Shown here: positions 1-39,112 of the stretch, piece after piece
How positions within the stretch are numbered: the stretch's first letter is position 1
Layout of the letters: every line of letters begins with the position of its first letter
Origin: a virus
Length of the DNA stretch: 39,112 nucleotides
Direction: 5' to 3' (one strand)
Virus record (IMG/VR): IMGVR_UViG_3300031825_000044
Coordinates: 1 to 39,112 of that record
The notes under the pieces: generated by a model
The model's input: only the letters and a program-made list of their open reading frames with translations
What the model was told of the DNA's origin: nothing
The model's database searches: none
Translations under genes and position numbers: made by a program

Positions 1-255
1 GCCACGGTCGCCGCCACGCGCGCCGCCACGGACGCCGCCACGGACGCCGCCACGCGCGCCGCCACGGTCGCCGCCACGTACGCCGCCACGGACGCCGCCA
101 CGTACGCCGCCACGCGCGCCGCCACGGTCGCCGCCACGGACGACGCCACGGACGCCGCCACGGACGCCGCCACGCGCGCCGCCACGCGCGCCGCCACGTA
201 CGCCGCCACGGTCGCCGCCACGGACGACGCCACGGTCGCCGCCACGGACGCCGCC
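1..255 (+). repeat. In-frame 12-nt tandem repeat (GCC GCC ACG NNC), 21 units in this segment
   Basis: Direct reading: every unit is GCCGCCACG + NN + C. NN is only GA, CG, GT or TA. The only other changes are two GCC->GAC (142-144, 226-228). The array ends at gccgcc|gaaaaa (255/256). Confidence 0.97.
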
Positions 256-1062
256 GAAAAATTTGCAGCAAGCGCCTGCTCGGCGCTTGCTGGAAAAGGT
301 GGGCTCGAGTGCGCCAAGTGGTGGTGGAGGACCTATCAAGGCGGAAACATGTGGGCCGGATTGTCCAGTTACCTCGAGGCTTGCCGAGAAGAACTTGGCC
401 TCGAGCTGCCCGCTTTCGAGAAGTACCAGGCATGGGAAGACGCAGCAATCCATGGAGGCTTTCGCGTGATCCACGAAGAATTCTGCATGGTGAGCGATTT
501 CCCTATGCAGATTCATAAGGATGATCAGCACCGGCCTCACAACCTGAACGGTCCGTCGCATGAATGGCGTGACGGGTGGAAGTTGTATCACGTCCACGGC
601 GTGCAGGTTCCGGGATGGATCATCGAGTGCGCAGACCGCATTTCTATCAAGTCGATTGATGACGAGACGAATGCAGAAGTCCGCCGCGTGATGATCGAGA
701 AGTACGGTCAAGCCAAATACCTGTTGAACTCTGGCGCCAAGAAGGTAAGCCAGGATGATTTCGGCATTCTCTACCGTCGGGATCTGCAGGACGACGAACC
801 GATTGTGATGGTTAGGGTTCTGAACAATACGCCGGAGCCGGATGGTTCTCTGTCTCGCGAAGAAGCCGAGGATGTGTTCGGCAGCGCGGCGGTACGACGC
901 CGTCTGAACACGATGCTCGCGATTGGGATGCCGGTAAGTGATGAGCCCCGCTTCAAGGAATACATGATCCGCGTTCCTCCCGAAATGAAGACCGCGCATG
1001 AGGCTATTGCCTGGACGTTTGATAAAACGCCTAGGACCTATCAGCCGAGCATAGAAACCTGA
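1..1062 (+). CDS. 3' part of the repeat protein: the (A-A-T-X)n array followed by a conserved uncharacterised C-terminal domain
   Basis: Frame +1 is open from nt 1 to TGA 1060-1062. Track ORF 349..1062 is only its ATG-delimited tail. The C-terminal pattern is ...[15 protein letters not shown]...[23 protein letters not shown]...[13 protein letters not shown]...EPDGS. It resembles a widespread domain of unknown function that I recall (possibly Pfam DUF6745), often preceded by Ala-rich short repeats. This is unverified. Confidence 0.8.
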
Positions 1063-1077
1063 TCATCGGAGCCAGTC

Positions 1078-1413
1078 ATGCCAATTTACCAAGCCTTCAC
1101 AGCTGCGGAACGTACTGTCGCCCATGACGTTTCCACGAATGCCAATGACATCGCTAGTGACAACGAGATCGATTCCGCGGCCTATCTACGCGCCATAGCA
1201 TCCACTGTCCTGCGTGGCGATCTTTCCGACAAGGCAATGGCGTCGCTGGGCCGTGAACTGCTGCAGCAATACCAGCGTGATGTGATCGGCTTGGTGCTGG
1301 CGGCTGACACGGAACTCGACACGATGATTGCTGAGTTGGAGGGATTATTCCGGCAACGCCGCGCTTTGCTTCCAAACCATCTAGCCTTCGATAGCACTGC
1401 GAGGGTGGCATGA
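1078..1413 (+). CDS. hypothetical protein (111 aa)
   Basis: Track ORF. ATG has GGAG 7 nt upstream (1067-1070). Its stop overlaps the next ATG (ATGA at 1410-1413). Confidence 0.7.
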   Translation: MPIYQAFTAAERTVAHDVSTNANDIASDNEIDSAAYLRAIASTVLRGDLSDKAMASLGRELLQQYQRDVIGLVLAADTELDTMIAELEGLFRQRRALLPNHLAFDSTARVA

Positions 1414-1718
1414 GCACACATACGCCGGGTCCGTGGTCATTTTCCCGTTGGGAACATTTCGGGGATACGCGTTTCTATGTCGCTCAACAGGATGGCGCGC
1501 CGTACACGCCCAACTACTCGGACGTCGCAATGCTTGTGGCTGAAACGGTCATCAGTTAGCACATCGCAATTCAGGAGGCTAACGCCCACCTGATCGCCGC
1601 CGCGCCGGAACTGCTAGAGGCGCTGAAGGCAGTCGAAGGCGCGTATGTATGCGGCGCAGACCTGAATGTCGTGATGGACCAAGTCCGCGCCGCTATCGCC
1701 AAAGCAACCGGAGCCTGA
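1410..1718 (+). pseudogene. Phage 'TPGPW ... ANAxLIAAAPELLEAL' family gene interrupted by an in-frame TAG (1557-1559)
   Basis: ATG 1410 is ATGA-coupled to the upstream gene. It encodes 49 codons (MSTHTPGPWSFSRWEHFGDTRFYVAQQDG...AETVIS), then TAG, then 52 in-frame codons (HIAIQEANAHLIAAAPELLEALKAVEG...KATGA) to TGA 1716-1718. There is no start codon at the beginning of the second half. The next gene starts at 1720. Confidence 0.7.
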
Positions 1719-1719
1719 T

Positions 1720-2037
1720 ATGAGTTCCTACAACATCATCACCGACGCGATCTTCGATGGCCCTGCCGAATCAACGCTTGAGGGGTCATTGCACATCGAA
1801 TTCACCGCAGTACCCGCAGACTCGATGACCGGTTCGCCTGCTGGTGTGGTGGTGGACAAGGTGCGTATCCAGATCGGCGGCGCTTGGCATGAGTTCAATG
1901 GTGATCTGCAGAGTTATTGGCTGCTGATCCAGTGCAGGCGCTATCTCGAAACGGTGCGCGAGGAAGTTTTCTACGAGTTGGCCGACCGCGCTCGTATGGA
2001 TGCGAAGGATCGCGCAGCAGAGATGCGGAGGATGTGA
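1720..2037 (+). CDS. hypothetical protein (105 aa)
   Basis: Track ORF, tightly packed between its neighbours. Its stop overlaps the next ATG (2035-2039). Confidence 0.7.
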   Translation: MSSYNIITDAIFDGPAESTLEGSLHIEFTAVPADSMTGSPAGVVVDKVRIQIGGAWHEFNGDLQSYWLLIQCRRYLETVREEVFYELADRARMDAKDRAAEMRRM

Positions 2038-2156
2038 TGCATCCCGATGATGAATTGATCAAACGCGCCCGCAACAACCGCATGCTGTTCGCGGTGACAC
2101 TGGTGGTGATAGCGGTGCTGGGCGCCGCCAATCTTGTGCAGTTTTTTGGAGGCTGA
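2037..2156 (+). CDS. small membrane protein (39 aa)
   Basis: ATG 2037 overlaps the preceding TGA. MHPDDELIKRARNNRMLFAVTLVVIAVLGAANLVQFFGG has one clear TM helix. It lies in the frame of track ORF 1917..2156. Confidence 0.55.
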   Translation: MHPDDELIKRARNNRMLFAVTLVVIAVLGAANLVQFFGG

Positions 2157-2158
2157 GC

Positions 2159-2350
2159 ATGGACACCCCTATCCGTATGCAGGACCTGCGTCATGTGGAA
2201 ACCGGCCTTAGCACCGAGGAGAAAGCCGCTGCCCGGCGCGCGGGTCTAGCGCAAAAAGCTCGTGCAGCGCTTGGTGGCCGCTGGGTGATGGCACGTGAGA
2301 ACGCGCCGGTCCGCGGTGCCTACAACCCGCTTACTGGCGCGAGGCTGTAA
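2159..2350 (+). CDS. hypothetical protein (63 aa)
   Basis: Track ORF. Its stop TAA overlaps the next ATG (TAATG at 2348-2352). Confidence 0.6.
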   Translation: MDTPIRMQDLRHVETGLSTEEKAAARRAGLAQKARAALGGRWVMARENAPVRGAYNPLTGARL

Positions 2351-3213
2351 TGAACGCCCTAAACATTGAAGATTGGATCGGCCTTCGCTATGGCGAACCG
2401 ATTGATGTGTACCACGCTGACAAGAGCGCGATCAGCAAGACCGGCCTCGATCAGATAAACCAGTCGCCATTCATCTACTACTCGCGCTCGCTTGACCCGT
2501 CTCGACCGGATGAGCGCCAGAAGGTCGGTCAACTTGAAGGCAATCTCGCTCACTGCGCCGTGCTGGAGCCAGACGAGTTCAGCAAGCGCTATATCGTCGG
2601 CCCGGACGTCATCCGCAGCACGAAGATATGGAAGGACTTTGAAGCAGAGAATGTCGACAGGGTATGTATTAAGCCCGATCAATATGAAGCAGCCATGCGC
2701 CAGGCTGATTCGATTCGAGGCCTGCCAGATATCCGTGAATATCTCGGCAATGGACGCGCAGAAGTATCGGCGCGCTGGATAGACCCAGAAACGGGTGTGC
2801 GATGCCGCTGTCGCCCTGATTGGGTTAGCCCATGCGGATCAAAGACTGATCGTCTGCTGGATGTGAAGACCTACAGCGATGCTAGCCCCGAAGAATTCAA
2901 GCGCCAAATCGCGCGGAAGGCATACCACATTCAGGACGCGTTCTATAGCGATGGCTATGCGTTCGCGTCTGGGCGCGATGTGGTCGAGTTCATCTTCATC
3001 GCCGTCGAGACCGAGTGGCCATTCGCGGCAGCAGCCTATCGCCTCAATACCGACAGCCGCGAAGAAGGCTTCAATGAATATCGGCGCCTACTTGATATCT
3101 ATGAGGAGTGCCTGCGTTCCAATAAGTGGCCTGGGTACACAGAGCAGACAGTCGAGATCGAATTGCCGGCCTATGCATTTGCTACTAGGGAAGTGGAGAT
3201 TTCTTATGTCTGA
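2350..3213 (+). CDS. PD-(D/E)xK recombination exonuclease (exodeoxyribonuclease VIII / DUF3799-like)
   Basis: 287 aa. Pattern: ...SKTGLDQINQSP..Y......E.Q..G.LAHCAVLEP..F...RPDW...LLDVKT...F.RQIARKAYHIQDAFY...IFIAVETEWPF. This matches what I know of RecE-C-terminal/DUF3799 phage exonucleases. Confidence 0.75.
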   Translation: MNALNIEDWIGLRYGEPIDVYHADKSAISKTGLDQINQSPFIYYSRSLDPSRPDERQKVGQLEGNLAHCAVLEPDEFSKRYIVGPDVIRSTKIWKDFEAENVDRVCIKPDQYEAAMRQADSIRGLPDIREYLGNGRAEVSARWIDPETGVRCRCRPDWVSPCGSKTDRLLDVKTYSDASPEEFKRQIARKAYHIQDAFYSDGYAFASGRDVVEFIFIAVETEWPFAAAAYRLNTDSREEGFNEYRRLLDIYEECLRSNKWPGYTEQTVEIELPAYAFATREVEISYV

Positions 3214-3799
3214 CATAACCGATCTGCGTGGCACCATCGTGCCACGCAGCGATCAATTAAACGCTGAACAATTGCTCAGCGGTGACATGACTATCACCCT
3301 GACCGATGTGCGCATGGGCAGCGAGGACCAGCCTGTGATTCTGCATTACGAGAATGATCAGGGACGTCCATTCAAGCCATGCAAAACCATGCGAAAGCTT
3401 TTGATCTTTGCATGGGGGGAAGACGGCAGAAACTGGATCGGTAAGTCGATGACTCTATATAACGATGAGAAGGTGCGCTTCGGCGGAATGGAAGTTGGAG
3501 GCATTCGCATCCGCGCGCTGAGCCACATTGAGCGCGAGATCGCTATCTCATTGATCGCAACCAAGGGAAAGAAAGCTACACACAATGTACAGCCTCTAAG
3601 GGTCGTCACGCTGGCGGAGGTGCTGGAGGCTGTTGCATCGGCCACGAACAAGAACGGAATGGATGCGGCAAAGACGATGGCCATGCAGTTGCTCAATGAA
3701 GATGATGTGCAGGTAGCATCCGCAGCCTATGCGGCGCGCGTGAAGGAACTACGAACCCGTCCTGCCACTGCTATGCAAGACCAGCAGAGAACAGACTGA
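3206..3799 (+). CDS. hypothetical protein (197 aa), translationally coupled to the exonuclease
   Basis: ATG 3206 has GGAG 7 nt upstream and overlaps the exonuclease stop by 8 nt. MSDITDLRGTIVPRSDQLNAEQLL... I see no RecT/Erf/Rad52 motif. Confidence 0.7.
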   Translation: MSDITDLRGTIVPRSDQLNAEQLLSGDMTITLTDVRMGSEDQPVILHYENDQGRPFKPCKTMRKLLIFAWGEDGRNWIGKSMTLYNDEKVRFGGMEVGGIRIRALSHIEREIAISLIATKGKKATHNVQPLRVVTLAEVLEAVASATNKNGMDAAKTMAMQLLNEDDVQVASAAYAARVKELRTRPATAMQDQQRTD

Positions 3800-3809
3800 T
3801 ATTCACTTC

Positions 3810-3849
3810 GCCGCGCGTCTATTCCCCGTCCGAGGCGCGCGGCCTTTTT
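3810..3849 (+). terminator. rho-independent terminator after the recombination genes
   Basis: Stem GCCGCGCG (3810-3817) pairs with CGCGCGGC (3836-3843) and is followed by CTTTTTATT. Confidence 0.7.
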
Positions 3850-3861
3850 ATTCATTGAATC

Positions 3862-4932
3862 ATGGGCGCCTACTACAACGAGATCGAGCCATATGCAGCC
3901 CAGTGGCTGCGCAACCTGATTGCCGATGGCCATATCGCGCCAGGCGACGTAGACGAGAGAGATATTCGAGATGTTCGACCAGACGACCTTCGCGGATACA
4001 CCCAGTGCCACTTCTTCGCAGGAATCGGAGTCTGGTCACTCGCGCTCCGTCGTGCCGGCTGGGCCGATGATCGACCTGTTTGGACCGGTTCCTGTCCGTG
4101 CCAACCTTTCTCCGCGGCAGGCGCAGGACTTGGCTTTGCTGACGAGCGGCACCTCTGGCCGTTCTGGTACCACCTCATCAGCGAGTGCCGCCCTCCAGTC
4201 GTCCTTGGAGAACAGGTTGCGAGCAAGGACGCAGATCCTTGGGTCGACCTTGTACACGATGACATGGAAGCCGTGGATTACGCCTTCGGGACGCAGCCGT
4301 TCCCGGCTGCGGGCGTCGGTGCGCCGCACATCCGCGACAGAAACTACTGGCTTGGCGTCGCCCTGGGCGACGCCAAGCGCGAGGGACTGGCATTCGGCAA
4401 GCGGCTCTCCCGAGTTTCTGGAGGGCAGGCTGGCTCAACCGCGCGGGAAGCCATTGAGCGAGCAGGTGTTCACACTATGCGGCTGGCCGACACCGGCCGC
4501 AGGCGAATTCATACCGAAGGACCTGGACAGATTGCGAGAGCGTCGTCAGGAGTGCAAGGACAGAGTGGGCAACGGCAATGGCTTCGGCTTGACGTTGGGG
4601 CAGGCAGCGCCGTTGCTGGCGGGCTGGCCGACGCCAACCGCGACGGATGCGAGTCGCGGGGATCTACCGCCTCGCCCGCACGACACGGGAATTCCACTGG
4701 GGCAACGGGTCGCGATGATCGACACGTCGCAGCCGGCCCGATTAACGGCCTCTGGAGAGCTGCTGACTGGCTCCTGTGCCGGGATGGAAAGTGGCGGCCA
4801 GTTGAACCCGGCACACAGCCGCTGGCTCATGGGGCTTCCGCCCGAGTGGGACGACTGCGCGCCTACGGCAATGCCATTACCGCGGAAGCCGCGCGCGTCT
4901 TCATCGAAGAAGTAATGGAGTGCCTGCCATGA
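3862..4932 (+). CDS. DNA (cytosine-5) methyltransferase, phage type (356 aa, frame +1)
   Basis: Motifs: I FAGIG (4015-4029); IV PCQPFS (4096-4113); VI GEQV (4207-4218); VIII HIRDR (4327-4341); X GNAI (4867-4878). N-terminus is [16 protein letters not shown]. The central 135 aa are G/R/A/S low-complexity. Confidence 0.85.
3971..4915 (+). CDS. Nested alternative-frame ORF (314 aa, frame +2) with W(A/P)TP repeats and an LNPxxSRWLMGxPxEW motif
   Basis: ATG 3971 is preceded by GAGAGAGA. The frame is stop-free for 945 nt entirely inside the MTase ORF. Motifs: WATPSARD (4364), WPTPAAGE (4484), WPTPTATD (4625), [16 protein letters not shown] (4802-4849). Central composition is balanced and protein-like. 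Expression is unproven. Confidence 0.45.
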
Positions 4933-5126
4933 ACCTATTATCCCGTCTCGACTCGCACAACGAGTTCACCGAAAGCGCCGAAGCTAGGCAGCTAAGAAAA
5001 GATGCTGCTGATGAGATTCGGAGGCTCCGATACGCGCTCGACAACGCCAAAGGTCGCGCCGAAGCCGCTGAGATTAAAGCGAGCACATTGGAGCGCCTGG
5101 TGACGCGCGACAACGGAAGGAGATAA
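4929..5126 (+). CDS. hypothetical coiled-coil protein (65 aa)
   Basis: ATG 4929 overlaps the MTase TGA (ATGA). The track lists the GTG-extended version 4920..5126. Confidence 0.6.
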   Translation: MNLLSRLDSHNEFTESAEARQLRKDAADEIRRLRYALDNAKGRAEAAEIKASTLERLVTRDNGRR

Positions 5127-5135
5127 GGGGCAAAG

Positions 5136-5687
5136 ATGAAAGCCTGGACACATTGGACAGAAGAAGACGACGCCAAACTGCGCGAGCATTGGGCGAATGG
5201 CATCCCGGTGCGAAAGTGGTTTACTAATTTCCCGGGACGCAGCCAATCCTCAATCTTCTGCCGAGCGCATGCTCTTGGCCTTCCCGCACGCAACAAGACG
5301 GTACAGCGCGATGAATGCGTGACGTGGCGCATGATTCAGCGCGTGCTTTCCGATGGAGTGGCGAGGTCAGCCAAAGAAATCTCCATTCTCACCGGGTTCC
5401 ACAGTGCCTATATCTCACTTCAACTGAAGCGTCACTATCCGGAACATCTGCATATCGTCGGATGGGTTGGGCACCGCATGAAGATGCCGCGGTGGATACT
5501 TGGCCCTGGCGAAGATACGCCGAAGCCGGCGCCGATCTCGCATAGTGCGGCATCGGCGAAATGGCGCAAGAAGATACTGAATGAACGGCCGGAAATGATC
5601 GATGCTAAGAACGCACGCAGGCGCCTGCGATATGCCGAGCGTGCCGGGACTTTGATCCGCCGCGACCCAGCTGCGGCGTGGATATAG
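5136..5687 (+). CDS. putative DNA-binding protein with a Myb/SANT-like N-terminus (183 aa)
   Basis: WTEEDDAKLREHWANGIPVRKW is a SANT/Myb-like W-x-EED...L...W pattern. A possible wHTH lies around SAKEISILTGFHSAYISLQLKR. AAGGGG sits upstream of the ATG. Confidence 0.55.
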   Translation: MKAWTHWTEEDDAKLREHWANGIPVRKWFTNFPGRSQSSIFCRAHALGLPARNKTVQRDECVTWRMIQRVLSDGVARSAKEISILTGFHSAYISLQLKRHYPEHLHIVGWVGHRMKMPRWILGPGEDTPKPAPISHSAASAKWRKKILNERPEMIDAKNARRRLRYAERAGTLIRRDPAAAWI

Positions 5688-5696
5688 GGGAACGAG

Positions 5697-5915
5697 ATGA
5701 GCAACATGACACTATCGCCAGATGAATTGAAAGAACTGACGCATAGGTGCCGTCCCGGTGCGCAGGCGCGTGCGCTTCGGGCTATGGGTATCGAGCACAA
5801 GGTGAGACCAGACGGCAGCGTGGCCGTATTGCGGTCGCACGTTGAGGGGCAGATGGGTGCGCCGAATGACACTCGCCAGCCCGCTGCGTGGGAACCGAAC
5901 TGGAGTGCGGCCTGA
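5697..5915 (+). CDS. DUF4224-like small protein, probable excisionase/recombination directionality factor
   Basis: 72 aa. LSPDELKELTHRCRPGAQARALRAMGIEHKVRPDGSVAVLR matches the DUF4224 pattern commonly found directly upstream of phage integrases. Its TGA overlaps the integrase ATG. Confidence 0.6.
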   Translation: MSNMTLSPDELKELTHRCRPGAQARALRAMGIEHKVRPDGSVAVLRSHVEGQMGAPNDTRQPAAWEPNWSAA

Positions 5916-6967
5916 TGCCACGTCCGCGTAACAAGGAGAATCAGGGCCTGCCGACGCGCTGGCGGCGGCGCCGTGGCGCCTACTACTATCAGGTCCCGCC
6001 CGGCCTGGAAGCGATGTGGGATGGGAAAAAGGAATTCCGGCTCGGCGCGTCGCTGCCAGAAGCGTACAAGGTCTGGGCCGAACGCCTGGCCAGCGCCGAG
6101 GACACGCGCACGATCGCTCAACTGCTGGACCGGTACTCGCTCCAGGTCGTGCCCACGAAAGCCCCCAGCACGCGAGTGCAGAACCAGGTGGCGATCAAGC
6201 GCCTGCGCGCCGTGCTCGGCAACGCCCCCATCTCCGGGGTCCGGCCCCAGGTGATCTACCAGTACATAGAGCACCGGCAATCGAAGGTCGCAGCGCGCCG
6301 CGAGATTGAGATCCTGTCGCACGCTTTCACCAAGGCGGTCGAGTGGGGAATCATCGATAGGCACCCGTTCAAGGGCGAGGTGCGCCTGGCCAGCGAGAAG
6401 GCGCGCACGCGCTACGTGGAGGACTGGGAGATCGTCGAATGCCTGTCGCTGGAATCGAAACGCAAAGCGGGTAGCGTCCTCGCGGTGCAGGCCTACATCC
6501 GGGTCAAGCTGATCACTGGGCTACGCCGCGGGGATCTGCTGCGCCTGACTATGTCCGACCTGCAGGAGGACGGCATTCACGTCACGCCGGCGAAGACGGC
6601 CGGCAGCACCGCAAAGCGGATCATCCTGGCCTGGACGGACGAGCTGCGTGCCAGCGTCGAAATGGCCAAGCAGGCGAGGCCGGTGCGTATCTCACCCTGG
6701 CTCTTCTGCAATCGCGACGGGCAGTCCTATCTCAATGAGGAAACGGGCCGGGCCGGCGGGTGGGATTCGATGTGGCGCGGCTTTATGGAGCGCGTGCTGA
6801 AGGAGACGGAGGTCAAAATGCGCTTCAACGAGCACGACCTGCGCGCGAAATGCGCAAGCGATGCAGCTACGGTGGAGCATGCGCGGGCGCTGATGGCCCA
6901 CGCTGACAGCAGGATCACGGACCGGGTGTATCGGCGCAAACCTGAGTTGGTGCAGCCTCTGCGGTAG
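5915..6967 (+). CDS. int: tyrosine recombinase / phage integrase (350 aa)
   Basis: ATG 5915 overlaps the upstream TGA. MPRPRNKENQGLPTRW.... Catalytic pattern: TGLRRGDLLRL (Arg), HDLRAK (H-x-x-R), HADSRITDRVYRR (His...Tyr). The track ORF 5888 is a GTG extension. Confidence 0.9.
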   Translation: MPRPRNKENQGLPTRWRRRRGAYYYQVPPGLEAMWDGKKEFRLGASLPEAYKVWAERLASAEDTRTIAQLLDRYSLQVVPTKAPSTRVQNQVAIKRLRAVLGNAPISGVRPQVIYQYIEHRQSKVAARREIEILSHAFTKAVEWGIIDRHPFKGEVRLASEKARTRYVEDWEIVECLSLESKRKAGSVLAVQAYIRVKLITGLRRGDLLRLTMSDLQEDGIHVTPAKTAGSTAKRIILAWTDELRASVEMAKQARPVRISPWLFCNRDGQSYLNEETGRAGGWDSMWRGFMERVLKETEVKMRFNEHDLRAKCASDAATVEHARALMAHADSRITDRVYRRKPELVQPLR

Positions 6968-7041
6968 TGGCTGAATAGGACACCGCCAAATCTATAGGGC
7001 GCCATCAGCAACCACTAACCCGCAAAGCCATATGGAATCAG

Positions 7042-7072
7042 TGGCGGAGAGAGGGGGATTCGAACCCCCGAT
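7042..7072 (-). other. attP core: 3' end of a tRNA-Ser-like gene (T-arm, acceptor 3' strand and CCA)
   Basis: The reverse complement reads CGGGGGTTCGAATCCCCCTCTCTCCGCCA. That gives a T-stem GGGGG/CCCCC, a loop TTCGAAT, an acceptor strand TCTCTCC, discriminator G and CCA. There is no D-arm or anticodon arm further 5', so it is a fragment lying 75 nt downstream of int. Confidence 0.75.
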
Positions 7073-7213
7073 AGGCTATTAACCCGTGCTTCAATCTACC
7101 ATATCCCGTTGATTTTAAAAAGAATATCTCTGTTTAGTCTCCCTATAGCACTCCATGCTGACCGCTCCTAAGTGCTTGATTTTACTGTGCAGGCATATCC
7201 CCTATAGGACAGA

Positions 7214-7720
7214 TCAATCTCTGGGCGTCAGTGCATCGTAGGCCCGTTCGCAGGCTTGGCCGGCGACGCGGGCGCTGTCGGCATATTCAGCCAGGAGTCC
7301 CGCGCGCTGGTCAGCGCGGCCGAGCACGTCGGCAAGCATGCCGATGGGATCGTCGGCTGCCGGGCCTGTGCTGGCAGCGGCGGGATTGCCGGTGGCGCGA
7401 CCGGTGGCGAGTAGCTCGGCAACTCGCTGGCGCAGGCGCCCAGCAGCATCATTGGCAGCAGCAGCATCAGCGCGCGCGCCGACCATTTCTTTCGTTGCAG
7501 CATTGGCGATCTCCGTTTGCGCGGCGGTGCGGCGCTGTTCCTCAATGCGGGCATCATCCACCGCCTTGACCTGGACGCGGGCTGCATCCAGTGCCGCGGC
7601 AGTCGTCTTGGCCTGGTAGGTGGCCGCGTCCGTTCGGGACTGCTGCCACCGGCCACCGCCATAGGCCACCAGCAGCGCCAGCGCGCAAGCGATCCAGACC
7701 CGCGGGTCGAGGATGCTCAT
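7214..7720 (-). CDS. Rz: i-spanin (Rz-like), 168 aa
   Basis: ATG 7720 overlaps the upstream stop (ATGA). It has an N-terminal TM (VWIACALALLVAYGGG) followed by an Ala/Arg/Gln-rich coiled coil. It is the last gene of the lysis cassette. Confidence 0.8.
   Translation of the reverse strand: MSILDPRVWIACALALLVAYGGGRWQQSRTDAATYQAKTTAAALDAARVQVKAVDDARIEEQRRTAAQTEIANAATKEMVGARADAAAANDAAGRLRQRVAELLATGRATGNPAAASTGPAADDPIGMLADVLGRADQRAGLLAEYADSARVAGQACERAYDALTPRD
7228..7503 (-). CDS. Rz1: o-spanin (Rz1-like lipoprotein), 91 aa, embedded in Rz in another frame
   Basis: MLQRKKWSARALMLLLPMMLLGAC|ASELPSYSPPVAPPAIPPLP has a signal peptide, a lipobox L-G-A-C and a Pro-rich mature part. It lies entirely inside 7214..7720. 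Confidence 0.8.
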   Translation of the reverse strand: MLQRKKWSARALMLLLPMMLLGACASELPSYSPPVAPPAIPPLPAQARQPTIPSACLPTCSAALTSARDSWLNMPTAPASPAKPANGPTMH

Positions 7721-7977
7721 GCATGCCCCCGTTTCACCAGATGCCGCAGTTCCAGCCGCCAGAACGCCCACAGCACGCCCAGCGCGACCGCTGCATTGAG
7801 CCCGATCTCCGGGCCGCTGTGGCAAGCCTGGGGCGCGCTCATGTTGCCCAGCGCGCCGAGGGACAGCAGCGCTAGCACCACGGCGCCGCCGGTACGGGTC
7901 GGCACCTTCTGGGTGTAGAGCGCCCAGAACGATCCGAGGAAGATGATGGCGTTGGCCACCAGGTTGATGGTTTGCAT
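7717..7977 (-). CDS. holin/antiholin-like membrane protein (86 aa, about 3 TM helices, basic C-terminus)
   Basis: Hydrophobic segments are LVANAIIFLGSFWALY, GGAVVLALLSLGALG and IGLNAAVALGVLWAFW, followed by the tail RLELRHLVKRGHA. It sits between the other holin-like gene and Rz. Confidence 0.65.
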   Translation of the reverse strand: MQTINLVANAIIFLGSFWALYTQKVPTRTGGAVVLALLSLGALGNMSAPQACHSGPEIGLNAAVALGVLWAFWRLELRHLVKRGHA

Positions 7978-7978
7978 A

Positions 7979-8281
7979 TCAGCTCCCGAGGAAGCGCCGC
8001 ATCAGTGCCTTCAACGCTTCGGGGATCTGCTGCATAGCATTGATGGCCACAGCAAAACCGAAGGCGGTAGAAGTCGCCACAGCGAGCACCGCGGTCCAGC
8101 TGCGCATGTCGAGATGGAAATACTCGATAGCGGCCAGGCCGATGATTGTGCCGAGGGCAATGCTCAGGATGAACGACCCCGCGCGCTGCCACCTGTTCCC
8201 CGGAAGATTGCGAAGCGAAAGCAGCCCGCCAACAAGGACGCCTGCCCCCAGCTTGAGCCAGGTGGTCTGATCGTCTGTCAT
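7979..8281 (-). CDS. holin-like membrane protein (100 aa, about 3 TM helices)
   Basis: ATG 8281 overlaps the endolysin stop (ATGA). MTDDQTTWLKLGAGVLVGGLLSL...AGSFILSIALGTIIGLAAI...WTAVLAVATSTAFGFAVAI...LMRRFLGS. The track ORF is an upstream extension. Confidence 0.7.
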   Translation of the reverse strand: MTDDQTTWLKLGAGVLVGGLLSLRNLPGNRWQRAGSFILSIALGTIIGLAAIEYFHLDMRSWTAVLAVATSTAFGFAVAINAMQQIPEALKALMRRFLGS

Positions 8282-8760
8282 GGTTTCCCCGTCAAGAATT
8301 GAGATTGCTCGCTGGCGCGCCGGGCGACCAACCCGGGGAGCACGCGTCCCGCGGCGCGATTCCACTTCGGAAACTCGGCCGCCGCGCCGATGCGGTCGTT
8401 CGCATTGATCTTGCGCAGCATGGTGGATGGCTGACCGCTCTTGAGCGTCACGAAACCATCCTTCACGCCCTTGGCGCCAGCCCCCACGTTCAGCACGAAT
8501 GACACCAGTGCGTCGAACTGGGCCTGAGTGAGTTCCACGACCACCGCGCGATTGACCACTCGCTCAGCATCAACCACATCCGCAGCGAGGTAGGCGTTGG
8601 CCTGCGCCTCGTTGATCCGCAGCCCCTTGTACACGTCACGGCCGGTATGGCCGTATCCGATGGTCCAAGGCGCACCATGCGTTCCTGGATCGGGGTACGC
8701 CTCAAGCACCAAGCCTTCCCGTACCTTGATAGCCTGCACGCCCGCGGCCGACGTTTTCAT
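8278..8760 (-). CDS. endolysin, GH24 (T4/lambda-R-type) lysozyme
   Basis: 160 aa. IKVREGLVLEAYPDPG...WTIGYGHT is the E-x8-D-x5-T-type catalytic pattern. QFDALVSFVLNVG is also typical. Confidence 0.9.
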   Translation of the reverse strand: MKTSAAGVQAIKVREGLVLEAYPDPGTHGAPWTIGYGHTGRDVYKGLRINEAQANAYLAADVVDAERVVNRAVVVELTQAQFDALVSFVLNVGAGAKGVKDGFVTLKSGQPSTMLRKINANDRIGAAAEFPKWNRAAGRVLPGLVARRASEQSQFLTGKP

Positions 8761-8763
8761 GGC

Positions 8764-9444
8764 CTATCGCACCCGTCGCGCGCGGATGATGCCGTCGACA
8801 GTCACGGTGCCGCCTGCATAGTTGGCGAAGCCGATCAGATACACGGTCGTCGTCGAGGCGATGGAAATGCGCTGCGTCGGCGCGATCGCGCTTTGCGCTA
8901 CCGCTGTGGTGCCGCTGTAGGAATAGAGCGTGCGCAGTCGCGCCGCCGGCAATGTAGCGCTAGTTGTATTGACCGCACATGCCTGCGCGGAAATCGATGC
9001 GCCAGCGCCTGCGTTGTAGTAGCAGTTTCCGTCGAGATCCCAGTCGCCAGCCGTCAACGAGATCGTGGTGACGTTGATCGTCGCCCCACTCGTGATCGCA
9101 ACCGTCGATACCTGTGATTCGACGTACTCGCCAACGCTGCCCGCAGCCGCGTTGTTGTTGGTAGTAGTCCCTACGATACCGGCAGTCGAAGAAGGCGTGA
9201 TCGCACCTGTGGCAGATAACGCGGTAAAAGCTCCTGTGCTCGGCGTGGTATTGCCTATAGGTCCAGGCGCAGCCAGAGACGGCGTACTCCATGCGGGTGC
9301 AGTGCTTGGACCAGTCGAAATGATCGCTTGACCGGCCGTCGATCCCGCTGGGTTCAGAAGCTGAATTGGAGTCAGCGTGGCGGCGGAAAGAACAGCCATC
9401 CATAGCGAAATACCGATGAAGGCGAATAAATGTTTCATGTTCAT
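8764..9444 (-). CDS. tail-fibre-like protein with a hydrophobic signal-peptide-like N-terminus (226 aa)
   Basis: MNMKHLFAFIGISLWMAVLSAA, then a T/S/A/G-rich sequence: LLNPAGSTAGQAIISTGP...GSVGEYVES.... It lies 3 nt downstream of the tailspike gene. An alternative ATG is at 9438. Confidence 0.65.
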   Translation of the reverse strand: MNMKHLFAFIGISLWMAVLSAATLTPIQLLNPAGSTAGQAIISTGPSTAPAWSTPSLAAPGPIGNTTPSTGAFTALSATGAITPSSTAGIVGTTTNNNAAAGSVGEYVESQVSTVAITSGATINVTTISLTAGDWDLDGNCYYNAGAGASISAQACAVNTTSATLPAARLRTLYSYSGTTAVAQSAIAPTQRISIASTTTVYLIGFANYAGGTVTVDGIIRARRVR

Positions 9445-9447
9445 CTC

Positions 9448-11592
9448 TCAGGAAATAGTTGCGAAGACCTGCGACCAATCATTGTTGAGCACATTGTTGC
9501 TGCCGGTATTAAGACGAGACCAGCCGATCATGATTTTCCCTGCTGCTTGGGCAGGAACATCGTTCTTAACGAACGTGCCGAAAAACCAAGTTCCGGAAGT
9601 CGGCATAGCCGTGGCATTTGTCCATCCCAGGACATTTTCGGTACGGATCGCAGCATCATTCGTGGCGCCCTGATTCGGATAGCCGGTCCAGTCGCAGTTT
9701 CGTACGATGCATCCTTTGCCAAAAGAAACAAGATTTCCTGGCTCATTTCGGAAAGCGCGTAGTGTAGTTCCGTCATATGGAGTATCGACTTCGTATGCGA
9801 CATCTTCCTGTGTCAAGCCAGCGCGACCACCGTCATGGCATTGTATCGAAAAGGCCGTTGCACCTACCGCCCCATAAATCCATCCGGTAAATCTTCCGCG
9901 GGAGCATCCCGATACGCGAATACCGGCCAATGTGTAATTGGAAACCTCCGCACGGATAGAGAAATCGATAACCGTATTGGAGGGGCCGACAACAACGCCA
10001 TTCGTTACGTTAGTAACGGTCCAATCTGCGTCGATGCGCTGAGAATAATCATGATCTGGACCTGCTCCGCGCGTGCTGTTATACGACAGCACGCCTTTGA
10101 CCTTAAGATCCGCCACGCGCGTGAAAGGAGTAGAAGATAGTGATGCCCCCGAAGTACCTGTCTTCAGGATGTTGCAGTTCTCAATTAGAATATTGAAACA
10201 GTTCCAGTCACGAGCCGAATCATCACCAGAGATAGATTTACCGAAGACGCCAAGTCCCGAAGTTCCAGCTGTCATAATATCTGCGTAACCAATACGTATA
10301 TTGGCGCATGTCTGATAGCCGTGGTCTGGCTCGATATCAACACCCCCAGGCATTGTGAATCCACCGACAATGCCGCCTACATTAATAGACCGGACCGTAT
10401 CAATGTCGATGATCGTTCCTGAAATGATGGAGATAGCATTACGGCCATCATCTGCAGAATTGAATGCGTTGAATGCGCCGATCTTAATCTGCGTAGAGTT
10501 ATCGCTATTGGACAGCCAATCTTTTTGGCCGATGTAGAGCCCGTCTGCGCGGATTTCCTTGACCATCATGTCGGGGATGTACACATTCCTTGCGCCAGCA
10601 AAACCAACACAATGAATGTGCTCATTGTCAGACATGGCGGAGCGATTTCCATCCCATTTGGGATTCATTATCACACCATCGCAGTCTTTAATGACAAGGC
10701 CAACCCACGAGCCACCGAAATTTATGTTTCCGCCGTCCGGCTTTAGCTTGCACCAGCCATCGAAAATCAGAATGGTGTTGTTGTACGTCGAATCATTGAG
10801 CATGATCCCTGCCGATAGGAAAATTTTTCCGGCAGGAAAAATAATCGCACTGCCTTTGTTAGCATCGATGGCTGCCTGAATTTTTGCAGTGTCATCAGTA
10901 ATGCCGTCTCCCACTGCTCCATAGTCGGTCACGCTGACGAACTCACGCAACTTGGATTGGACTGCTCGACTGACTGCGCCCGTACCGGCCTGAAGGAATG
11001 AGAGTTTTGAACTTTTGATCGCAGCATTGAGCGCGACAGAGGCATCCGTCACAGTGCCGGCACCCGGTGTTCCGATTGCAATCGTATTGCCGATCTTGAC
11101 CGTGACTAGAGAAACTCCAATAGGGATCGGGTCATTGAACTCGAGCGTAGTGCCATCAAGGGACTTGACTTGATCGTCAGCCTGAAAGACGCCATCGAAG
11201 AATATCCACACATTCCCAAGGGATCCAGCTCCGATGCTCAATGTCAGAGTCGTCGTTACGCCAGGCGTAAAATCCACTCCTGCGATGAACATGTCATCAG
11301 TCATGTTCCCGGTCAGGCCGGCGTTGGGATCTTCCGTGATACGATCCCAGATCAGATTGCCGTCCGAATCCTTGACAACCTGACGATAAGTGCCACTGCC
11401 CCAGATGATGGCCTCCCCGCGAGAGTCGAGGATCACAGGATTAGTATTGAGGATGGTTTGCTCAGGATCCTGCCACGTATTTTTGAGTGTGGAAGTATTC
11501 GGGATGTAGAAAAAAACCTGTCCCCCGGCAAGCGGATTGCCGTTGTTATCATCGAAATGCGTTACAGCATTGGGGAGAATCGAAGCAGTCAT
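9448..11592 (-). CDS. tailspike with a right-handed beta-helix (pectate-lyase-3-like), probable polysaccharide depolymerase (714 aa)
   Basis: The N-terminus MTASILPNAVTHFDDNNGNPLAGGQVFFY is a typical fibre/spike N-terminal motif. VTDYGAVGDGITDDTAKIQAAIDA is the hallmark of pectate_lyase_3-type beta-helices. The track start 11628 is a GTG extension. The region is visibly more A/T-rich than its neighbours. Confidence 0.85.
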   Translation of the reverse strand: MTASILPNAVTHFDDNNGNPLAGGQVFFYIPNTSTLKNTWQDPEQTILNTNPVILDSRGEAIIWGSGTYRQVVKDSDGNLIWDRITEDPNAGLTGNMTDDMFIAGVDFTPGVTTTLTLSIGAGSLGNVWIFFDGVFQADDQVKSLDGTTLEFNDPIPIGVSLVTVKIGNTIAIGTPGAGTVTDASVALNAAIKSSKLSFLQAGTGAVSRAVQSKLREFVSVTDYGAVGDGITDDTAKIQAAIDANKGSAIIFPAGKIFLSAGIMLNDSTYNNTILIFDGWCKLKPDGGNINFGGSWVGLVIKDCDGVIMNPKWDGNRSAMSDNEHIHCVGFAGARNVYIPDMMVKEIRADGLYIGQKDWLSNSDNSTQIKIGAFNAFNSADDGRNAISIISGTIIDIDTVRSINVGGIVGGFTMPGGVDIEPDHGYQTCANIRIGYADIMTAGTSGLGVFGKSISGDDSARDWNCFNILIENCNILKTGTSGASLSSTPFTRVADLKVKGVLSYNSTRGAGPDHDYSQRIDADWTVTNVTNGVVVGPSNTVIDFSIRAEVSNYTLAGIRVSGCSRGRFTGWIYGAVGATAFSIQCHDGGRAGLTQEDVAYEVDTPYDGTTLRAFRNEPGNLVSFGKGCIVRNCDWTGYPNQGATNDAAIRTENVLGWTNATAMPTSGTWFFGTFVKNDVPAQAAGKIMIGWSRLNTGSNNVLNNDWSQVFATIS

Positions 11593-11773
11593 GGAAATAG
11601 CCAAAGGCAGCAAAAGGCGCACACGCACCGATTTCTGTCTCTGCCCTAGGAGACTGCTTCACGGGCTTTCCGACGATTTAAGGCTCGACTAGACCTTCAT
11701 CATTATGACCGACGAAACATTGCGCATCATCGGAACCACTGTAGGTTCAGCCGTTATCTATGGCATCCGTTGT

Positions 11774-13960
11774 TCATTGGCTACCAGGAAGCAACGAAGG
11801 AACCAATCCGGGGGCGAGCAGCGTCCCATAATCACGTACTACATTGCCTATAGGCTGGGCAAATTGTGGGCGTTGTGTCAAAAGCGCCGCCGCTAGACGT
11901 TGGCCGACCTGCGTATAAGGCAGAGATCCCACACCAATACTACCCAGGGTCGCCAGCGTAGGTCCAGGCGCTGATACGAGACCTGCGCCAATGGAGCCAG
12001 GCGCCAGCAATGCCATCAGACCACGCCCCGCGGTTCCAGAATCCGGATATTTGCTCCCTAGGACACGTTGACCGGCTCCGGACAGATCCTGCATTAGGGC
12101 GTTCCCGGTTGCTGTGGCTCCCTTACCAACAGATTTATCAGCCGAACGCACCGCACTCTGCAGTTGCGCGGCAGTGAAAATGCCTTCATTGTTCATTGCA
12201 CCAGTTGATGCCGCAGCCGTGCGTAGCCGAACAAAATTGGCCCATGCCTGATTAGCATCACTCAGCTTCTTGGCAAGATCAGGCGCGTTCACTCGCGTCA
12301 GGTTGCTATCGACAGCATCGCGCAGTGCACTTACTGCAGCTCCGAGTTGGCGGTTATCGAATGAGGCATCCCCAAGATAACCCTTGGCAGTGCGGGCTAG
12401 TTCGCTCTGGACACCCTTCAAATCAGTGCCATCCATTATATTCTGCGGCCCTAGCTTCCCAAAGATTTGGGTGCGCAAAATATTCATGAACGTTTTTTGT
12501 TGCTGTTCAGGGAGACCCTGTGCCATCTGTCCGAGTTGCGTCACATCAGACTGGAACCGCGGATCGACCTTCAACTGCATCTTGGGCAGCACATCGTCAT
12601 AGACTTTTCCGATTTCCTGCCCAACCTTTTCGATACCAGATTGGCCGATTTCTCCGCTGAACTTCTTGCCGATAGGTGCCAGCGCTTCGTTATAGGCAGC
12701 CCGGTTGAAATCATTCACCGCGCGCTGCTGGGCGTTTTTGATCATATCTCCCAGCACTGGAACGCTACTCAACTTCGCTTCAGTACGTGCAGCACCTCCG
12801 CCGAGGATCTGGCCTGGTGTTGGCGTCACTCCTTTGCTCATCAATGTTTGCACATCCCCAGAGACATTCGGAGAGATCATGTTTCCGGCGAGGCGCGCCA
12901 GTGGAGAAATAATACCTCCCACAGCTGCGCCAGTCCCAATCTGCTTCAACTTGTCAACGGCAAAATTCTGGCTATCAGGAGAGACGGGCGTCAATGCGGC
13001 ATTTGCCGCGCCAAGACCTGCTCCAATGCCTGCGGCGCCCCCCAAAGTCCTAGCGACTGGCGCTGCGGCAGCCAATGGCGCCGTGGCCACGATGGAGCCG
13101 CCGATGTCGCCGGCCGTGGCCGTCAGAGGGTTGGTCTGCTGGTAAGGATCAAACTCACCGCCGATCTTGCGCAACCCAGCATTCGCATCATTGACTAGCC
13201 AGTTACCCGCCTTCTCTGCACCAAGAGCCGATAGCCCCTTCCCGATCAATTGCTGCCCACCTAGCATGATGCTGCCGAAGCCATGCCCAAGACCGGCACC
13301 GAAAGACTCGATTTTCCCGGGCGCTTCTGCGGTAGGCGCGGCTGGGGTCTGTTGTGGAACAGATGTGGGCTTTGCTGCAGGCGATTCCGACGGCGCCTTG
13401 GTGAAGGCCGATAGGATAGCGTCATCGCTATCTGGGCGTGTCGCCGCATTTCCTGGAGCAGCACCACCTTTCGAGAAAGCGGCCAGAATCGCATCATCGT
13501 CGGTTGCGCTAGGTTGCGGCGCAGCCGGCACACCGGGGAGCATGGCCGGTTTGGACGGCGCGCCCTGGAGCCGCGCCATCACCTGATTGGCATATGGATG
13601 GGCGCCCTTGGCAACATCTGACGAGTTTGGCCCTTGCTTATAGGCAATCAGCGCCTTCACCGGATCATTGAACTGGTCAAGTTGCTGTGACAAATACCAA
13701 GTGCCAACGTCTACTCCGATCTGCGGCTTCAGCAGATCCTGCATGCTGTACTTGGTACCATTTGCCTTGTTGTAATCAGCCAAAGCCGCTTGGCGGACTT
13801 GCATGGCCCCATATGCACCTTGTCCGCCACCTTCCGTATTCACTGCGCCCGGATTGCCGCTCGATTCCTGTTGAATGACAGAGGAAGATAACGCGGGATC
13901 GACGTTCCAGCGCTGTGCGGAGGCTTGGATGAATGGCGAGAGATCAGGTTGTTTTGCCAT
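11774..13960 (-). CDS. internal virion/ejection protein with an N-terminal lytic transglycosylase (SLT) domain (728 aa)
   Basis: VIQQESSGNPGAVNTEGG..GAYGAMQV...VGTWYL is the E-S...GLMQ...Y pattern of SLT domains. A long Ala/Gly-rich C-terminus follows. Confidence 0.85.
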   Translation of the reverse strand: MAKQPDLSPFIQASAQRWNVDPALSSSVIQQESSGNPGAVNTEGGGQGAYGAMQVRQAALADYNKANGTKYSMQDLLKPQIGVDVGTWYLSQQLDQFNDPVKALIAYKQGPNSSDVAKGAHPYANQVMARLQGAPSKPAMLPGVPAAPQPSATDDDAILAAFSKGGAAPGNAATRPDSDDAILSAFTKAPSESPAAKPTSVPQQTPAAPTAEAPGKIESFGAGLGHGFGSIMLGGQQLIGKGLSALGAEKAGNWLVNDANAGLRKIGGEFDPYQQTNPLTATAGDIGGSIVATAPLAAAAPVARTLGGAAGIGAGLGAANAALTPVSPDSQNFAVDKLKQIGTGAAVGGIISPLARLAGNMISPNVSGDVQTLMSKGVTPTPGQILGGGAARTEAKLSSVPVLGDMIKNAQQRAVNDFNRAAYNEALAPIGKKFSGEIGQSGIEKVGQEIGKVYDDVLPKMQLKVDPRFQSDVTQLGQMAQGLPEQQQKTFMNILRTQIFGKLGPQNIMDGTDLKGVQSELARTAKGYLGDASFDNRQLGAAVSALRDAVDSNLTRVNAPDLAKKLSDANQAWANFVRLRTAAASTGAMNNEGIFTAAQLQSAVRSADKSVGKGATATGNALMQDLSGAGQRVLGSKYPDSGTAGRGLMALLAPGSIGAGLVSAPGPTLATLGSIGVGSLPYTQVGQRLAAALLTQRPQFAQPIGNVVRDYGTLLAPGLVPSLLPGSQ

Positions 13961-15522
13961 TACTGGCTCCCGGGCATCGAGATGACGCCGCTACGTACCA
14001 GATTGCCGAGATCGGATTTGAACTTGCCGAGCGCTCCGGTTTTTTGCTGTCGCGCGAGAAAATCTTTTTGCTGAGTCGGACTCATCTCCACGAAGGCAAA
14101 TGCATCGGGGCTGACATTCTTGTTCCACTGCGACTGCCACTGATTGAACTTGTCCGGCGTGTTACCTGAGTTCTGCCAGGCATAGTCCTGCGCGGCGCGC
14201 ATCTTCTCCGCGGCAATCGTCTTCACTAGGATGTCATCGTTGGCGAGCTTCGAGATATTCGGGTTGGCATTTCCCGTCACCGCGGCATTCAGACGCGCAT
14301 CCGTTCCGGTGCCGAGCGAGCCCGACACCGACGATGCATAGTTCGTCAGGATCTTCTTAAACTCATCGAAGTCCTTCACCTCGCCAGTCCAGCCGATTTT
14401 CTTGGCTACATCCGGTGCTAGCGCATTAGCGAACGACTTAGCCGTATTGCGCCAGTCCGAGCCCGGGCCCGTATTGATCCCACCCAATGCATCGCGTGCC
14501 TGATTCAGAAGACTGATACGCATCGGCACATCTGCCGCCGAGTCATGGAGTTGTTGTGCCGCCGTAGCCGATTGGCTGGCTTGTGCACTGGCGCCGGATG
14601 CTTGCGTCGCCTGTGCTGCTGGGGAAAGACCCGTTTGCAATGCTCCCGCAGGAACCGGAGCAGCGCTAGGGGCGCCCGCGGGCGTTCCCTCTGCTCCCGG
14701 GAAACGGCCCGTATAGGCCCCGCCTGCTCCCGGAGCGCCGCCACCACCGCCCTGTAGCATTGCAAGACGCTGGGCGCGCGTCATGGTATAGGGCGTGCCT
14801 TCTGGCGTGACGCCCGGGACTTCTGCGGAGGCTTCGCCAGGCGTCAACGTGTTTTGCAGAGAACCGGCGATGCTGGGCTTGCCAGTCAGCGGGTCGATGT
14901 TCAGCACCTGCGTCTGACCACCAGTATTCAGTACCTGCGTGCGCGGCAGCATGGCTTGAATCTTGGCTTCCCCCGACAGCGAATTCAGGTAATGCTGCTT
15001 GATCCACTCGGCTTGTGCAGCCGGGTCGCCGGGAATGCTGGCTACTTCTCGCTGTGCTTGCTCGAGCGGCAACGTACCAGATGCCAAGGCTTGACCCATT
15101 GCACCGATGATCTCGTTTTTCAGGTCGCTTTTGCCATAGTTCGGCGAAGACATGAGAGAGCCAATCCGATTGCGAATATCGGTCTGTTGCTTCAGTGCCA
15201 GTTCCAGTTTGCCGGCGTCATATGACAATTGCTGATTGCGCTGAGAGGCGATCTTCGCCATGAAATCAGGCAGGAATGCCCCTGCACCGCCCTGCGTGGC
15301 GAGGGCTTGAAGCCTGCCGAAATCCACCTGGCCTGTTTGTGGGTCGGTTGCCTGCTGGTAGGCCTGAGAGATGATCTGATTGGCCCCCAACTGCTGCGAG
15401 GCAGACTGCAGGCCGATAAGCCCGCGCGCGGTATCCACGGTCTGACCAAGTTGAGCCAGCCCTGTTTGCGGAGGCTTGATGCCGAGCGGAATGGATGCGT
15501 CGATCTGGGCCATGAGGTTCAA
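13960..15522 (-). CDS. internal virion/ejection-type protein (520 aa)
   Basis: Track ORF. It is Gln/Ala/Gly-rich and coupled at both ends (ATGA at 15519-15522; TAATG at 13958-13962). The call rests on its position between ejection proteins. Confidence 0.7.
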   Translation of the reverse strand: MNLMAQIDASIPLGIKPPQTGLAQLGQTVDTARGLIGLQSASQQLGANQIISQAYQQATDPQTGQVDFGRLQALATQGGAGAFLPDFMAKIASQRNQQLSYDAGKLELALKQQTDIRNRIGSLMSSPNYGKSDLKNEIIGAMGQALASGTLPLEQAQREVASIPGDPAAQAEWIKQHYLNSLSGEAKIQAMLPRTQVLNTGGQTQVLNIDPLTGKPSIAGSLQNTLTPGEASAEVPGVTPEGTPYTMTRAQRLAMLQGGGGGAPGAGGAYTGRFPGAEGTPAGAPSAAPVPAGALQTGLSPAAQATQASGASAQASQSATAAQQLHDSAADVPMRISLLNQARDALGGINTGPGSDWRNTAKSFANALAPDVAKKIGWTGEVKDFDEFKKILTNYASSVSGSLGTGTDARLNAAVTGNANPNISKLANDDILVKTIAAEKMRAAQDYAWQNSGNTPDKFNQWQSQWNKNVSPDAFAFVEMSPTQQKDFLARQQKTGALGKFKSDLGNLVRSGVISMPGSQ

Positions 15523-16298
15523 CCGTATGCGTTCGGGTCGTTAAAATAGGTGCTGGGGTCGTTTGCGTTATATTGCGTCGCCCACGACCCCGAACTAAAA
15601 GGGTTGTTGTTGTTCCTCAGCAGCGAATAGAGCCCCACTCCCGAGCCGATGGAGCCAATGCCGCCACTGATGGCGTTCGCAGCACCGACTTGGCCCGCTG
15701 CCTGAGCATTCGCGCCTCCGACCAACATTCCGCCAGCATTGGCGGCAGTTTGCAATCCTGCATCCCCAACGCCTGCCGCCGAATTCTGGCCCAGTCCAAC
15801 TAAACCAGCGAACCGGTTGTATTGATCAGAGTTAATGCCGTAGTTCGTCATGAACTGCTGCAGCGCATTCTTATATTGCTGCTGGTAGGTCTGGTCTGCT
15901 AATCCAGTCGTATAGTCAGAAATGCCTTTCAACTGTGCGCCCGAGAGATTCAACCCTTTTGCCGCCGCCGCATTATCTACACCCTTAAGCCCCTGCTGAA
16001 GGGTAAATTGATAGCCCGGCGTCTGTTCGAGTTGTTTTTGCGATGGGTTAAAGTTGAATTGCTGCGTGAGTCCACCTCCGTTCAGGAGGGCTTGCAATCC
16101 AGAAATGGAATTGCTGCCAAGATCCATGTACGGCTGCAGATTCTGCTGCACCTGCTGGAACTGCTGCCATTGCAGGTCAGCAGCACGATTTGCTGCGTCG
16201 GCTTGCGTGCTGGCCGCATCCTTAGCGCCTTTCGCGCCGAGCGCACCGCTGGCGACACCGCCAACGATTGCCCCTCCGGCTACTGCTGCTGCGACCAT
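15519..16298 (-). CDS. Gly/Gln/Ala-rich internal virion-type protein (259 aa)
   Basis: Track ORF with GGAG 7 nt upstream of ATG 16298. N-terminus is MVAAAVAGGAIVGGVASGALGAKG. Confidence 0.7.
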   Translation of the reverse strand: MVAAAVAGGAIVGGVASGALGAKGAKDAASTQADAANRAADLQWQQFQQVQQNLQPYMDLGSNSISGLQALLNGGGLTQQFNFNPSQKQLEQTPGYQFTLQQGLKGVDNAAAAKGLNLSGAQLKGISDYTTGLADQTYQQQYKNALQQFMTNYGINSDQYNRFAGLVGLGQNSAAGVGDAGLQTAANAGGMLVGGANAQAAGQVGAANAISGGIGSIGSGVGLYSLLRNNNNPFSSGSWATQYNANDPSTYFNDPNAYG

Positions 16299-16310
16299 TT
16301 CAGTTCTCCA

Positions 16311-16763
16311 TTACAGCCATTTTTCGTACATCGTCTCGACCGGCTTGAAGTCGAGATAGCGGAACAGCGCAGAGGCATCGTGCTGAACCTTGCTGCCCAT
16401 CGCCCAGCGCTTCACGCCGCGACGGCGCAATTCCTTTTCCACGAAACGCATCATCCTGACGCCAGCCATGCCGGTGCGCTTGTCCTCCCGCACGAAGAAA
16501 ATATCAGGCGAGCAGGTGAGGCACGAGCGGTAGTGCAACCCTGGCGCGATGAATGCCACGAGATAGGCCACAATTGCCCCTTCCTCGCGCCCGATCACCA
16601 TCATCAGCGAGCCATCTGCCTCGCGCGCGCGGTAGACTTCAATCATCGGCTCTAGCGGGACGTCATGGTCCTTGTGCGTCGAAATCTCACCGTAGTGCGC
16701 ATGCAGCAACGGCAGGAGTTCTTCGTAGACATCAGAGAACCGCTCGACCATGAACGTAATCAT
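16311..16763 (-). CDS. GNAT-family N-acetyltransferase (150 aa)
   Basis: FVREDKRTGMAGVRMMRFVEKELRRRGVKR is the R-x-x-G-x-G/A acetyl-CoA-binding motif A context. Size and beta-alpha pattern are typical of GNATs. Its ATG shares one nt with the upstream stop (TGATG). Confidence 0.75.
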   Translation of the reverse strand: MITFMVERFSDVYEELLPLLHAHYGEISTHKDHDVPLEPMIEVYRAREADGSLMMVIGREEGAIVAYLVAFIAPGLHYRSCLTCSPDIFFVREDKRTGMAGVRMMRFVEKELRRRGVKRWAMGSKVQHDASALFRYLDFKPVETMYEKWL

Positions 16764-17338
16764 CAGAACCTCAGATCAATGACAAGGTGGATGCGATCAT
16801 TCGCGCTGTTGTTCAATACTTCATGCTCGATAGCATTCTGAAACCACCACACTTCGCCTTCCCTCATCCATACCGTTTCATCGCCACAGCGGAAGGTGTT
16901 GCCCGGTTCCGACTGGATGACGATGTGATAGCGGTCCCAATATTCGGCATGCCATTTCGAGTCAGCATGCGGGAAAATCTGGCCGCCTGGAATGATGCGA
17001 TTGATCATGCATCGCCCGAGCCGTGTCGCGCCAGTCGCTGTCATCAGCGCCATGATTAGCGCGCGCGCCTCGGGTAGTTCGTTGATCTCTGCGCGCCACG
17101 GGCATTCATGCAGGTCATGGCCAGCAAGTTTGTTCTGTTGATAGAGTTGTAGTTCTTCATCGGTTTCTACCGGCACATGGTCCTGAAACCGAAGATAGAT
17201 CGTGTCCGTCTCACCGAATGGCCCTTGAGGGAACTTGCGCAGAAAATCGTCTGCCTTCCACAGTTCCGGCTTCCTGTAAATAGCATTCAGTAGAGGCTTC
17301 ACATTCATCCCCTCGGCGATTTTCAAGAAGTTGCGCAT
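16763..17338 (-). CDS. cupin-fold Fe(II)/2-oxoglutarate oxygenase, aspartyl/asparaginyl beta-hydroxylase-like (191 aa)
   Basis: IIPGGQIFPHADSKWH...WWFQNAIEHEVLN is a His-x-Asp...His facial-triad arrangement, as in the Asp/Asn beta-hydroxylase (PF05118) family that includes LpxO. It is coupled to its neighbours by 1-nt overlaps at both ends. Confidence 0.65.
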   Translation of the reverse strand: MRNFLKIAEGMNVKPLLNAIYRKPELWKADDFLRKFPQGPFGETDTIYLRFQDHVPVETDEELQLYQQNKLAGHDLHECPWRAEINELPEARALIMALMTATGATRLGRCMINRIIPGGQIFPHADSKWHAEYWDRYHIVIQSEPGNTFRCGDETVWMREGEVWWFQNAIEHEVLNNSANDRIHLVIDLRF

Positions 17339-17679
17339 CAGCGGATGCCCCCGACTTGATAGACCTCACTTGCAGTCGGCGTGATCGGCGTCCCCGTATT
17401 GTTCGAGAACGTGACAGCGATCTGGTTCGAAGCGCTGGCCCGCACGTTGACGATGCCGAGTCCTGCCTGTGCAGTTGGCTTGCTCACGTACACCACATCA
17501 CCCACGCGCACACCAGCCACCGTGAAAGTCTGTTCGGCAGTCGTATTCGCTGCGACCTGTGCAGGCGAGAGCGTCACGTTGATGCGATAGATCGAAGTCA
17601 CCTTATCAGCCGGTGCCTCAGTAAAAGACAGCGACGCGACAGTAGGTTCATCGGTGGCCACGCCAAGGAATTTAGTCAT
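17338..17679 (-). CDS. hypothetical virion-module protein (113 aa)
   Basis: Track ORF. The N-terminus MTKFLGVATDEP is shared with the 178-aa protein at 17847..18383. Confidence 0.7.
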   Translation of the reverse strand: MTKFLGVATDEPTVASLSFTEAPADKVTSIYRINVTLSPAQVAANTTAEQTFTVAGVRVGDVVYVSKPTAQAGLGIVNVRASASNQIAVTFSNNTGTPITPTASEVYQVGGIR

Positions 17680-17682
17680 CGT

Positions 17683-17850
17683 TTAACTCCCAGAGATTTC
17701 GTTCTGCGGCACCATCTCGCCACGCTGATACACCGTGTACGCTTGCCCATCGCAGACGATGGCGATGGCGTCTGCGGGAAAGGGTTGCGTTGGGGCCAGA
17801 AGCAGGTCATCGCCCTTCGCGCCGATGTTCACTACCGGGATCTGGATCAT
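17683..17850 (-). CDS. small hypothetical protein (55 aa), not in the ORF track
   Basis: ATG 17850 overlaps the upstream TGA (ATGA). MIQIPVVNIGAKGDDLLLAPTQPFPADAIAIVCDGQAYTVYQRGEMVPQNEISGS. TAA is at 17683-17685, 3 nt before the next start. It fills an otherwise empty gap. Confidence 0.6.
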   Translation of the reverse strand: MIQIPVVNIGAKGDDLLLAPTQPFPADAIAIVCDGQAYTVYQRGEMVPQNEISGS

Positions 17851-18383
17851 GGGTTCAGCAACTCCACGGTGTAGGACTCCAACGTAAGTGTGTCGGTACT
17901 GACGGCCAAGGTCCCGGTGATCGTCAGGTTTTGTGCTGCCGACATGTCAACGGTGGTGGCAACCACAGTGCCGGTTGACCCGGCGAACGAATTGCTTCCA
18001 CCCGCCCCGGATACTTGGTTCGCCATCGAATTGCGCGCGCGCGTATTTACCTGATGCTGCAGACTGGCGGATGCAGAATTTCCGAAGAAACCGATGGTGG
18101 TTCCTCCCAATCGAATCGTCCCGGTCTTCGTGTTGGCGTTATTTGTCATCGACCATTGCGTCGTGACGCGCAAGGCGCCGCTCAGGCCCATCGCCCCGGC
18201 CGGGATCGGGATCGTCGCGAAGACCGTCTCGGACGTGGTGCCCGTCACCGACGCGGGGACGGCGGATTGGGCGAGGACGAGCGATACACCGCTAGTACGC
18301 GCAATGCGACCACCAGTCATCTGCGGATTGAGTAACGTAGCCCCTTCGATGGGATCAACTGCGACACCTAGAAACCTAGTCAT
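17847..18383 (-). CDS. hypothetical virion-module protein (178 aa)
   Basis: Track ORF. N-terminus is MTRFLGVAVDPIEG. It is T/S/G-rich and beta-type. Confidence 0.7.
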   Translation of the reverse strand: MTRFLGVAVDPIEGATLLNPQMTGGRIARTSGVSLVLAQSAVPASVTGTTSETVFATIPIPAGAMGLSGALRVTTQWSMTNNANTKTGTIRLGGTTIGFFGNSASASLQHQVNTRARNSMANQVSGAGGSNSFAGSTGTVVATTVDMSAAQNLTITGTLAVSTDTLTLESYTVELLNP

Positions 18384-18386
18384 AGA

Positions 18387-18728
18387 TCAGCTCCCAGAAG
18401 TTTCATAAACGCCACCCATGATCGTCACGGCAGTTGCTGTATCAGCCAATGCCTGAAGGGTCATGCCGGGCTCTAGTTGCAGACCGATACATTGCGGCGG
18501 CACATAGGTCTGTCCCGGGGGCAGTGAATAGGCGGACACGAGCATGTTGCCCGCAGAAGCGGAGCCGCTCGAGGGAACGCGATGTACCGTTACCTTGACA
18601 ACACCCGCCGTTGTATTGGTAAACGACAGGTTATTGACGGTCCCGACCGTTCCGGATGGCGCCGTGTAATATGGGGCCGCCGAGGTGGTCAGTTGTGCCG
18701 CGAGGATTGCCTTCGGAATCCGTTGCAT
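18387..18728 (-). CDS. hypothetical virion-module protein (113 aa)
   Basis: Track ORF, 3 nt from both neighbours. Confidence 0.7.
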   Translation of the reverse strand: MQRIPKAILAAQLTTSAAPYYTAPSGTVGTVNNLSFTNTTAGVVKVTVHRVPSSGSASAGNMLVSAYSLPPGQTYVPPQCIGLQLEPGMTLQALADTATAVTIMGGVYETSGS

Positions 18729-18731
18729 TTG

Positions 18732-19274
18732 TTACCCCAACAGTAAGCCCTTGATGTAGACCTTCGTCACACCAACAGGAATCGGTGCGGTGAATGTCAA
18801 TGTCAGGCCCACAAGAGAAGAAATCTGGTCATCGCCTTGAAACACGCCATCGAAGTACACCCATAGCCGCGGAATAGCGCCAAAGACCTTTGTCAGTGTC
18901 AGCGCTGTCGTTGTGCCAGGCGTGAAGTCGGTACCTGCCGTGAACGTCTTATCCACGATGTCGACCTGCACGCCCGCGGGCGCGAAGATCATTTCTAGCA
19001 GTGCTTCTTGGCGGTTCGGTTGCGCCAGCGTTGCCTCGGTGGCCAATACATCGCGCGCCGTGTCAGTAGATCCAGCAATGCCAAAGGTCTGTTCCACGCT
19101 GAACACATCATCCAATGTGATGCTTGTAGGCGTGTCTCCGCCGCCACCACCAGTCCGACGCCAAAGTTGTATCAGGAACAGCAACCATGCCTCCGTAATG
19201 ACGCCGGTCTTTGGATCGGCAATCGGCGCATTCACGAGAGGAACGTCACTTTGCAGGTTAGCCACGACTGTCAC
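18732..19274 (-). CDS. tail-associated protein (180 aa) sharing a module of about 65 aa with the tailspike
   Basis: A GTG start at 19274 overlaps the upstream TGA (GTGA). The track ORF extends to 19337 inside the upstream gene. The C-terminus FTAGTDFTPGTTTALTLT...WVYFDGVFQGDDQISSL...PIPVGV parallels tailspike residues FIAGVDFTPGVTTTLTLS...WIFFDGVFQADDQVKSL...PIPIGV. Confidence 0.6.
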   Translation of the reverse strand: MTVVANLQSDVPLVNAPIADPKTGVITEAWLLFLIQLWRRTGGGGGDTPTSITLDDVFSVEQTFGIAGSTDTARDVLATEATLAQPNRQEALLEMIFAPAGVQVDIVDKTFTAGTDFTPGTTTALTLTKVFGAIPRLWVYFDGVFQGDDQISSLVGLTLTFTAPIPVGVTKVYIKGLLLG

Positions 19275-20695
19275 TCGTTGTTCTTGTTGACCTGAACCCA
19301 AGCACCCGATAGCGCTGTGCGCACCGGCGCTGACCACCAGAGCTCAAATACTCGGTCGCGGGCCATCCCAAGCCGCTGGAATTGCAGTGATTTGATGTAC
19401 TCCCCTTCTCGGCCTAGGCTCGTCTCGATAGCATTCCCCCATGACTTGCCGCGGGTGTCGCTCCAGCGAAGATACAGAGGCACTTCGACGTTGCCCGCGC
19501 CATTGCCCACTTCCATGTCGGCAATGAATTCGCGATAGCTCAGGCGACTGGAATCATCATCCACGCCGTGATAGAAGCCGCGTAGCCGTGGAATCGGCTG
19601 TCCATTGTCCAGATAGACCTCTGGCTCTACTGCATAGAGATTGCCATTCTCGAAATCTCCCACGATGCGGCGCCCATATAACAGGGCATAGCAGTTGGAG
19701 CGATGGCGCTGGAACTCGCCGTTCTCGTCGATAGACAGCCATTCGCACCATTGCTCGGTAGACAGGTCATAGCACCATGTCTTCTGCGCCGATGGGAAGG
19801 TGATCACATAGAAGGTATGGCCAAGACTTTGGAAGGTGTAAGCGAAGGCATCGTCCACCGTGTCATAGCCAGCGATCTCGTTGTCCATCGCGAACGTGGA
19901 AATCTTCGTTGCCTGAAACTGTTGAGCACGGCAAATGATCCGGTCGCCTTGCTCCGAGCGCGCGAGCCAACAGAAATCTCCATCCATCTGTGCGATGGTA
20001 TTGGCATTCATGCATCCATACTGCATGAACACACCCGGCAGGCGCTCGAATGGAAATGCCGTGTTACCGGCGTTGAACCACACTTCGCTAGTCAGTTGGC
20101 CAAAGAGATAGAGGTAGCGGCGCGCGACACCGACACCAACCACCTTGTCAGGGAATCCATTCTTGGATGCGAAATCAGTCGCGTCGAAGCTTGCCTGATT
20201 GTTCAGCGAGATATACCACTGGCTGGTATTGGGTCGATTGAGGACAAAGAACCCATCCACCATATCGATGTAGTCAGCGCCGTAGAACGCACCCTGATTG
20301 ATCAGCGCGAACGAATCATCAGCCAGCGTCACCTGATAGCCGTTCGGCGTGCCGTCGACCACGATCAGAGTCGTGCCGTTGTCGACCATATGCACGATGC
20401 CTTGGTACGATCCAAGTTGCCCAAGGACAGTCAATGACATATCGGAGGAAATGGCATACATCGTGTCGCCGCAGACTCCATAGCCGCGGTCATTGGTCGC
20501 CCAATAGAGCCCTCGCCAGCCGCTGGCGGTCTCTGGACTTGCTTGCGCAACTCGAAGCAGACCCGGCATTGGGTACAGCATGTACGGAAACGGGGAGTCC
20601 TTCGGGTTCGGCTCCATATACAGGTTCACCGACCGTTGAGCGCTCGCCAACACACTGCGCGCTTCGTATGCCCCAATCGTGAGCGCGGCTTTCAT
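19271..20695 (-). CDS. P22 gp10-like packaged-DNA stabilisation / tail hub protein (474 aa)
   Basis: Size (P22 gp10 is 472 aa), position after the adaptor, and the C-terminal pattern QFQRLGMARDRVFELWW...ALSGAWVQV, which compares with P22 LWKRVGRIRRLIGFKL...TLSGCQIRL. Confidence 0.7.
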   Translation of the reverse strand: MKAALTIGAYEARSVLASAQRSVNLYMEPNPKDSPFPYMLYPMPGLLRVAQASPETASGWRGLYWATNDRGYGVCGDTMYAISSDMSLTVLGQLGSYQGIVHMVDNGTTLIVVDGTPNGYQVTLADDSFALINQGAFYGADYIDMVDGFFVLNRPNTSQWYISLNNQASFDATDFASKNGFPDKVVGVGVARRYLYLFGQLTSEVWFNAGNTAFPFERLPGVFMQYGCMNANTIAQMDGDFCWLARSEQGDRIICRAQQFQATKISTFAMDNEIAGYDTVDDAFAYTFQSLGHTFYVITFPSAQKTWCYDLSTEQWCEWLSIDENGEFQRHRSNCYALLYGRRIVGDFENGNLYAVEPEVYLDNGQPIPRLRGFYHGVDDDSSRLSYREFIADMEVGNGAGNVEVPLYLRWSDTRGKSWGNAIETSLGREGEYIKSLQFQRLGMARDRVFELWWSAPVRTALSGAWVQVNKNNE

Positions 20696-21438
20696 GGCCC
20701 ATTGCTCCCGATATAGAAGTCACCGTAAATGTTGTATGTGCCACTCGCAGCCCGCAGTGCGGCTGGCATCTGCAACTGCGGGATCTGCGCATTGGCTTCC
20801 TCGATGATGCGCATGGAGGCTTCTGCCTTTCCCTTCACCACGTCGCTGACCGGCAAGCCATAGAATGGGTACAGTTCCAGCGTCAGATTCCACATGAGCG
20901 CCGCTTTATACTCAGGGGGCAAGATGATTTGATCGCTCAGATTCACAAACTGCTGAATCTGCTGCATGACCACGATGTGGATTTCGTACTGATCGTTGGG
21001 GATCGGCCAGACATAGAGATTGCCCAGCGGGTTGCCGCCATCGTAGAAAGCAAACTGCGGGAAGGCGTTCAACGTCTTGATGCTGATCCGGCTGTAGTCC
21101 TCGCGCGCGCGAAGGATCTCAAGCGGATAATCCACAGGCAACGGGGTGGCCACGTTCTGCCGAAAGTAGGCGAACTCGAGCTTGGAAGGTCGCGGCATGT
21201 TGAAATCTCCGCCCGGACCCACCGTGTAGGATTGCTGTCCTGTGGCCTGTTTCGCCGAATCGATCAACTGATAGACCATGTAACGACGGCGCTGCCACTG
21301 CGCCATCATCATGTTCAGCAAATTGAAACTGTCGTTCGTATCCTCTGCCGACGCGGTTTGCCCCACGCCGAGGACGTTGGCCGTCTTCAGCGCAAGGTTG
21401 ATGATGTCGCGGGGGGTTGTCGGCAGAGGACTGGACAT
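20692..21438 (-). CDS. putative head-to-tail adaptor (248 aa; occupies the P22 gp4 position)
   Basis: Track ORF. DIINLALKTANVLGVGQTASAEDTNDSFNLLNMMMAQW is a pattern I associate with podovirus adaptor/head-completion proteins. It is ATGA-coupled to the gp10-like gene. Confidence 0.55.
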   Translation of the reverse strand: MSSPLPTTPRDIINLALKTANVLGVGQTASAEDTNDSFNLLNMMMAQWQRRRYMVYQLIDSAKQATGQQSYTVGPGGDFNMPRPSKLEFAYFRQNVATPLPVDYPLEILRAREDYSRISIKTLNAFPQFAFYDGGNPLGNLYVWPIPNDQYEIHIVVMQQIQQFVNLSDQIILPPEYKAALMWNLTLELYPFYGLPVSDVVKGKAEASMRIIEEANAQIPQLQMPAALRAASGTYNIYGDFYIGSNGP

Positions 21439-21439
21439 G

Positions 21440-21838
21440 TTAGTGAGAGGTCCAGGCAGAGCCGTTGCACACCACTGGCACTGTCACAGCGCCGCCGCCA
21501 GTCAAGGATGCGTTGTAAGTAGGCGACGTTGCATCGGTCACGACCAGCAGCAGGGCTTTCGAGGATGCATTGCACGTGGGCAGCGTGGCCACCGTGAACT
21601 GTGCGGGTTGCATCTGCACGCTCGCACCGTTCTGGGTGCTCAGAGAACCCGCGCAGAACGGGAGTGCGGAGCCAACGCTATTGCCGGCGCCATCGTAAAA
21701 CGTGCTGCCCTGCTTGAAGTAGGTACCGCACTGGTTAGTGATGGTCTGGAATGCTGCGGTTGGTACGAATTGCGCATTGGCTGCCATCGAGAGGCAGACG
21801 CCAATGGCAAGCGCCGTCAGGGAAAGAATCTTTTTCAT
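21440..21838 (-). CDS. secreted Cys-containing protein (132 aa) inside the head-tail operon
   Basis: MKKILSLTALAIGVCLSMAANA|QF is a Sec-type signal peptide. The mature part has four Cys. AGGAG lies 7 nt upstream, and its stop is 1 nt from the next start. Confidence 0.7.
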   Translation of the reverse strand: MKKILSLTALAIGVCLSMAANAQFVPTAAFQTITNQCGTYFKQGSTFYDGAGNSVGSALPFCAGSLSTQNGASVQMQPAQFTVATLPTCNASSKALLLVVTDATSPTYNASLTGGGAVTVPVVCNGSAWTSH

Positions 21839-21852
21839 GATGAGGCTCCTGT

Positions 21853-22122
21853 TCAGGATTTCGCTTCAGAGATGAGTTGTTTCAGCTTTTCCACGCCGGT
21901 GTTGGCATGCGGATCCAGCCCTAGTGCACGCGCTTGCTCGAGCAGTGCAGCCTTGTCGGCTTGTGCAGTGGCGTCGCCCTCTTGCTCAGGCTCTTTCGGG
22001 CCGACGACAACAGCTTCTTCCTCCGCGCTGTTGACCAGCAACATCGAGCCATCGGCCAACGTCACCCACTTCGGGAACTCTTGAAACACATACTCGGAGG
22101 TGAATTCGCGGTTGTTGTGCAT
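21853..22122 (-). CDS. hypothetical protein (89 aa) with a HeH/Rho-N-like C-terminal helix pair
   Basis: Track ORF with AAGGAA upstream. The C-terminus is KAALLEQARALGLDPHANTGVEKLKQLISEAKS. Confidence 0.65.
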   Translation of the reverse strand: MHNNREFTSEYVFQEFPKWVTLADGSMLLVNSAEEEAVVVGPKEPEQEGDATAQADKAALLEQARALGLDPHANTGVEKLKQLISEAKS

Positions 22123-22135
22123 GACTGCTTTCCTT

Positions 22136-22169
22136 CGAAAACAGGGGCGCCCCCGTTAAGAGACGCCCC
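22136..22169 (-). terminator. intrinsic terminator/attenuator just downstream of the coat gene
   Basis: The minus strand reads GGGGCG-TCTCTTAACGGGGG-CGCCCC followed by TGTTTTCG. It sits between the coat stop (22212) and the next ATG (22122). Confidence 0.6.
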
Positions 22170-22211
22170 AAATCCCACACATCGAGGAGGAGATGCCCGG
22201 GACGGAGCGCG

Positions 22212-23414
22212 TTACAGAACGTCGGCGACGGCGACGGCCCATTCCGGACGGATTGCAGCGAAGCCGTAGAGAATGTCCAGGCGCGTGATCAGGCTGTCCG
22301 ACATCACGTCGTATGCTTCGATCATCCGCATGGACACCCCGTCGAACATCGCGCGCGCGGACGACACCACGCCAGCAGTCGGCATTTCGAGGTCGGCAGT
22401 CGCCAGCGTGAAGGCTTCCGGATAGAAGGCCAAGTTCTGGCGGTACTGCGCGCTGGCGGGAAGCACAAGCGAGATCGGCGCGGTGTTCCCCGGCGAAGCG
22501 GTCACGGTGTTGAATGCCGCGGGCGCAGGCACGATGGCCGGATAGATCGGAATCGAAGTCGCGCCACTGTTGACGTTCGCAGTCACCACGAACTGACGCA
22601 GGACACCTTGCGTCTGGCCAGTCAGTCGGTTGATCGCGTTCACCCCCTGGATGGTGATGATGTCGCCCTTATTCAGGGTGCCCGTGATCGCATTGACCGT
22701 CAGGGTATTACCCGTCTGGCCAGCACCGGCGACCGTACCCGCAGTGAACGTGCCGTTGGTGTGGATCTGCACCGTCTGGTCGTCATACCAGTCGAAGCCC
22801 AGCGTATCGCTGGTGATCATGCCAGTCTCGTACTGGTCGCTGATCTTCTTCTGGGGATTAAGCAGCCCCGCCAGCGTGGGAATGGTGCGTGCCTCGGTCA
22901 GCATGTCGAGGATGATCGTGCGATCCATCCGCGGCGCGAGGTTGTTGGAAAGTTTCGCGCCCGCATCAAGCCACGTGCCCATGTCCGGAGAAACCAGATT
23001 GCCGGAACCATCGACCTTGTACGACAGGTTCGCTGCGGCATTGCCCACGGTGATCAGGTCGGCCGCCATCGTGGCAGCTAGGCGATTCACTGCCGGCGCC
23101 AGGATGCGCTCGCTGAAGTCATCGAGGCTCATCGTCTTCTCGGCGGTGCCGAAGGAAACGGGAACATTCTTCTGACTGGCGACCGTGAGGGTCGTATTCT
23201 GTTCGTTGGTGCCCTGCGGCGTGATGGCCGGCCCGTTGTTCACGACATAATCGTTGGGCAGGCGGATGCGCAGGGTATTACCGATCTTGGCGCCCGTGCG
23301 GGCGAATTGGTCGTCGTATTGACGGTCGACACGACGCAGGAAGGCGTTCGTCTGCGTGAACAGGCGCACGGCTTCGTTGGTGATCATGTCGATTGTGAGC
23401 AGGCTATTGGCCAC
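22212..23414 (-). CDS. major capsid protein, P22-coat-like family (400 aa from the GTG start)
   Basis: (M)ANSLLTIDMITNEAVRLF...VDRQYDDQFARTGAKIGNTLRIRLPNDY matches the N-terminal pattern of the P22_CoatProtein-type family. GTG 23414 has GGAG 7 nt upstream. The track start 23495 is a TTG codon. Confidence 0.85.
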   Translation of the reverse strand: MANSLLTIDMITNEAVRLFTQTNAFLRRVDRQYDDQFARTGAKIGNTLRIRLPNDYVVNNGPAITPQGTNEQNTTLTVASQKNVPVSFGTAEKTMSLDDFSERILAPAVNRLAATMAADLITVGNAAANLSYKVDGSGNLVSPDMGTWLDAGAKLSNNLAPRMDRTIILDMLTEARTIPTLAGLLNPQKKISDQYETGMITSDTLGFDWYDDQTVQIHTNGTFTAGTVAGAGQTGNTLTVNAITGTLNKGDIITIQGVNAINRLTGQTQGVLRQFVVTANVNSGATSIPIYPAIVPAPAAFNTVTASPGNTAPISLVLPASAQYRQNLAFYPEAFTLATADLEMPTAGVVSSARAMFDGVSMRMIEAYDVMSDSLITRLDILYGFAAIRPEWAVAVADVL

Positions 23415-23638
23415 GTTGGCACTCCAATCGAGAGACAGGGAACGAAGGAGCGGTGCTTGCGCATCCGCGACTTGTCTCTGCCCTGCGGAGACCAACTTGA
23501 CGGGCCAATCCAGCGATTGACGGCTCGCTTATGCCTGAAAACCCATTCGCATGAGTCTAATCACTCACAAAATTTAGGATTTGAGCAATTTCATGCCAAG
23601 TAACTGCAAAATAGTAGATTTCTTGTGTGATGTCAATG

Positions 23639-24175
23639 TCAGTCTGGCATGTCCGGCCAGTGCCGGTTGCCCTTCTTGCTATTTTGGCTGTGGGTCAGAA
23701 CTTGGAGATTGGCTTCGCAATGAAGCCCGCATACGATCTCATTGCGTATTGGCACAATATGATCGACGTGATATCTCGCCCCGGTTGCTCGTGAGAGTTC
23801 TGCTGCAGCCTGATAGATTGCCTTCATGGCCTCCATATCTGCCCACACTGGAATCGCGTCTCTTTGAATGGTCGCTATGCGGGCTGTTTGATTTGCCTGA
23901 CCGAGATTTGCATTCTTCCATGCCAAGGAACGAGAACGCTCCTTCGCTTGGTTCTTGGCATAGTTCGTCCTTTTCCTATCCAATACTGACTCTCGATTCT
24001 GGAGATGCCATTCCCTCGATTGCGCGAGTAGTTCTTCGCGCTTCTCTGAATATCTCTTTGCCGCGCGCTCTTTGACGCATGTTCTGCAATACCTCTGGTG
24101 TCCATCCTTCCGGGATGATTCTTTATTGAACTCTTCCAAAGGCTTATCAAGTCGGCAGCATGAGCAAGTCTTCAT
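23639..24175 (-). CDS. HNH endonuclease (178 aa), free-standing insertion between the scaffold and coat genes
   Basis: An N-terminal Cys cluster (CSCC...CRTC), then YHVDHIVPIRNEIVCGLHCEANLQVLTHSQNSKKGN, which is the H-N-H motif. It is flanked by non-coding A/T-rich gaps (23415-23638, 24176-24235). The track start 24187 is TTG; the first ATG is at 24175. Confidence 0.85.
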   Translation of the reverse strand: MKTCSCCRLDKPLEEFNKESSRKDGHQRYCRTCVKERAAKRYSEKREELLAQSREWHLQNRESVLDRKRTNYAKNQAKERSRSLAWKNANLGQANQTARIATIQRDAIPVWADMEAMKAIYQAAAELSRATGARYHVDHIVPIRNEIVCGLHCEANLQVLTHSQNSKKGNRHWPDMPD

Positions 24176-24188
24176 GTCGATATCCAAA

Positions 24189-24222
24189 GTGGTTTTAACT
24201 AAGTTAATTATAGTAAAACCAC
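24189..24222 (-). other. 9-bp-stem hairpin between the scaffold stop and the HNH start
   Basis: GTGGTTTTA (24189-24197) pairs with TAAAACCAC (24214-24222) across a 16-nt A/T loop. On the minus strand it is followed by TTTGG. It could be a weak terminator or a processing site. Confidence 0.35.
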
Positions 24223-24235
24223 TGTGAATTTGTAT

Positions 24236-24991
24236 TTAATGACGGCGCCGACGTGCCGTTTTATTTCTGTATTCGAACCATTCCGGCGTGCCCATCTTGG
24301 GTTCCGAACCACCACTACCGCCGCTCGAGCCACCATCGACTCCCTCAACCGGAGGGGGCGCTTTCGAGACTTGCTTGGTCATTTCCTTGGCCGCACGCCC
24401 AGCGAGTTTCGTCATCTCAATTCCCATTTGCATGGGCGAAAGGCCCATCACACGCATGGCCTCACCCAAATTCTCAGACTTGCCGAGCCATGTCACGAGC
24501 TTTTCCGGGTTCGGCACGCTAGTGATGACCGACAGGAATTCGGGGCCGCCAATGCCGGCCATCGTCAGGTTCTGCACCGACGTGTCATAGTCAGCGCCGA
24601 ACTCCTTACGCGCTGCGGCATCAACCTCCGCAATGCGGCTGCTGGTCTGCTGCTCGGCCATGCGCTGCTGAATCATCTGCTCGGCATAGGTACGCGCGAG
24701 CTGTTCGACATTCGGATGCTGCTGGGTGGCCATAACCGGGGTGGTTTCTGACCCATCACCGGGCTGTCCGGCCTGTAGTGCAGCTAGTTGCTGTTGCAGG
24801 CGCGCATTCTCAGCTGCGATCTGCTCAGCGCGTTGTTCTGCTGCTCGGCGCGCCGCCGCCAGTTCGCCCATGCGCTTCGGCACCCATTCAGGCGGCTGCG
24901 CATTCTGATTTGGCTGCTGCGTATCTTGGAGCGCGCCATCGTTCGGTGCGGCAACCGTTTCAGTCGATGTCGTTTCTACTACTTGGTCCAT
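24236..24991 (-). CDS. scaffolding protein (251 aa)
   Basis: It lies between portal and coat. It is helical and Gln/Ala/Glu-rich (AAARRAAEQRAEQIAAENARLQQQLAALQAGQ). GAGGAAAA lies upstream of the ATG. Confidence 0.75.
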   Translation of the reverse strand: MDQVVETTSTETVAAPNDGALQDTQQPNQNAQPPEWVPKRMGELAAARRAAEQRAEQIAAENARLQQQLAALQAGQPGDGSETTPVMATQQHPNVEQLARTYAEQMIQQRMAEQQTSSRIAEVDAAARKEFGADYDTSVQNLTMAGIGGPEFLSVITSVPNPEKLVTWLGKSENLGEAMRVMGLSPMQMGIEMTKLAGRAAKEMTKQVSKAPPPVEGVDGGSSGGSGGSEPKMGTPEWFEYRNKTARRRRH

Positions 24992-25015
24992 GATTTTCCT
25001 CGATTGATGGGCGGT

Positions 25016-27226
25016 TTATTGTTGGGGTAATGGAGCTGCGGCTTGTGGTTGCGGGCTGGAATCGGTGACAGTGGGCAGCCCCATTGCATAGGCTGCCGCT
25101 GGATCGATCGTAGGCGGATTGACGTCTTCTCCCGGATTCGGGGCCGTTAGCACTTCAGTACCGAGCTTTTCGGCAATGAGGCCGAGGATGTTGGGATCGA
25201 GTGCGCCCAAGATCGACTTGAGGCGATCCGTCTCGGCCTTGAATGCAGCCGTGATGGCCTCGCGCTCGTTCTCCATGCGCAGCGCCAGGTGATTGAGTGC
25301 CTCCATGTCCAGGCGCCGATTCTCGATGTCCAGCGCGCGGTCCTTTTCAGCCAGCGCCTCCGATAGTTGCTTGACCATATCCGCCGCGGCTTGCAGCTGC
25401 TGCAGCAATTGCTGCTCCTTCGGCGTGGGGCCATCTCCAACCACCCCCGGGTTCGTAGCATTGATCCAGTTACGCATGCGCTCACGCAACTTGTCGGCAA
25501 TCGGGAAGTCAGCCACCGCCATATAGAGGTCGCCGATGACTTGGGCCATCGCCGGATTGGCAACGATCAGATTCGTGAGCGCTTCAAAAGCTTCTTCGCG
25601 CTTGGTGTCATAGCTCGGGCCAGGATCCACAACCACTTCATAGCGGCCGACATTCGGATTGAAGCTTGCATTGACACGATTCTCTTGCGCGACTTTTTCC
25701 ATGCGAAGCGCTTCGGTTTGCTTCGGGTCGATGACCACTGTCTGCTGCTCGCCATCCTCGGCCATGATGCGCAGCACGCGCCGCGTGTCATATACCTTCG
25801 GAATCAGGTCGACCAGTTGAACACCAGTAAAGCGCAACGCATCGTTCAGCGCATCCGGGAAATGGAACGTTACGCGCTCGCCCTGCTTCTGGCGCTTCGT
25901 GATCGATACCCCGCTAATCTCGTTGCCCTGTTCGCTGAAAGTGGCCTCATATTGGCCGCTCGACATCATCAGCTCGCGCTCAGCTACCTGCATGCCCTCA
26001 AGATAGGCCGGAGAACTGTTCGGCGGCTGCTGACGTTGCGGAGGCGGGATGGCGTTGCCATTTTCGTCCGCATGGTTGTATGGCAGATAAGCGTGGTTCT
26101 GCGTGTTCGCAGTTGCCCAATAGTTCTCAAGCCCCTCGATGGCTTCGACAGGGGCTGTCCACGGCGATTTGCTCTGCAACGCACCATATTCCAGTGCTGC
26201 GGATGCGTTGTAGTTGTAGGCGCGCTGCGCATCCTTCTGATACCGGATAAGGCCCTTTCGATCAAGGCGCCCTTCGATGACGATCTCCTCGCCTGGCACG
26301 CGGATGATGGGGACATAGGCGCCAGGCCAAATCCCCTTTTCTGCGATGGCGTTCCCGGCGATCACATAGAGGCGCACCGTCTTCTTGTCGACGCGGCGAC
26401 GCATGACAACTTCCGAATCTTCCCGATGGGCCGCAGCATACAGTGCACGCTCGTTTGCCTCCATCTCGGACTCACGAACAAAGCGCATGCTTCCATCATC
26501 GTTCGGAATGGCATAGAGCCATTCCTTGCGCGTCTCGACCTCGTAGTAGTTCGCCGTGCGGACCGTATCCTTCATGATCCATGACTGCACGCCATTGTTA
26601 TCGGCGCCCATTGGAATCTTCACACGGGGGTACTTGTCCTCGAACTTGTCGCGCGGCATATCTTCGTAGATAAAGCCGAAGCGTGCATCGGAGCCATCGA
26701 GGTTCTTGATGTGCGGATCTAGGTACACCGAAAGAGGATCGGGCACCTGCTTGATGCGGATCTCCTGATCGAAGCTATTGTCATCAGCGTATTCGGTCAC
26801 AAGGCGCCAATAGCCAATGCCCGCGCCCACTTGGAACTGTGCTGCGATCTTGTAGGCAGTCGCTGCCTGTGATTTCACCTGGATATGCCGGATCACGGCA
26901 CCATAGATCTGCGCCGATTCATAAGTCGCTTCATCGCCAGTTGGCTTGACCGTGATCGCCGGCAGATTTTCCTTCATCTGATTGACCACATGCAGCCAAT
27001 GCGTATGCACTTTGTTGATCGTCACCATCGGCAGCCCAGAGATCTGGCGACGTGCGCGCACTGCTGCATCCCATTGCGCCTGATTGTCCGGGTCGGCATA
27101 CAAGAATTCGACATCGTTCTTGAAGCGCTGACGAGCGTCGCCCTCCCACTCCTGCGCTTCCTTGAAGCGACGATGGGCGCGCGCAATAATGTCTTCGTCT
27201 TTATCTGCCATGTTTAGCCCATCCAT
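25016..27226 (-). CDS. portal protein (736 aa; alternative ATG at 27211)
   Basis: Size, position immediately after TerL, and the N-terminus ...ADKDEDIIARAHRRFKEAQEWEGDARQRFKNDVEFLY, which is typical of P22-type portals. Confidence 0.85.
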   Translation of the reverse strand: MDGLNMADKDEDIIARAHRRFKEAQEWEGDARQRFKNDVEFLYADPDNQAQWDAAVRARRQISGLPMVTINKVHTHWLHVVNQMKENLPAITVKPTGDEATYESAQIYGAVIRHIQVKSQAATAYKIAAQFQVGAGIGYWRLVTEYADDNSFDQEIRIKQVPDPLSVYLDPHIKNLDGSDARFGFIYEDMPRDKFEDKYPRVKIPMGADNNGVQSWIMKDTVRTANYYEVETRKEWLYAIPNDDGSMRFVRESEMEANERALYAAAHREDSEVVMRRRVDKKTVRLYVIAGNAIAEKGIWPGAYVPIIRVPGEEIVIEGRLDRKGLIRYQKDAQRAYNYNASAALEYGALQSKSPWTAPVEAIEGLENYWATANTQNHAYLPYNHADENGNAIPPPQRQQPPNSSPAYLEGMQVAERELMMSSGQYEATFSEQGNEISGVSITKRQKQGERVTFHFPDALNDALRFTGVQLVDLIPKVYDTRRVLRIMAEDGEQQTVVIDPKQTEALRMEKVAQENRVNASFNPNVGRYEVVVDPGPSYDTKREEAFEALTNLIVANPAMAQVIGDLYMAVADFPIADKLRERMRNWINATNPGVVGDGPTPKEQQLLQQLQAAADMVKQLSEALAEKDRALDIENRRLDMEALNHLALRMENEREAITAAFKAETDRLKSILGALDPNILGLIAEKLGTEVLTAPNPGEDVNPPTIDPAAAYAMGLPTVTDSSPQPQAAAPLPQQ

Positions 27227-28551
27227 TGGCCATTGAAGCGGCCGGTTTGCAGCGCATGGGGTTGTCGCTTCGGTTTGGCAAGTTCATGTTTCTTCGGTTC
27301 ACGAAGCGCGACGGCCATGTAGCCGAACGCATCCGCAGCATGGGATGCCCAATCGTGCAAAGGCGCATTGCTCAACTGCTTCGTCTCTTCATCCACGTCA
27401 TATCGGTAGTTGCGCAGTGCCGTAATGCCTTCCTCCGTGCGCTTCTCATCGAAGTAGATGAGCGGGAACATCAGGCGAGCAGCCTCGATACGGGTATCGA
27501 TTGAGGTCTTGGGAACCGTGCGCACCTTGAATCCGGCATCGCGTAGCTGTTGGGCTACAGTGCGAGCGGAAGCGAGCAGTTCATTGTTCGCATCGTGCGG
27601 CAGCCAGCAGTCCCCGAAGACATAGCGCTTGGCTTGCAGGTCGGGGATGTACTCTCCTATATGCTTGCCCACGCCTTCCATGTAGTCGATGACGCGATAC
27701 TCGAACGGCCCTAGCTGCGCGAACCAGATGGCCGTCTTGTCGGCGCGGCCCAAATCCCAGAAGAGATGCACTGGCTTGGACGGATCGTATGGCACACGCA
27801 TGATGCGATCAGCCGCGTCACGCAGCTCGCGCGCATAGACAGCGCCCATGATTGGGGCTTCAAACGAGCACATGAACTCTTGATCGAATAGGGCATTGCC
27901 CATTGCCTCGCCGAAGTCACGCACATATTCGGCACGAAGCTTTACGAGTTGCTCGAGTGTGTATTGCCCTGTCTCGTTGGCCGTCAGAATCTGCGCGAAG
28001 GCATCTTGATCGTCTTTGGCGCCTCTGAAGGTCGTATATGCATGGTTCTTGCCGCGTGGCGTGGTGATGAATATCTGCCAGCCGTTGTTCTCAGCGATGA
28101 TGGGGCGCAGGTATGCCTTTGCCGCCGGATTGGAAAGCGCCCACTCCGAATAGACAATGCCCACCGGAGGCGAGCCGACCATCGCGTTGTAATTGTCCGA
28201 TCCAAGAACCTGCCACGTCGAGCCATTGATGAACTCGATGTACATTTCTTGATCGTTCTTTTTGCTGCGGATCTCGAGCGGAAAGGCTTCGTCAATACGC
28301 TTCTTGCCAGTCCTCGGGTTGACCGCATTCCAGATCGCTTTGCGCGCCTGGGCTGCCATCGGGAGCATGTGCCAGTAGCTGCCGATGCGTTCGAAAGAAG
28401 CGACAGCAGTGCGATGAAGTGCGACCTCATCCTTGCCTGCGCGGCGGCTCCAGATCAACTCAGCATGCTTCCCGCCCTTTTCTAGATAGTCCCACGCAGG
28501 ACGCTGGTAAGGGCGCGGCTGCCATCCGTTAGGAAGTTGGATCGTCGCCAT
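27214..28551 (-). CDS. terL: terminase large subunit (445 aa)
   Basis: MATIQLPNGWQPRPYQRPAWDYL...LIWSRRAGKDEV is a Walker-A-like R-x-x-GK-D/S/T. The C-terminal nuclease part contains ...WLPHDA...HAADAFGY. Confidence 0.85.
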   Translation of the reverse strand: MATIQLPNGWQPRPYQRPAWDYLEKGGKHAELIWSRRAGKDEVALHRTAVASFERIGSYWHMLPMAAQARKAIWNAVNPRTGKKRIDEAFPLEIRSKKNDQEMYIEFINGSTWQVLGSDNYNAMVGSPPVGIVYSEWALSNPAAKAYLRPIIAENNGWQIFITTPRGKNHAYTTFRGAKDDQDAFAQILTANETGQYTLEQLVKLRAEYVRDFGEAMGNALFDQEFMCSFEAPIMGAVYARELRDAADRIMRVPYDPSKPVHLFWDLGRADKTAIWFAQLGPFEYRVIDYMEGVGKHIGEYIPDLQAKRYVFGDCWLPHDANNELLASARTVAQQLRDAGFKVRTVPKTSIDTRIEAARLMFPLIYFDEKRTEEGITALRNYRYDVDEETKQLSNAPLHDWASHAADAFGYMAVALREPKKHELAKPKRQPHALQTGRFNGQWMG

Positions 28552-28837
28552 TGCTACCTCCGAACTTCACGATTTGGATGGTGAGAGGCTGGCCACCTTC
28601 TCCCGTTACTTGAAGCGGCAAGAGCTTCGGATAGATGCTTCCCCAAAAGATACGTTCATTCGCTGGATCTTCTCTAGCCCAAGCCACTAGACGGTCAGCG
28701 CCACCGAGTTCTTCTGCCGCTTGAGCGATAGCATCCTTCGCCGCTTTGGTGGTTTTGTTCAACGCACCTTTAGGACGTCCTTTGCCAGCAGCAGGAGGTT
28801 TTCGAGTGACAATTTTTGTCACTTCTTTAGTGCTCAT
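28529..28837 (-). CDS. terS: putative terminase small subunit (102 aa)
   Basis: It has a basic N-terminus (RKPPAAGKGRPKGALNKTTK), lies directly upstream of TerL and overlaps it by 23 nt. Confidence 0.6.
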   Translation of the reverse strand: MSTKEVTKIVTRKPPAAGKGRPKGALNKTTKAAKDAIAQAAEELGGADRLVAWAREDPANERIFWGSIYPKLLPLQVTGEGGQPLTIQIVKFGGSNGDDPTS

Positions 28838-28841
28838 CGCG

Positions 28842-29015
28842 TTACTTCAGCGCTCCAGCAGAATGCCGAAACATGCGCACGCGCCACATGATGTCGTTGC
28901 ATGCAGCCTGTAGATACATGCGCCGCGCATCCTGTTCTTGGATCCGCGAGATTGCGCTGTCGCCCAACTTGCGACGCAATTCCATGCGGCGTTTAGCTGT
29001 GTCTGCGAAGGTCAT
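28842..29015 (-). CDS. hypothetical protein (57 aa)
   Basis: ATG 29015 overlaps the upstream TGA (ATGA). The track ORF 28842..29036 is a GTG extension. Confidence 0.55.
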   Translation of the reverse strand: MTFADTAKRRMELRRKLGDSAISRIQEQDARRMYLQAACNDIMWRVRMFRHSAGALK

Positions 29016-29353
29016 TTCGGATCCTTTAGTCCCCACCAGCAGATTCCAAAAAATTGAGAAACGATTTCCTCTCCGATGTAGAAAGAAAGGATCATTCCAT
29101 CTTCAAGGAGCCCGCGCTCTGCCTCAACTATGAATTCTTTCCCTTCATAATTCACGCTCCATGTGCGCAATTTTGTAGAATTCACAGCGCTTACCCGCAC
29201 AGTAGGGGCGCCGACAGCCATGTCTCTTCGATTAAAATCGAGCGCAATATCTTCGGCAGAATCTAATGCTTTCCGTGAAATATTTTCTTGATCCGGCTTG
29301 TAGCTTGCCACCTTCAATTGAATGGTAATGTCATATTCGATGATCGAAGACAT
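29012..29353 (-). CDS. hypothetical protein (113 aa; TTG-extended version runs to 29371)
   Basis: Track ORF in an A/T-richer segment. The first ATG is at 29353, 4 nt after the upstream stop. Confidence 0.6.
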   Translation of the reverse strand: MSSIIEYDITIQLKVASYKPDQENISRKALDSAEDIALDFNRRDMAVGAPTVRVSAVNSTKLRTWSVNYEGKEFIVEAERGLLEDGMILSFYIGEEIVSQFFGICWWGLKDPK

Positions 29354-29357
29354 GTTA

Positions 29358-29816
29358 TTAGTTATTCCCAATCAACTTGTTGGTGAATCCGTAGGGGAAC
29401 GAGATCCGCACCGATGCAGCAGTCAGCGCGACAGACAGCGAAGCAGCGATAGTCGTGCCTTTCTGCGATGAAGCCCAGAAAGCGCCTGGCGCGCTGGTCT
29501 GGCGGATGACAGTGGGGATTGCGGGGGAAGCAGGTGACGCCGGGATATAGGCGCGTAGCGTGGCGATGTTGCCGTCTACCGAGTCCGCGATGCTGATCAA
29601 CTCCATACCCGCAGCGCCGAGCGTGGCGATGGGATCAATCGTGATCTGAATGCCGGTGACGAAGACATACTTATATGCGGGCACCACTAGCATATTCTGT
29701 GGTGTCGTGCCCGAGGCTGAGTTCAGCGTGACTGCGGCAAACTTTGTCGGGATGAACTGCCCTTCCAATTGCTGAGGCGTGCCGCCGTAGTCGGCAAGCG
29801 AGACGAGCGCGGTCAT
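29358..29816 (-). CDS. hypothetical protein (152 aa)
   Basis: Track ORF. Its ATG overlaps the upstream TGA (29813-29816). Confidence 0.65.
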   Translation of the reverse strand: MTALVSLADYGGTPQQLEGQFIPTKFAAVTLNSASGTTPQNMLVVPAYKYVFVTGIQITIDPIATLGAAGMELISIADSVDGNIATLRAYIPASPASPAIPTVIRQTSAPGAFWASSQKGTTIAASLSVALTAASVRISFPYGFTNKLIGNN

Positions 29817-29989
29817 TTCTTGAGCCCCTTCAGCGTTTTGGCCAAGCGGGCGCGCTGCCCTTCCCTGCCCGGTTTCTTAGCGGCTGCATCCAGTTTCTTC
29901 GCGGGGATCTTTTCGCCCTTCTTGACGCCGAGTTCCTTGCGCAGACTGCCGGGCTTCTTCACCGCATCCTGGATCCAGTGCTTGGCCAT
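29813..29989 (-). CDS. small Lys-rich protein (58 aa), not in the ORF track
   Basis: ATG 29989 has GAGG 6 nt upstream. MAKHWIQDAVKKPGSLRKELGVKKGEKIPAKKLDAAAKKPGREGQRARLAKTLKGLKK. Its TGA overlaps the next ATG. Confidence 0.6.
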   Translation of the reverse strand: MAKHWIQDAVKKPGSLRKELGVKKGEKIPAKKLDAAAKKPGREGQRARLAKTLKGLKK

Positions 29990-30015
29990 ATCACGCCTCG
30001 ATGTGTGATGAAGAT

Positions 30016-30186
30016 TCAGCGGCTAGTGCCGCCCATCTTCGGTGCCGGTACACCATTCAACTTCACGGGTTCCGGCTTCGGTCCCGGAGGCGCTGCTACC
30101 TTCCCGCCTGCAGGCTTGGTGCGCGCGGATTGGGCGCAGTTGACGGCGGCGCTCATGGAGCCACCTTTCAGATCACTTTTCGACAT
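30016..30186 (-). CDS. small protein (56 aa), not in the ORF track
   Basis: ATG 30186 has GGAG 7 nt upstream. MSKSDLKGGSMSAAVNCAQSARTKPAGGKVAAPPGPKPEPVKLNGVPAPKMGGTSR. It is the first ORF after a 100-nt non-coding gap. Confidence 0.5.
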   Translation of the reverse strand: MSKSDLKGGSMSAAVNCAQSARTKPAGGKVAAPPGPKPEPVKLNGVPAPKMGGTSR

Positions 30187-30240
30187 TTCATAGCTCCAAT
30201 AGGTGAATCAGTGGCATAAATTGCCGCCTGTTCGATGTAG

Positions 30241-30269
30241 ATGATAGTTTGGTTGCTCACAACTTGCAA
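30241..30269 (-). promoter_or_regulatory. candidate sigma70-type promoter ahead of the packaging/structural operon
   Basis: The minus strand reads TTGCAA (30264-30269), a 17-nt spacer, then TATCAT (30241-30246). It lies inside the only sizeable A/T-rich gap (30187-30285) of the minus-strand operon upstream of terS. Confidence 0.4.
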
Positions 30270-30285
30270 ATGTCGGTAGCATCTG

Positions 30286-30552
30286 CTAACGCAATTCGAT
30301 AGTTGGGGGCCAAGGGCTTCCGCCTGCCTTGACCCATTGGTCATATGCATCCTTTGGTGATATGCCGTAGGCGTGGTAAGACCATGCGCCGGAGATCGTG
30401 CATTCCCACGCGTACCAGTACGCGGGTTCCACTGGAAACATCAGCATGAATGTCGGATAAATCACGCGCCGGATGTGCGGCTTCTTAATTTTCAGATGCG
30501 CATCGACCGCCTTCGAGAGGCGCAGAAGCGAAGCGATAGCAGGCCAGATCAT
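30286..30552 (-). CDS. hypothetical protein (88 aa)
   Basis: Track ORF, ATGA-coupled to the upstream gene (30549-30552). Confidence 0.6.
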   Translation of the reverse strand: MIWPAIASLLRLSKAVDAHLKIKKPHIRRVIYPTFMLMFPVEPAYWYAWECTISGAWSYHAYGISPKDAYDQWVKAGGSPWPPTIELR

Positions 30553-30782
30553 GTTTCCACCTCAAGTTTCTTTTGGAACCATCGACCTTGAGGGCCGCAT
30601 GTTTGTTCCAAATAAGCATCAAACCAACTTCCGTAGCGTTGTGTAGAGGCAAGATCCCATTTTCTTCTTATTGTTCCATTGAGAGGGTTCATCTTCAAAT
30701 TGAGTGTGGCATTGCATGTCGCAAACTCATAGCCTCCAAACATATCTTCTTCGCAAAACTTGCAGTCTTTACAGAGTTTCAT
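30549..30782 (-). CDS. Cys-rich hypothetical protein (77 aa), possible zinc binder
   Basis: MKLCKDCKFCEED...ATC...TC. ATGA-coupled at both ends. Confidence 0.6.
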   Translation of the reverse strand: MKLCKDCKFCEEDMFGGYEFATCNATLNLKMNPLNGTIRRKWDLASTQRYGSWFDAYLEQTCGPQGRWFQKKLEVET

Positions 30783-30892
30783 TTCCCCTCCCCATCACCA
30801 CCATCATCTCGCCCACCCATGAAGATAGCGAGACAGAAAGCGCCAACCGTGGCGCCGCCGAGAAATGCGAAGAAGTGTGTGAGGATGGTCAT
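30779..30892 (-). CDS. small membrane protein (37 aa)
   Basis: ATG 30892 overlaps the upstream TGA. MTILTHFFAFLGGATVGAFCLAIFMGGRDDGGDGEGK. It is the C-terminal part of track ORF 30779..31102. Confidence 0.5.
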   Translation of the reverse strand: MTILTHFFAFLGGATVGAFCLAIFMGGRDDGGDGEGK

Positions 30893-31200
30893 GGCTTGTC
30901 CTTGTGGGCTTTGAGAAATTCCCTCGCTTCCTTCACCGACAGCATGTCGCGAACGAAGCGACGGTCGTTGGGTGGATAGCCTTGGTAGCGATGGCATACC
31001 TGCTCTTCGAGTTCTTCGGCCAGGTCCTCCATGACGGTGCGCCAGCCATCCGGTGCGGCATGGGGATGACGGCGCGCGGCTTGCCACCCCTTCCACGCCC
31101 ATATGCCGGGCAGGCTATAGATACCCCAGCCGCTGTCGTCCAGACCTTTGAATGCCGCTTCAAAAGCCTCGCGCTCCAGTTGCTCTGCGCTCTCAGTCAT
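30889..31200 (-). CDS. hypothetical protein (103 aa)
   Basis: ATG 31200 overlaps the upstream TGA. MTESAEQLEREAFEAAFKGLDDSGWG... Confidence 0.6.
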   Translation of the reverse strand: MTESAEQLEREAFEAAFKGLDDSGWGIYSLPGIWAWKGWQAARRHPHAAPDGWRTVMEDLAEELEEQVCHRYQGYPPNDRRFVRDMLSVKEAREFLKAHKDKP

Positions 31201-31532
31201 AGCAAGGTCCCTCCTGCGGCTTTGATCGCTGCGCGGATCGCCTCCGTTTTCGCGTTCGGCGCGCGCACCAAGAGAGTTGTAGTGTCTTGGTTTCTTTTCC
31301 ATTTTCGAAACTGGCCTTCAAATCCACCAACTTCTGTAGCGCCGTCTTCCTCATAGATTACGCCGCCCTCGATGAGCACCATGTCAGAATCATTGATCTT
31401 CGCTATGTCAAACTCGTCTACGAGATGATGATTTATGAAGACAATTTCATCCTCATGCCAGCGCCCATTCTTCCAGACCTTGGAGTCGTTGTAGAAGGCC
31501 TTGAATTCAAGGCCGCTAGTCTTGGTACTCAT
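31197..31532 (-). CDS. hypothetical protein (111 aa)
   Basis: ATG 31532 overlaps the upstream TGA. MSTKTSGLEFKAFYNDSKVWKNGRWHEDE... Confidence 0.6.
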   Translation of the reverse strand: MSTKTSGLEFKAFYNDSKVWKNGRWHEDEIVFINHHLVDEFDIAKINDSDMVLIEGGVIYEEDGATEVGGFEGQFRKWKRNQDTTTLLVRAPNAKTEAIRAAIKAAGGTLL

Positions 31533-31744
31533 GTCCCCTCTCCCTTTCCAAAGGCAACTCTCCACGCATCGCGGTAGTTGCGCGAAATGTCATCGATGAA
31601 TGTCCTGACCACTTCCGGTGCATATGCGACGGCGAACAGGAATGGAAACAGCGCCGGCAAGAGAATCATCACGAGAACCGCGTAGATCCTGGCGAGAGCG
31701 GGACGCCGATGGAGGCCGAAGCGCATGGGTCTCGTGGCCATCAT
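31529..31744 (-). CDS. small membrane protein (71 aa)
   Basis: ATG 31744 overlaps the upstream TGA. The TM helix is IYAVLVMILLPALFPFLFAVAYA. Confidence 0.55.
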   Translation of the reverse strand: MMATRPMRFGLHRRPALARIYAVLVMILLPALFPFLFAVAYAPEVVRTFIDDISRNYRDAWRVAFGKGEGT

Positions 31745-33003
31745 TCCGCTCCCTTGGCGATTGCAGCGTCGATACCCATATCGAGACTGGCCTTGTCGGT
31801 GTAGGTTTCGCCCAGAAAGCAGATCGGCCATCCCGAACCACAGAATTCGCGGTACCGCTCCGCATCGCGCTTGTCCTCGCTGGGCTGCTCTGCGGCCAGA
31901 AGGGCACGTTCAGCATTCCGGAAGTCAACCATGTGTACGCCATTGTTCAGCGCCAGGTTTTCCATGCCCATACGCAGATAATGCAGCGCATCCGTCAGCG
32001 CCTTGGCGCTCGGTTGCGGGGCGGCATGCTCGAACGCAGCGATTGAGTAAGGGCGGACCGACGAAGCGCTGGCGCCGCCGTCTCGCAGTGCGATGGCCTT
32101 CTGCGACGCAGAGATTACGCGTGTGGAGTCTTCCTCGTGCACCCATGCAATCGGCTCACTATGGTGCTGGGCGGCAGGGCGAGCGCCACACCAACAATAG
32201 CCGCACCATTCGCCGCCAAGCGCCCACAGGAACATGCAGAAGTTAGCCACGTCGCGCGGGTCGCCTTTTTCAACGTGTTCGCGCAGCATGCGAGACAGGT
32301 CGGCAGGGTCGCATTGCTCCCATCCGCCGCGGCCTTTTGCGCGAGATTTGGCCAACTTCGCCTTCATAGCGACAGCGAAGCGGTCTACCTCAACATCGTC
32401 TGGATGTTGCTCCGCCAACGCGGCCTTCAGGTGTGACCAATCAGAGGGCGGATCGCAAGAGTTATCACTGCATTCCATTGACTCGATATGTTCAATTGCT
32501 TCTGCCAGCGCCTCCCGGAGCGATACGTTCACCGGATCATCCGTCAGCGCGACAGGCGATGCGCTCGGCGCAGGGGCGGCGGCCTCTGCTGCTTCGGCTC
32601 GTTGGATCGCCGCATCGCGCTGGTAGCGCATGCTCAGGCTTTCGCGCTCGGCTTCCTCCAGCGCGTGCGCCCATCCACCTATCGGCTCCGCCTGTTGCTC
32701 GCTCAGCGCAGGGGCGGCGTCCGGTTGCTCCATGAACTCGGCCATCGCGGCATAGTCGGTATCGTCCCACACGGCGCCCAAGCCACCGCACTCACGGCAT
32801 CCATTGCCCAGCTCGCAGCCAAAGACATCGCTGTGGGCGTACTTCTGTGTCGGGCGGCCGTCCTCGGTGTCGTAGCATCCCGTGCATGGCGTCCAGAAAC
32901 CGCCGCCGTCGGCGACCGTCTCGGCCACCGCCCGCAGCTCTACCGGCAATTGGTCCGCCTGTTGCGCGCCGGCGCTCTGCATATCCTTTCCATCAATCAT
33001 CAT
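31741..33003 (-). CDS. large early hypothetical protein (420 aa) with a CxxC...CxxC cluster
   Basis: ATG 33003 overlaps the upstream TGA. FWTPCTGCYDTEDG...FGCELGNGCRECGG looks zinc-ribbon-like. The central part is ...KGRGGWEQCDPADLSRMLREHVEKGDPRDVANFCMFLW. Confidence 0.65.
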   Translation of the reverse strand: MMIDGKDMQSAGAQQADQLPVELRAVAETVADGGGFWTPCTGCYDTEDGRPTQKYAHSDVFGCELGNGCRECGGLGAVWDDTDYAAMAEFMEQPDAAPALSEQQAEPIGGWAHALEEAERESLSMRYQRDAAIQRAEAAEAAAPAPSASPVALTDDPVNVSLREALAEAIEHIESMECSDNSCDPPSDWSHLKAALAEQHPDDVEVDRFAVAMKAKLAKSRAKGRGGWEQCDPADLSRMLREHVEKGDPRDVANFCMFLWALGGEWCGYCWCGARPAAQHHSEPIAWVHEEDSTRVISASQKAIALRDGGASASSVRPYSIAAFEHAAPQPSAKALTDALHYLRMGMENLALNNGVHMVDFRNAERALLAAEQPSEDKRDAERYREFCGSGWPICFLGETYTDKASLDMGIDAAIAKGAE

Positions 33004-33248
33004 GACTTCCTCCTGGCACGATAGGTAGGCCGCGGTTCGCCCCAAACCGAGTACATCTCAGGGGCATCCCCATCGGGGGACACGGCTACAAGAGCCATTC
33101 CGCCCGAGGCAACCGGGTATTCAGCGCTGCGTGCCTCGTAGATTTCCATGAACAGAGCTGCCGCCTGCTCGGCGTCGTACGCGCCCATGTCGCGGCCGTC
33201 CTCGCGGTCCTGGCCGTACTCGGGAAGCCAGCAGCGGAACTTAGTCAT
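33000..33248 (-). CDS. hypothetical protein (82 aa)
   Basis: ATG 33248 overlaps the upstream gene by 8 nt. MTKFRCWLPEYGQDREDGRDMGAYDAEQAAALFME... Confidence 0.55.
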   Translation of the reverse strand: MTKFRCWLPEYGQDREDGRDMGAYDAEQAAALFMEIYEARSAEYPVASGGMALVAVSPDGDAPEMYSVWGEPRPTYRARRKS

Positions 33249-34785
33249 GGCTAGCTCCCTGAGTGGTGAGCGCGACCCGTGCATCTCTCCCGACGCAGTA
33301 GAGCTGGCAGAGTTCATCGACCACGGCCGTGTCGCTGGCATACCAGCGCAACCCCAACTCTGTCATGTGGCCCTGAAGCTGCCGCAGCATCTCGGCCAGG
33401 CCGGGCGCCTTGCCACCGAGAACCAGCGCGTTGGCCGCCTGCTGGAGCAGGCCCGAGTAGTCCACGCGCATGCCCTGGTGCTCTTTCGTCAGTAGCGGCA
33501 CGGCCGGCGCCGCCTGGGCTGCTGGCTGCGGGGTAGCGTAGTAGGCTGTCATGCCCGGGCCGGATTCCTTGTTCAGCATGGCTCCAATGCCAGCCAAACG
33601 GCGGTCTGCCAGACGAGCTACATCCGCATCGCGGACATAGAAAGCCGGGACCGGCTGCGCATCCTCTCCGGCCCGTCCGCGCAGAAGCTCCATCGCGTGC
33701 TGCAGCAGCAGCTCGGCGCTGTAGTCATGCGATGCGATGCGAGCCTCGATTTCGGCGAGGGTGTACGGTTCCTTGATAGGGTGCGCAGTAGTCTGATGCG
33801 GCCGAGTTGGGGCAGCCAGTGGTGCAGCCTGTGCGGCATCGGGGTTGATGATCCAGCCGCCCCCGAGCCCAACGAGCGTGCCAGTGGGTCGCGCATCCTC
33901 TTCGGCCAGCGGCGCAGTCTGTACGGCGGGGGCGGAACACAGTTTCCTGATCGGAGCGGCAATGAATTCATCTGCCGCTAGCATCGCATTGCGCCAGGGA
34001 TCGTTTGCACTACTGTGCTCGCCGATTTCTTCACCCGTGATAGCGGCGATCTGCGCCGCCAACTGGTCGGCCATATCGTGGTAGGAATCGCGCTCCCGTA
34101 GCGCCTGGTCCCACATCTCATCATCGGTGGGACGCGGCGCAGCGCTACCTGCAGCGAAGCCAGCATTCCATTGAGCCTGCATATCGGCAGCATCAAATTC
34201 ATGCGATGCGGCACCGTAGCGGGACAGCACCAGGCCGGCGAAATGCTGCATTGCCTCGAGCCCATCTCCGCCGGCCGCCTCGGTGGCGGCGTCCCAAAGA
34301 TGCCTGACATCCATCAGGCTCGGCTGGGCCTGCGGCGCAGTTGTCAACGATTGGTTGACTGCTGCAGCGGCCTGCTCCTGGGTGAGCTTGGGGAACGCCG
34401 CGCCGCCGTGCCACGCCACTGGCTGCGCTGCCTGCTGCGCGATGGAGCGCTTGGCATCCTTCATGCCGGCCTCGTAGCCCGCGATGAATCGGGGGTGGCT
34501 CTTGTCGTCCAGCGGCGTGGCCTGTGCGGCAGGGATACCAAGCACATCGCGCGCCGCCGCCAGCGCATCTATCGGCGACAGCAGCCGCTCCGAATATCCG
34601 CGGCATTCCCCGAAGGATTGCCATGCCAGGGCTTGTGCGAGATCGCGCAGGACGATGCGCTCGTCTGGCTTCAATGCAGACTGATTCGCATGCGCCCGCC
34701 ATCCATTGCAAAACGCTGTGCGCTCACCCAACGTCGGGTCATCGTAAGCCTGCGCAAGCGCCTCTTCAAAGTTGTCCTCTTTCAT
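33241..34785 (-). CDS. large early hypothetical protein (514 aa), Ala/Asp/Gln-rich
   Basis: Track ORF with GGAG 6 nt upstream of ATG 34785. I recognise no motif. Confidence 0.65.
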   Translation of the reverse strand: MKEDNFEEALAQAYDDPTLGERTAFCNGWRAHANQSALKPDERIVLRDLAQALAWQSFGECRGYSERLLSPIDALAAARDVLGIPAAQATPLDDKSHPRFIAGYEAGMKDAKRSIAQQAAQPVAWHGGAAFPKLTQEQAAAAVNQSLTTAPQAQPSLMDVRHLWDAATEAAGGDGLEAMQHFAGLVLSRYGAASHEFDAADMQAQWNAGFAAGSAAPRPTDDEMWDQALRERDSYHDMADQLAAQIAAITGEEIGEHSSANDPWRNAMLAADEFIAAPIRKLCSAPAVQTAPLAEEDARPTGTLVGLGGGWIINPDAAQAAPLAAPTRPHQTTAHPIKEPYTLAEIEARIASHDYSAELLLQHAMELLRGRAGEDAQPVPAFYVRDADVARLADRRLAGIGAMLNKESGPGMTAYYATPQPAAQAAPAVPLLTKEHQGMRVDYSGLLQQAANALVLGGKAPGLAEMLRQLQGHMTELGLRWYASDTAVVDELCQLYCVGRDARVALTTQGASHD

Positions 34786-34809
34786 TTCACTCTCCGTTGT
34801 TTGGTATTT

Positions 34810-35208
34810 TTAAAACTCTTCAGTAGACCAACCGCCACCTTCTTTCTTTGACTTGACCTTCACCGCAAGGAATGCAAGCGGGTATTGATCCGCGGCTACT
34901 TTAATTTTCACGCGCGCATCATCAGTCCAAAAGCCCTTTACTTCGTGGGCCTCCAGTTGTCCGTCAGCGCGCATTACAACGAAATCAGGGGTATAGAACG
35001 TGTTGTCGGCGAGCCGAAGCTTCAGGCCCTCGAAGCGATACCAGAGCACCATGCCGGCGTTCCTGAGCAATTCCAGGTGCTGCGCATAGGCTGCTTCTGT
35101 CCGATTCATCTGGCCAGTCTTGAGCCGGCCGAGTGCCCGCATGCGGCTCTGCCCCACTCGCGCGGTCGATGAATGCGGAGCATGGAGAGAACCCATTTCT
35201 ACGCTCAT
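34810..35208 (-). CDS. PD-(D/E)xK-type nuclease (DUF1064-like), possible Holliday-junction resolvase (132 aa)
   Basis: MNRTEAAYAQHLELLRNAGMVLWYRFEG...FYTPDFVV...GQLEAHEVKGFWTDDARVKIKVAADQYP shows a D...E-V-K nuclease signature. ATG 35208 overlaps the upstream TGA. Confidence 0.6.
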   Translation of the reverse strand: MSVEMGSLHAPHSSTARVGQSRMRALGRLKTGQMNRTEAAYAQHLELLRNAGMVLWYRFEGLKLRLADNTFYTPDFVVMRADGQLEAHEVKGFWTDDARVKIKVAADQYPLAFLAVKVKSKKEGGGWSTEEF

Positions 35209-35372
35209 GCCACCACTCCGATTTCCATGCCAAGCGGGCGCTTGGCCATGTCGATGACCGTCGCGGTGAAACGCTCGCCGGCGTTCTCGCGCGCAAGGAT
35301 TCGCCTCGCCCAATCGCGACCGTCATTGCGATGCTCGAGCATCGTTTCAGGCCATTTCATCGTCGTCATCAT
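35205..35372 (-). CDS. small hypothetical protein (55 aa), not in the ORF track
   Basis: ATG 35372 overlaps the upstream TGA, and its own TGA overlaps the next ATG, so it is coupled at both ends. MMTTMKWPETMLEHRNDGRDWARRILARENAGERFTATVIDMAKRPLGMEIGVVA. It exactly fills a 160-nt gap. Confidence 0.6.
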   Translation of the reverse strand: MMTTMKWPETMLEHRNDGRDWARRILARENAGERFTATVIDMAKRPLGMEIGVVA

Positions 35373-36080
35373 TGCTGCGCTCCCTTCCGGTATTGCGCAA
35401 TTCGGTCAGCAATAGCCTGCTTGGCAGCGATGACTGCATCGCGTTCCGCCTTGACTGCCGCATCCCGCGCGACAACGCGATCCATGCGCGACAGGTTCAT
35501 CTTCGCGATCTCGTCCTTCACGCGCTGCAACCCCTCGGGGTTGCCCGTGACGTTGGTCGGCATCGGAGGCGGCAAGAGCGCGGCGACATGGGACGCTGGC
35601 AGAAGACCCTGACACTTCGCCTCGGCCAGCGCAGCATCGCGCTTGTGCGGGTCGCTGCCGATAGATGGCCACCATTTGACCGGCTCGGTTGCCGCGGCCG
35701 TGATGCGCTGGTACGCCTCCTTGAACGCCATCCGCGCGCCAACCTCATCGCCGATATCCATGACTGGCTTGCAGATGCCCCACGCCTGTGCGATCTCGTC
35801 ATTCAGGATGACCATTTCGGTTTCGTCGCACGCCTTGACCGCGAGCGCCCACGCTTCTTCCGCGCCGAGTCGGTCAATCTTCGGCTTCAGGATAGCCAGC
35901 AACGAAGCAGGAGTCGGAGGGTTACGCGGATCTTCCACAGCGTGCTTGAGGCAGGCCATGCGAAAATCTTCGATCGACACATCAGCAAATATCTCGAACC
36001 ACAACTTCATGGTCTCTGGGAGATAGGGGCGACGACCATAGCTGTCCGCCGTGGCCTTGAGTACATTCGCGAACTGCGGC

Positions 36081-36097
<17 letters not shown>
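35369..36097 (-). CDS. putative replication accessory protein (242 aa)
   Basis: ATG 36097 overlaps the replication-initiator gene by 17 nt. MHESDKPQFANVLKATADSYGRRPYLPETMKLWFEIF.... The function is inferred only from position. Confidence 0.55.
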
Positions 36098-36996
<899 letters not shown>

Positions 36997-37013
<17 letters not shown>

Positions 37014-37446
37014 TGATGTGAAGACGCTTCTTGGCTTTTAGATATGCAGCGCGGGCTTCCTCAGGGGTATCGAAATAGCCGAGATGGTGACGAATTTTGT
37101 TCGCCTGAATCTTTGATTGCCATCTGCGGTGCTGACAATTCCACGTCGCGCCGAGCGCGCGGCGGTTCTGAGAATTGCCGGCGCGATCAACCACGCGCAA
37201 ATTGCTCAGACGGTTGTTGAGCGGATCGCCATCAATGTGATCGATCTCGCCGTCCGGCCATACTCCATGCGTGAGGAACCAAGCTAGGCGATGCGCTCGG
37301 TATGCGCGGCGGCCAAGTTTTATCTGCTGGTAGCCATAAGATGTCACGGAACCTGCGATCTTGCCAGCGGTTATGCCACGGGCGCTTACTGCCCAGCGAA
37401 ACACACCTGTCTCAGGTTCATATGAAATGCGATCGAAATAGTTCAT
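36997..37446 (-). CDS. HNH endonuclease with an AP2-type DNA-binding domain (149 aa)
   Basis: AHRLAWFLTHGVWPDGEIDHIDGDPLNNRLSNLRVV is the HNH_3 pattern. RRWQSKIQANKIRHHLGYFDTPEEARAAYLKA is AP2-like. It overlaps the replication gene start by 17 nt. Confidence 0.85.
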
Positions 37447-37458
37447 ACGGGCACCTGC

Positions 37459-37551
37459 TTACTCCCACGACAACTGATCGACGTTCTGCAACTCGTTCAT
37501 CCGCTCGCGTGCGCTTTCAACCTCATCGGCCGAAACTGTTTCCGCGGTCAT
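37459..37551 (-). CDS. tiny ORF (30 aa) between the cro-like gene and the HNH
   Basis: ATG 37551 has GAGGA 6 nt upstream. MTAETVSADEVESARERMNELQNVDQLSWE. There is no other support. Confidence 0.3.
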   Translation of the reverse strand: MTAETVSADEVESARERMNELQNVDQLSWE

Positions 37552-37559
37552 CGCAGTCC

Positions 37560-37763
37560 TCAGGCAGCAGCTGGTTCTGCCAGTTGGGATACCGACTTCA
37601 TGGCCTCGCGCAGCTTGGTGTAGGTGCGCAGGTTCACGGATTCGACCTCGCCATTGGCGATGCGAGACAGGGTCTTGGTGCTCAAGCCGGTATCGGCAGC
37701 GATCCGCGTCCAGCGACCGCGTTGATCGGTAAGCCAAGCACGCAGCACATTCATTTCGTCCAT
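37560..37763 (-). CDS. Cro/YdaS-like HTH DNA-binding protein (67 aa)
   Basis: RIAADTGLSTKTLSRIANGE is an HTH. GAGG lies 7 nt upstream. It is the first gene downstream of the operator-bearing promoter. Confidence 0.8.
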   Translation of the reverse strand: MDEMNVLRAWLTDQRGRWTRIAADTGLSTKTLSRIANGEVESVNLRTYTKLREAMKSVSQLAEPAAA

Positions 37764-37783
37764 TTGGGAGCCTCATCGTGGCT

Positions 37784-37844
37784 AGACATATACGTCTGAA
37801 CCATCATAAGACAGATTCGCCTTATGCGCAAGACGCAAACGTCT
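37784..37844 (-). promoter_or_regulatory. early promoter (minus strand) with two AGAC-N6-GTCT operators
   Basis: On the minus strand: -35 TTGCGC (37826-37831), a 17-nt spacer, -10 TATGAT (37803-37808). Operators are AGACATATACGTCT (37784-37797, just downstream of the -10) and AGACGCAAACGTCT (37831-37844, abutting the -35). Confidence 0.6.
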
Positions 37845-37953
37845 GTGGAGAGTCGATGGAGTTCGGCTCCATGGATTGAGCGGGCTTTTTTTCGTCCTGA
37901 AAAACGTGGCCTATCGGACTCGGCTGTCCGATTGAAACGTTTTCGTCTTATCT

Positions 37954-37995
37954 AGACACATTCGTCTTGCTATCTAGACGCTTACGTCTTACAGT
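37954..37995 (+). promoter_or_regulatory. divergent early promoter (plus strand) with two AGAC-N6-GTCT operators
   Basis: -35 TTGCTA (37967-37972), a 17-nt spacer, -10 TACAGT (37990-37995). Operators are AGACACATTCGTCT (37954-37967) and AGACGCTTACGTCT (37976-37989, filling the spacer). Confidence 0.6.
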
Positions 37996-38030
37996 AGAGC
38001 CATCAGCACAACACACCCAGGAGCCGAGAT

Positions 38031-38204
38031 ATGTCCCAAGCCAGATGCAATGCGCGCCGTCGCCGCCAAGCCGCCAATGGGTTTACCCACTTGGCCATGC
38101 TTGGGCGGCCCATCTACAAGAAGCCTGATGCCAACGCTTCGGCGCGTCGTCTGCGTCAGCTGATCGAGACGGAACGCCGCATCAGCCAAAAAGCGAAGAA
38201 GTAA
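38031..38204 (+). CDS. small arginine-rich protein (57 aa), first gene of the plus-strand early operon; not in the ORF track
   Basis: ATG 38031 has AGGAG 7 nt upstream. MSQARCNARRRRQAANGFTHLAMLGRPIYKKPDANASARRLRQLIETERRISQKAKK. TAA is at 38202-38204. Confidence 0.55.
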   Translation: MSQARCNARRRRQAANGFTHLAMLGRPIYKKPDANASARRLRQLIETERRISQKAKK

Positions 38205-38306
38205 CTCGCTTACGCTGTCCCGCCACGCTGCGCGCCGCGCGCGACCTGCAGGGCTACTGATTCCACGGCTCGCACCTGGCCATCAGGTGTATTTCAGGAG
38301 AAAACG

Positions 38307-38657
38307 ATGAAGAAGCAACAACTGCAGCAGTTCCGTCAGGGCGATGTGCTCGTGGAGCGCGTGGCATCGATGCCGGATACCAAGATGACCGAGATCAAGA
38401 CGGATGGCCGTGTGGTGCTCGCATACGGAGAAGTCACTGGCCATGCCCATGCGATCTATCCCGAAGCCGGCGTCCTGCCCGCGAAGCTGTGGGATGCGGG
38501 TGCGGAGCGCTTCCTCCAGGTGATGGAGAAGACCTCGATCCAACACGAAGAACACGGCCCGATCCACCTCGAGCCCGGCATCTACCGCGTTTCGAAATTC
38601 GGCGAAGGCACCCAGCGCGAATACTCGCCCGAGGAAATCCGCCGCATCGCCGACTGA
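38307..38657 (+). CDS. conserved phage hypothetical protein (116 aa)
   Basis: Track ORF with AGGAG upstream. RQGDVLVERV...VLAYGEVTGHAHAI...HEEHGPIHLEPGIYRV is a pattern I recall from many phage genomes. Its function is unknown. Confidence 0.7.
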   Translation: MKKQQLQQFRQGDVLVERVASMPDTKMTEIKTDGRVVLAYGEVTGHAHAIYPEAGVLPAKLWDAGAERFLQVMEKTSIQHEEHGPIHLEPGIYRVSKFGEGTQREYSPEEIRRIAD

Positions 38658-38710
38658 TCAAGAGCCAGGGCGCTCAGCGCCCTCCCACACCTACAGAGAG
38701 ACTAAAAATC

Positions 38711-39112
38711 ATGGCCAAGATCATTCGCACGCCGACCCGCGCTGAAGGCGGAATCACTCCGGCTGAAAAAGCAAAGATGGACCTGATCTCGAAGAAGTGG
38801 ATCGACATCGCGATGCGTACCAATCCCATCGAGCCGGAGAAGATCACGCCGGCTATCGAAGCGCTCTATGCCGCCGGGGGGCTGAAAAAGCCGCGCGTGG
38901 TAATCGTGCCGAGCCCGATGGTGATGGCTTTCGCATACGGTGCTTCGGCGTGGATCTGGCATTGCCGCAAACAGGATGCCACGTACGCCGCCACGGACGC
39001 CGCCACGGTCGCCGCCACGCGCGCCGCCACGGACGCCGCCACGGACGCCGCCACGCGCGCCGCCACGGTCGCCGCCACGTACGCCGCCACGGACGCCGCC
39101 ACGTACGCCGCC
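38711..39112 (+). CDS. 5' part of the (A-A-T-X)n repeat protein; it continues at nt 1 if the sequence is circular
   Basis: ATG at 38711 with purine-rich GAGAGA upstream. It is open for 134 codons to the window end, and is absent from the ORF track because it has no stop. MAKIIRTPTRAEGGITPAEKAKMDLISKKWIDIAMR...[18 protein letters not shown]... Confidence 0.8.
   Translation, partial: MAKIIRTPTRAEGGITPAEKAKMDLISKKWIDIAMRTNPIEPEKITPAIEALYAAGGLKKPRVVIVPSPMVMAFAYGASAWIWHCRKQDATYAATDAATVAATRAATDAATDAATRAATVAATYAATDAATYAA
38978..39112 (+). repeat. Start of the same 12-nt tandem repeat array (11 units), running off the window end
   Basis: gcc acg tac gcc gcc acg gac ... in the frame of the ORF that starts at 38711. 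X codons read Y D V R D D R V Y D Y. Confidence 0.97.
39002..39112. repeat. 111-nt terminal duplication identical to nt 1-111 (circular-contig overlap or terminal redundancy)
   Basis: Base-by-base comparison of 39002-39112 with 1-111 shows no mismatch. The reading frame is preserved across the join. Confidence 0.9.

What the first reader, a model, noticed from the sequence alone, without database searches (positions are those of the whole stretch)
1..255. Coding 12-nt tandem repeat in which only one dinucleotide per unit varies, among exactly four values
Each unit is GCC GCC ACG NNC. There are 23 non-redundant units: 2 at 38978-39001 plus 21 at 1-255. In these, the ten framing nucleotides are invariant except for two GCC->GAC changes. 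NN is only GA, CG, GT or TA, which gives Asp, Arg, Val or Tyr at every fourth residue of an (Ala-Ala-Thr-X)n tract. The order is Y D V R D D R V Y D Y R V D D D R R Y V D V D. Random drift in an old repeat would scatter substitutions across the whole unit. This pattern instead suggests ongoing shuffling or concerted evolution of four cassette types, or selection confined to position X. The 12-nt unit keeps the reading frame, so gain or loss of units would give length and sequence variants of an early-expressed protein. In that protein the tract links a 90-aa N-terminal part to a conserved C-terminal domain of unknown function. The assembler also broke the circle here, so the true unit number is uncertain.
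Basis: seen in the sequence. Interest (0 to 1): 0.7.

Follow-up and report, generated by a model that had tools for sequence, protein, structure and literature searches.

The report
Hypervariable four-residue repeat in phage gene
A temperate-phage early gene carries a fast-changing array of 12-base units encoding (variable-Ala/Asp-Ala-Thr)n, the same kind of repeat that lets mycobacteriophage Tweety re-tune a counter-defence protein, here inside an unrelated, very large and unstudied protein family (DUF6745).

Summary
Once the 111-nt terminal overlap is removed, one 450-aa gene (ATG 38711 to TGA 1062) contains 23 units of GCC GCC ACG NNC.

It is not peculiar to this phage. The protein is a DUF6745 (PF20530) member, and nearly all fetched relatives carry an (X1-X2-Ala-Thr)n array at the same position, with 3 to more than 115 units.

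- Within an array, the Ala and Thr codons and the third base of X1 are uniform. Between arrays they differ, which indicates concerted evolution.
- X1 is dominated family-wide by Asp, Arg and Tyr, which indicates selection on the protein.
- Relatives with identical flanks carry different arrays.
- One third of related contigs end inside the array.
- The window has no reverse transcriptase and no template repeat, so this is not a diversity-generating retroelement.

AlphaFold places the array at the tip of a helix-loop-helix in a single globular domain with no match in the PDB.

The closest described case is Tweety gp54. It has a 12-bp unit with invariant third codon positions, and its repeat-number mutants escape a prophage defence. 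Its flanking domains are not homologous to this protein.

Verdict: a real feature and a new variant of a known kind. The function is inferred only by analogy.

The parts
38711..38974 (+). 5' part of the gene: the conserved N-terminal 88 aa (MAKIIRTPTRAEGG...RVVIVPSPMVMAFAYGASAWIWHCRKQ)
   Evidence: ORF reconstruction. This region is conserved in all homologues. AlphaFold pLDDT is above 90 and it packs with the C-terminal part.
38975..39001 (+). First 2.25 non-redundant units of the array (D-A-T-Y, A-A-T-D, then GCC)
39002..39112 (+). Terminal overlap: an exact duplicate of window 1-111 (9.25 units). It marks where the assembler closed the circle and is not extra sequence.
   Evidence: A chance match of 9 units has a probability of about 1e-5.
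1..255 (+). Main body of the 12-nt array: 21 units of GCC GCC ACG NNC encoding (Ala/Asp-Ala-Thr-X)
256..1062 (+). 3' part of the gene: the C-terminal DUF6745 domain, through stop codon TGA 1060-1062
   Evidence: Pfam PF20530, E = 1.1e-41, 142.8 bits against a cut-off of 27. 7,167 cluster representatives match it in the 1.84-billion-protein library.
38307..38657 (+). Upstream 116-aa gene (phrog_27831, function unknown), a frequent neighbour of DUF6745 genes and a candidate partner
   Evidence: PHROGs E = 2.5e-16. It lies immediately beside the DUF6745 gene in 24 of 55 loci that have both flanks (11 upstream, 13 downstream) and never elsewhere in a locus.

Best explanation
The array is the hypervariable tetrapeptide-repeat module, (X1-X2-Ala-Thr)n, of a DUF6745-family protein. 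The gene sits in the early, integrase-proximal operon of a temperate phage.

**Shown**
- It is a coding, frame-preserving 12-nt variable-number tandem repeat.
- Intra-array recombination or slippage keeps the ten framing bases identical, synonymous sites included.
- Variant units spread as contiguous DNA cassettes.
- X1 keeps a small alphabet that is acidic, basic and aromatic family-wide (Asp/Arg/Tyr). In this array Val is a fourth letter.
- Unit number and order change far faster than the flanking sequence.

**Inferred from AlphaFold**
- The N-terminal 88 aa and the C-terminal 267 aa fold together into one globular domain.
- The array extends the two arms of a helix-loop-helix into an Ala-rich helical hairpin. 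Unit number sets its length, and the X residues decorate its surface.

**Inferred by analogy with mycobacteriophage Tweety gp54**
- Gain, loss and reshuffling of units re-tune how the protein fits a rapidly changing partner, most likely a host- or prophage-encoded defence protein. The locus would then work as a contingency locus for phage counter-defence.
- The small neighbouring phrog_27831 protein may act with it.
For: - **Anatomy and significance:**
- **Family membership:**
- **Same array position in relatives:** at least 111 of the 122 loci fetched by homology, and all the homologous proteins whose sequences I read.
- **Codon homogeneity within arrays and divergence between them:**
- **D/R/Y recurrence:** these three residues make up 1,765 of 2,401 X1 residues, with E/R/W substituting in G-ending arrays.
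- **Cassette linkage:** synonymous Thr-codon variants are linked to the next unit's X1X2 in L065, L113 and L061, with none of 2,000 shuffles reaching the observed value.
- **Block duplications:** significant in 17 of 86 arrays.
- **Hypervariability:** the window has 23 units, while L001/L005 (91% aa identity, same GCC GCC ACG frame) has at least 117. P0009, P0012, P0015 and P0016 differ by 0-2 nt over 1,429 nt of flanks but carry 21, 10, 8 and 5 units. P0042, P0051, P0069 and P0111 carry 28, 23, 18 and 15 units.
- **Structure:** the full-length model has mean pLDDT 85.9, helices 69-128 and 153-203, and a low-confidence tip. The 3-unit homologue P0014 has pLDDT 93.5 and pTM 0.83, with the array in the loop between helices 69-87 and 106-127.
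- **Precedent:** Tweety gp54 has a 12-bp unit, invariant third codon positions, and 48, 26 and 15 units in three phages with more than 95% identical termini (PMC2884959). Its defence-escape mutants gain or lose repeats (PMC9262239).
- **Gene position:** downstream of operator-like repeats, in an operon that also holds an exonuclease VIII-like gene, a DNA methyltransferase and the integrase.
Against: - No experiment bears on function for any DUF6745 protein. No paper in the searchable library mentions DUF6745 or PF20530.
- Tweety gp54's flanking domains are not homologous to this protein, so the functional analogy rests on the repeat alone.
- AlphaFold confidence within the array is low: pLDDT is 42-73 over residues 90-180. 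A strict 4-residue period does not fit canonical coiled-coil packing.
- In most arrays, including this one (P = 0.53) and its relative L001 (97 of its at least 117 units; P = 0.78), the order of units cannot be told from random. There is no excess of adjacent identical units. Simple slippage or recent block duplication would not produce that on its own.
- Part of the variation between metagenomes could come from short-read or k = 31 assembly collapse. P0016, for example, comes from a Logan assembly.
- No PADLOC defence family matches the protein or its neighbours.
Confidence: 0.6

Rival explanations
1. The array is a neutral, structurally tolerated spacer. On this view the Ala-rich tract is a soluble, helix-prone filler, perhaps a salt-bridged helix. 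Its length and order drift because 12-nt repeats are unstable, and the variation has no adaptive role. D/R/Y would be kept only for solubility or helix stability.
For: - The order of X1 is random-like once block-duplicated arrays are removed (|z| <= 1.1 at lags 1-8).
- Some family members work with only 3-5 units (P0014 and others), and about 59% of the new cluster representatives have no detectable array.
- D followed by R is mildly enriched, and D-D and R-R are mildly depleted, at i to i+4 spacing. That is expected for helix-stabilising pairs.
- Pro does not occur at X1 in about 2,400 units.
Against: - Unequal exchange alone should homogenise an array. Yet nearly every array keeps 3-5 cassette types at comparable frequencies, with the same acid/base/aromatic trio re-created under different third-base regimes (D/R/Y versus E/R/W).
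- Arrays have persisted at the same site across phyla with different frames: xxAT, xxQL, xxQV, xxAV.
- In the only tested analogue, repeat number has a selectable phenotype (PMC9262239).
Confidence: 0.25
2. The variation comes from targeted, templated hypermutation, either a diversity-generating retroelement or a similar system. The fixed third base with variable first two bases (NNC) would be the footprint of AAC->NNC adenine mutagenesis copied from a template repeat.
For: - The NNC pattern looks superficially like codons in the variable repeat of a diversity-generating retroelement.
- The per-unit X order looks like independent draws.
- The literature itself compares Tweety's repeat with variable region 2 (VR2) of a Bordetella phage (PMC2884959).
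Against: - The window has no reverse transcriptase. The only Y-x-DD motifs in long ORFs lie in the portal gene and in one non-coding-looking frame, and Pfam and PHROGs searches of the 20 ORFs submitted, which include the large ORFs of unknown function, return none.
- There is no second copy of the repeat that could act as a template.
- The adenine in ACG never varies across 23 units.
- Only 4 of the 16 possible NN values occur, and AAC never does.
- In relatives, variants travel with linked synonymous sites as cassettes.
Confidence: 0.03
3. The array as read here is an assembly artefact. The repeat exists, but its 23-unit length, its order and the circle closure are products of short-read assembly through a repeat.
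For: - The overlap lies entirely within the array.
- 37 of 111 related loci break inside the array.
- The closest relative could not be closed and carries at least 117 units.
Against: - The longest repeated block in this array is 3 units (36 nt). Any k-mer of about 50 nt or more is therefore unique, and the path is well determined for a clonal population.
- The N- and C-terminal halves join in frame, and the resulting architecture matches that of hundreds of contiguous homologues, including ones from isolate genomes.
- A 9-unit chance overlap has a probability of about 1e-5.
Confidence: 0.1

Closest known systems
Mycobacteriophage Tweety gp54 (with Che8 gp57 and PMC gp51): tetrapeptide-repeat 'tunable' counter-defence protein (Pham et al. 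2007, PMC2884959; Dedrick et al. 2017, as summarised in PMC9262239)
   Same: - The minimal unit is 12 bp and encodes a tetrapeptide with two invariant residues.
[quoted passage not shown]
- There is a G+C spike over the array.
- Unit number differs between phages with near-identical termini.
- It is a non-structural gene in the early region of a temperate phage.
- Tweety's array has 48 units; arrays here range from 23 to more than 115.
   Different: - The frame is Ala-Ala-x-x with G/W/Q and S/Y, not x-x-Ala-Thr with D/R/Y/V.
- Its flanking domains (about 140 aa N-terminal, about 40 aa C-terminal) have no Pfam match and no profile similarity to DUF6745.
- Its function has been shown experimentally. 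Nothing has been tested here.
DUF6745 (PF20530) proteins with other tetrapeptide frames, for example Mycobacterium prophage prophiGD102-1 gp38
   Same: - The N- and C-terminal regions are homologous.
- The array sits at the same position.
- One or two residues per unit vary, drawn from a small alphabet (W/R/G and G/D).
   Different: - The frame residues are Gln-Leu rather than Ala-Thr. Other clades use Ala-Val, Gln-Val, Ser-Val or Asn-Leu.
- All of these proteins are annotated only as hypothetical.
Bordetella phage BPP-1/BMP-1 Bbp36 variable region 2 (VR2)
   Same: - It is a frame-preserving tandem repeat in a non-essential early-region gene of a temperate phage.
- It has 9-20 copies depending on the isolate, and variation is confined to a short segment of each unit (PMC2884959).
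   Different: - The unit is 24 bp, encoding 8 aa (GTATAG + YR/ES/EK).
- Judged by eye from the sequence only (no alignment was run), the protein looks unrelated.
TAL-effector repeats with repeat-variable di-residues (from my own knowledge)
   Same: The repeat DNA is nearly identical except for the codons of one or two hypervariable residues drawn from a restricted alphabet, and recombination reshuffles the arrays.
   Different: TAL-effector units are about 34 aa, each a folded module that reads one DNA base. Here the unit is 4 aa, and no nucleic-acid binding is known or predicted.
Diversity-generating retroelements (from my own knowledge)
   Same: Variability is confined to the first two codon positions of NNC-type codons in a phage gene.
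   Different: Such systems need a reverse transcriptase, a template repeat and adenine-specific changes. None of these is present.

Membership tests
Pfam DUF6745 (PF20530) | Match to the family HMM above the gathering score | tested here: met
   142.8 bits against a cut-off of 27, E = 1.1e-41, aa 240-380. All 120 listed homologues carry PF20530.
DUF6745 subfamily with a tetrapeptide array | A period-4 array inserted between the conserved '...VMAFAYGA.AWIW..RK' helix and the 'AC..LAG..GL.CA..W...YQGGNMW' helix | tested here: met
   An array was detected in 115 of 123 sequences scanned (window included); at least 111 of the 122 homology-fetched loci hold a genuine one.
Tweety gp54-type tetrapeptide-repeat proteins | 12-bp minimal unit encoding a tetrapeptide with two invariant residues | tested here: met
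   compared with PMC2884959.
Tweety gp54-type tetrapeptide-repeat proteins | Third codon positions invariant; variation only at first and second codon positions, giving very few amino acids | tested here: met
   for this array and for 95 arrays.
Tweety gp54-type tetrapeptide-repeat proteins | Unit number and composition differ between phages whose N- and C-termini are nearly identical | tested here: met
   with the caveat that these are short-read assemblies.
Tweety gp54-type tetrapeptide-repeat proteins | Sequence homology of the flanking domains to gp54 | tested here: not met
   gp54 has no Pfam hit. hhalign of the DUF6745 alignment against gp54 gives probability 8.7% over 9 columns.
Tweety gp54-type tetrapeptide-repeat proteins | Repeat-number mutants overcome a prophage-encoded defence (Phrann gp29/gp30) | not testable with these tools
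   This needs plating and escape-mutant experiments. It is known only for Tweety (PMC9262239).
Diversity-generating retroelement target gene | A nearby reverse transcriptase gene | tested here: not met
Diversity-generating retroelement target gene | A template repeat that differs from the variable repeat only at adenines | tested here: not met
   There is no second copy of the repeat. The A of ACG is invariant and AAC is absent.
Phase-variable simple-sequence contingency locus (on/off by frameshift) | A unit length that is not a multiple of 3, so that copy-number change shifts the reading frame | tested here: not met
   The unit is 12 nt, so the frame is always kept. Variation affects length and sequence, not on/off state.
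TAL-effector-like modular repeat | Repeat units of about 33-35 aa, each a two-helix module | tested here: not met
   The unit is 4 aa.
Ala-rich antifreeze proteins (type I, Maxi) and antifreeze glycoproteins with (Ala-Ala-Thr)n | An 11-residue Thr periodicity, or a tripeptide AAT unit | tested here: not met
   The period is strictly 4. The Foldseek hit to 4ke2 has E = 1.0 and rmsd 26.

The most novel reading that the evidence does not exclude
The tetrapeptide array could be a programmable recognition surface. Each unit would contribute one 'repeat-variable residue' drawn from a 3-5 letter alphabet (acid, base, aromatic, plus one more). That would form a combinatorial code along a helical hairpin, which phages re-write by cassette shuffling to track a fast-evolving host or prophage target. 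This would be a protein-level counterpart of TAL-effector or antibody-loop diversification, operating in thousands of phage lineages (7,167 cluster representatives). The random-like unit order in long arrays would then point to a dedicated, still unknown diversification process rather than plain slippage.
Probability: 0.1. Interest if true: 0.85.

Novelty: new variant of a known kind. Interest (0 to 1): 0.55.

Why it matters
Tweety gp54 has been treated as a mycobacteriophage curiosity. If the reading here is right, the same design is built into an unrelated and very large family.

- The design is a 12-nt coding repeat with two fixed and one or two variable residues, which mutates by unit gain, loss and reshuffling.
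- The family has 7,167 clusters at 50% identity and spans Proteobacteria, Actinobacteria and cyanophages.
- The frames are clade-specific, but the acid/base/aromatic alphabet recurs.

This would make 'tunable' repeat proteins a general phage strategy and give DUF6745 its first functional hypothesis. It also explains a practical nuisance: a third of the related viral contigs break at this gene.

Tried and rejected
- **Diversity-generating retroelement:** rejected. There is no reverse transcriptase, no template repeat and an invariant A in ACG.
- **60-nt higher-order repeat:** not significant.
- **Depletion of identical neighbouring units:** the pooled z of -3.5 came mostly from one alternating array, L041. 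It falls to -0.6 after removing L041 and the block-duplicated arrays, so I do not rely on it.
- **Fold of the globular domain:** Foldseek against the PDB gave nothing below E = 0.7 for either model. A sequence profile against the PDB gave only spurious hits. The viral structure library BFVD returned only other DUF6745 proteins.
- **Known defence or counter-defence families:** PADLOC gave nothing. NCBIfam gave nothing meaningful. PHROGs gave only families of unknown function.
- **Unusual DNA secondary structure in the array:** the single strand folds less well than shuffled sequences (z = +3.95).
- **Close cultured relatives:** megablast found only short matches in the methyltransferase region. 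By tblastn, DUF6745 appears in 2 of 50,697 deposited phage genomes.
- **Literature:** no paper mentions DUF6745, PF20530 or the peptide strings. The primary Dedrick 2017 paper is not held.
- **Xanthobacter prophage trio:** too divergent (63-83% flank identity) to serve as a rate comparison.
- **Promoter scan upstream of the gene:** uninformative.

Full report
**1. The observation**

The window is a circularly closed contig. Bases 1-111 equal 39002-39112, and no other prefix/suffix match exists. The overlap lies wholly inside a 12-nt tandem array, which Tandem Repeats Finder reports as period 12 at 1-255 and 38978-39112.

With the overlap removed (39,001 nt), one ORF runs from ATG 38711 across the junction to TGA 1060-1062 and encodes 450 aa. 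In frame, the array has a first unit GAT GCC ACG TAC followed by 22 units of GCC GCC ACG NNC. NN is only GA, CG, GT or TA. The X order is Y D V R D D R V Y D Y R V D D D R R Y V D V D, and two units carry GCC->GAC.

The pattern occurs 29 times, against 0 in shuffles. The array is 82.6% G+C in a 58% genome. The 60-nt period also reported by Tandem Repeats Finder is not real structure, because the lag-5 identity of X is 7 versus 4.4 expected (P = 0.12).

**2. What the gene is**

The C-terminal part is a DUF6745 domain (PF20530, E = 1e-41). PHROGs, NCBIfam and PADLOC add nothing.

More than 1,000 homologues were found in the 5.8-billion-protein set, and 7,167 representatives at 50% clustering. 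Every close homologue whose sequence I read has the same architecture:
- a conserved N-terminal region of about 90 aa;
- an array of four-residue units;
- the conserved segment 'AC..LAG..GL.CA..W...YQGGNMW' and the rest of DUF6745.

An array was detected in 115 of the 123 sequences scanned (the 122 loci from viral contigs and bacterial genomes plus the window), and at least 111 of the 122 loci hold a genuine (X1-X2-Ala-Thr)n array of 3 to 97 or more units.

More distant members carry arrays at the same place with other frames, namely xxAV, xxQV, xxQL, xxSV and xxNL. One example is Mycobacterium prophage prophiGD102-1 gp38, with about 50 units of [W/R/G][G/D]-Gln-Leu.

**3. Genomic context**

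The window is a complete temperate-phage genome. The '+' operon begins after operator-like repeats at about 37940-37995. It runs through a 57-aa ORF, a 116-aa phrog_27831 gene (38307-38657), the DUF6745 gene, small unknown ORFs, an exonuclease VIII-like gene, a C5 DNA methyltransferase and the integrase. Replication genes diverge on the '-' strand. 'Early-expressed' is therefore a reasonable inference, but it has not been shown.

The phrog_27831 gene lies immediately beside the DUF6745 gene in 24 of 55 loci with both flanks present. It is on either side, and never elsewhere in a locus.

**4. How the pattern arises**

I tabulated codons for 95 arrays of at least 8 units.
- Within an array, Ala and Thr almost always use one codon each. 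Across arrays, all four Ala codons and all four Thr codons are used.
- The third base of X1 is likewise uniform within an array: mostly C, sometimes T, G or A.
- This pattern indicates concerted evolution (turnover within the array), not constraint on a particular DNA sequence.

In the few arrays with a synonymous polymorphism, the Thr third-base variant is tightly linked to the physically adjacent X1X2 codons of the next unit. None of 2,000 shuffles reached the observed value in L065, L113 and L061. Variants therefore spread as DNA cassettes rather than by independent point changes. Block duplications of several units are significant in 17 of 86 arrays.

Despite this homogenising process, X1 stays mixed in almost every array, and the same letters recur.
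- D, R and Y are present in 88, 85 and 81 of 95 arrays and make up 1,765 of 2,401 X1 residues.
- Where the array's third base is G, so that TAG would be a stop codon, the trio becomes E/R/W.
- Pro never occurs at X1.
- Val, the fourth letter in this window, is a minor letter found in 13 arrays.

This argues for protein-level selection for an acid/base/aromatic mixture at one position per unit (inference).

**5. Hypervariability**

The closest relative is IMGVR_UViG_3300031237_000141 (39,189 nt, 91% aa identity). It uses the identical GCC GCC ACG NNC frame, but has at least 97 + 20 units with D/Y/R and no V. Both of its contig ends lie in the array.

Four proteins from sibling metagenomes differ by 0-2 nt over 1,429 nt of flanks, yet carry 21, 10, 8 and 5 units in different orders. 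A second set with identical flanks carries 28, 23, 18 and 15 units.

A caveat applies, because these are short-read assemblies. The 8- and 10-unit arrays are short enough to be spanned, with both flanks, by a single 141-mer of the k141 assemblies, so they are probably real molecules (inference). The 5-unit array comes from a Logan assembly and may be collapsed.

37 of 111 array-bearing loci have a contig end inside the array. The window's own 23 units form a unique path, since its longest repeated block is 3 units. Even so, the count remains unverified.

**6. What is not explained**

In most arrays the order of units cannot be told from a random shuffle. This includes the window (P = 0.53) and its relative L001 (97 of its at least 117 units; P = 0.78). 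After removing one alternating array and the block-duplicated arrays, identity at lags 1-8 is at expectation. Plain slippage would leave runs, and recent unequal exchange would leave blocks. Neither is visible in these arrays. Many small events combined with selection for heterogeneity is my working explanation, but it is not demonstrated.

**7. Structure**

- AlphaFold2 with 121 sequences gives mean pLDDT 85.9 and pTM 0.73. Residues 1-68 and 204-450 are modelled with pLDDT above 90. The array region forms two long helices (69-128 and 153-203) with a low-confidence tip.
- The 3-unit homologue P0014 gives pLDDT 93.5 and pTM 0.83, with helix 69-87, a loop containing the array, and helix 106-127.
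- I read this as one globular domain built from both ends of the protein, with the array inserted at the tip of a helical hairpin.
- The helical state of the array itself is low-confidence.
- The globular domain has no Foldseek match in the PDB at E < 0.7 and no sequence match. The viral structure library BFVD returns only other DUF6745 proteins, such as one from Microcystis phage LMM01.

**8. Rejected mechanisms**

The window has no reverse transcriptase and no template copy of the repeat. The A of ACG is invariant, and AAC is absent. The array is therefore not a target of a diversity-generating retroelement. Its single-stranded DNA is less structured than shuffled sequences.

**9. Comparison with what is known**

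The phenomenon has been described once. In Tweety gp54 (Pham et al. 2007, PMC2884959):
- the minimal unit is 12 bp;
- the two Ala codons and all third codon positions are invariant;
- Tweety, Che8 and PMC carry 48, 26 and 15 units with more than 95% identical termini;
- there is a G+C spike over the array.

Later work, summarised in PMC9262239, showed that escape mutants overcoming the Phrann gp29/gp30 prophage defence had gained or lost repeats. This was called a 'tunable' counter-defence.

The window's gene meets every repeat-level criterion of that class. Its flanking domains, however, are unrelated to gp54. I therefore file it as a member of DUF6745 that works like gp54, not as a gp54 homologue. 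No paper in the searchable library mentions DUF6745, PF20530 or these peptide strings. The domain occurs in only 2 of 50,697 deposited phage genomes.

**10. Verdict**

The repeat phenomenon is already known in kind. Three things appear to be new, as far as the searchable library shows:
- it sits inside a huge, uncharacterised family that spans several phyla;
- the frames are clade-specific and the D/R/Y alphabet recurs;
- a small partner gene is frequently adjacent.

The function, as a tunable fit to a host or prophage target, is inferred by analogy only.

Noticed in passing
window 38307-38657 (+): This 116-aa gene (phrog_27831) has no Pfam, PDB or PADLOC match. It lies immediately beside the DUF6745 gene in 24 of 55 related loci with both flanks, on either side, which suggests a two-gene module.
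   Followed up: partly
window 36438-36478: A perfect 7-nt tandem repeat, (TCTGGTG) x 5.9, sits inside the replication-initiator/primosomal-like gene (36081-37013, '-' strand). It encodes a duplicated HQTPDTR peptide. It could be iteron or origin DNA within the initiator gene, or a slippage-prone tract.
   Followed up: no
window 37940-37995: Operator-like direct repeats (TATCTAGAC containing the palindrome TCTAGA, and four copies of CGTCTT) lie in the gap between the divergent replication operon and the '+' operon that holds the DUF6745 gene.
   Followed up: no
L001 1-1171 and L005 6261-6502 (IMGVR_UViG_3300031237_000141): The closest relative (91% aa identity) has both contig ends inside the same array, with at least 117 units in total and no Val cassette. 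More generally, 37 of 111 related loci end inside the array, so this gene is a recurrent assembly breakpoint for viral contigs.
   Followed up: yes
L128 3134-4579 (Mycobacterium prophage prophiGD102-1 gene 38): This DUF6745 protein has about 50 tetrapeptide units of [W/R/G][G/D]-Gln-Leu at the position that holds xxAT arrays in proteobacterial members. Other clades use xxAV, xxQV, xxSV or xxNL.
   Followed up: partly
window 16763-17338 (-) and 16311-16763 (-): An aspartyl/asparaginyl beta-hydroxylase-like gene (Pfam E = 8.5e-17) and a weak GNAT acetyltransferase match lie among large '-' strand ORFs that look like virion genes. They may be morons or virion-modifying enzymes.
   Followed up: no
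window 5136-5687 (+): The N-terminus resembles the GcrA cell-cycle regulator (26.6 bits, just under the 26.9 cut-off). The gene lies between the C5 DNA methyltransferase and the integrase.
   Followed up: no
L041 6252-7164 (Hansschlegelia zhihuaiae prophage): This 76-unit array is an almost perfect alternation of SAAT and DAAT, with a repeated block 50 units long. It is an extreme case of recent block amplification, unlike the random-like order seen in most arrays.
   Followed up: partly

What the first reader, a model, noticed from the sequence alone, without database searches (positions are those of the whole stretch)
3862..4932. Cytosine-methyltransferase locus is stop-free in two frames for about 945 nt, and each frame carries recognisable protein motifs
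Frame +1 (3862-4932, 356 aa) has C5-MTase motifs I FAGIG, IV PCQPFS, VI GEQV, VIII HIRDR and X GNAI. Frame +2 runs from ATG 3971 (GAGAGAGA upstream) to TAA 4915 (314 aa) and is nested entirely inside frame +1. It encodes three W(A/P)TP-x-A-x-(D/E) units (4364, 4484, 4625) and [16 protein letters not shown] (4802-4849). I know these motif types from the C-terminal halves of single-frame phage C5-MTases; LNPxFxEWLMGxPxxW looks like the counterpart of canonical motif IX, R-E-x-A-R-L-Q-G-F-P. The same nucleotides read LGDA / LADT / LADAN and [18 protein letters not shown] in frame +1. Composition flips along the locus. Between about 4345 and 4760 the +1 peptide is G/R/A/S low-complexity ([28 protein letters not shown]), while +2 is balanced ([31 protein letters not shown]). 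Upstream of about 4340 it is +2 that looks non-protein-like ([33 protein letters not shown]). A rough base-composition estimate predicts a stop about every 40 codons in a non-coding frame, so two open frames of this length are unlikely to arise by chance. Possible explanations are a genuine nested gene (a separate target-recognition subunit?), recoding that builds a mosaic enzyme, or two compensating indels in the assembly.
Basis: partly seen in the sequence, partly recalled or inferred. Interest (0 to 1): 0.85.

Follow-up and report, generated by a model that had tools for sequence, protein, structure and literature searches.

The report
Methyltransferase gene with nested second subunit
This prophage DNA cytosine methyltransferase gene is read in two overlapping frames, one giving the catalytic core and the other the DNA-recognition part, and the same arrangement is conserved in hundreds of related phage genes examined here, though it has been shown experimentally for only one enzyme, M.EcoHK31I.

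Summary
ORF +1 (3862-4932, 356 aa) and the nested ORF +2 (3971-4915, 314 aa) are both open, and this is not chance or an assembly error.

- Among 191 homologous loci, the +2-type frame is open for at least 230 codons in 188. The third frame has a median of 47 codons.
- A second clade with 39-61% GC, related to Paenibacillus phage Bert, shows the same layout.
- Codon-position substitution rates switch along the gene: +1 only (3862-4086), both frames (about 4100-4340), +2 only (4357-4746), interleaved (4747-4866), then +1 only.
- Synonymous-codon shuffles show that both frames are kept free of stops.
- A Shine-Dalgarno-like sequence plus ATG for the +2 ORF is maintained with rare codons of the +1 frame.
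- The +2 product is homologous to the in-frame variable region plus motif IX of a single-chain mycobacteriophage C5 methyltransferase.

Best explanation: a two-subunit C5 methyltransferase. Alpha (+1) carries motifs I-VIII, an unconstrained spacer and motif X. Beta (+2) carries WxTP repeats and motif IX. This is the M.EcoHK31I principle, but here beta holds the whole variable region and the layout is family-wide. Neither expression nor alpha-beta association was tested. A mosaic made by double frameshifting is disfavoured.

The parts
3862..4932 (+). Alpha ORF (frame +1), 356 aa: the catalytic subunit of a C5 DNA methyltransferase.
   Evidence: ORF list. Pfam PF00145 E 2.9e-10 over aa 75-166. 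PHROG 363 'DNA methyltransferase' E 2.5e-82 over the full length. Intact in about 187 of 191 homologous loci.
3862..4356 (+). Alpha N-terminal large-domain part with motifs I (FAGIG 4015-4029), IV (PCQPFS 4096-4113), VI (GEQV 4207-4218) and VIII (PHIRDR 4324-4341).
   Evidence: Read from the sequence. Substitution pattern typical of the +1 frame: codon positions 1/2/3 are about .09/.07/.35 over 3862-4086. AF2 pLDDT is 80-95 for residues 1-165.
4357..4746 (+). Alpha spacer. In frame +1 this is a G/R/A/S-rich stretch with no amino-acid constraint that is nevertheless kept free of stops. The same DNA is the variable (WxTP-repeat) region of beta in frame +2.
   Evidence: Position 1 of +1, which is position 3 of +2, is the fastest site (.45-.52). 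Expected +1 stops are 3.85 per locus against 0 seen, while the third frame gives 7.5 expected against 8.0 seen. The length varies from about 35 to 220 aa among homologues.
4747..4929 (+). Alpha C-terminal part: [15 protein letters not shown] ... [12 protein letters not shown] (motif X GNAI at 4867-4878) and the final helix.
   Evidence: +1-type pattern at 4762-4791 and 4867-4911. All three positions are about .03 at 4792-4806. AF2 predicts a helix at mosaic residues 343-356, which are the last 14 residues of alpha, with pLDDT about 70.
3971..4915 (+). Beta ORF (frame +2), 314 aa, nested entirely inside alpha. There is a possible alternative start at ATG 4067 (MIDLFGP).
   Evidence: ORF list. 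PHROG 1008 E 8.8e-40. At least 7968 called homologues, none with a Pfam domain. 18,527 clusters at 50% identity match its profile, and most of the listed best matches start at the 4067-equivalent Met. The +2 frame is open for at least 230 codons in 188 of 191 loci.
3955..3973 (+). Putative ribosome-binding site (GAGAGAGA 3955-3962) and ATG (3971-3973) of beta, embedded in the alpha codons D-E-R-D-I-R-D-V.
   Evidence: The ATG is present in 82% of 155 homologues. Asp is GAT in 85% here against 36% elsewhere, and Arg is AGG in 41% here against 7% elsewhere. AAGGAG, AGGAG or GGAG lies upstream in 84 of 127 sequences with the ATG and in 2 of 28 without it, Fisher p 5e-9. The window's own SD-like sequence is weak.
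4100..4341 (+). Dual-coding stretch. Beta N-terminal module (ANLSPRQA...LLTSGTSG...[11 protein letters not shown]...[31 protein letters not shown]) lies over alpha motifs IV-VIII.
   Evidence: The synonymous rate of +1 is halved (.15-.20 against .35), with patches at .05-.09. Beta residues are more conserved than the alpha residues over them, for example the Trp at 4265-4267 in 155 of 155. Pro of PCQPFS is CCT in 90%, which gives Leu in +2. AF2 predicts a helix plus beta-hairpin at beta aa 70-117, with the 10-residue blocks spanning aa 71-120 averaging pLDDT 78-87.
4274..4648 (+). Beta WxTP repeat units: WITP 4274-4285, WATPSARD 4364-4387, WPTPAAGE 4484-4507, WPTPTATD 4625-4648.
   Evidence: Read from the sequence. 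They align with the LLPTPxxxD repeats of mycobacteriophage gp71, hhalign probability 81%, E 1.2e-5. The number of units varies from 1 to 4 among loci.
4802..4849 (+). Beta motif IX-like [16 protein letters not shown]. It overlaps alpha [18 protein letters not shown].
   Evidence: +2-type substitution pattern (.12-.24/.03-.09/.04-.11). It aligns with LNPAFPEWMMGWPTGW, which lies in frame between the repeats and motif X in gp71.
4929..5126 (+). Downstream small ORF whose ATG (4929-4931) overlaps the alpha stop (TGA 4930-4932) as ATGA. It is context only, not part of the enzyme.
   Evidence: Read from the sequence. No PHROG match.

Best explanation
The locus encodes a two-subunit DNA (cytosine-5) methyltransferase from two overlapping reading frames of one stretch of DNA.

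Alpha (frame +1, 3862-4932) is the large catalytic domain. It has motifs I-VIII, then a spacer of about 130 residues whose sequence does not matter but which must stay open, then a conserved C-terminal segment with motif X.

Beta (frame +2) starts at its own ATG at 3971, or possibly 4067, and ends at 4915. It is the small domain. It has an N-terminal module overprinted on alpha motifs IV-VIII, four WxTP units (three of the WxTPxAx(D/E) type plus WITP at 4274) that form the variable or target-recognition region, and a motif IX equivalent ([16 protein letters not shown]).

The two chains are inferred to assemble non-covalently into an active enzyme. This was shown experimentally for M.EcoHK31I, whose beta chain (motif IX) is also encoded inside the alpha gene in another frame.

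Shown here:
- Both ORFs are real.
- Both are conserved and kept open by selection.
- Each is under purifying selection in defined segments.
- Beta has a conserved start signal.
- Beta is homologous to an in-frame variable region plus motif IX.

Inferred, not shown:
- Both products are made.
- They bind each other.
- Both are needed for methylation.
For: 1. Conservation of openness.
- The +2-type frame is open for at least 230 codons in 188 of 191 loci (median 319). The third frame has a median of 47.
- This includes genes at or near 50% GC: N15 gp58 at 52% and phage Bert at 48%.
- In a second clade with 39-61% GC, motif X occurs only in +1 and motif IX plus WxTP only in +2 in about 45 of 54 loci.

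2. Synonymous-codon shuffles.
- Clade 1: +2 stops 0.07 observed against 1.31 expected; +1 stops in the spacer 0 against 3.85.
- Clade 2: 0 against 1.51, and 0 against 4.96.
- The third frame matches expectation in all four comparisons.

3. Substitution rates by codon position, from 62 independent pairs, switch along the gene from +1 to both to +2 to interleaved to +1.

4. Codon choices in +1 serve +2.
- Pro of PCQPFS is CCT in 90%.
- A Trp in +2 is conserved in 155 of 155 where +1 varies among Leu, Met and Val.

5. A start signal for beta: the ATG is present in 82%, AGG and GAT codons are enriched at the site, and the SD-like sequence is linked to the ATG with p 5e-9. Many clade-2 loci have a stop, then AAGGAG, then 7-10 nt, then ATG.

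6. The beta profile aligns with residues 194-360 of the single-chain mycobacteriophage gp71, between motifs VIII and X, at probability 81% and E 1.2e-5. The gp71 N-domain matches M.HhaI at E 6e-15.

7. Variant topologies exist. In L216 and GordDuk1 the +1 ORF stops right after motif VIII, and the overlapping +2 ORF carries the repeats, motif IX and motif X. This is an M.AquI-like split, so two chains are needed there in any case.

8. [quoted passage not shown] Alpha has motifs I-VIII and X, beta has motif IX, and both are required (PMC2836561; PMC3404938).
Against: - There is no expression, proteomic or activity evidence for either product.
- The beta start is uncertain. It may be 3971 or 4067. 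18% of homologues lack the 3971-type ATG, and the window's own SD-like sequence is weak.
- AF2 models were not informative about association. Beta alone gave pLDDT 60 and pTM 0.28. In a +1/+2/+1 mosaic the +2 part scored 33-53.
- Beta matches no Pfam or NCBIfam family and no PDB entry.
- An alpha chain with a spacer of 35-220 unconstrained residues is unusual.
- One locus (L160) has a stop in the spacer.
- The loci are phylogenetically related, so the counts are not independent events.
Confidence: 0.7

Rival explanations
1. A single mosaic enzyme is made by two programmed frameshifts: +1 to +2 just after motif VIII (about 4342-4363), and +2 back to +1 just after motif IX (about 4850-4866). This would recreate the linear order I-VIII, variable region, IX, X seen in single-chain enzymes.
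For: The frame under selection switches at exactly these two places. Mycobacteriophage gp71 has this linear order in one frame.
Against: - Selection keeps +1 open through the spacer and keeps +2 open about 120 codons upstream of the first junction. Neither is needed for a mosaic.
- Beta has its own conserved ATG and SD-like sequence.
- The stretch 4100-4340 is constrained in both frames.
- An X_XXY_YYZ heptamer is present at junction 2 in only 4 of 149 sequences. Homopolymers of 5 or more occur at junction 1 in only 9 of 155.
- The mosaic would leave about 7 residues between the Trp of motif IX and the GN of motif X. In gp71 the distance is 18. It is about 19-20 in M.HhaI and M.HaeIII (recalled, not checked here).
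- None of the 120 best database matches to a mosaic query joins +2 motif IX and +1 motif X in one frame.
Confidence: 0.07
2. Both ORFs are translated, but beta is not a methyltransferase subunit. It has a separate job, for example as a DNA-binding regulator or anti-restriction factor, and alpha alone is the enzyme with a minimal or disordered variable region.
For: - Alpha has its own motif IX-like string ([15 protein letters not shown]) upstream of motif X.
- Short alpha forms of 245-256 aa exist.
- Beta has no recognised domain.
Against: - Where the two overlap at 4807-4851 the substitution pattern is of the +2 type.
- The alpha motif IX-like string is not conserved in the Bert clade, where motif IX is found only in +2.
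- Beta is homologous to the in-frame variable region plus motif IX of a real single-chain C5 methyltransferase.
- The alpha variable region shows no amino-acid constraint.
- The short alpha forms still carry a nested beta.
Confidence: 0.12
3. Only one frame is truly coding. The second open frame is a by-product of high GC content or of nucleotide-level constraints, or the window carries two compensating sequencing errors.
For: The gene has 64% GC, and such genes often have long spurious ORFs. For the window alone, the upstream third of +2 is not significantly stop-depleted.
Against: - The layout persists at 39-52% GC.
- The third frame behaves as expected in every test.
- The frame-specific substitution patterns, rare-codon choices and the SD-like sequence plus ATG cannot arise from GC content.
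- More than 250 independent loci share the arrangement, which rules out assembly error.
- Between the window and phage Bert, both frames keep about 30% amino-acid identity (E 4e-14 for +2, E 3e-23 for +1). That is far beyond what one frame would impose on the other.
Confidence: 0.02

Closest known systems
M.EcoHK31I (E. coli, YGGCCR), a heterodimeric C5 methyltransferase (Lee, Kam & Shaw 1995, as described in PMC2836561 and PMC3404938)
   Same: [quoted passage not shown]
- Alpha has motifs I-VIII and X.
- Beta supplies motif IX.
- The N-terminal part of beta is needed for association with alpha. This parallels the conserved, overprinted N-terminal module of beta found here.
   Different: - In M.EcoHK31I the target-recognition domain is assigned to alpha and beta carries only motif IX. 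Here the whole variable region (WxTP repeats) is in beta, and alpha's variable region is an unconstrained spacer.
- M.EcoHK31I belongs to a restriction-modification pair and was reported as a single curiosity. Here the gene is a phage or prophage gene with no restriction partner nearby, and the layout is family-wide (18,527 clusters).
M.AquI, a two-subunit C5 methyltransferase (PMC3404938)
   Same: A natural C5 methyltransferase built from two polypeptides, split within the variable region.
   Different: M.AquI alpha has motifs I-VIII and its beta has the distal variable region plus IX-X. In the window motif X stays on alpha. The variant loci L216 and Gordonia phage GordDuk1 do have the M.AquI-type distribution, with an overlap of about 95 codons.
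Single-chain actinophage C5 methyltransferases, e.g. Mycobacterium phage IrishSherpFalk gp71
   Same: The same modules in the same DNA order: motifs I-VIII, three LLPTPxxxD repeats, LNPAFPEWMMGWPTGW, then GNGVVP.
   Different: In gp71 all modules are in one frame. There is no nested ORF carrying the repeats, and there is no counterpart of the conserved beta N-terminal module.
Lambda Rz/Rz1 spanin genes (general knowledge; phage spanins are reviewed in PMC6139136, which was listed but not read here)
   Same: A phage gene nested out of frame inside another, with the two products forming one functional complex.
   Different: The proteins are unrelated and the overlap is much shorter. In that case the outer gene is constrained along its whole length.

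Membership tests
DNA (cytosine-5) methyltransferase (Pfam PF00145 / C5-MTase) | Motifs I (FxGxG), IV (PCQ), VI (ENV), VIII (QxRxR) and X (GNxV) in one chain | tested here: met
   The +1 frame has FAGIG, PCQPFS, GEQV (a variant of ENV), PHIRDR (a variant of QxRxR) and GNAI. PF00145 E 2.9e-10 above the gathering score, but only over aa 75-166. PHROG 363 E 2.5e-82.
DNA (cytosine-5) methyltransferase (Pfam PF00145 / C5-MTase) | Variable region and motif IX between motifs VIII and X in the same chain | tested here: not met
   Between VIII and X the +1 chain shows no amino-acid constraint. The conserved motif IX equivalent and the repeats are in frame +2.
M.EcoHK31I-type nested heterodimeric C5-MTase | The alpha ORF has motifs I-VIII and X but lacks a functional motif IX | tested here: met
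M.EcoHK31I-type nested heterodimeric C5-MTase | The beta ORF lies entirely within alpha in a different frame and has its own start | tested here: met
   3971-4915 lies inside 3862-4932. The ATG and SD-like sequence are conserved.
M.EcoHK31I-type nested heterodimeric C5-MTase | Beta carries motif IX | tested here: met
   [16 protein letters not shown] aligns with the in-frame LNPAFPEWMMGWPTGW of gp71. Its correspondence to canonical motif IX (R.LT.RE.ARLQGFP) is by inspection only.
M.EcoHK31I-type nested heterodimeric C5-MTase | Alpha retains the target-recognition domain | tested here: not met
   The alpha variable region is unconstrained and its length varies. The constrained variable region is in beta. 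This locus is therefore a variant, not a copy, of that architecture.
M.EcoHK31I-type nested heterodimeric C5-MTase | Both polypeptides are made, associate, and are required for activity | not testable with these tools
   Needs expression, pull-down and methylation assays. AF2 single-chain models were uninformative.
M.EcoHK31I-type nested heterodimeric C5-MTase | Sequence homology to M.EcoHK31I alpha and beta | not tested
M.AquI-type split C5-MTase | Alpha has I-VIII only; beta has the distal variable region plus IX and X | tested here: not met
   In the window motif X is in the alpha frame. The feature is met only in the variant loci L216 and GordDuk1.
Programmed ribosomal frameshift gene | A conserved slippery or stall site at the frame junction, the zero frame closing soon after, and a trans-frame ORF without its own start | tested here: not met
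   A slippery heptamer occurs in 4 of 149 sequences and homopolymers in 9 of 155. The zero frame stays open under selection. The trans-frame ORF has its own ATG and SD-like sequence.

The most novel reading that the evidence does not exclude
M.EcoHK31I is not an isolated curiosity but one example of a very large and ancient family of phage and prophage C5 methyltransferases. The beta profile matches 18,527 clusters at 50% identity, from phages of Proteobacteria and of Paenibacillus (a Firmicute) among others.

In this family the entire target-recognition region plus motif IX is a gene of 200-330 codons nested out of frame inside the catalytic-subunit gene. About 80 codons are under purifying selection in both frames, and the catalytic subunit's own variable region has been reduced to a spacer whose only requirement is to remain open.

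This could be among the longest widely conserved same-strand gene overlaps known in bacterial viruses. It would also be a natural system in which specificity (WxTP repeat number and sequence) evolves in one frame while the other frame simply tolerates it.
Probability: 0.6. Interest if true: 0.8.

Novelty: new variant of a known kind. Interest (0 to 1): 0.75.

Why it matters
**Annotation.**
- Gene callers pick one frame or the other almost arbitrarily.
- The +2-type products sit in databases as 'hypothetical protein', 'putative metabolic enzyme' or an unexplained second 'DNA methyltransferase'.
- Frameshifted alleles are called as normal full-length methyltransferases, because any indel simply joins the two open frames.

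**Evolution of overlapping genes.**
- The family gives hundreds of aligned examples of a long same-strand overlap.
- Within it there are clearly separated segments of single-frame, dual-frame and 'open but unconstrained' coding.
- There are also natural variants in which motif X moves from one subunit to the other.
- There is a single-frame outgroup.

**Enzymology.** The family implies a modular C5 methyltransferase whose recognition subunit is a repeat protein unlike any solved target-recognition domain. This is relevant to the engineering of split methyltransferases.

**Testability.** The hypothesis can be tested directly in E. coli, using N15 gp58 or the prophage gene ETEC_RS15020 of strain H10407.

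Tried and rejected
**Searches and models that gave nothing useful**
- Pfam, NCBIfam, a PDB profile search and Foldseek gave nothing for the +2 product.
- AF2 of beta alone gave pLDDT 60 and pTM 0.28. Only aa 70-120 and 185-199 were confident.
- AF2 of a +1/+2/+1 mosaic gave a confident N-domain only. It therefore says nothing for or against docking of the +2 part.

**Database search with a mosaic query**
- I expected to find natural single-frame versions.
- The 37 'fused' hits have junctions scattered from before motif VIII to about 80 aa after it, and all lack motif X.
- I therefore read them as independent frameshift alleles or pseudogenes, not as a functional single-chain form.

**An early idea I dropped**
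- I thought the +2 peptide over the N-domain of the mycobacteriophage gene was homologous to the beta N-terminus.
- The shared strings (MSxTSG, TWK) arise from conserved +1 motifs (DERHLWP, DLE) read out of frame, at non-equivalent positions.

**Short alpha forms**
- I thought alpha forms of 245-256 aa might lack the nested gene and serve as a control. They do not lack it.

**Literature**
- Searches found no paper on this family's nested ORF.
- The 1995 M.EcoHK31I paper and the enzyme's sequence could not be retrieved.

**Frameshift signals**
- Searches for slippery sites and homopolymers at the two junctions were negative.
Full report
**1. Observation**

- Frame +1 runs from ATG 3862 to TGA 4930-4932 (356 aa). 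It contains FAGIG (4015-4029), PCQPFS (4096-4113), GEQV (4207-4218), PHIRDR (4324-4341) and GNAI (4867-4878).
- Frame +2 runs from ATG 3971 to TAA 4913-4915 (314 aa), wholly inside +1, with GAGAGAGA at 3955-3962.
- Frame +2 contains WITP (4274), WATPSARD (4364), WPTPAAGE (4484), WPTPTATD (4625) and [16 protein letters not shown] (4802-4849).
- Pfam recognises only aa 75-166 of +1 (PF00145, E 2.9e-10) and nothing in +2.
- PHROGs assigns the two translations to two different 'DNA methyltransferase' families: +1 to phrog_363 (E 2.5e-82, full length) and +2 to phrog_1008 (E 8.8e-40, aa 4-306).

**2. The double open frame is a property of the family**

- tblastn with either translation hits hundreds of phages, including phages of E. 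coli, Salmonella and Klebsiella.
- Reading the homologous genes directly shows both frames open at 52-65% GC in Salmonella phage SI7, E. coli phage N15 gp58, Burkholderia phages BcepC6B and vB_E264, and at 48% GC in Paenibacillus phage Bert.
- In vB_E264 the deposited CDS is the +2-type frame.
- In phages K1G and PhiXhv-18 both nested CDSs are deposited as 'DNA methyltransferase'.
- I collected 191 loci. The +2-type frame is open for at least 230 codons in 188 of them (median 319). The third frame serves as an internal control and has a median of 47.
- The +1 frame is interrupted in about four loci. L091 has a nonsense codon at Trp58. L160 has a nonsense codon in the spacer. GordDuk1 is a variant architecture. 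L031 turned out to be an intact, diverged dual-frame copy next to a decayed copy.
- A second clade was collected with the Bert protein as query (54 loci were analysed; 39-61% GC, 35-96% identity to Bert). In about 45 of 54 loci motif X occurs only in +1, and motif IX plus 1-4 WxTP units occur only in +2. There +2 is open for 200-300 codons while the third frame is open for 10-50.
- Even short forms with alpha of 245-256 aa keep a nested +2 ORF with one GWPTPTTRDWKDG unit and [16 protein letters not shown].

**3. Both frames are kept open by selection**

Synonymous codons were shuffled within the frame that is under selection, and stops were counted in the other frames.

| Region and clade | Frame tested | Stops observed per locus | Stops expected per locus | Third frame observed / expected |
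|---|---|---|---|---|
| N-domain, clade 1 (155 sequences) | +2 | 0.07 | 1.31 | 4.67 / 4.45 |
| Motif VIII to the +2 stop, clade 1 | +1 | 0 | 3.85 | 8.0 / 7.5 |
| N-domain, clade 2 (33 distinct loci) | +2 | 0 | 1.51 | 5.6 / 5.2 |
| Motif VIII to the +2 stop, clade 2 | +1 | 0 | 4.96 | 9.9 / 9.9 |

The test is conservative, because the shuffled codons are the ones selection has already chosen.

**4. Which frame is under selection, and where**

I used 62 phylogenetically independent pairs with 69-93% nucleotide identity. The p-distances at +1 codon positions 1/2/3 are as follows.

| Region (nt) | Positions 1/2/3 | Reading |
|---|---|---|
| 3862-4086 | about .09/.07/.35 | ordinary +1 coding |
| 4087-4311 | .13/.08/.18 | +1 pattern with the synonymous rate halved; patches at .05-.09 (4102-4116, 4132-4146, 4237-4251) |
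| 4312-4341 ([10 protein letters not shown]) | +1 pattern | +1 only |
| 4357-4716 | .47/.32/.28 | position 1 of +1, which is position 3 of +2, is fastest: +2 coding with no amino-acid constraint on +1 |
| 4732-4746 | +2 pattern | +2 |
| 4762-4791 | +1 pattern, suppressed synonymous rate | mainly +1 |
| 4792-4806 | about .03 at all three | both frames |
| 4807-4851 | .12-.24/.03-.09/.04-.11 | +2 pattern |
| 4867-4911 | +1 pattern | +1 |

Column statistics agree with this.
- No +2 stop occurs in any of the 155 sequences downstream of nt 3976.
- A +2 Trp at 4265-4267 is invariant (155 of 155), while the +1 residue over it varies among Leu, Met and Val.
- The Pro of PCQPFS is CCT in 90% of these 62%-GC genes. 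That codon gives Leu in the +2 string ANLS.
- Between the window and phage Bert, +1 keeps 31% identity over 275 aa (E 3e-23) and +2 keeps 30% over 265 aa (E 4e-14). One frame could not impose this level of similarity on the other at that divergence.

**5. The nested ORF has its own start signal**

- The +2 ATG at the position of 3971 is present in 82% of sequences. It is made by Asp-Val read as GAT GTN. Asp is GAT in 85% at this site against 36% elsewhere in the N-domain.
- Eight nucleotides upstream, many genes spell AAGGAG or AGGAG using Glu GAA, Arg AGG and Ser AGT/AGC. Arg is AGG in 41% at this site against 7% elsewhere.
- An SD-like core is present in 84 of 127 sequences with the ATG and in 2 of 28 without it (Fisher p 5e-9).
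- In the Bert clade many loci show a +2 stop followed by AAGGAG, 7-10 nt and ATG, a few codons upstream of the conserved LTLFP...ANLS.
- In the window the SD-like sequence is weak (GAGAGAGA).
- A second ATG at 4067 (MIDLFGP) corresponds to the start called in most of the listed best database matches. It sits just before constraint on +2 begins. The true start is therefore not settled.

**6. What beta is**

- A profile of 113 +2-type proteins (A2) aligns with residues 194-360 of Mycobacterium phage IrishSherpFalk gp71 (hhalign probability 81%, E 1.2e-5).
- That region of gp71 lies in frame between motif VIII and motif X. Its three LLPTPxxxD repeats match the WPTP units, and LNPAFPEWMMGWPTGW matches [16 protein letters not shown].
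- The gp71 N-domain matches M.HhaI residues 16-170 at E 6e-15.
- In solved C5 methyltransferases the small domain comprises the variable region and motif IX, and the large domain comprises most of the other conserved motifs (PMC3404938).
- Alpha therefore corresponds to the large domain, with a spacer where the small domain would be inserted. Beta corresponds to the small domain plus an extra N-terminal module (beta aa 44-124).
- That extra module is written over alpha motifs IV-VIII and has no counterpart in gp71.
- AF2 gives this module its highest confidence within beta: a helix at 70-89 and a beta-hairpin at 95-117, with block means of pLDDT 78-87. The remainder of beta is poorly predicted.

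**7. How it most likely works**

[quoted passage not shown]' Alpha has motifs I-VIII, X and the target-recognition domain. Beta has motif IX. Both are needed for activity. Truncating the N-terminal 40-70 residues of beta weakens association (PMC2836561; PMC3404938).
- I infer the same mechanism here. Alpha and beta are translated independently from one mRNA and assemble into the active enzyme. The overprinted beta N-terminal module is a candidate association element.
- Variant loci support a two-chain enzyme. In L216 (Bert clade) and Gordonia phage GordDuk1 the +1 ORF stops just after motif VIII, and the overlapping +2 ORF carries the repeats, motif IX and motif X. This is the M.AquI distribution. 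It shows that motif X can sit on either chain, and that the alpha spacer exists only to tether motif X.

**8. Rivals**

- **Double-frameshift mosaic.** It fits the positions at which selection changes frame. It does not explain why both frames are kept open beyond the junctions, the dual constraint at 4100-4340, or the ATG and SD-like sequence. It lacks conserved slippery sites. It would put motif IX about 7 residues from motif X, against 18 in gp71.
- **Fused ORFs.** The 37 'fused' ORFs found with a mosaic query have scattered junctions, eight of them upstream of motif VIII, and none carries motif X. I read them as frameshift alleles that remain open only because both frames are open.
- **Beta with an unrelated function.** This is possible, but it fits poorly with the homology of beta to a variable region plus motif IX, and with the lack of constraint on alpha's own variable region.
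- **Chance, GC content or assembly error.** These are excluded.

**9. Context**

- The gene lies in the early or recombination region of a temperate phage.
- Upstream are an exonuclease VIII-like gene (2350-3213) and a phrog_11517 gene (3209-3799). Downstream is an integrase (5888-6967).
- No restriction gene is adjacent, as expected for an orphan phage methyltransferase.

**10. Novelty and limits**

- The principle of a nested beta subunit with motif IX is known from one enzyme.
- New here are three points. First, the whole variable region is in the nested gene. Second, alpha's variable region is an unconstrained but open spacer. Third, the arrangement is family-wide: the beta profile matches 18,527 clusters at 50% identity, it occurs in two host phyla at 39-69% GC, and it is present in E. 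coli N15 and in a prophage of ETEC H10407.
- I found no paper describing this for the family. Some GenBank records do annotate both ORFs.
- Nothing here demonstrates translation, association or activity.
- The start of beta is uncertain.
- Homology to M.EcoHK31I itself could not be tested.

Noticed in passing
window 4929-4932: The alpha stop (TGA 4930-4932) overlaps the ATG (4929-4931) of a small downstream ORF (to 5126) as ATGA. This suggests translational coupling to the +1 frame. The ORF has no PHROG match.
   Followed up: partly
P0121, P0123, P0126, P0127, P0141, P0156 and about 30 others; L269, L270 and L212: Database 'DNA cytosine methyltransferase' proteins whose N-domain is joined in frame to the +2-type C-terminus. 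The junctions are scattered and all lack motif X. They look like frameshift alleles or pseudogenes that go unnoticed because both frames are open. P0141 (P. putida Q9Z406) even lacks motif VIII.
   Followed up: partly
L216 nt 398-907 and 594-1577; L005 (Gordonia phage GordDuk1) 1288-1827 and 1529-2158: Variant architecture. The +1 ORF ends just after motif VIII. The overlapping +2 ORF carries the repeats, motif IX and motif X. This is an M.AquI-like split with an overlap of about 95 codons. GordDuk1 is annotated as a 179-aa 'DNA methylase' plus a short hypothetical protein.
   Followed up: partly
L004 (Burkholderia phage vB_E264) 1496-2680; L192 (K1G) 795-1619 and 883-1575; L193 (PhiXhv-18) 855-1847 and 937-1842: Inconsistent annotation of the same locus type. 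vB_E264 deposits only the +2-type frame, as 'putative metabolic enzyme'. K1G and PhiXhv-18 deposit both nested CDSs as 'DNA methyltransferase'.
   Followed up: yes
L031 nt 592-1287 and 1284-2213: A decayed N-terminal remnant of a methyltransferase gene lies immediately upstream of an intact, diverged dual-frame copy. The intact copy has alpha at 1284-2213 and beta at 1351-2142. This looks like a tandem duplication or replacement scar.
   Followed up: no
window 2350-3213 and 2879-3799: The ORF list shows a 335-nt overlap between an exonuclease VIII-like gene and the next ORF. The downstream gene most likely starts at ATG 3209 (MSDITDLRG..., phrog_11517), so the long overlap is an artefact of taking the first ATG.
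   Followed up: partly
window 4807-4836 (both frames): Both frames read as a motif IX-like string from the same bases. Frame +1 reads [15 protein letters not shown] and frame +2 reads [14 protein letters not shown]. The key Pro and Gly are shared through CCCG and GGGG runs. The +2 version is the better conserved. Whether the +1 version has any function is unclear.
   Followed up: partly
L279 (E. coli ETEC H10407, NC_017633.1 2990000-2991013): The prophage gene ETEC_RS15020 ('DNA cytosine methyltransferase', 337 aa, 58% GC) contains an unannotated nested +2 ORF of about 290 codons with three W-containing TP units (GWPTPAASD, GWYTPTCNT, GWPTVTTVD) and [16 protein letters not shown]. It is a convenient model-strain copy. 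N15-like matches were found in 63 of 5426 complete E. coli genomes.
   Followed up: partly

Follow-up and report, generated by a model that had tools for sequence, protein, structure and literature searches.

Why should a short-tailed phage carry genes for an oxygenase and an acetyltransferase-like protein in the middle of the operon that encodes its ejection proteins? In short-tailed phages, the internal virion (ejection) proteins form a DNA channel across the Gram-negative envelope. The carrier of the window analyzed here, which is the whole 39,112-nucleotide stretch of IMG/VR record IMGVR_UViG_3300031825_000044, is a temperate phage of this short-tailed kind. The module in question lies on the minus strand throughout. 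Its upstream anchor is a head-closure or tubular-tail-B-type protein resembling P22 gp10 (19271..20695, 474 aa; phrog_578 head closure Hc3, 4.5e-103), followed by a hypervariable block of small proteins (17338..19337; 113, 55, 178, 113 and 201 aa). Then come the oxygenase gene, here called HYD (16763..17338, 191 aa), a stand-alone member of the PF05118 (Asp/Arg-hydroxylase) cupin family, and the GNAT-fold gene, here called GNAT (16311..16763, 150 aa), which sits in the slot of internal virion protein A (IVP-A). Downstream are IVP-B, an ejection protein of the P22 gp7 type (15519..16298, 259 aa), a second ejection-type protein at the P22 gp20 or IVP-C position (13960..15522, 520 aa), and a third, IVP-D-like protein (11774..13960, 728 aa) with an N-terminal SLT lytic transglycosylase domain (E 1e-19).

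The junctions in this module are tight. The stop codon of the 113-aa ORF and the HYD start share 1 nt in a TGATG (17336..17340), the HYD stop and the GNAT start do the same in a second TGATG (16761..16765) with a GAGG 7 nt upstream, and the 12-nt spacer tggagaactgaa (16299..16310), which holds a GGAG ribosome-binding site, leads from the GNAT stop to the ATG of IVP-B. The ORF coordinates, the overlaps and the gap are exactly those given in the first-pass annotation, and HYD and GNAT are, as read from these junctions, translationally coupled. A strong intrinsic terminator predicted 3' of the major capsid gene (22144..22169) is the closest predicted transcript boundary upstream of the module, and neither a sigma-70-like promoter nor an intrinsic terminator was predicted on the minus strand from 22144 to 11629. 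The GC content of HYD and GNAT equals that of the neighboring genes. Because the pair has no promoter or terminator of its own, has normal GC content and is present in all relatives surveyed (75/75 and 80/80 contigs, see below), we rejected the possibility that it is a moron, that is, independently transcribed cargo; the earlier proposal that the two genes are hard-wired by translation into the ejection operon thus stands. Among isolated phages, the sole DNA-level match to the window was one of 235 bp with 72.5% identity in Ralstonia phage PQ43W; it falls under the 113-aa gene upstream of HYD.

HYD matches Pfam PF05118 (Asp_Arg_Hydrox) with 61.9 bits and E 8.5e-17, against a gathering cut-off of 22.6 bits. 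Its AF2 model (pLDDT 89) has a double-stranded beta-helix (DSBH) fold, and Foldseek matched the model at probability 1.0 to L-proline cis-4-hydroxylase (4p7w, E 6e-10), AspH and proline 3-hydroxylase (1e5r); the L-proline cis-4-/3-hydroxylases are also its best sequence match (E 1e-10). The iron triad is H124-x-D126...H172, and R182 is the basic residue for the 2-oxoglutarate (2OG) C5-carboxylate; these four residues align with the HrD...H...R of L-proline cis-4-hydroxylase, covering its iron triad and 2OG arginine region. In HYD homologs from three clades, down to 23-28% identity, R50, H124, D126, H172 and N176 are invariant, R50 and N176 being specific to the family, and R182 is at least 90% conserved. 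HYD is therefore predicted to be a catalytically intact Fe(II)/2OG oxygenase. It is also the most conserved gene of the region, with a median identity of 81% in comparison with 47% for Hc3, 50% for gp7 and 34% for gp20.

Within this family, HYD differs from the named members compared here. L-proline cis-4-hydroxylase and proline 3-hydroxylase share with it the HxD...H triad and the C-terminal Arg, but these enzymes are ~280-290 aa in length and act on free amino acids, whereas HYD has 191 aa (vs ~280 aa for L-proline cis-4-hydroxylase, TM 0.67/0.47), shows 15-17% identity with them and is encoded in a virion-assembly operon. A free L-proline cis-4-hydroxylase or nonproteinogenic amino acid hydroxylase was rejected, as HYD is the shorter protein and reaches 17 bits on TIGR04531, whose cut-off is 300 bits. 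Human AspH (5jqy, 5apa), which has the Pfam family and the DSBH fold in common with HYD, hydroxylates protein side chains and thus offers a precedent for protein substrates. AspH has a two-His iron site and needs its TPR domain to bind EGF domains; HYD has a complete HxD...H triad instead and lacks any further domain. LpxO and OlsC also belong to PF05118, but they are membrane proteins of ~260-300 aa. The maximum 19-residue Kyte-Doolittle hydropathy of HYD is 1.16, so that it has no transmembrane segment, and GNAT has none either. On NCBIfam, HYD scores 13.5 bits for OlsC (cut-off 450), and LpxO is matched only in distant HYD relatives (21-24 bits, cut-off 500). An LpxO/OlsC lipid acyl hydroxylase was rejected on these grounds, and the LpxO-like envelope role that the first-pass annotation had listed is disfavored.

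GNAT is likewise assigned by profile and by structure. It scores 18.1 bits on Pfam Acetyltransf_1, below the cut-off of 20.7, and its relatives in DC33, Vibrio and MW202796 score 24-32 bits and the fused homolog P0405 25.7 bits. It matches phrog_1249 (acetyltransferase, 2e-13), its AF2 model (pLDDT 90) has the GNAT order beta1-alpha1-alpha2-beta2-4-alpha3-beta5-alpha4-beta6, and the best 50 Foldseek PDB matches are all GNATs (RimI-like 4jwp, Naa60, Naa30 and AAC(3)-Ia among them). The two folds first proposed from the translations are thus borne out, that of HYD by Pfam, that of GNAT by phrog_1249, and both by AF2 and Foldseek. Catalysis by GNAT is not assured, because its loop R96-T-G-M-A-G departs from the Q/R-x-x-G-x-G/A motif that binds the acyl-CoA pyrophosphate (the register is not clean) and a Phe occupies the usual position of the general-acid Tyr. 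Within the GNAT family R96 is invariant, and the T-G-M-A-G after it varies.

By fold and position, GNAT is the occupant of the IVP-A slot and the counterpart of T7 gp13, epsilon15 gp13 and P22 gp14. Like those proteins (138-154 aa) it is small and encoded directly upstream of IVP-B (T7 gp14, P22 gp7; here with 12 nt to the gp7-like start) at the head of the ejection operon, and the gene order agrees with that of P22 (14-7-20-16), T7 (13-14-15-16) and epsilon15 (13-14-15...). T7 gp13 and epsilon15 gp13 are reported to resemble acetyltransferases by HHpred (Hardies et al. 2016, PMC4819975), as the RefSeq note on epsilon15 gp13 also says, and P22 and epsilon15 are said to carry "very standard" IVP-A homologs at that position (PMC4819975; PMC6775973). 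The BFVD structures matched by the GNAT model include T7-like gp13 ("host specificity protein A", E ~4e-5). The equation is one of fold and position, since profile similarity to the gp13 and gp14 families is not significant: direct homology to T7/epsilon15 gp13 (PF11090, phrog_308) or P22 gp14 (PF11039/DUF2824, phrog_651) was rejected at hhalign probabilities of at most 2.3%, in single-sequence and profile-profile runs that included a 16-sequence epsilon15-type profile and a 38-sequence GNAT profile. Against the PDB, the gp13 profile matched the acetyltransferase YjaB alone and not significantly (E 0.32), and P22 gp14 alone gave only a weak match to a putative glyoxalase (E 0.008). GNAT is more canonical than the gp13/gp14 class, in view of its phrog_1249 match and of relatives above the Acetyltransf_1 cut-off. 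[quoted passage not shown] In the literature searched we found no biochemical role for gp13, and a review of ejection proteins (PMC8954989) makes no mention of acetyltransferases.

The neighbors were identified to different degrees. The first-pass annotation had called them ejection and tail-module proteins, which is upheld for the 259-aa IVP-B (phrog_598 DNA ejection, 2.8e-37; Pfam P22_gp7 weakly) and for the 728-aa SLT protein. Such names are positional for the gp20-like protein of 520 aa and for the small proteins upstream, to which no informative match was found in Pfam or phrog. IVP-B begins with a hydrophobic Ala/Gly/Val stretch, MVAAAVAGGAIVGGVASGALGAKGAK, the most hydrophobic of the module, and with this N-terminus it is a candidate substrate or partner of the enzyme pair. 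We sought an IVP-B residue, for instance the Pro of MPW, whose conservation is confined to phages with HYD, and identified none; a universal target residue is not indicated, since the clade of the window begins with MVAAAV and not with MPW.

To see how stable the arrangement is, we surveyed its relatives. GNAT directly follows HYD in all 75 HYD-seeded viral contigs that extend far enough, and HYD directly precedes GNAT in all 80 GNAT-seeded viral contigs; the junction is in most cases an overlap of 4 nt or 1 nt. These loci are phylogenetically non-independent, the real sample being about 3-4 lineages plus several fusion events, and the adjacency, as counted on the contigs, appears far beyond chance. 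The phage group comprises 372-426 IMG/VR contigs (~385 protein clusters at E<=1e-30), and the trio of HYD, GNAT and IVP-B recurs in hundreds of phages of several lineages. Pseudomonas phage PfAn1 has the identical gene order at ~50% identity. The pair has no conserved partners among the small proteins encoded between Hc3 and HYD.

The linkage has also survived relocation. The DC33 clade, a T7-like freshwater clade with T7-like portal and tail tubes, shows the order TerL-HYD-GNAT, then a 107-129-aa protein starting MGVTAAVAAVVG, then the portal, and its canonical IVP-A slot ahead of the IVP genes is empty; judging from this order, HYD, GNAT and the small IVP-B-like gene moved as a unit. In a third clade, HYD lies directly before IVP-B (MPWAAAA...) with or without a small Cupin_2 protein, which replaces or joins GNAT. 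This clade includes bona fide P22-like contigs as well as prophages with giant polyvalent injected proteins. In related prophages the polyvalent proteins are encoded a short way downstream of HYD. We also asked whether the 190-aa ORF that precedes HYD in MW202665 is a hidden GNAT and found no support for this.

It is also evident that the two enzymes are sometimes one polypeptide. HYD-GNAT fusions occur in P0392, P0405, P0408, P0424, P0458 and P0480, and their GNAT domains belong to the GNAT family of the window (E 1e-42 to 1e-48 in five; 9e-22 in P0424, which is apparently truncated). GNAT'-HYD fusions (P0430 and P0486), HYD-cupin fusions and cupin-HYD fusions are present too. The fusion genes lie directly upstream of the module; an IVP-B-type gene comes immediately after P0405, and one also follows P0430, with a cupin-containing protein encoded in between. 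One contig (L289) has HYD and no adjacent recognizable IVP-B. Distant partial HYD homologs in Pseudomonas phage Itty13 and Synechococcus phage BUCT-ZZ01 sit in non-structural regions, which restricts the link to internal virion proteins to the full-length HYD subfamily.

The recurrence of the trio in hundreds of phages, together with the occasional fusion of the enzymes, leads us to suggest that the injected proteins undergo chemical tailoring ahead of packaging. The first-pass annotation had offered three roles, namely modification of virion or ejection proteins, enzymes delivered with the DNA and envelope modification, and on comparative sequence data the modification of ejection proteins appears the best supported. 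Our working proposal, to which we give nearly even chances, is that HYD and GNAT are coupled in function as cytoplasmic tailoring enzymes that act on an ejection protein before it is packaged. They would be expressed late and belong to the ejection module, with GNAT as this phage's IVP-A, a small morphogenetic factor, and HYD recruited as its partner. One coupled message would give stoichiometric translation of HYD, GNAT and IVP-B. The two enzymes, probably in a complex, would work on freshly made IVP-B, or on a different ejection protein, while it is still outside the procapsid. A side chain would be hydroxylated by HYD; GNAT would transfer an acetyl or other acyl group to an amine, be it the N-terminal one that Met removal exposes or that of a GAKGAK-region Lys. 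Such a modification may tune the solubility of the ejection protein, its assembly or its later membrane insertion. For HYD and GNAT we infer that they form a complex, which substrate they act on, what chemistry they perform and that they are absent from the virion. It weighs against the tailoring proposal that the nearest solved structures to HYD act on free amino acids and not on proteins.

The same position and conservation could be explained without covalent chemistry. HYD and GNAT may be enzyme-fold chaperones or scaffolds that keep the IVP-B N-terminus soluble and escort the protein into the procapsid. T7 gp13 is named a "probable scaffold protein" in Pfam (PF11090), the IVP-A slot holds unrelated families in different phages (PMC4819975) and is filled here by GNAT, cupin or neither, and the cofactor loop of GNAT is non-canonical and variable. 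However, an iron triad that is invariant and a 2OG arginine that is nearly so at 23-28% identity would be difficult to account for if HYD were not catalytic, the small cupins retain an HxH...H metal motif, and HYD is the slowest-evolving gene of the region, as is typical of an enzyme. We thus regard purely structural roles as unlikely.

It is just as unlikely, in our estimate, that both enzymes are packaged and delivered to the next host, where they would modify host proteins or metabolites early in infection like the enzyme domains of polyvalent proteins. Such a role would suit genes inside an ejection-protein operon, and in related phages the genes that come shortly after code for giant polyvalent injected proteins, which have ART-PolyVal among their enzyme domains and give a faint match to Acetyltransf_7. 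Iyer et al. (2017, PMC5512222) predict host proteins to be the targets of the RimI-like GNAT domains found in injected polyvalent proteins, another case of phage GNATs tied to proteins that exit the capsid together with the DNA; but those GNATs are domains of giant proteins, whereas the GNAT of the window is a solo protein in the IVP-A slot, and cupins and 2OG oxygenases go unmentioned in that study. Moreover, the T7 counterpart is reported not to stay in virions (Kemp 2005, as cited in PMC4819975), the DC33 pair lies between terminase and portal apart from the large internal virion proteins, and HYD and GNAT are modeled as compact globular proteins that lack the extended helical or low-complexity character of the neighboring ejection proteins.

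Host-directed or metabolic cargo in an incidental position, whether for hydroxylation and acylation of lipid A or ornithine lipids (an LpxO/OlsC-like change of the envelope late in infection or in lysogens) or for hydroxylation and N-acetylation of a free amino acid, is quite improbable: PF05118 does cover LpxO, OlsC and free proline hydroxylases, the latter (L-proline cis-4- and 3-hydroxylases) are the best structure and sequence matches of HYD, NCBIfam gives weak matches to nonproteinogenic amino acid hydroxylase, OlsC and LpxO, and the distant homologs in Itty13 and a cyanophage occupy non-structural regions, but the NCBIfam scores are 13-24 bits vs cut-offs of 300-500, HYD lacks a membrane segment, the pair has neither its own promoter or terminator nor a GC anomaly, and the IVP-B-type linkage persists across lineages, after relocation and in fusions.

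Ornithine-lipid synthesis pairs an acyltransferase (the N-acyltransferase OlsB) with a PF05118 hydroxylase (OlsC). GNAT as an N-acyltransferase and HYD as a hydroxylase might install a lipid-like or membrane-active group on the N-terminus of a pore-forming IVP-B, which we consider highly improbable. The target would be the N-terminus exposed by Met removal, with Val, Pro, Gly, Ala or Cys at position 2, and the hydroxyl would be placed on the acyl chain, as by LpxO/OlsC, or on a nearby residue. If true, such a group would make a phage counterpart of the myristoylated internal proteins with which animal viruses penetrate cells (picornavirus VP4, reovirus mu1) and would assign a biochemical function to the T7 gp13/P22 gp14 class.

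The first-pass annotation had known of no described role for such an enzyme pair in P22-like virions. This holds in part: a GNAT in the IVP-A slot is of an already known kind, and the oxygenase, absent from the classical phages T7, epsilon15 and P22, and its coupling to IVP-A are the new part. The literature searched held no description of an oxygenase partner, none that unites hydroxylase, acetyltransferase and ejection proteins, and none of phage PfAn1. The arrangement matters because the slot of T7 gene 13 and P22 gene 14 has been reported as acetyltransferase-like without an assigned biochemical function. The HYD-GNAT arrangement, in turn, argues that genuine enzymes occupy the IVP-A slot and that covalent tailoring of ejection proteins may precede their packaging. 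If this is true, post-translational hydroxylation and acetylation would join the processes of phage virion assembly, and one step of genome delivery would be clarified.

The window is a nearly complete genome of a temperate podophage, with genes for a DNA methyltransferase (3862-4932), an integrase (5888-6967) and an endolysin (8278-8760). On its minus strand, the P22 gp10-like head-closure protein Hc3 (19271-20695; phrog_578, 4.5e-103) is followed by five small ORFs (19337-17338), the 191-aa PF05118 Fe(II)/2-oxoglutarate (2OG) oxygenase HYD (17338-16763), the 150-aa acetyltransferase-fold protein GNAT (16763-16311), a gp7-like ejection protein (16298-15519; phrog_598 'DNA ejection', 2.8e-37), a 520-aa protein without a family match and a 728-aa protein with an SLT transglycosylase domain. 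The first-pass annotation had HYD and GNAT translationally joined to their neighbours, and its junctions were borne out: the overlaps, at 17338 and 16763, read TGATG, and the ATG of the gp7-like gene follows a 12-nt spacer that contains GGAG. No promoter-like or terminator-like site was found on the minus strand between the post-capsid terminator (22169-22144) and 11629, and the GC content of the HYD/GNAT region equals that of its neighbours. A 39,123-bp contig on record encodes a protein identical to GNAT. The post-capsid terminator, which is strong (11-bp stem) and 3' of the major capsid gene, lies near an opposite-strand terminator-like site (22108-22128, plus strand), a pair that parallels the annotated post-capsid stem-loops of P22 and epsilon15.

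The small genes upstream of HYD vary among 80 related IMG/VR loci searched by tblastn, and no homologue of the 178-aa gene (17847-18383, minus strand) was found in these loci. One N-terminal motif (MTKFLGVATDEP / MTRFLGVAVDPIEG) is common to the 113-aa (17338-17679, minus strand) and the 178-aa protein, which look as if they were alternative modules with a common anchor. A 55-aa ORF (17683-17850, minus strand), with a 4-nt overlap at the stop of the 178-aa gene and 3 nt left before the 113-aa start, fits the gap between them almost exactly and is probably a real gene missing from the first-pass annotation. Homologues of the 113-aa gene in other phages lie 4-6 kb farther upstream of HYD. Of isolated phages, only Ralstonia PQ43W is matched at the DNA level, with 72.5% over a 235-bp stretch on this gene. 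When the 726-aa tail-spike-like protein (9448-11628, minus strand) is searched by tblastn, its top match in several related loci lies within or overlaps the region matched by the 201-aa protein (18732-19337, minus strand), which suggests that the two proteins have a domain in common.

HYD matches PF05118 with an E value of 8.5e-17. A PDB search with a profile of HYD homologues found L-proline cis-4-hydroxylase 4p7w (1e-10), proline 3-hydroxylase 1e5r and human AspH, and Foldseek returned the same neighbours for an AF2 model (pLDDT 89). H124, D126 and H172 never vary in the homologues examined, down to 23-28% identity, and R182 hardly does; these four residues line up with the iron triad and the arginine region that binds 2OG in L-proline cis-4-hydroxylase. 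R50 and N176 are likewise invariant. Judged from its sequence, HYD almost certainly retains catalysis. Its scores for the NCBIfam LpxO, OlsC and amino-acid hydroxylase models are far under the cut-offs, and free amino acids are the substrates of the nearest enzymes with solved structures.

GNAT scores 18.1 bits in Pfam, short of the 20.7-bit cut-off, and matches phrog_1249 'acetyltransferase' (2e-13). Its predicted model (pLDDT 90) is a confident GNAT fold, with RimI-like and Naa60/Naa30/Naa50 N-terminal acetyltransferases, and also small-molecule acetyltransferases, as structural neighbours. The cofactor loop past the invariant R96 departs from the textbook Q/R-x-x-G-x-G/A, and catalytic activity of GNAT is plausible, not assured. 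Neither HYD nor GNAT has a membrane segment.

The position of GNAT is that of a known gene slot. Hardies et al. 2016 (PMC4819975) reported acetyltransferase matches for the T7 internal virion protein of class A (IVP-A) and for its counterparts in many podophages, and the same link was made for the SIO1 GNAT in the Cobavirus paper (PMC6775973). The 151-aa gene 14 of P22 lies directly 5' of gene 7, T7 gene 13 precedes gene 14, and epsilon15 gp13, for which a RefSeq note cites an HHpred match to a GNAT-family protein, precedes gp14. Window-type GNATs without HYD are found directly 5' of internal proteins in more distant phages (Vibrio Zobellviridae and MW202796), and a BFVD search with the GNAT model returned phage GNATs of the same positional class (VpV262, CRP-4) together with T7-like 'host specificity protein A' (gp13) models. 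GNAT adds a member to a positional class already known and occupies the IVP-A slot; because no homology to the gp13 or gp14 families was found for the window GNAT family at the sequence level, this equation rests on fold and position.

The linkage of HYD and GNAT is tight. Among the 80 HYD-seeded IMG/VR loci, 75 extend far enough to show the downstream gene, and GNAT is immediately 3' of HYD in all 75, mostly with a 4-nt or 1-nt overlap; the gp7-like gene comes next wherever sequence is available. Conversely, HYD is immediately 5' of GNAT in 80 of 80 GNAT-seeded loci. Median identity is highest in the region for HYD (81%), compared with 50% for the gp7-like protein, 47% for Hc3 and 34% for the gp20-like protein. 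The isolated Pseudomonas phage PfAn1 has the gene order of the window at ~50% identity, and prophage homologues occur in Cupriavidus, Burkholderia, Ralstonia, Paraburkholderia and Pseudomonas.

In the Limnohabitans DC33 clade, which has a T7-type portal and tail tubes, HYD and GNAT (4-nt overlap) lie between terminase and portal. Next comes a protein of 107-129 aa with an N-terminus (MGVTAAVAAVVG...) similar to that of class IVP-B (T7 gp14, P22 gp7). The usual IVP-A slot, from tail tube B to the internal virion protein, is empty in this clade, and the unit has therefore moved as a trio. The GenBank placement of DC33 (PQ492659) in Inoviridae looks wrong; its genes include a T7-type portal, a large terminase, tail tubular proteins A and B and internal virion proteins. 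In a third clade, HYD (24-35% identity to that of the window) is directly 5' of an IVP-B gene (MPWAAAA...), alone in MW202665 and otherwise paired with a Cupin_2 protein of 102-119 aa, which is conserved and has retained the HxH...H metal motif. One bona fide P22-like contig of this clade encodes P22 portal, coat, gp4 and gp10, then HYD, cupin and P22_gp7, and giant polyvalent injected proteins are among the next genes in prophages of the clade. In three prophage and metagenome contigs (L290, L291, L293) such proteins (>2,300 to >5,200 aa; ART-PolyVal, InPase, Glucosaminidase and helicase-like domains) lie 2-3 genes 3' of HYD and the small cupin, closing the gene block that the IVP-B-type gene opens.

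An exhaustive HYD profile search gave 385 clusters at E<=1e-30, and the best 150 representatives include six HYD-GNAT single polypeptides, two fusions with a different GNAT (Acetyltransf_3) N-terminal to HYD, and nine HYD-cupin or cupin-HYD fusions. By local hmmsearch, the C-terminal domain of all six HYD-GNAT fusions belongs to the window GNAT family, with 1e-42 to 1e-48 in five and 9e-22 in the apparently truncated P0424; P0405 reaches 25.7 bits for Pfam Acetyltransf_1. Independent fusions in both orders are classical evidence for joint action of the partners. Wherever context is readable, the fusion gene heads the ejection-protein block: an IVP-B-type gene is directly 3' of P0405, and P0430, in a P22-like contig, comes after gp10 and before a cupin-containing protein and an IVP-B-type gene. 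A 46-kb P22-like contig (L377) has all three enzyme types, with a GNAT-HYD fusion, a 184-aa protein with a C-terminal small cupin and an IVP-B-type gene in that order. P0459 (965 aa) and P0491 (582 aa) each have a tandem pair of HYD-like domains and, C-terminal to it, a long unrelated region; these large proteins may represent a cellular branch of the family whose role differs.

We compared IVP-B N-termini from the window gene (15519-16298, minus strand), L167, L168, L003, L288-L293 and L002. The N-terminus is a hydrophobic Ala/Gly/Val stretch of ~15-20 residues, the most hydrophobic of the module, followed by a Lys-rich 'KAxK', a pattern common to T7 gp14 (MCWAAAIPIAISG), epsilon15 gp14, the window protein (MVAAAVAGGAIVGG) and the MPWAAAA group. 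The pattern is absent from P22 gp7, whose first 20 residues carry an annotation of cleavage by host OpdA.

In the best-supported reading, HYD and GNAT would be late, cytoplasmic enzymes that form a coupled pair devoted to the ejection-protein module, and they most likely would tailor IVP-B, the candidate substrate, or another ejection protein before packaging. The pair could instead be packaged and injected as effectors, for which the RimI-like GNAT domains of polyvalent proteins offer a precedent (PMC5512222); however, IVP-A of T7 is absent from virions. The reading as host-directed or metabolic cargo in an incidental position is disfavoured, since the pair is syntenic, has relocated as a unit, occurs in fused form and lacks membrane anchors, and since HYD scores under the LpxO/OlsC thresholds. 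A role as non-catalytic chaperones is likewise disfavoured, given the conserved active site of HYD.

The searchable literature yielded no description of an Fe/2OG oxygenase that heads an ejection-protein operon as a hard-wired and at times fused partner. The new element of the module is the oxygenase, tightly linked to GNAT, and the locus is a variation on the known podophage internal-virion-protein module to which an Fe/2OG oxygenase has been added. It makes the biochemical function of T7 gene 13 and P22 gene 14 accessible to concrete tests.
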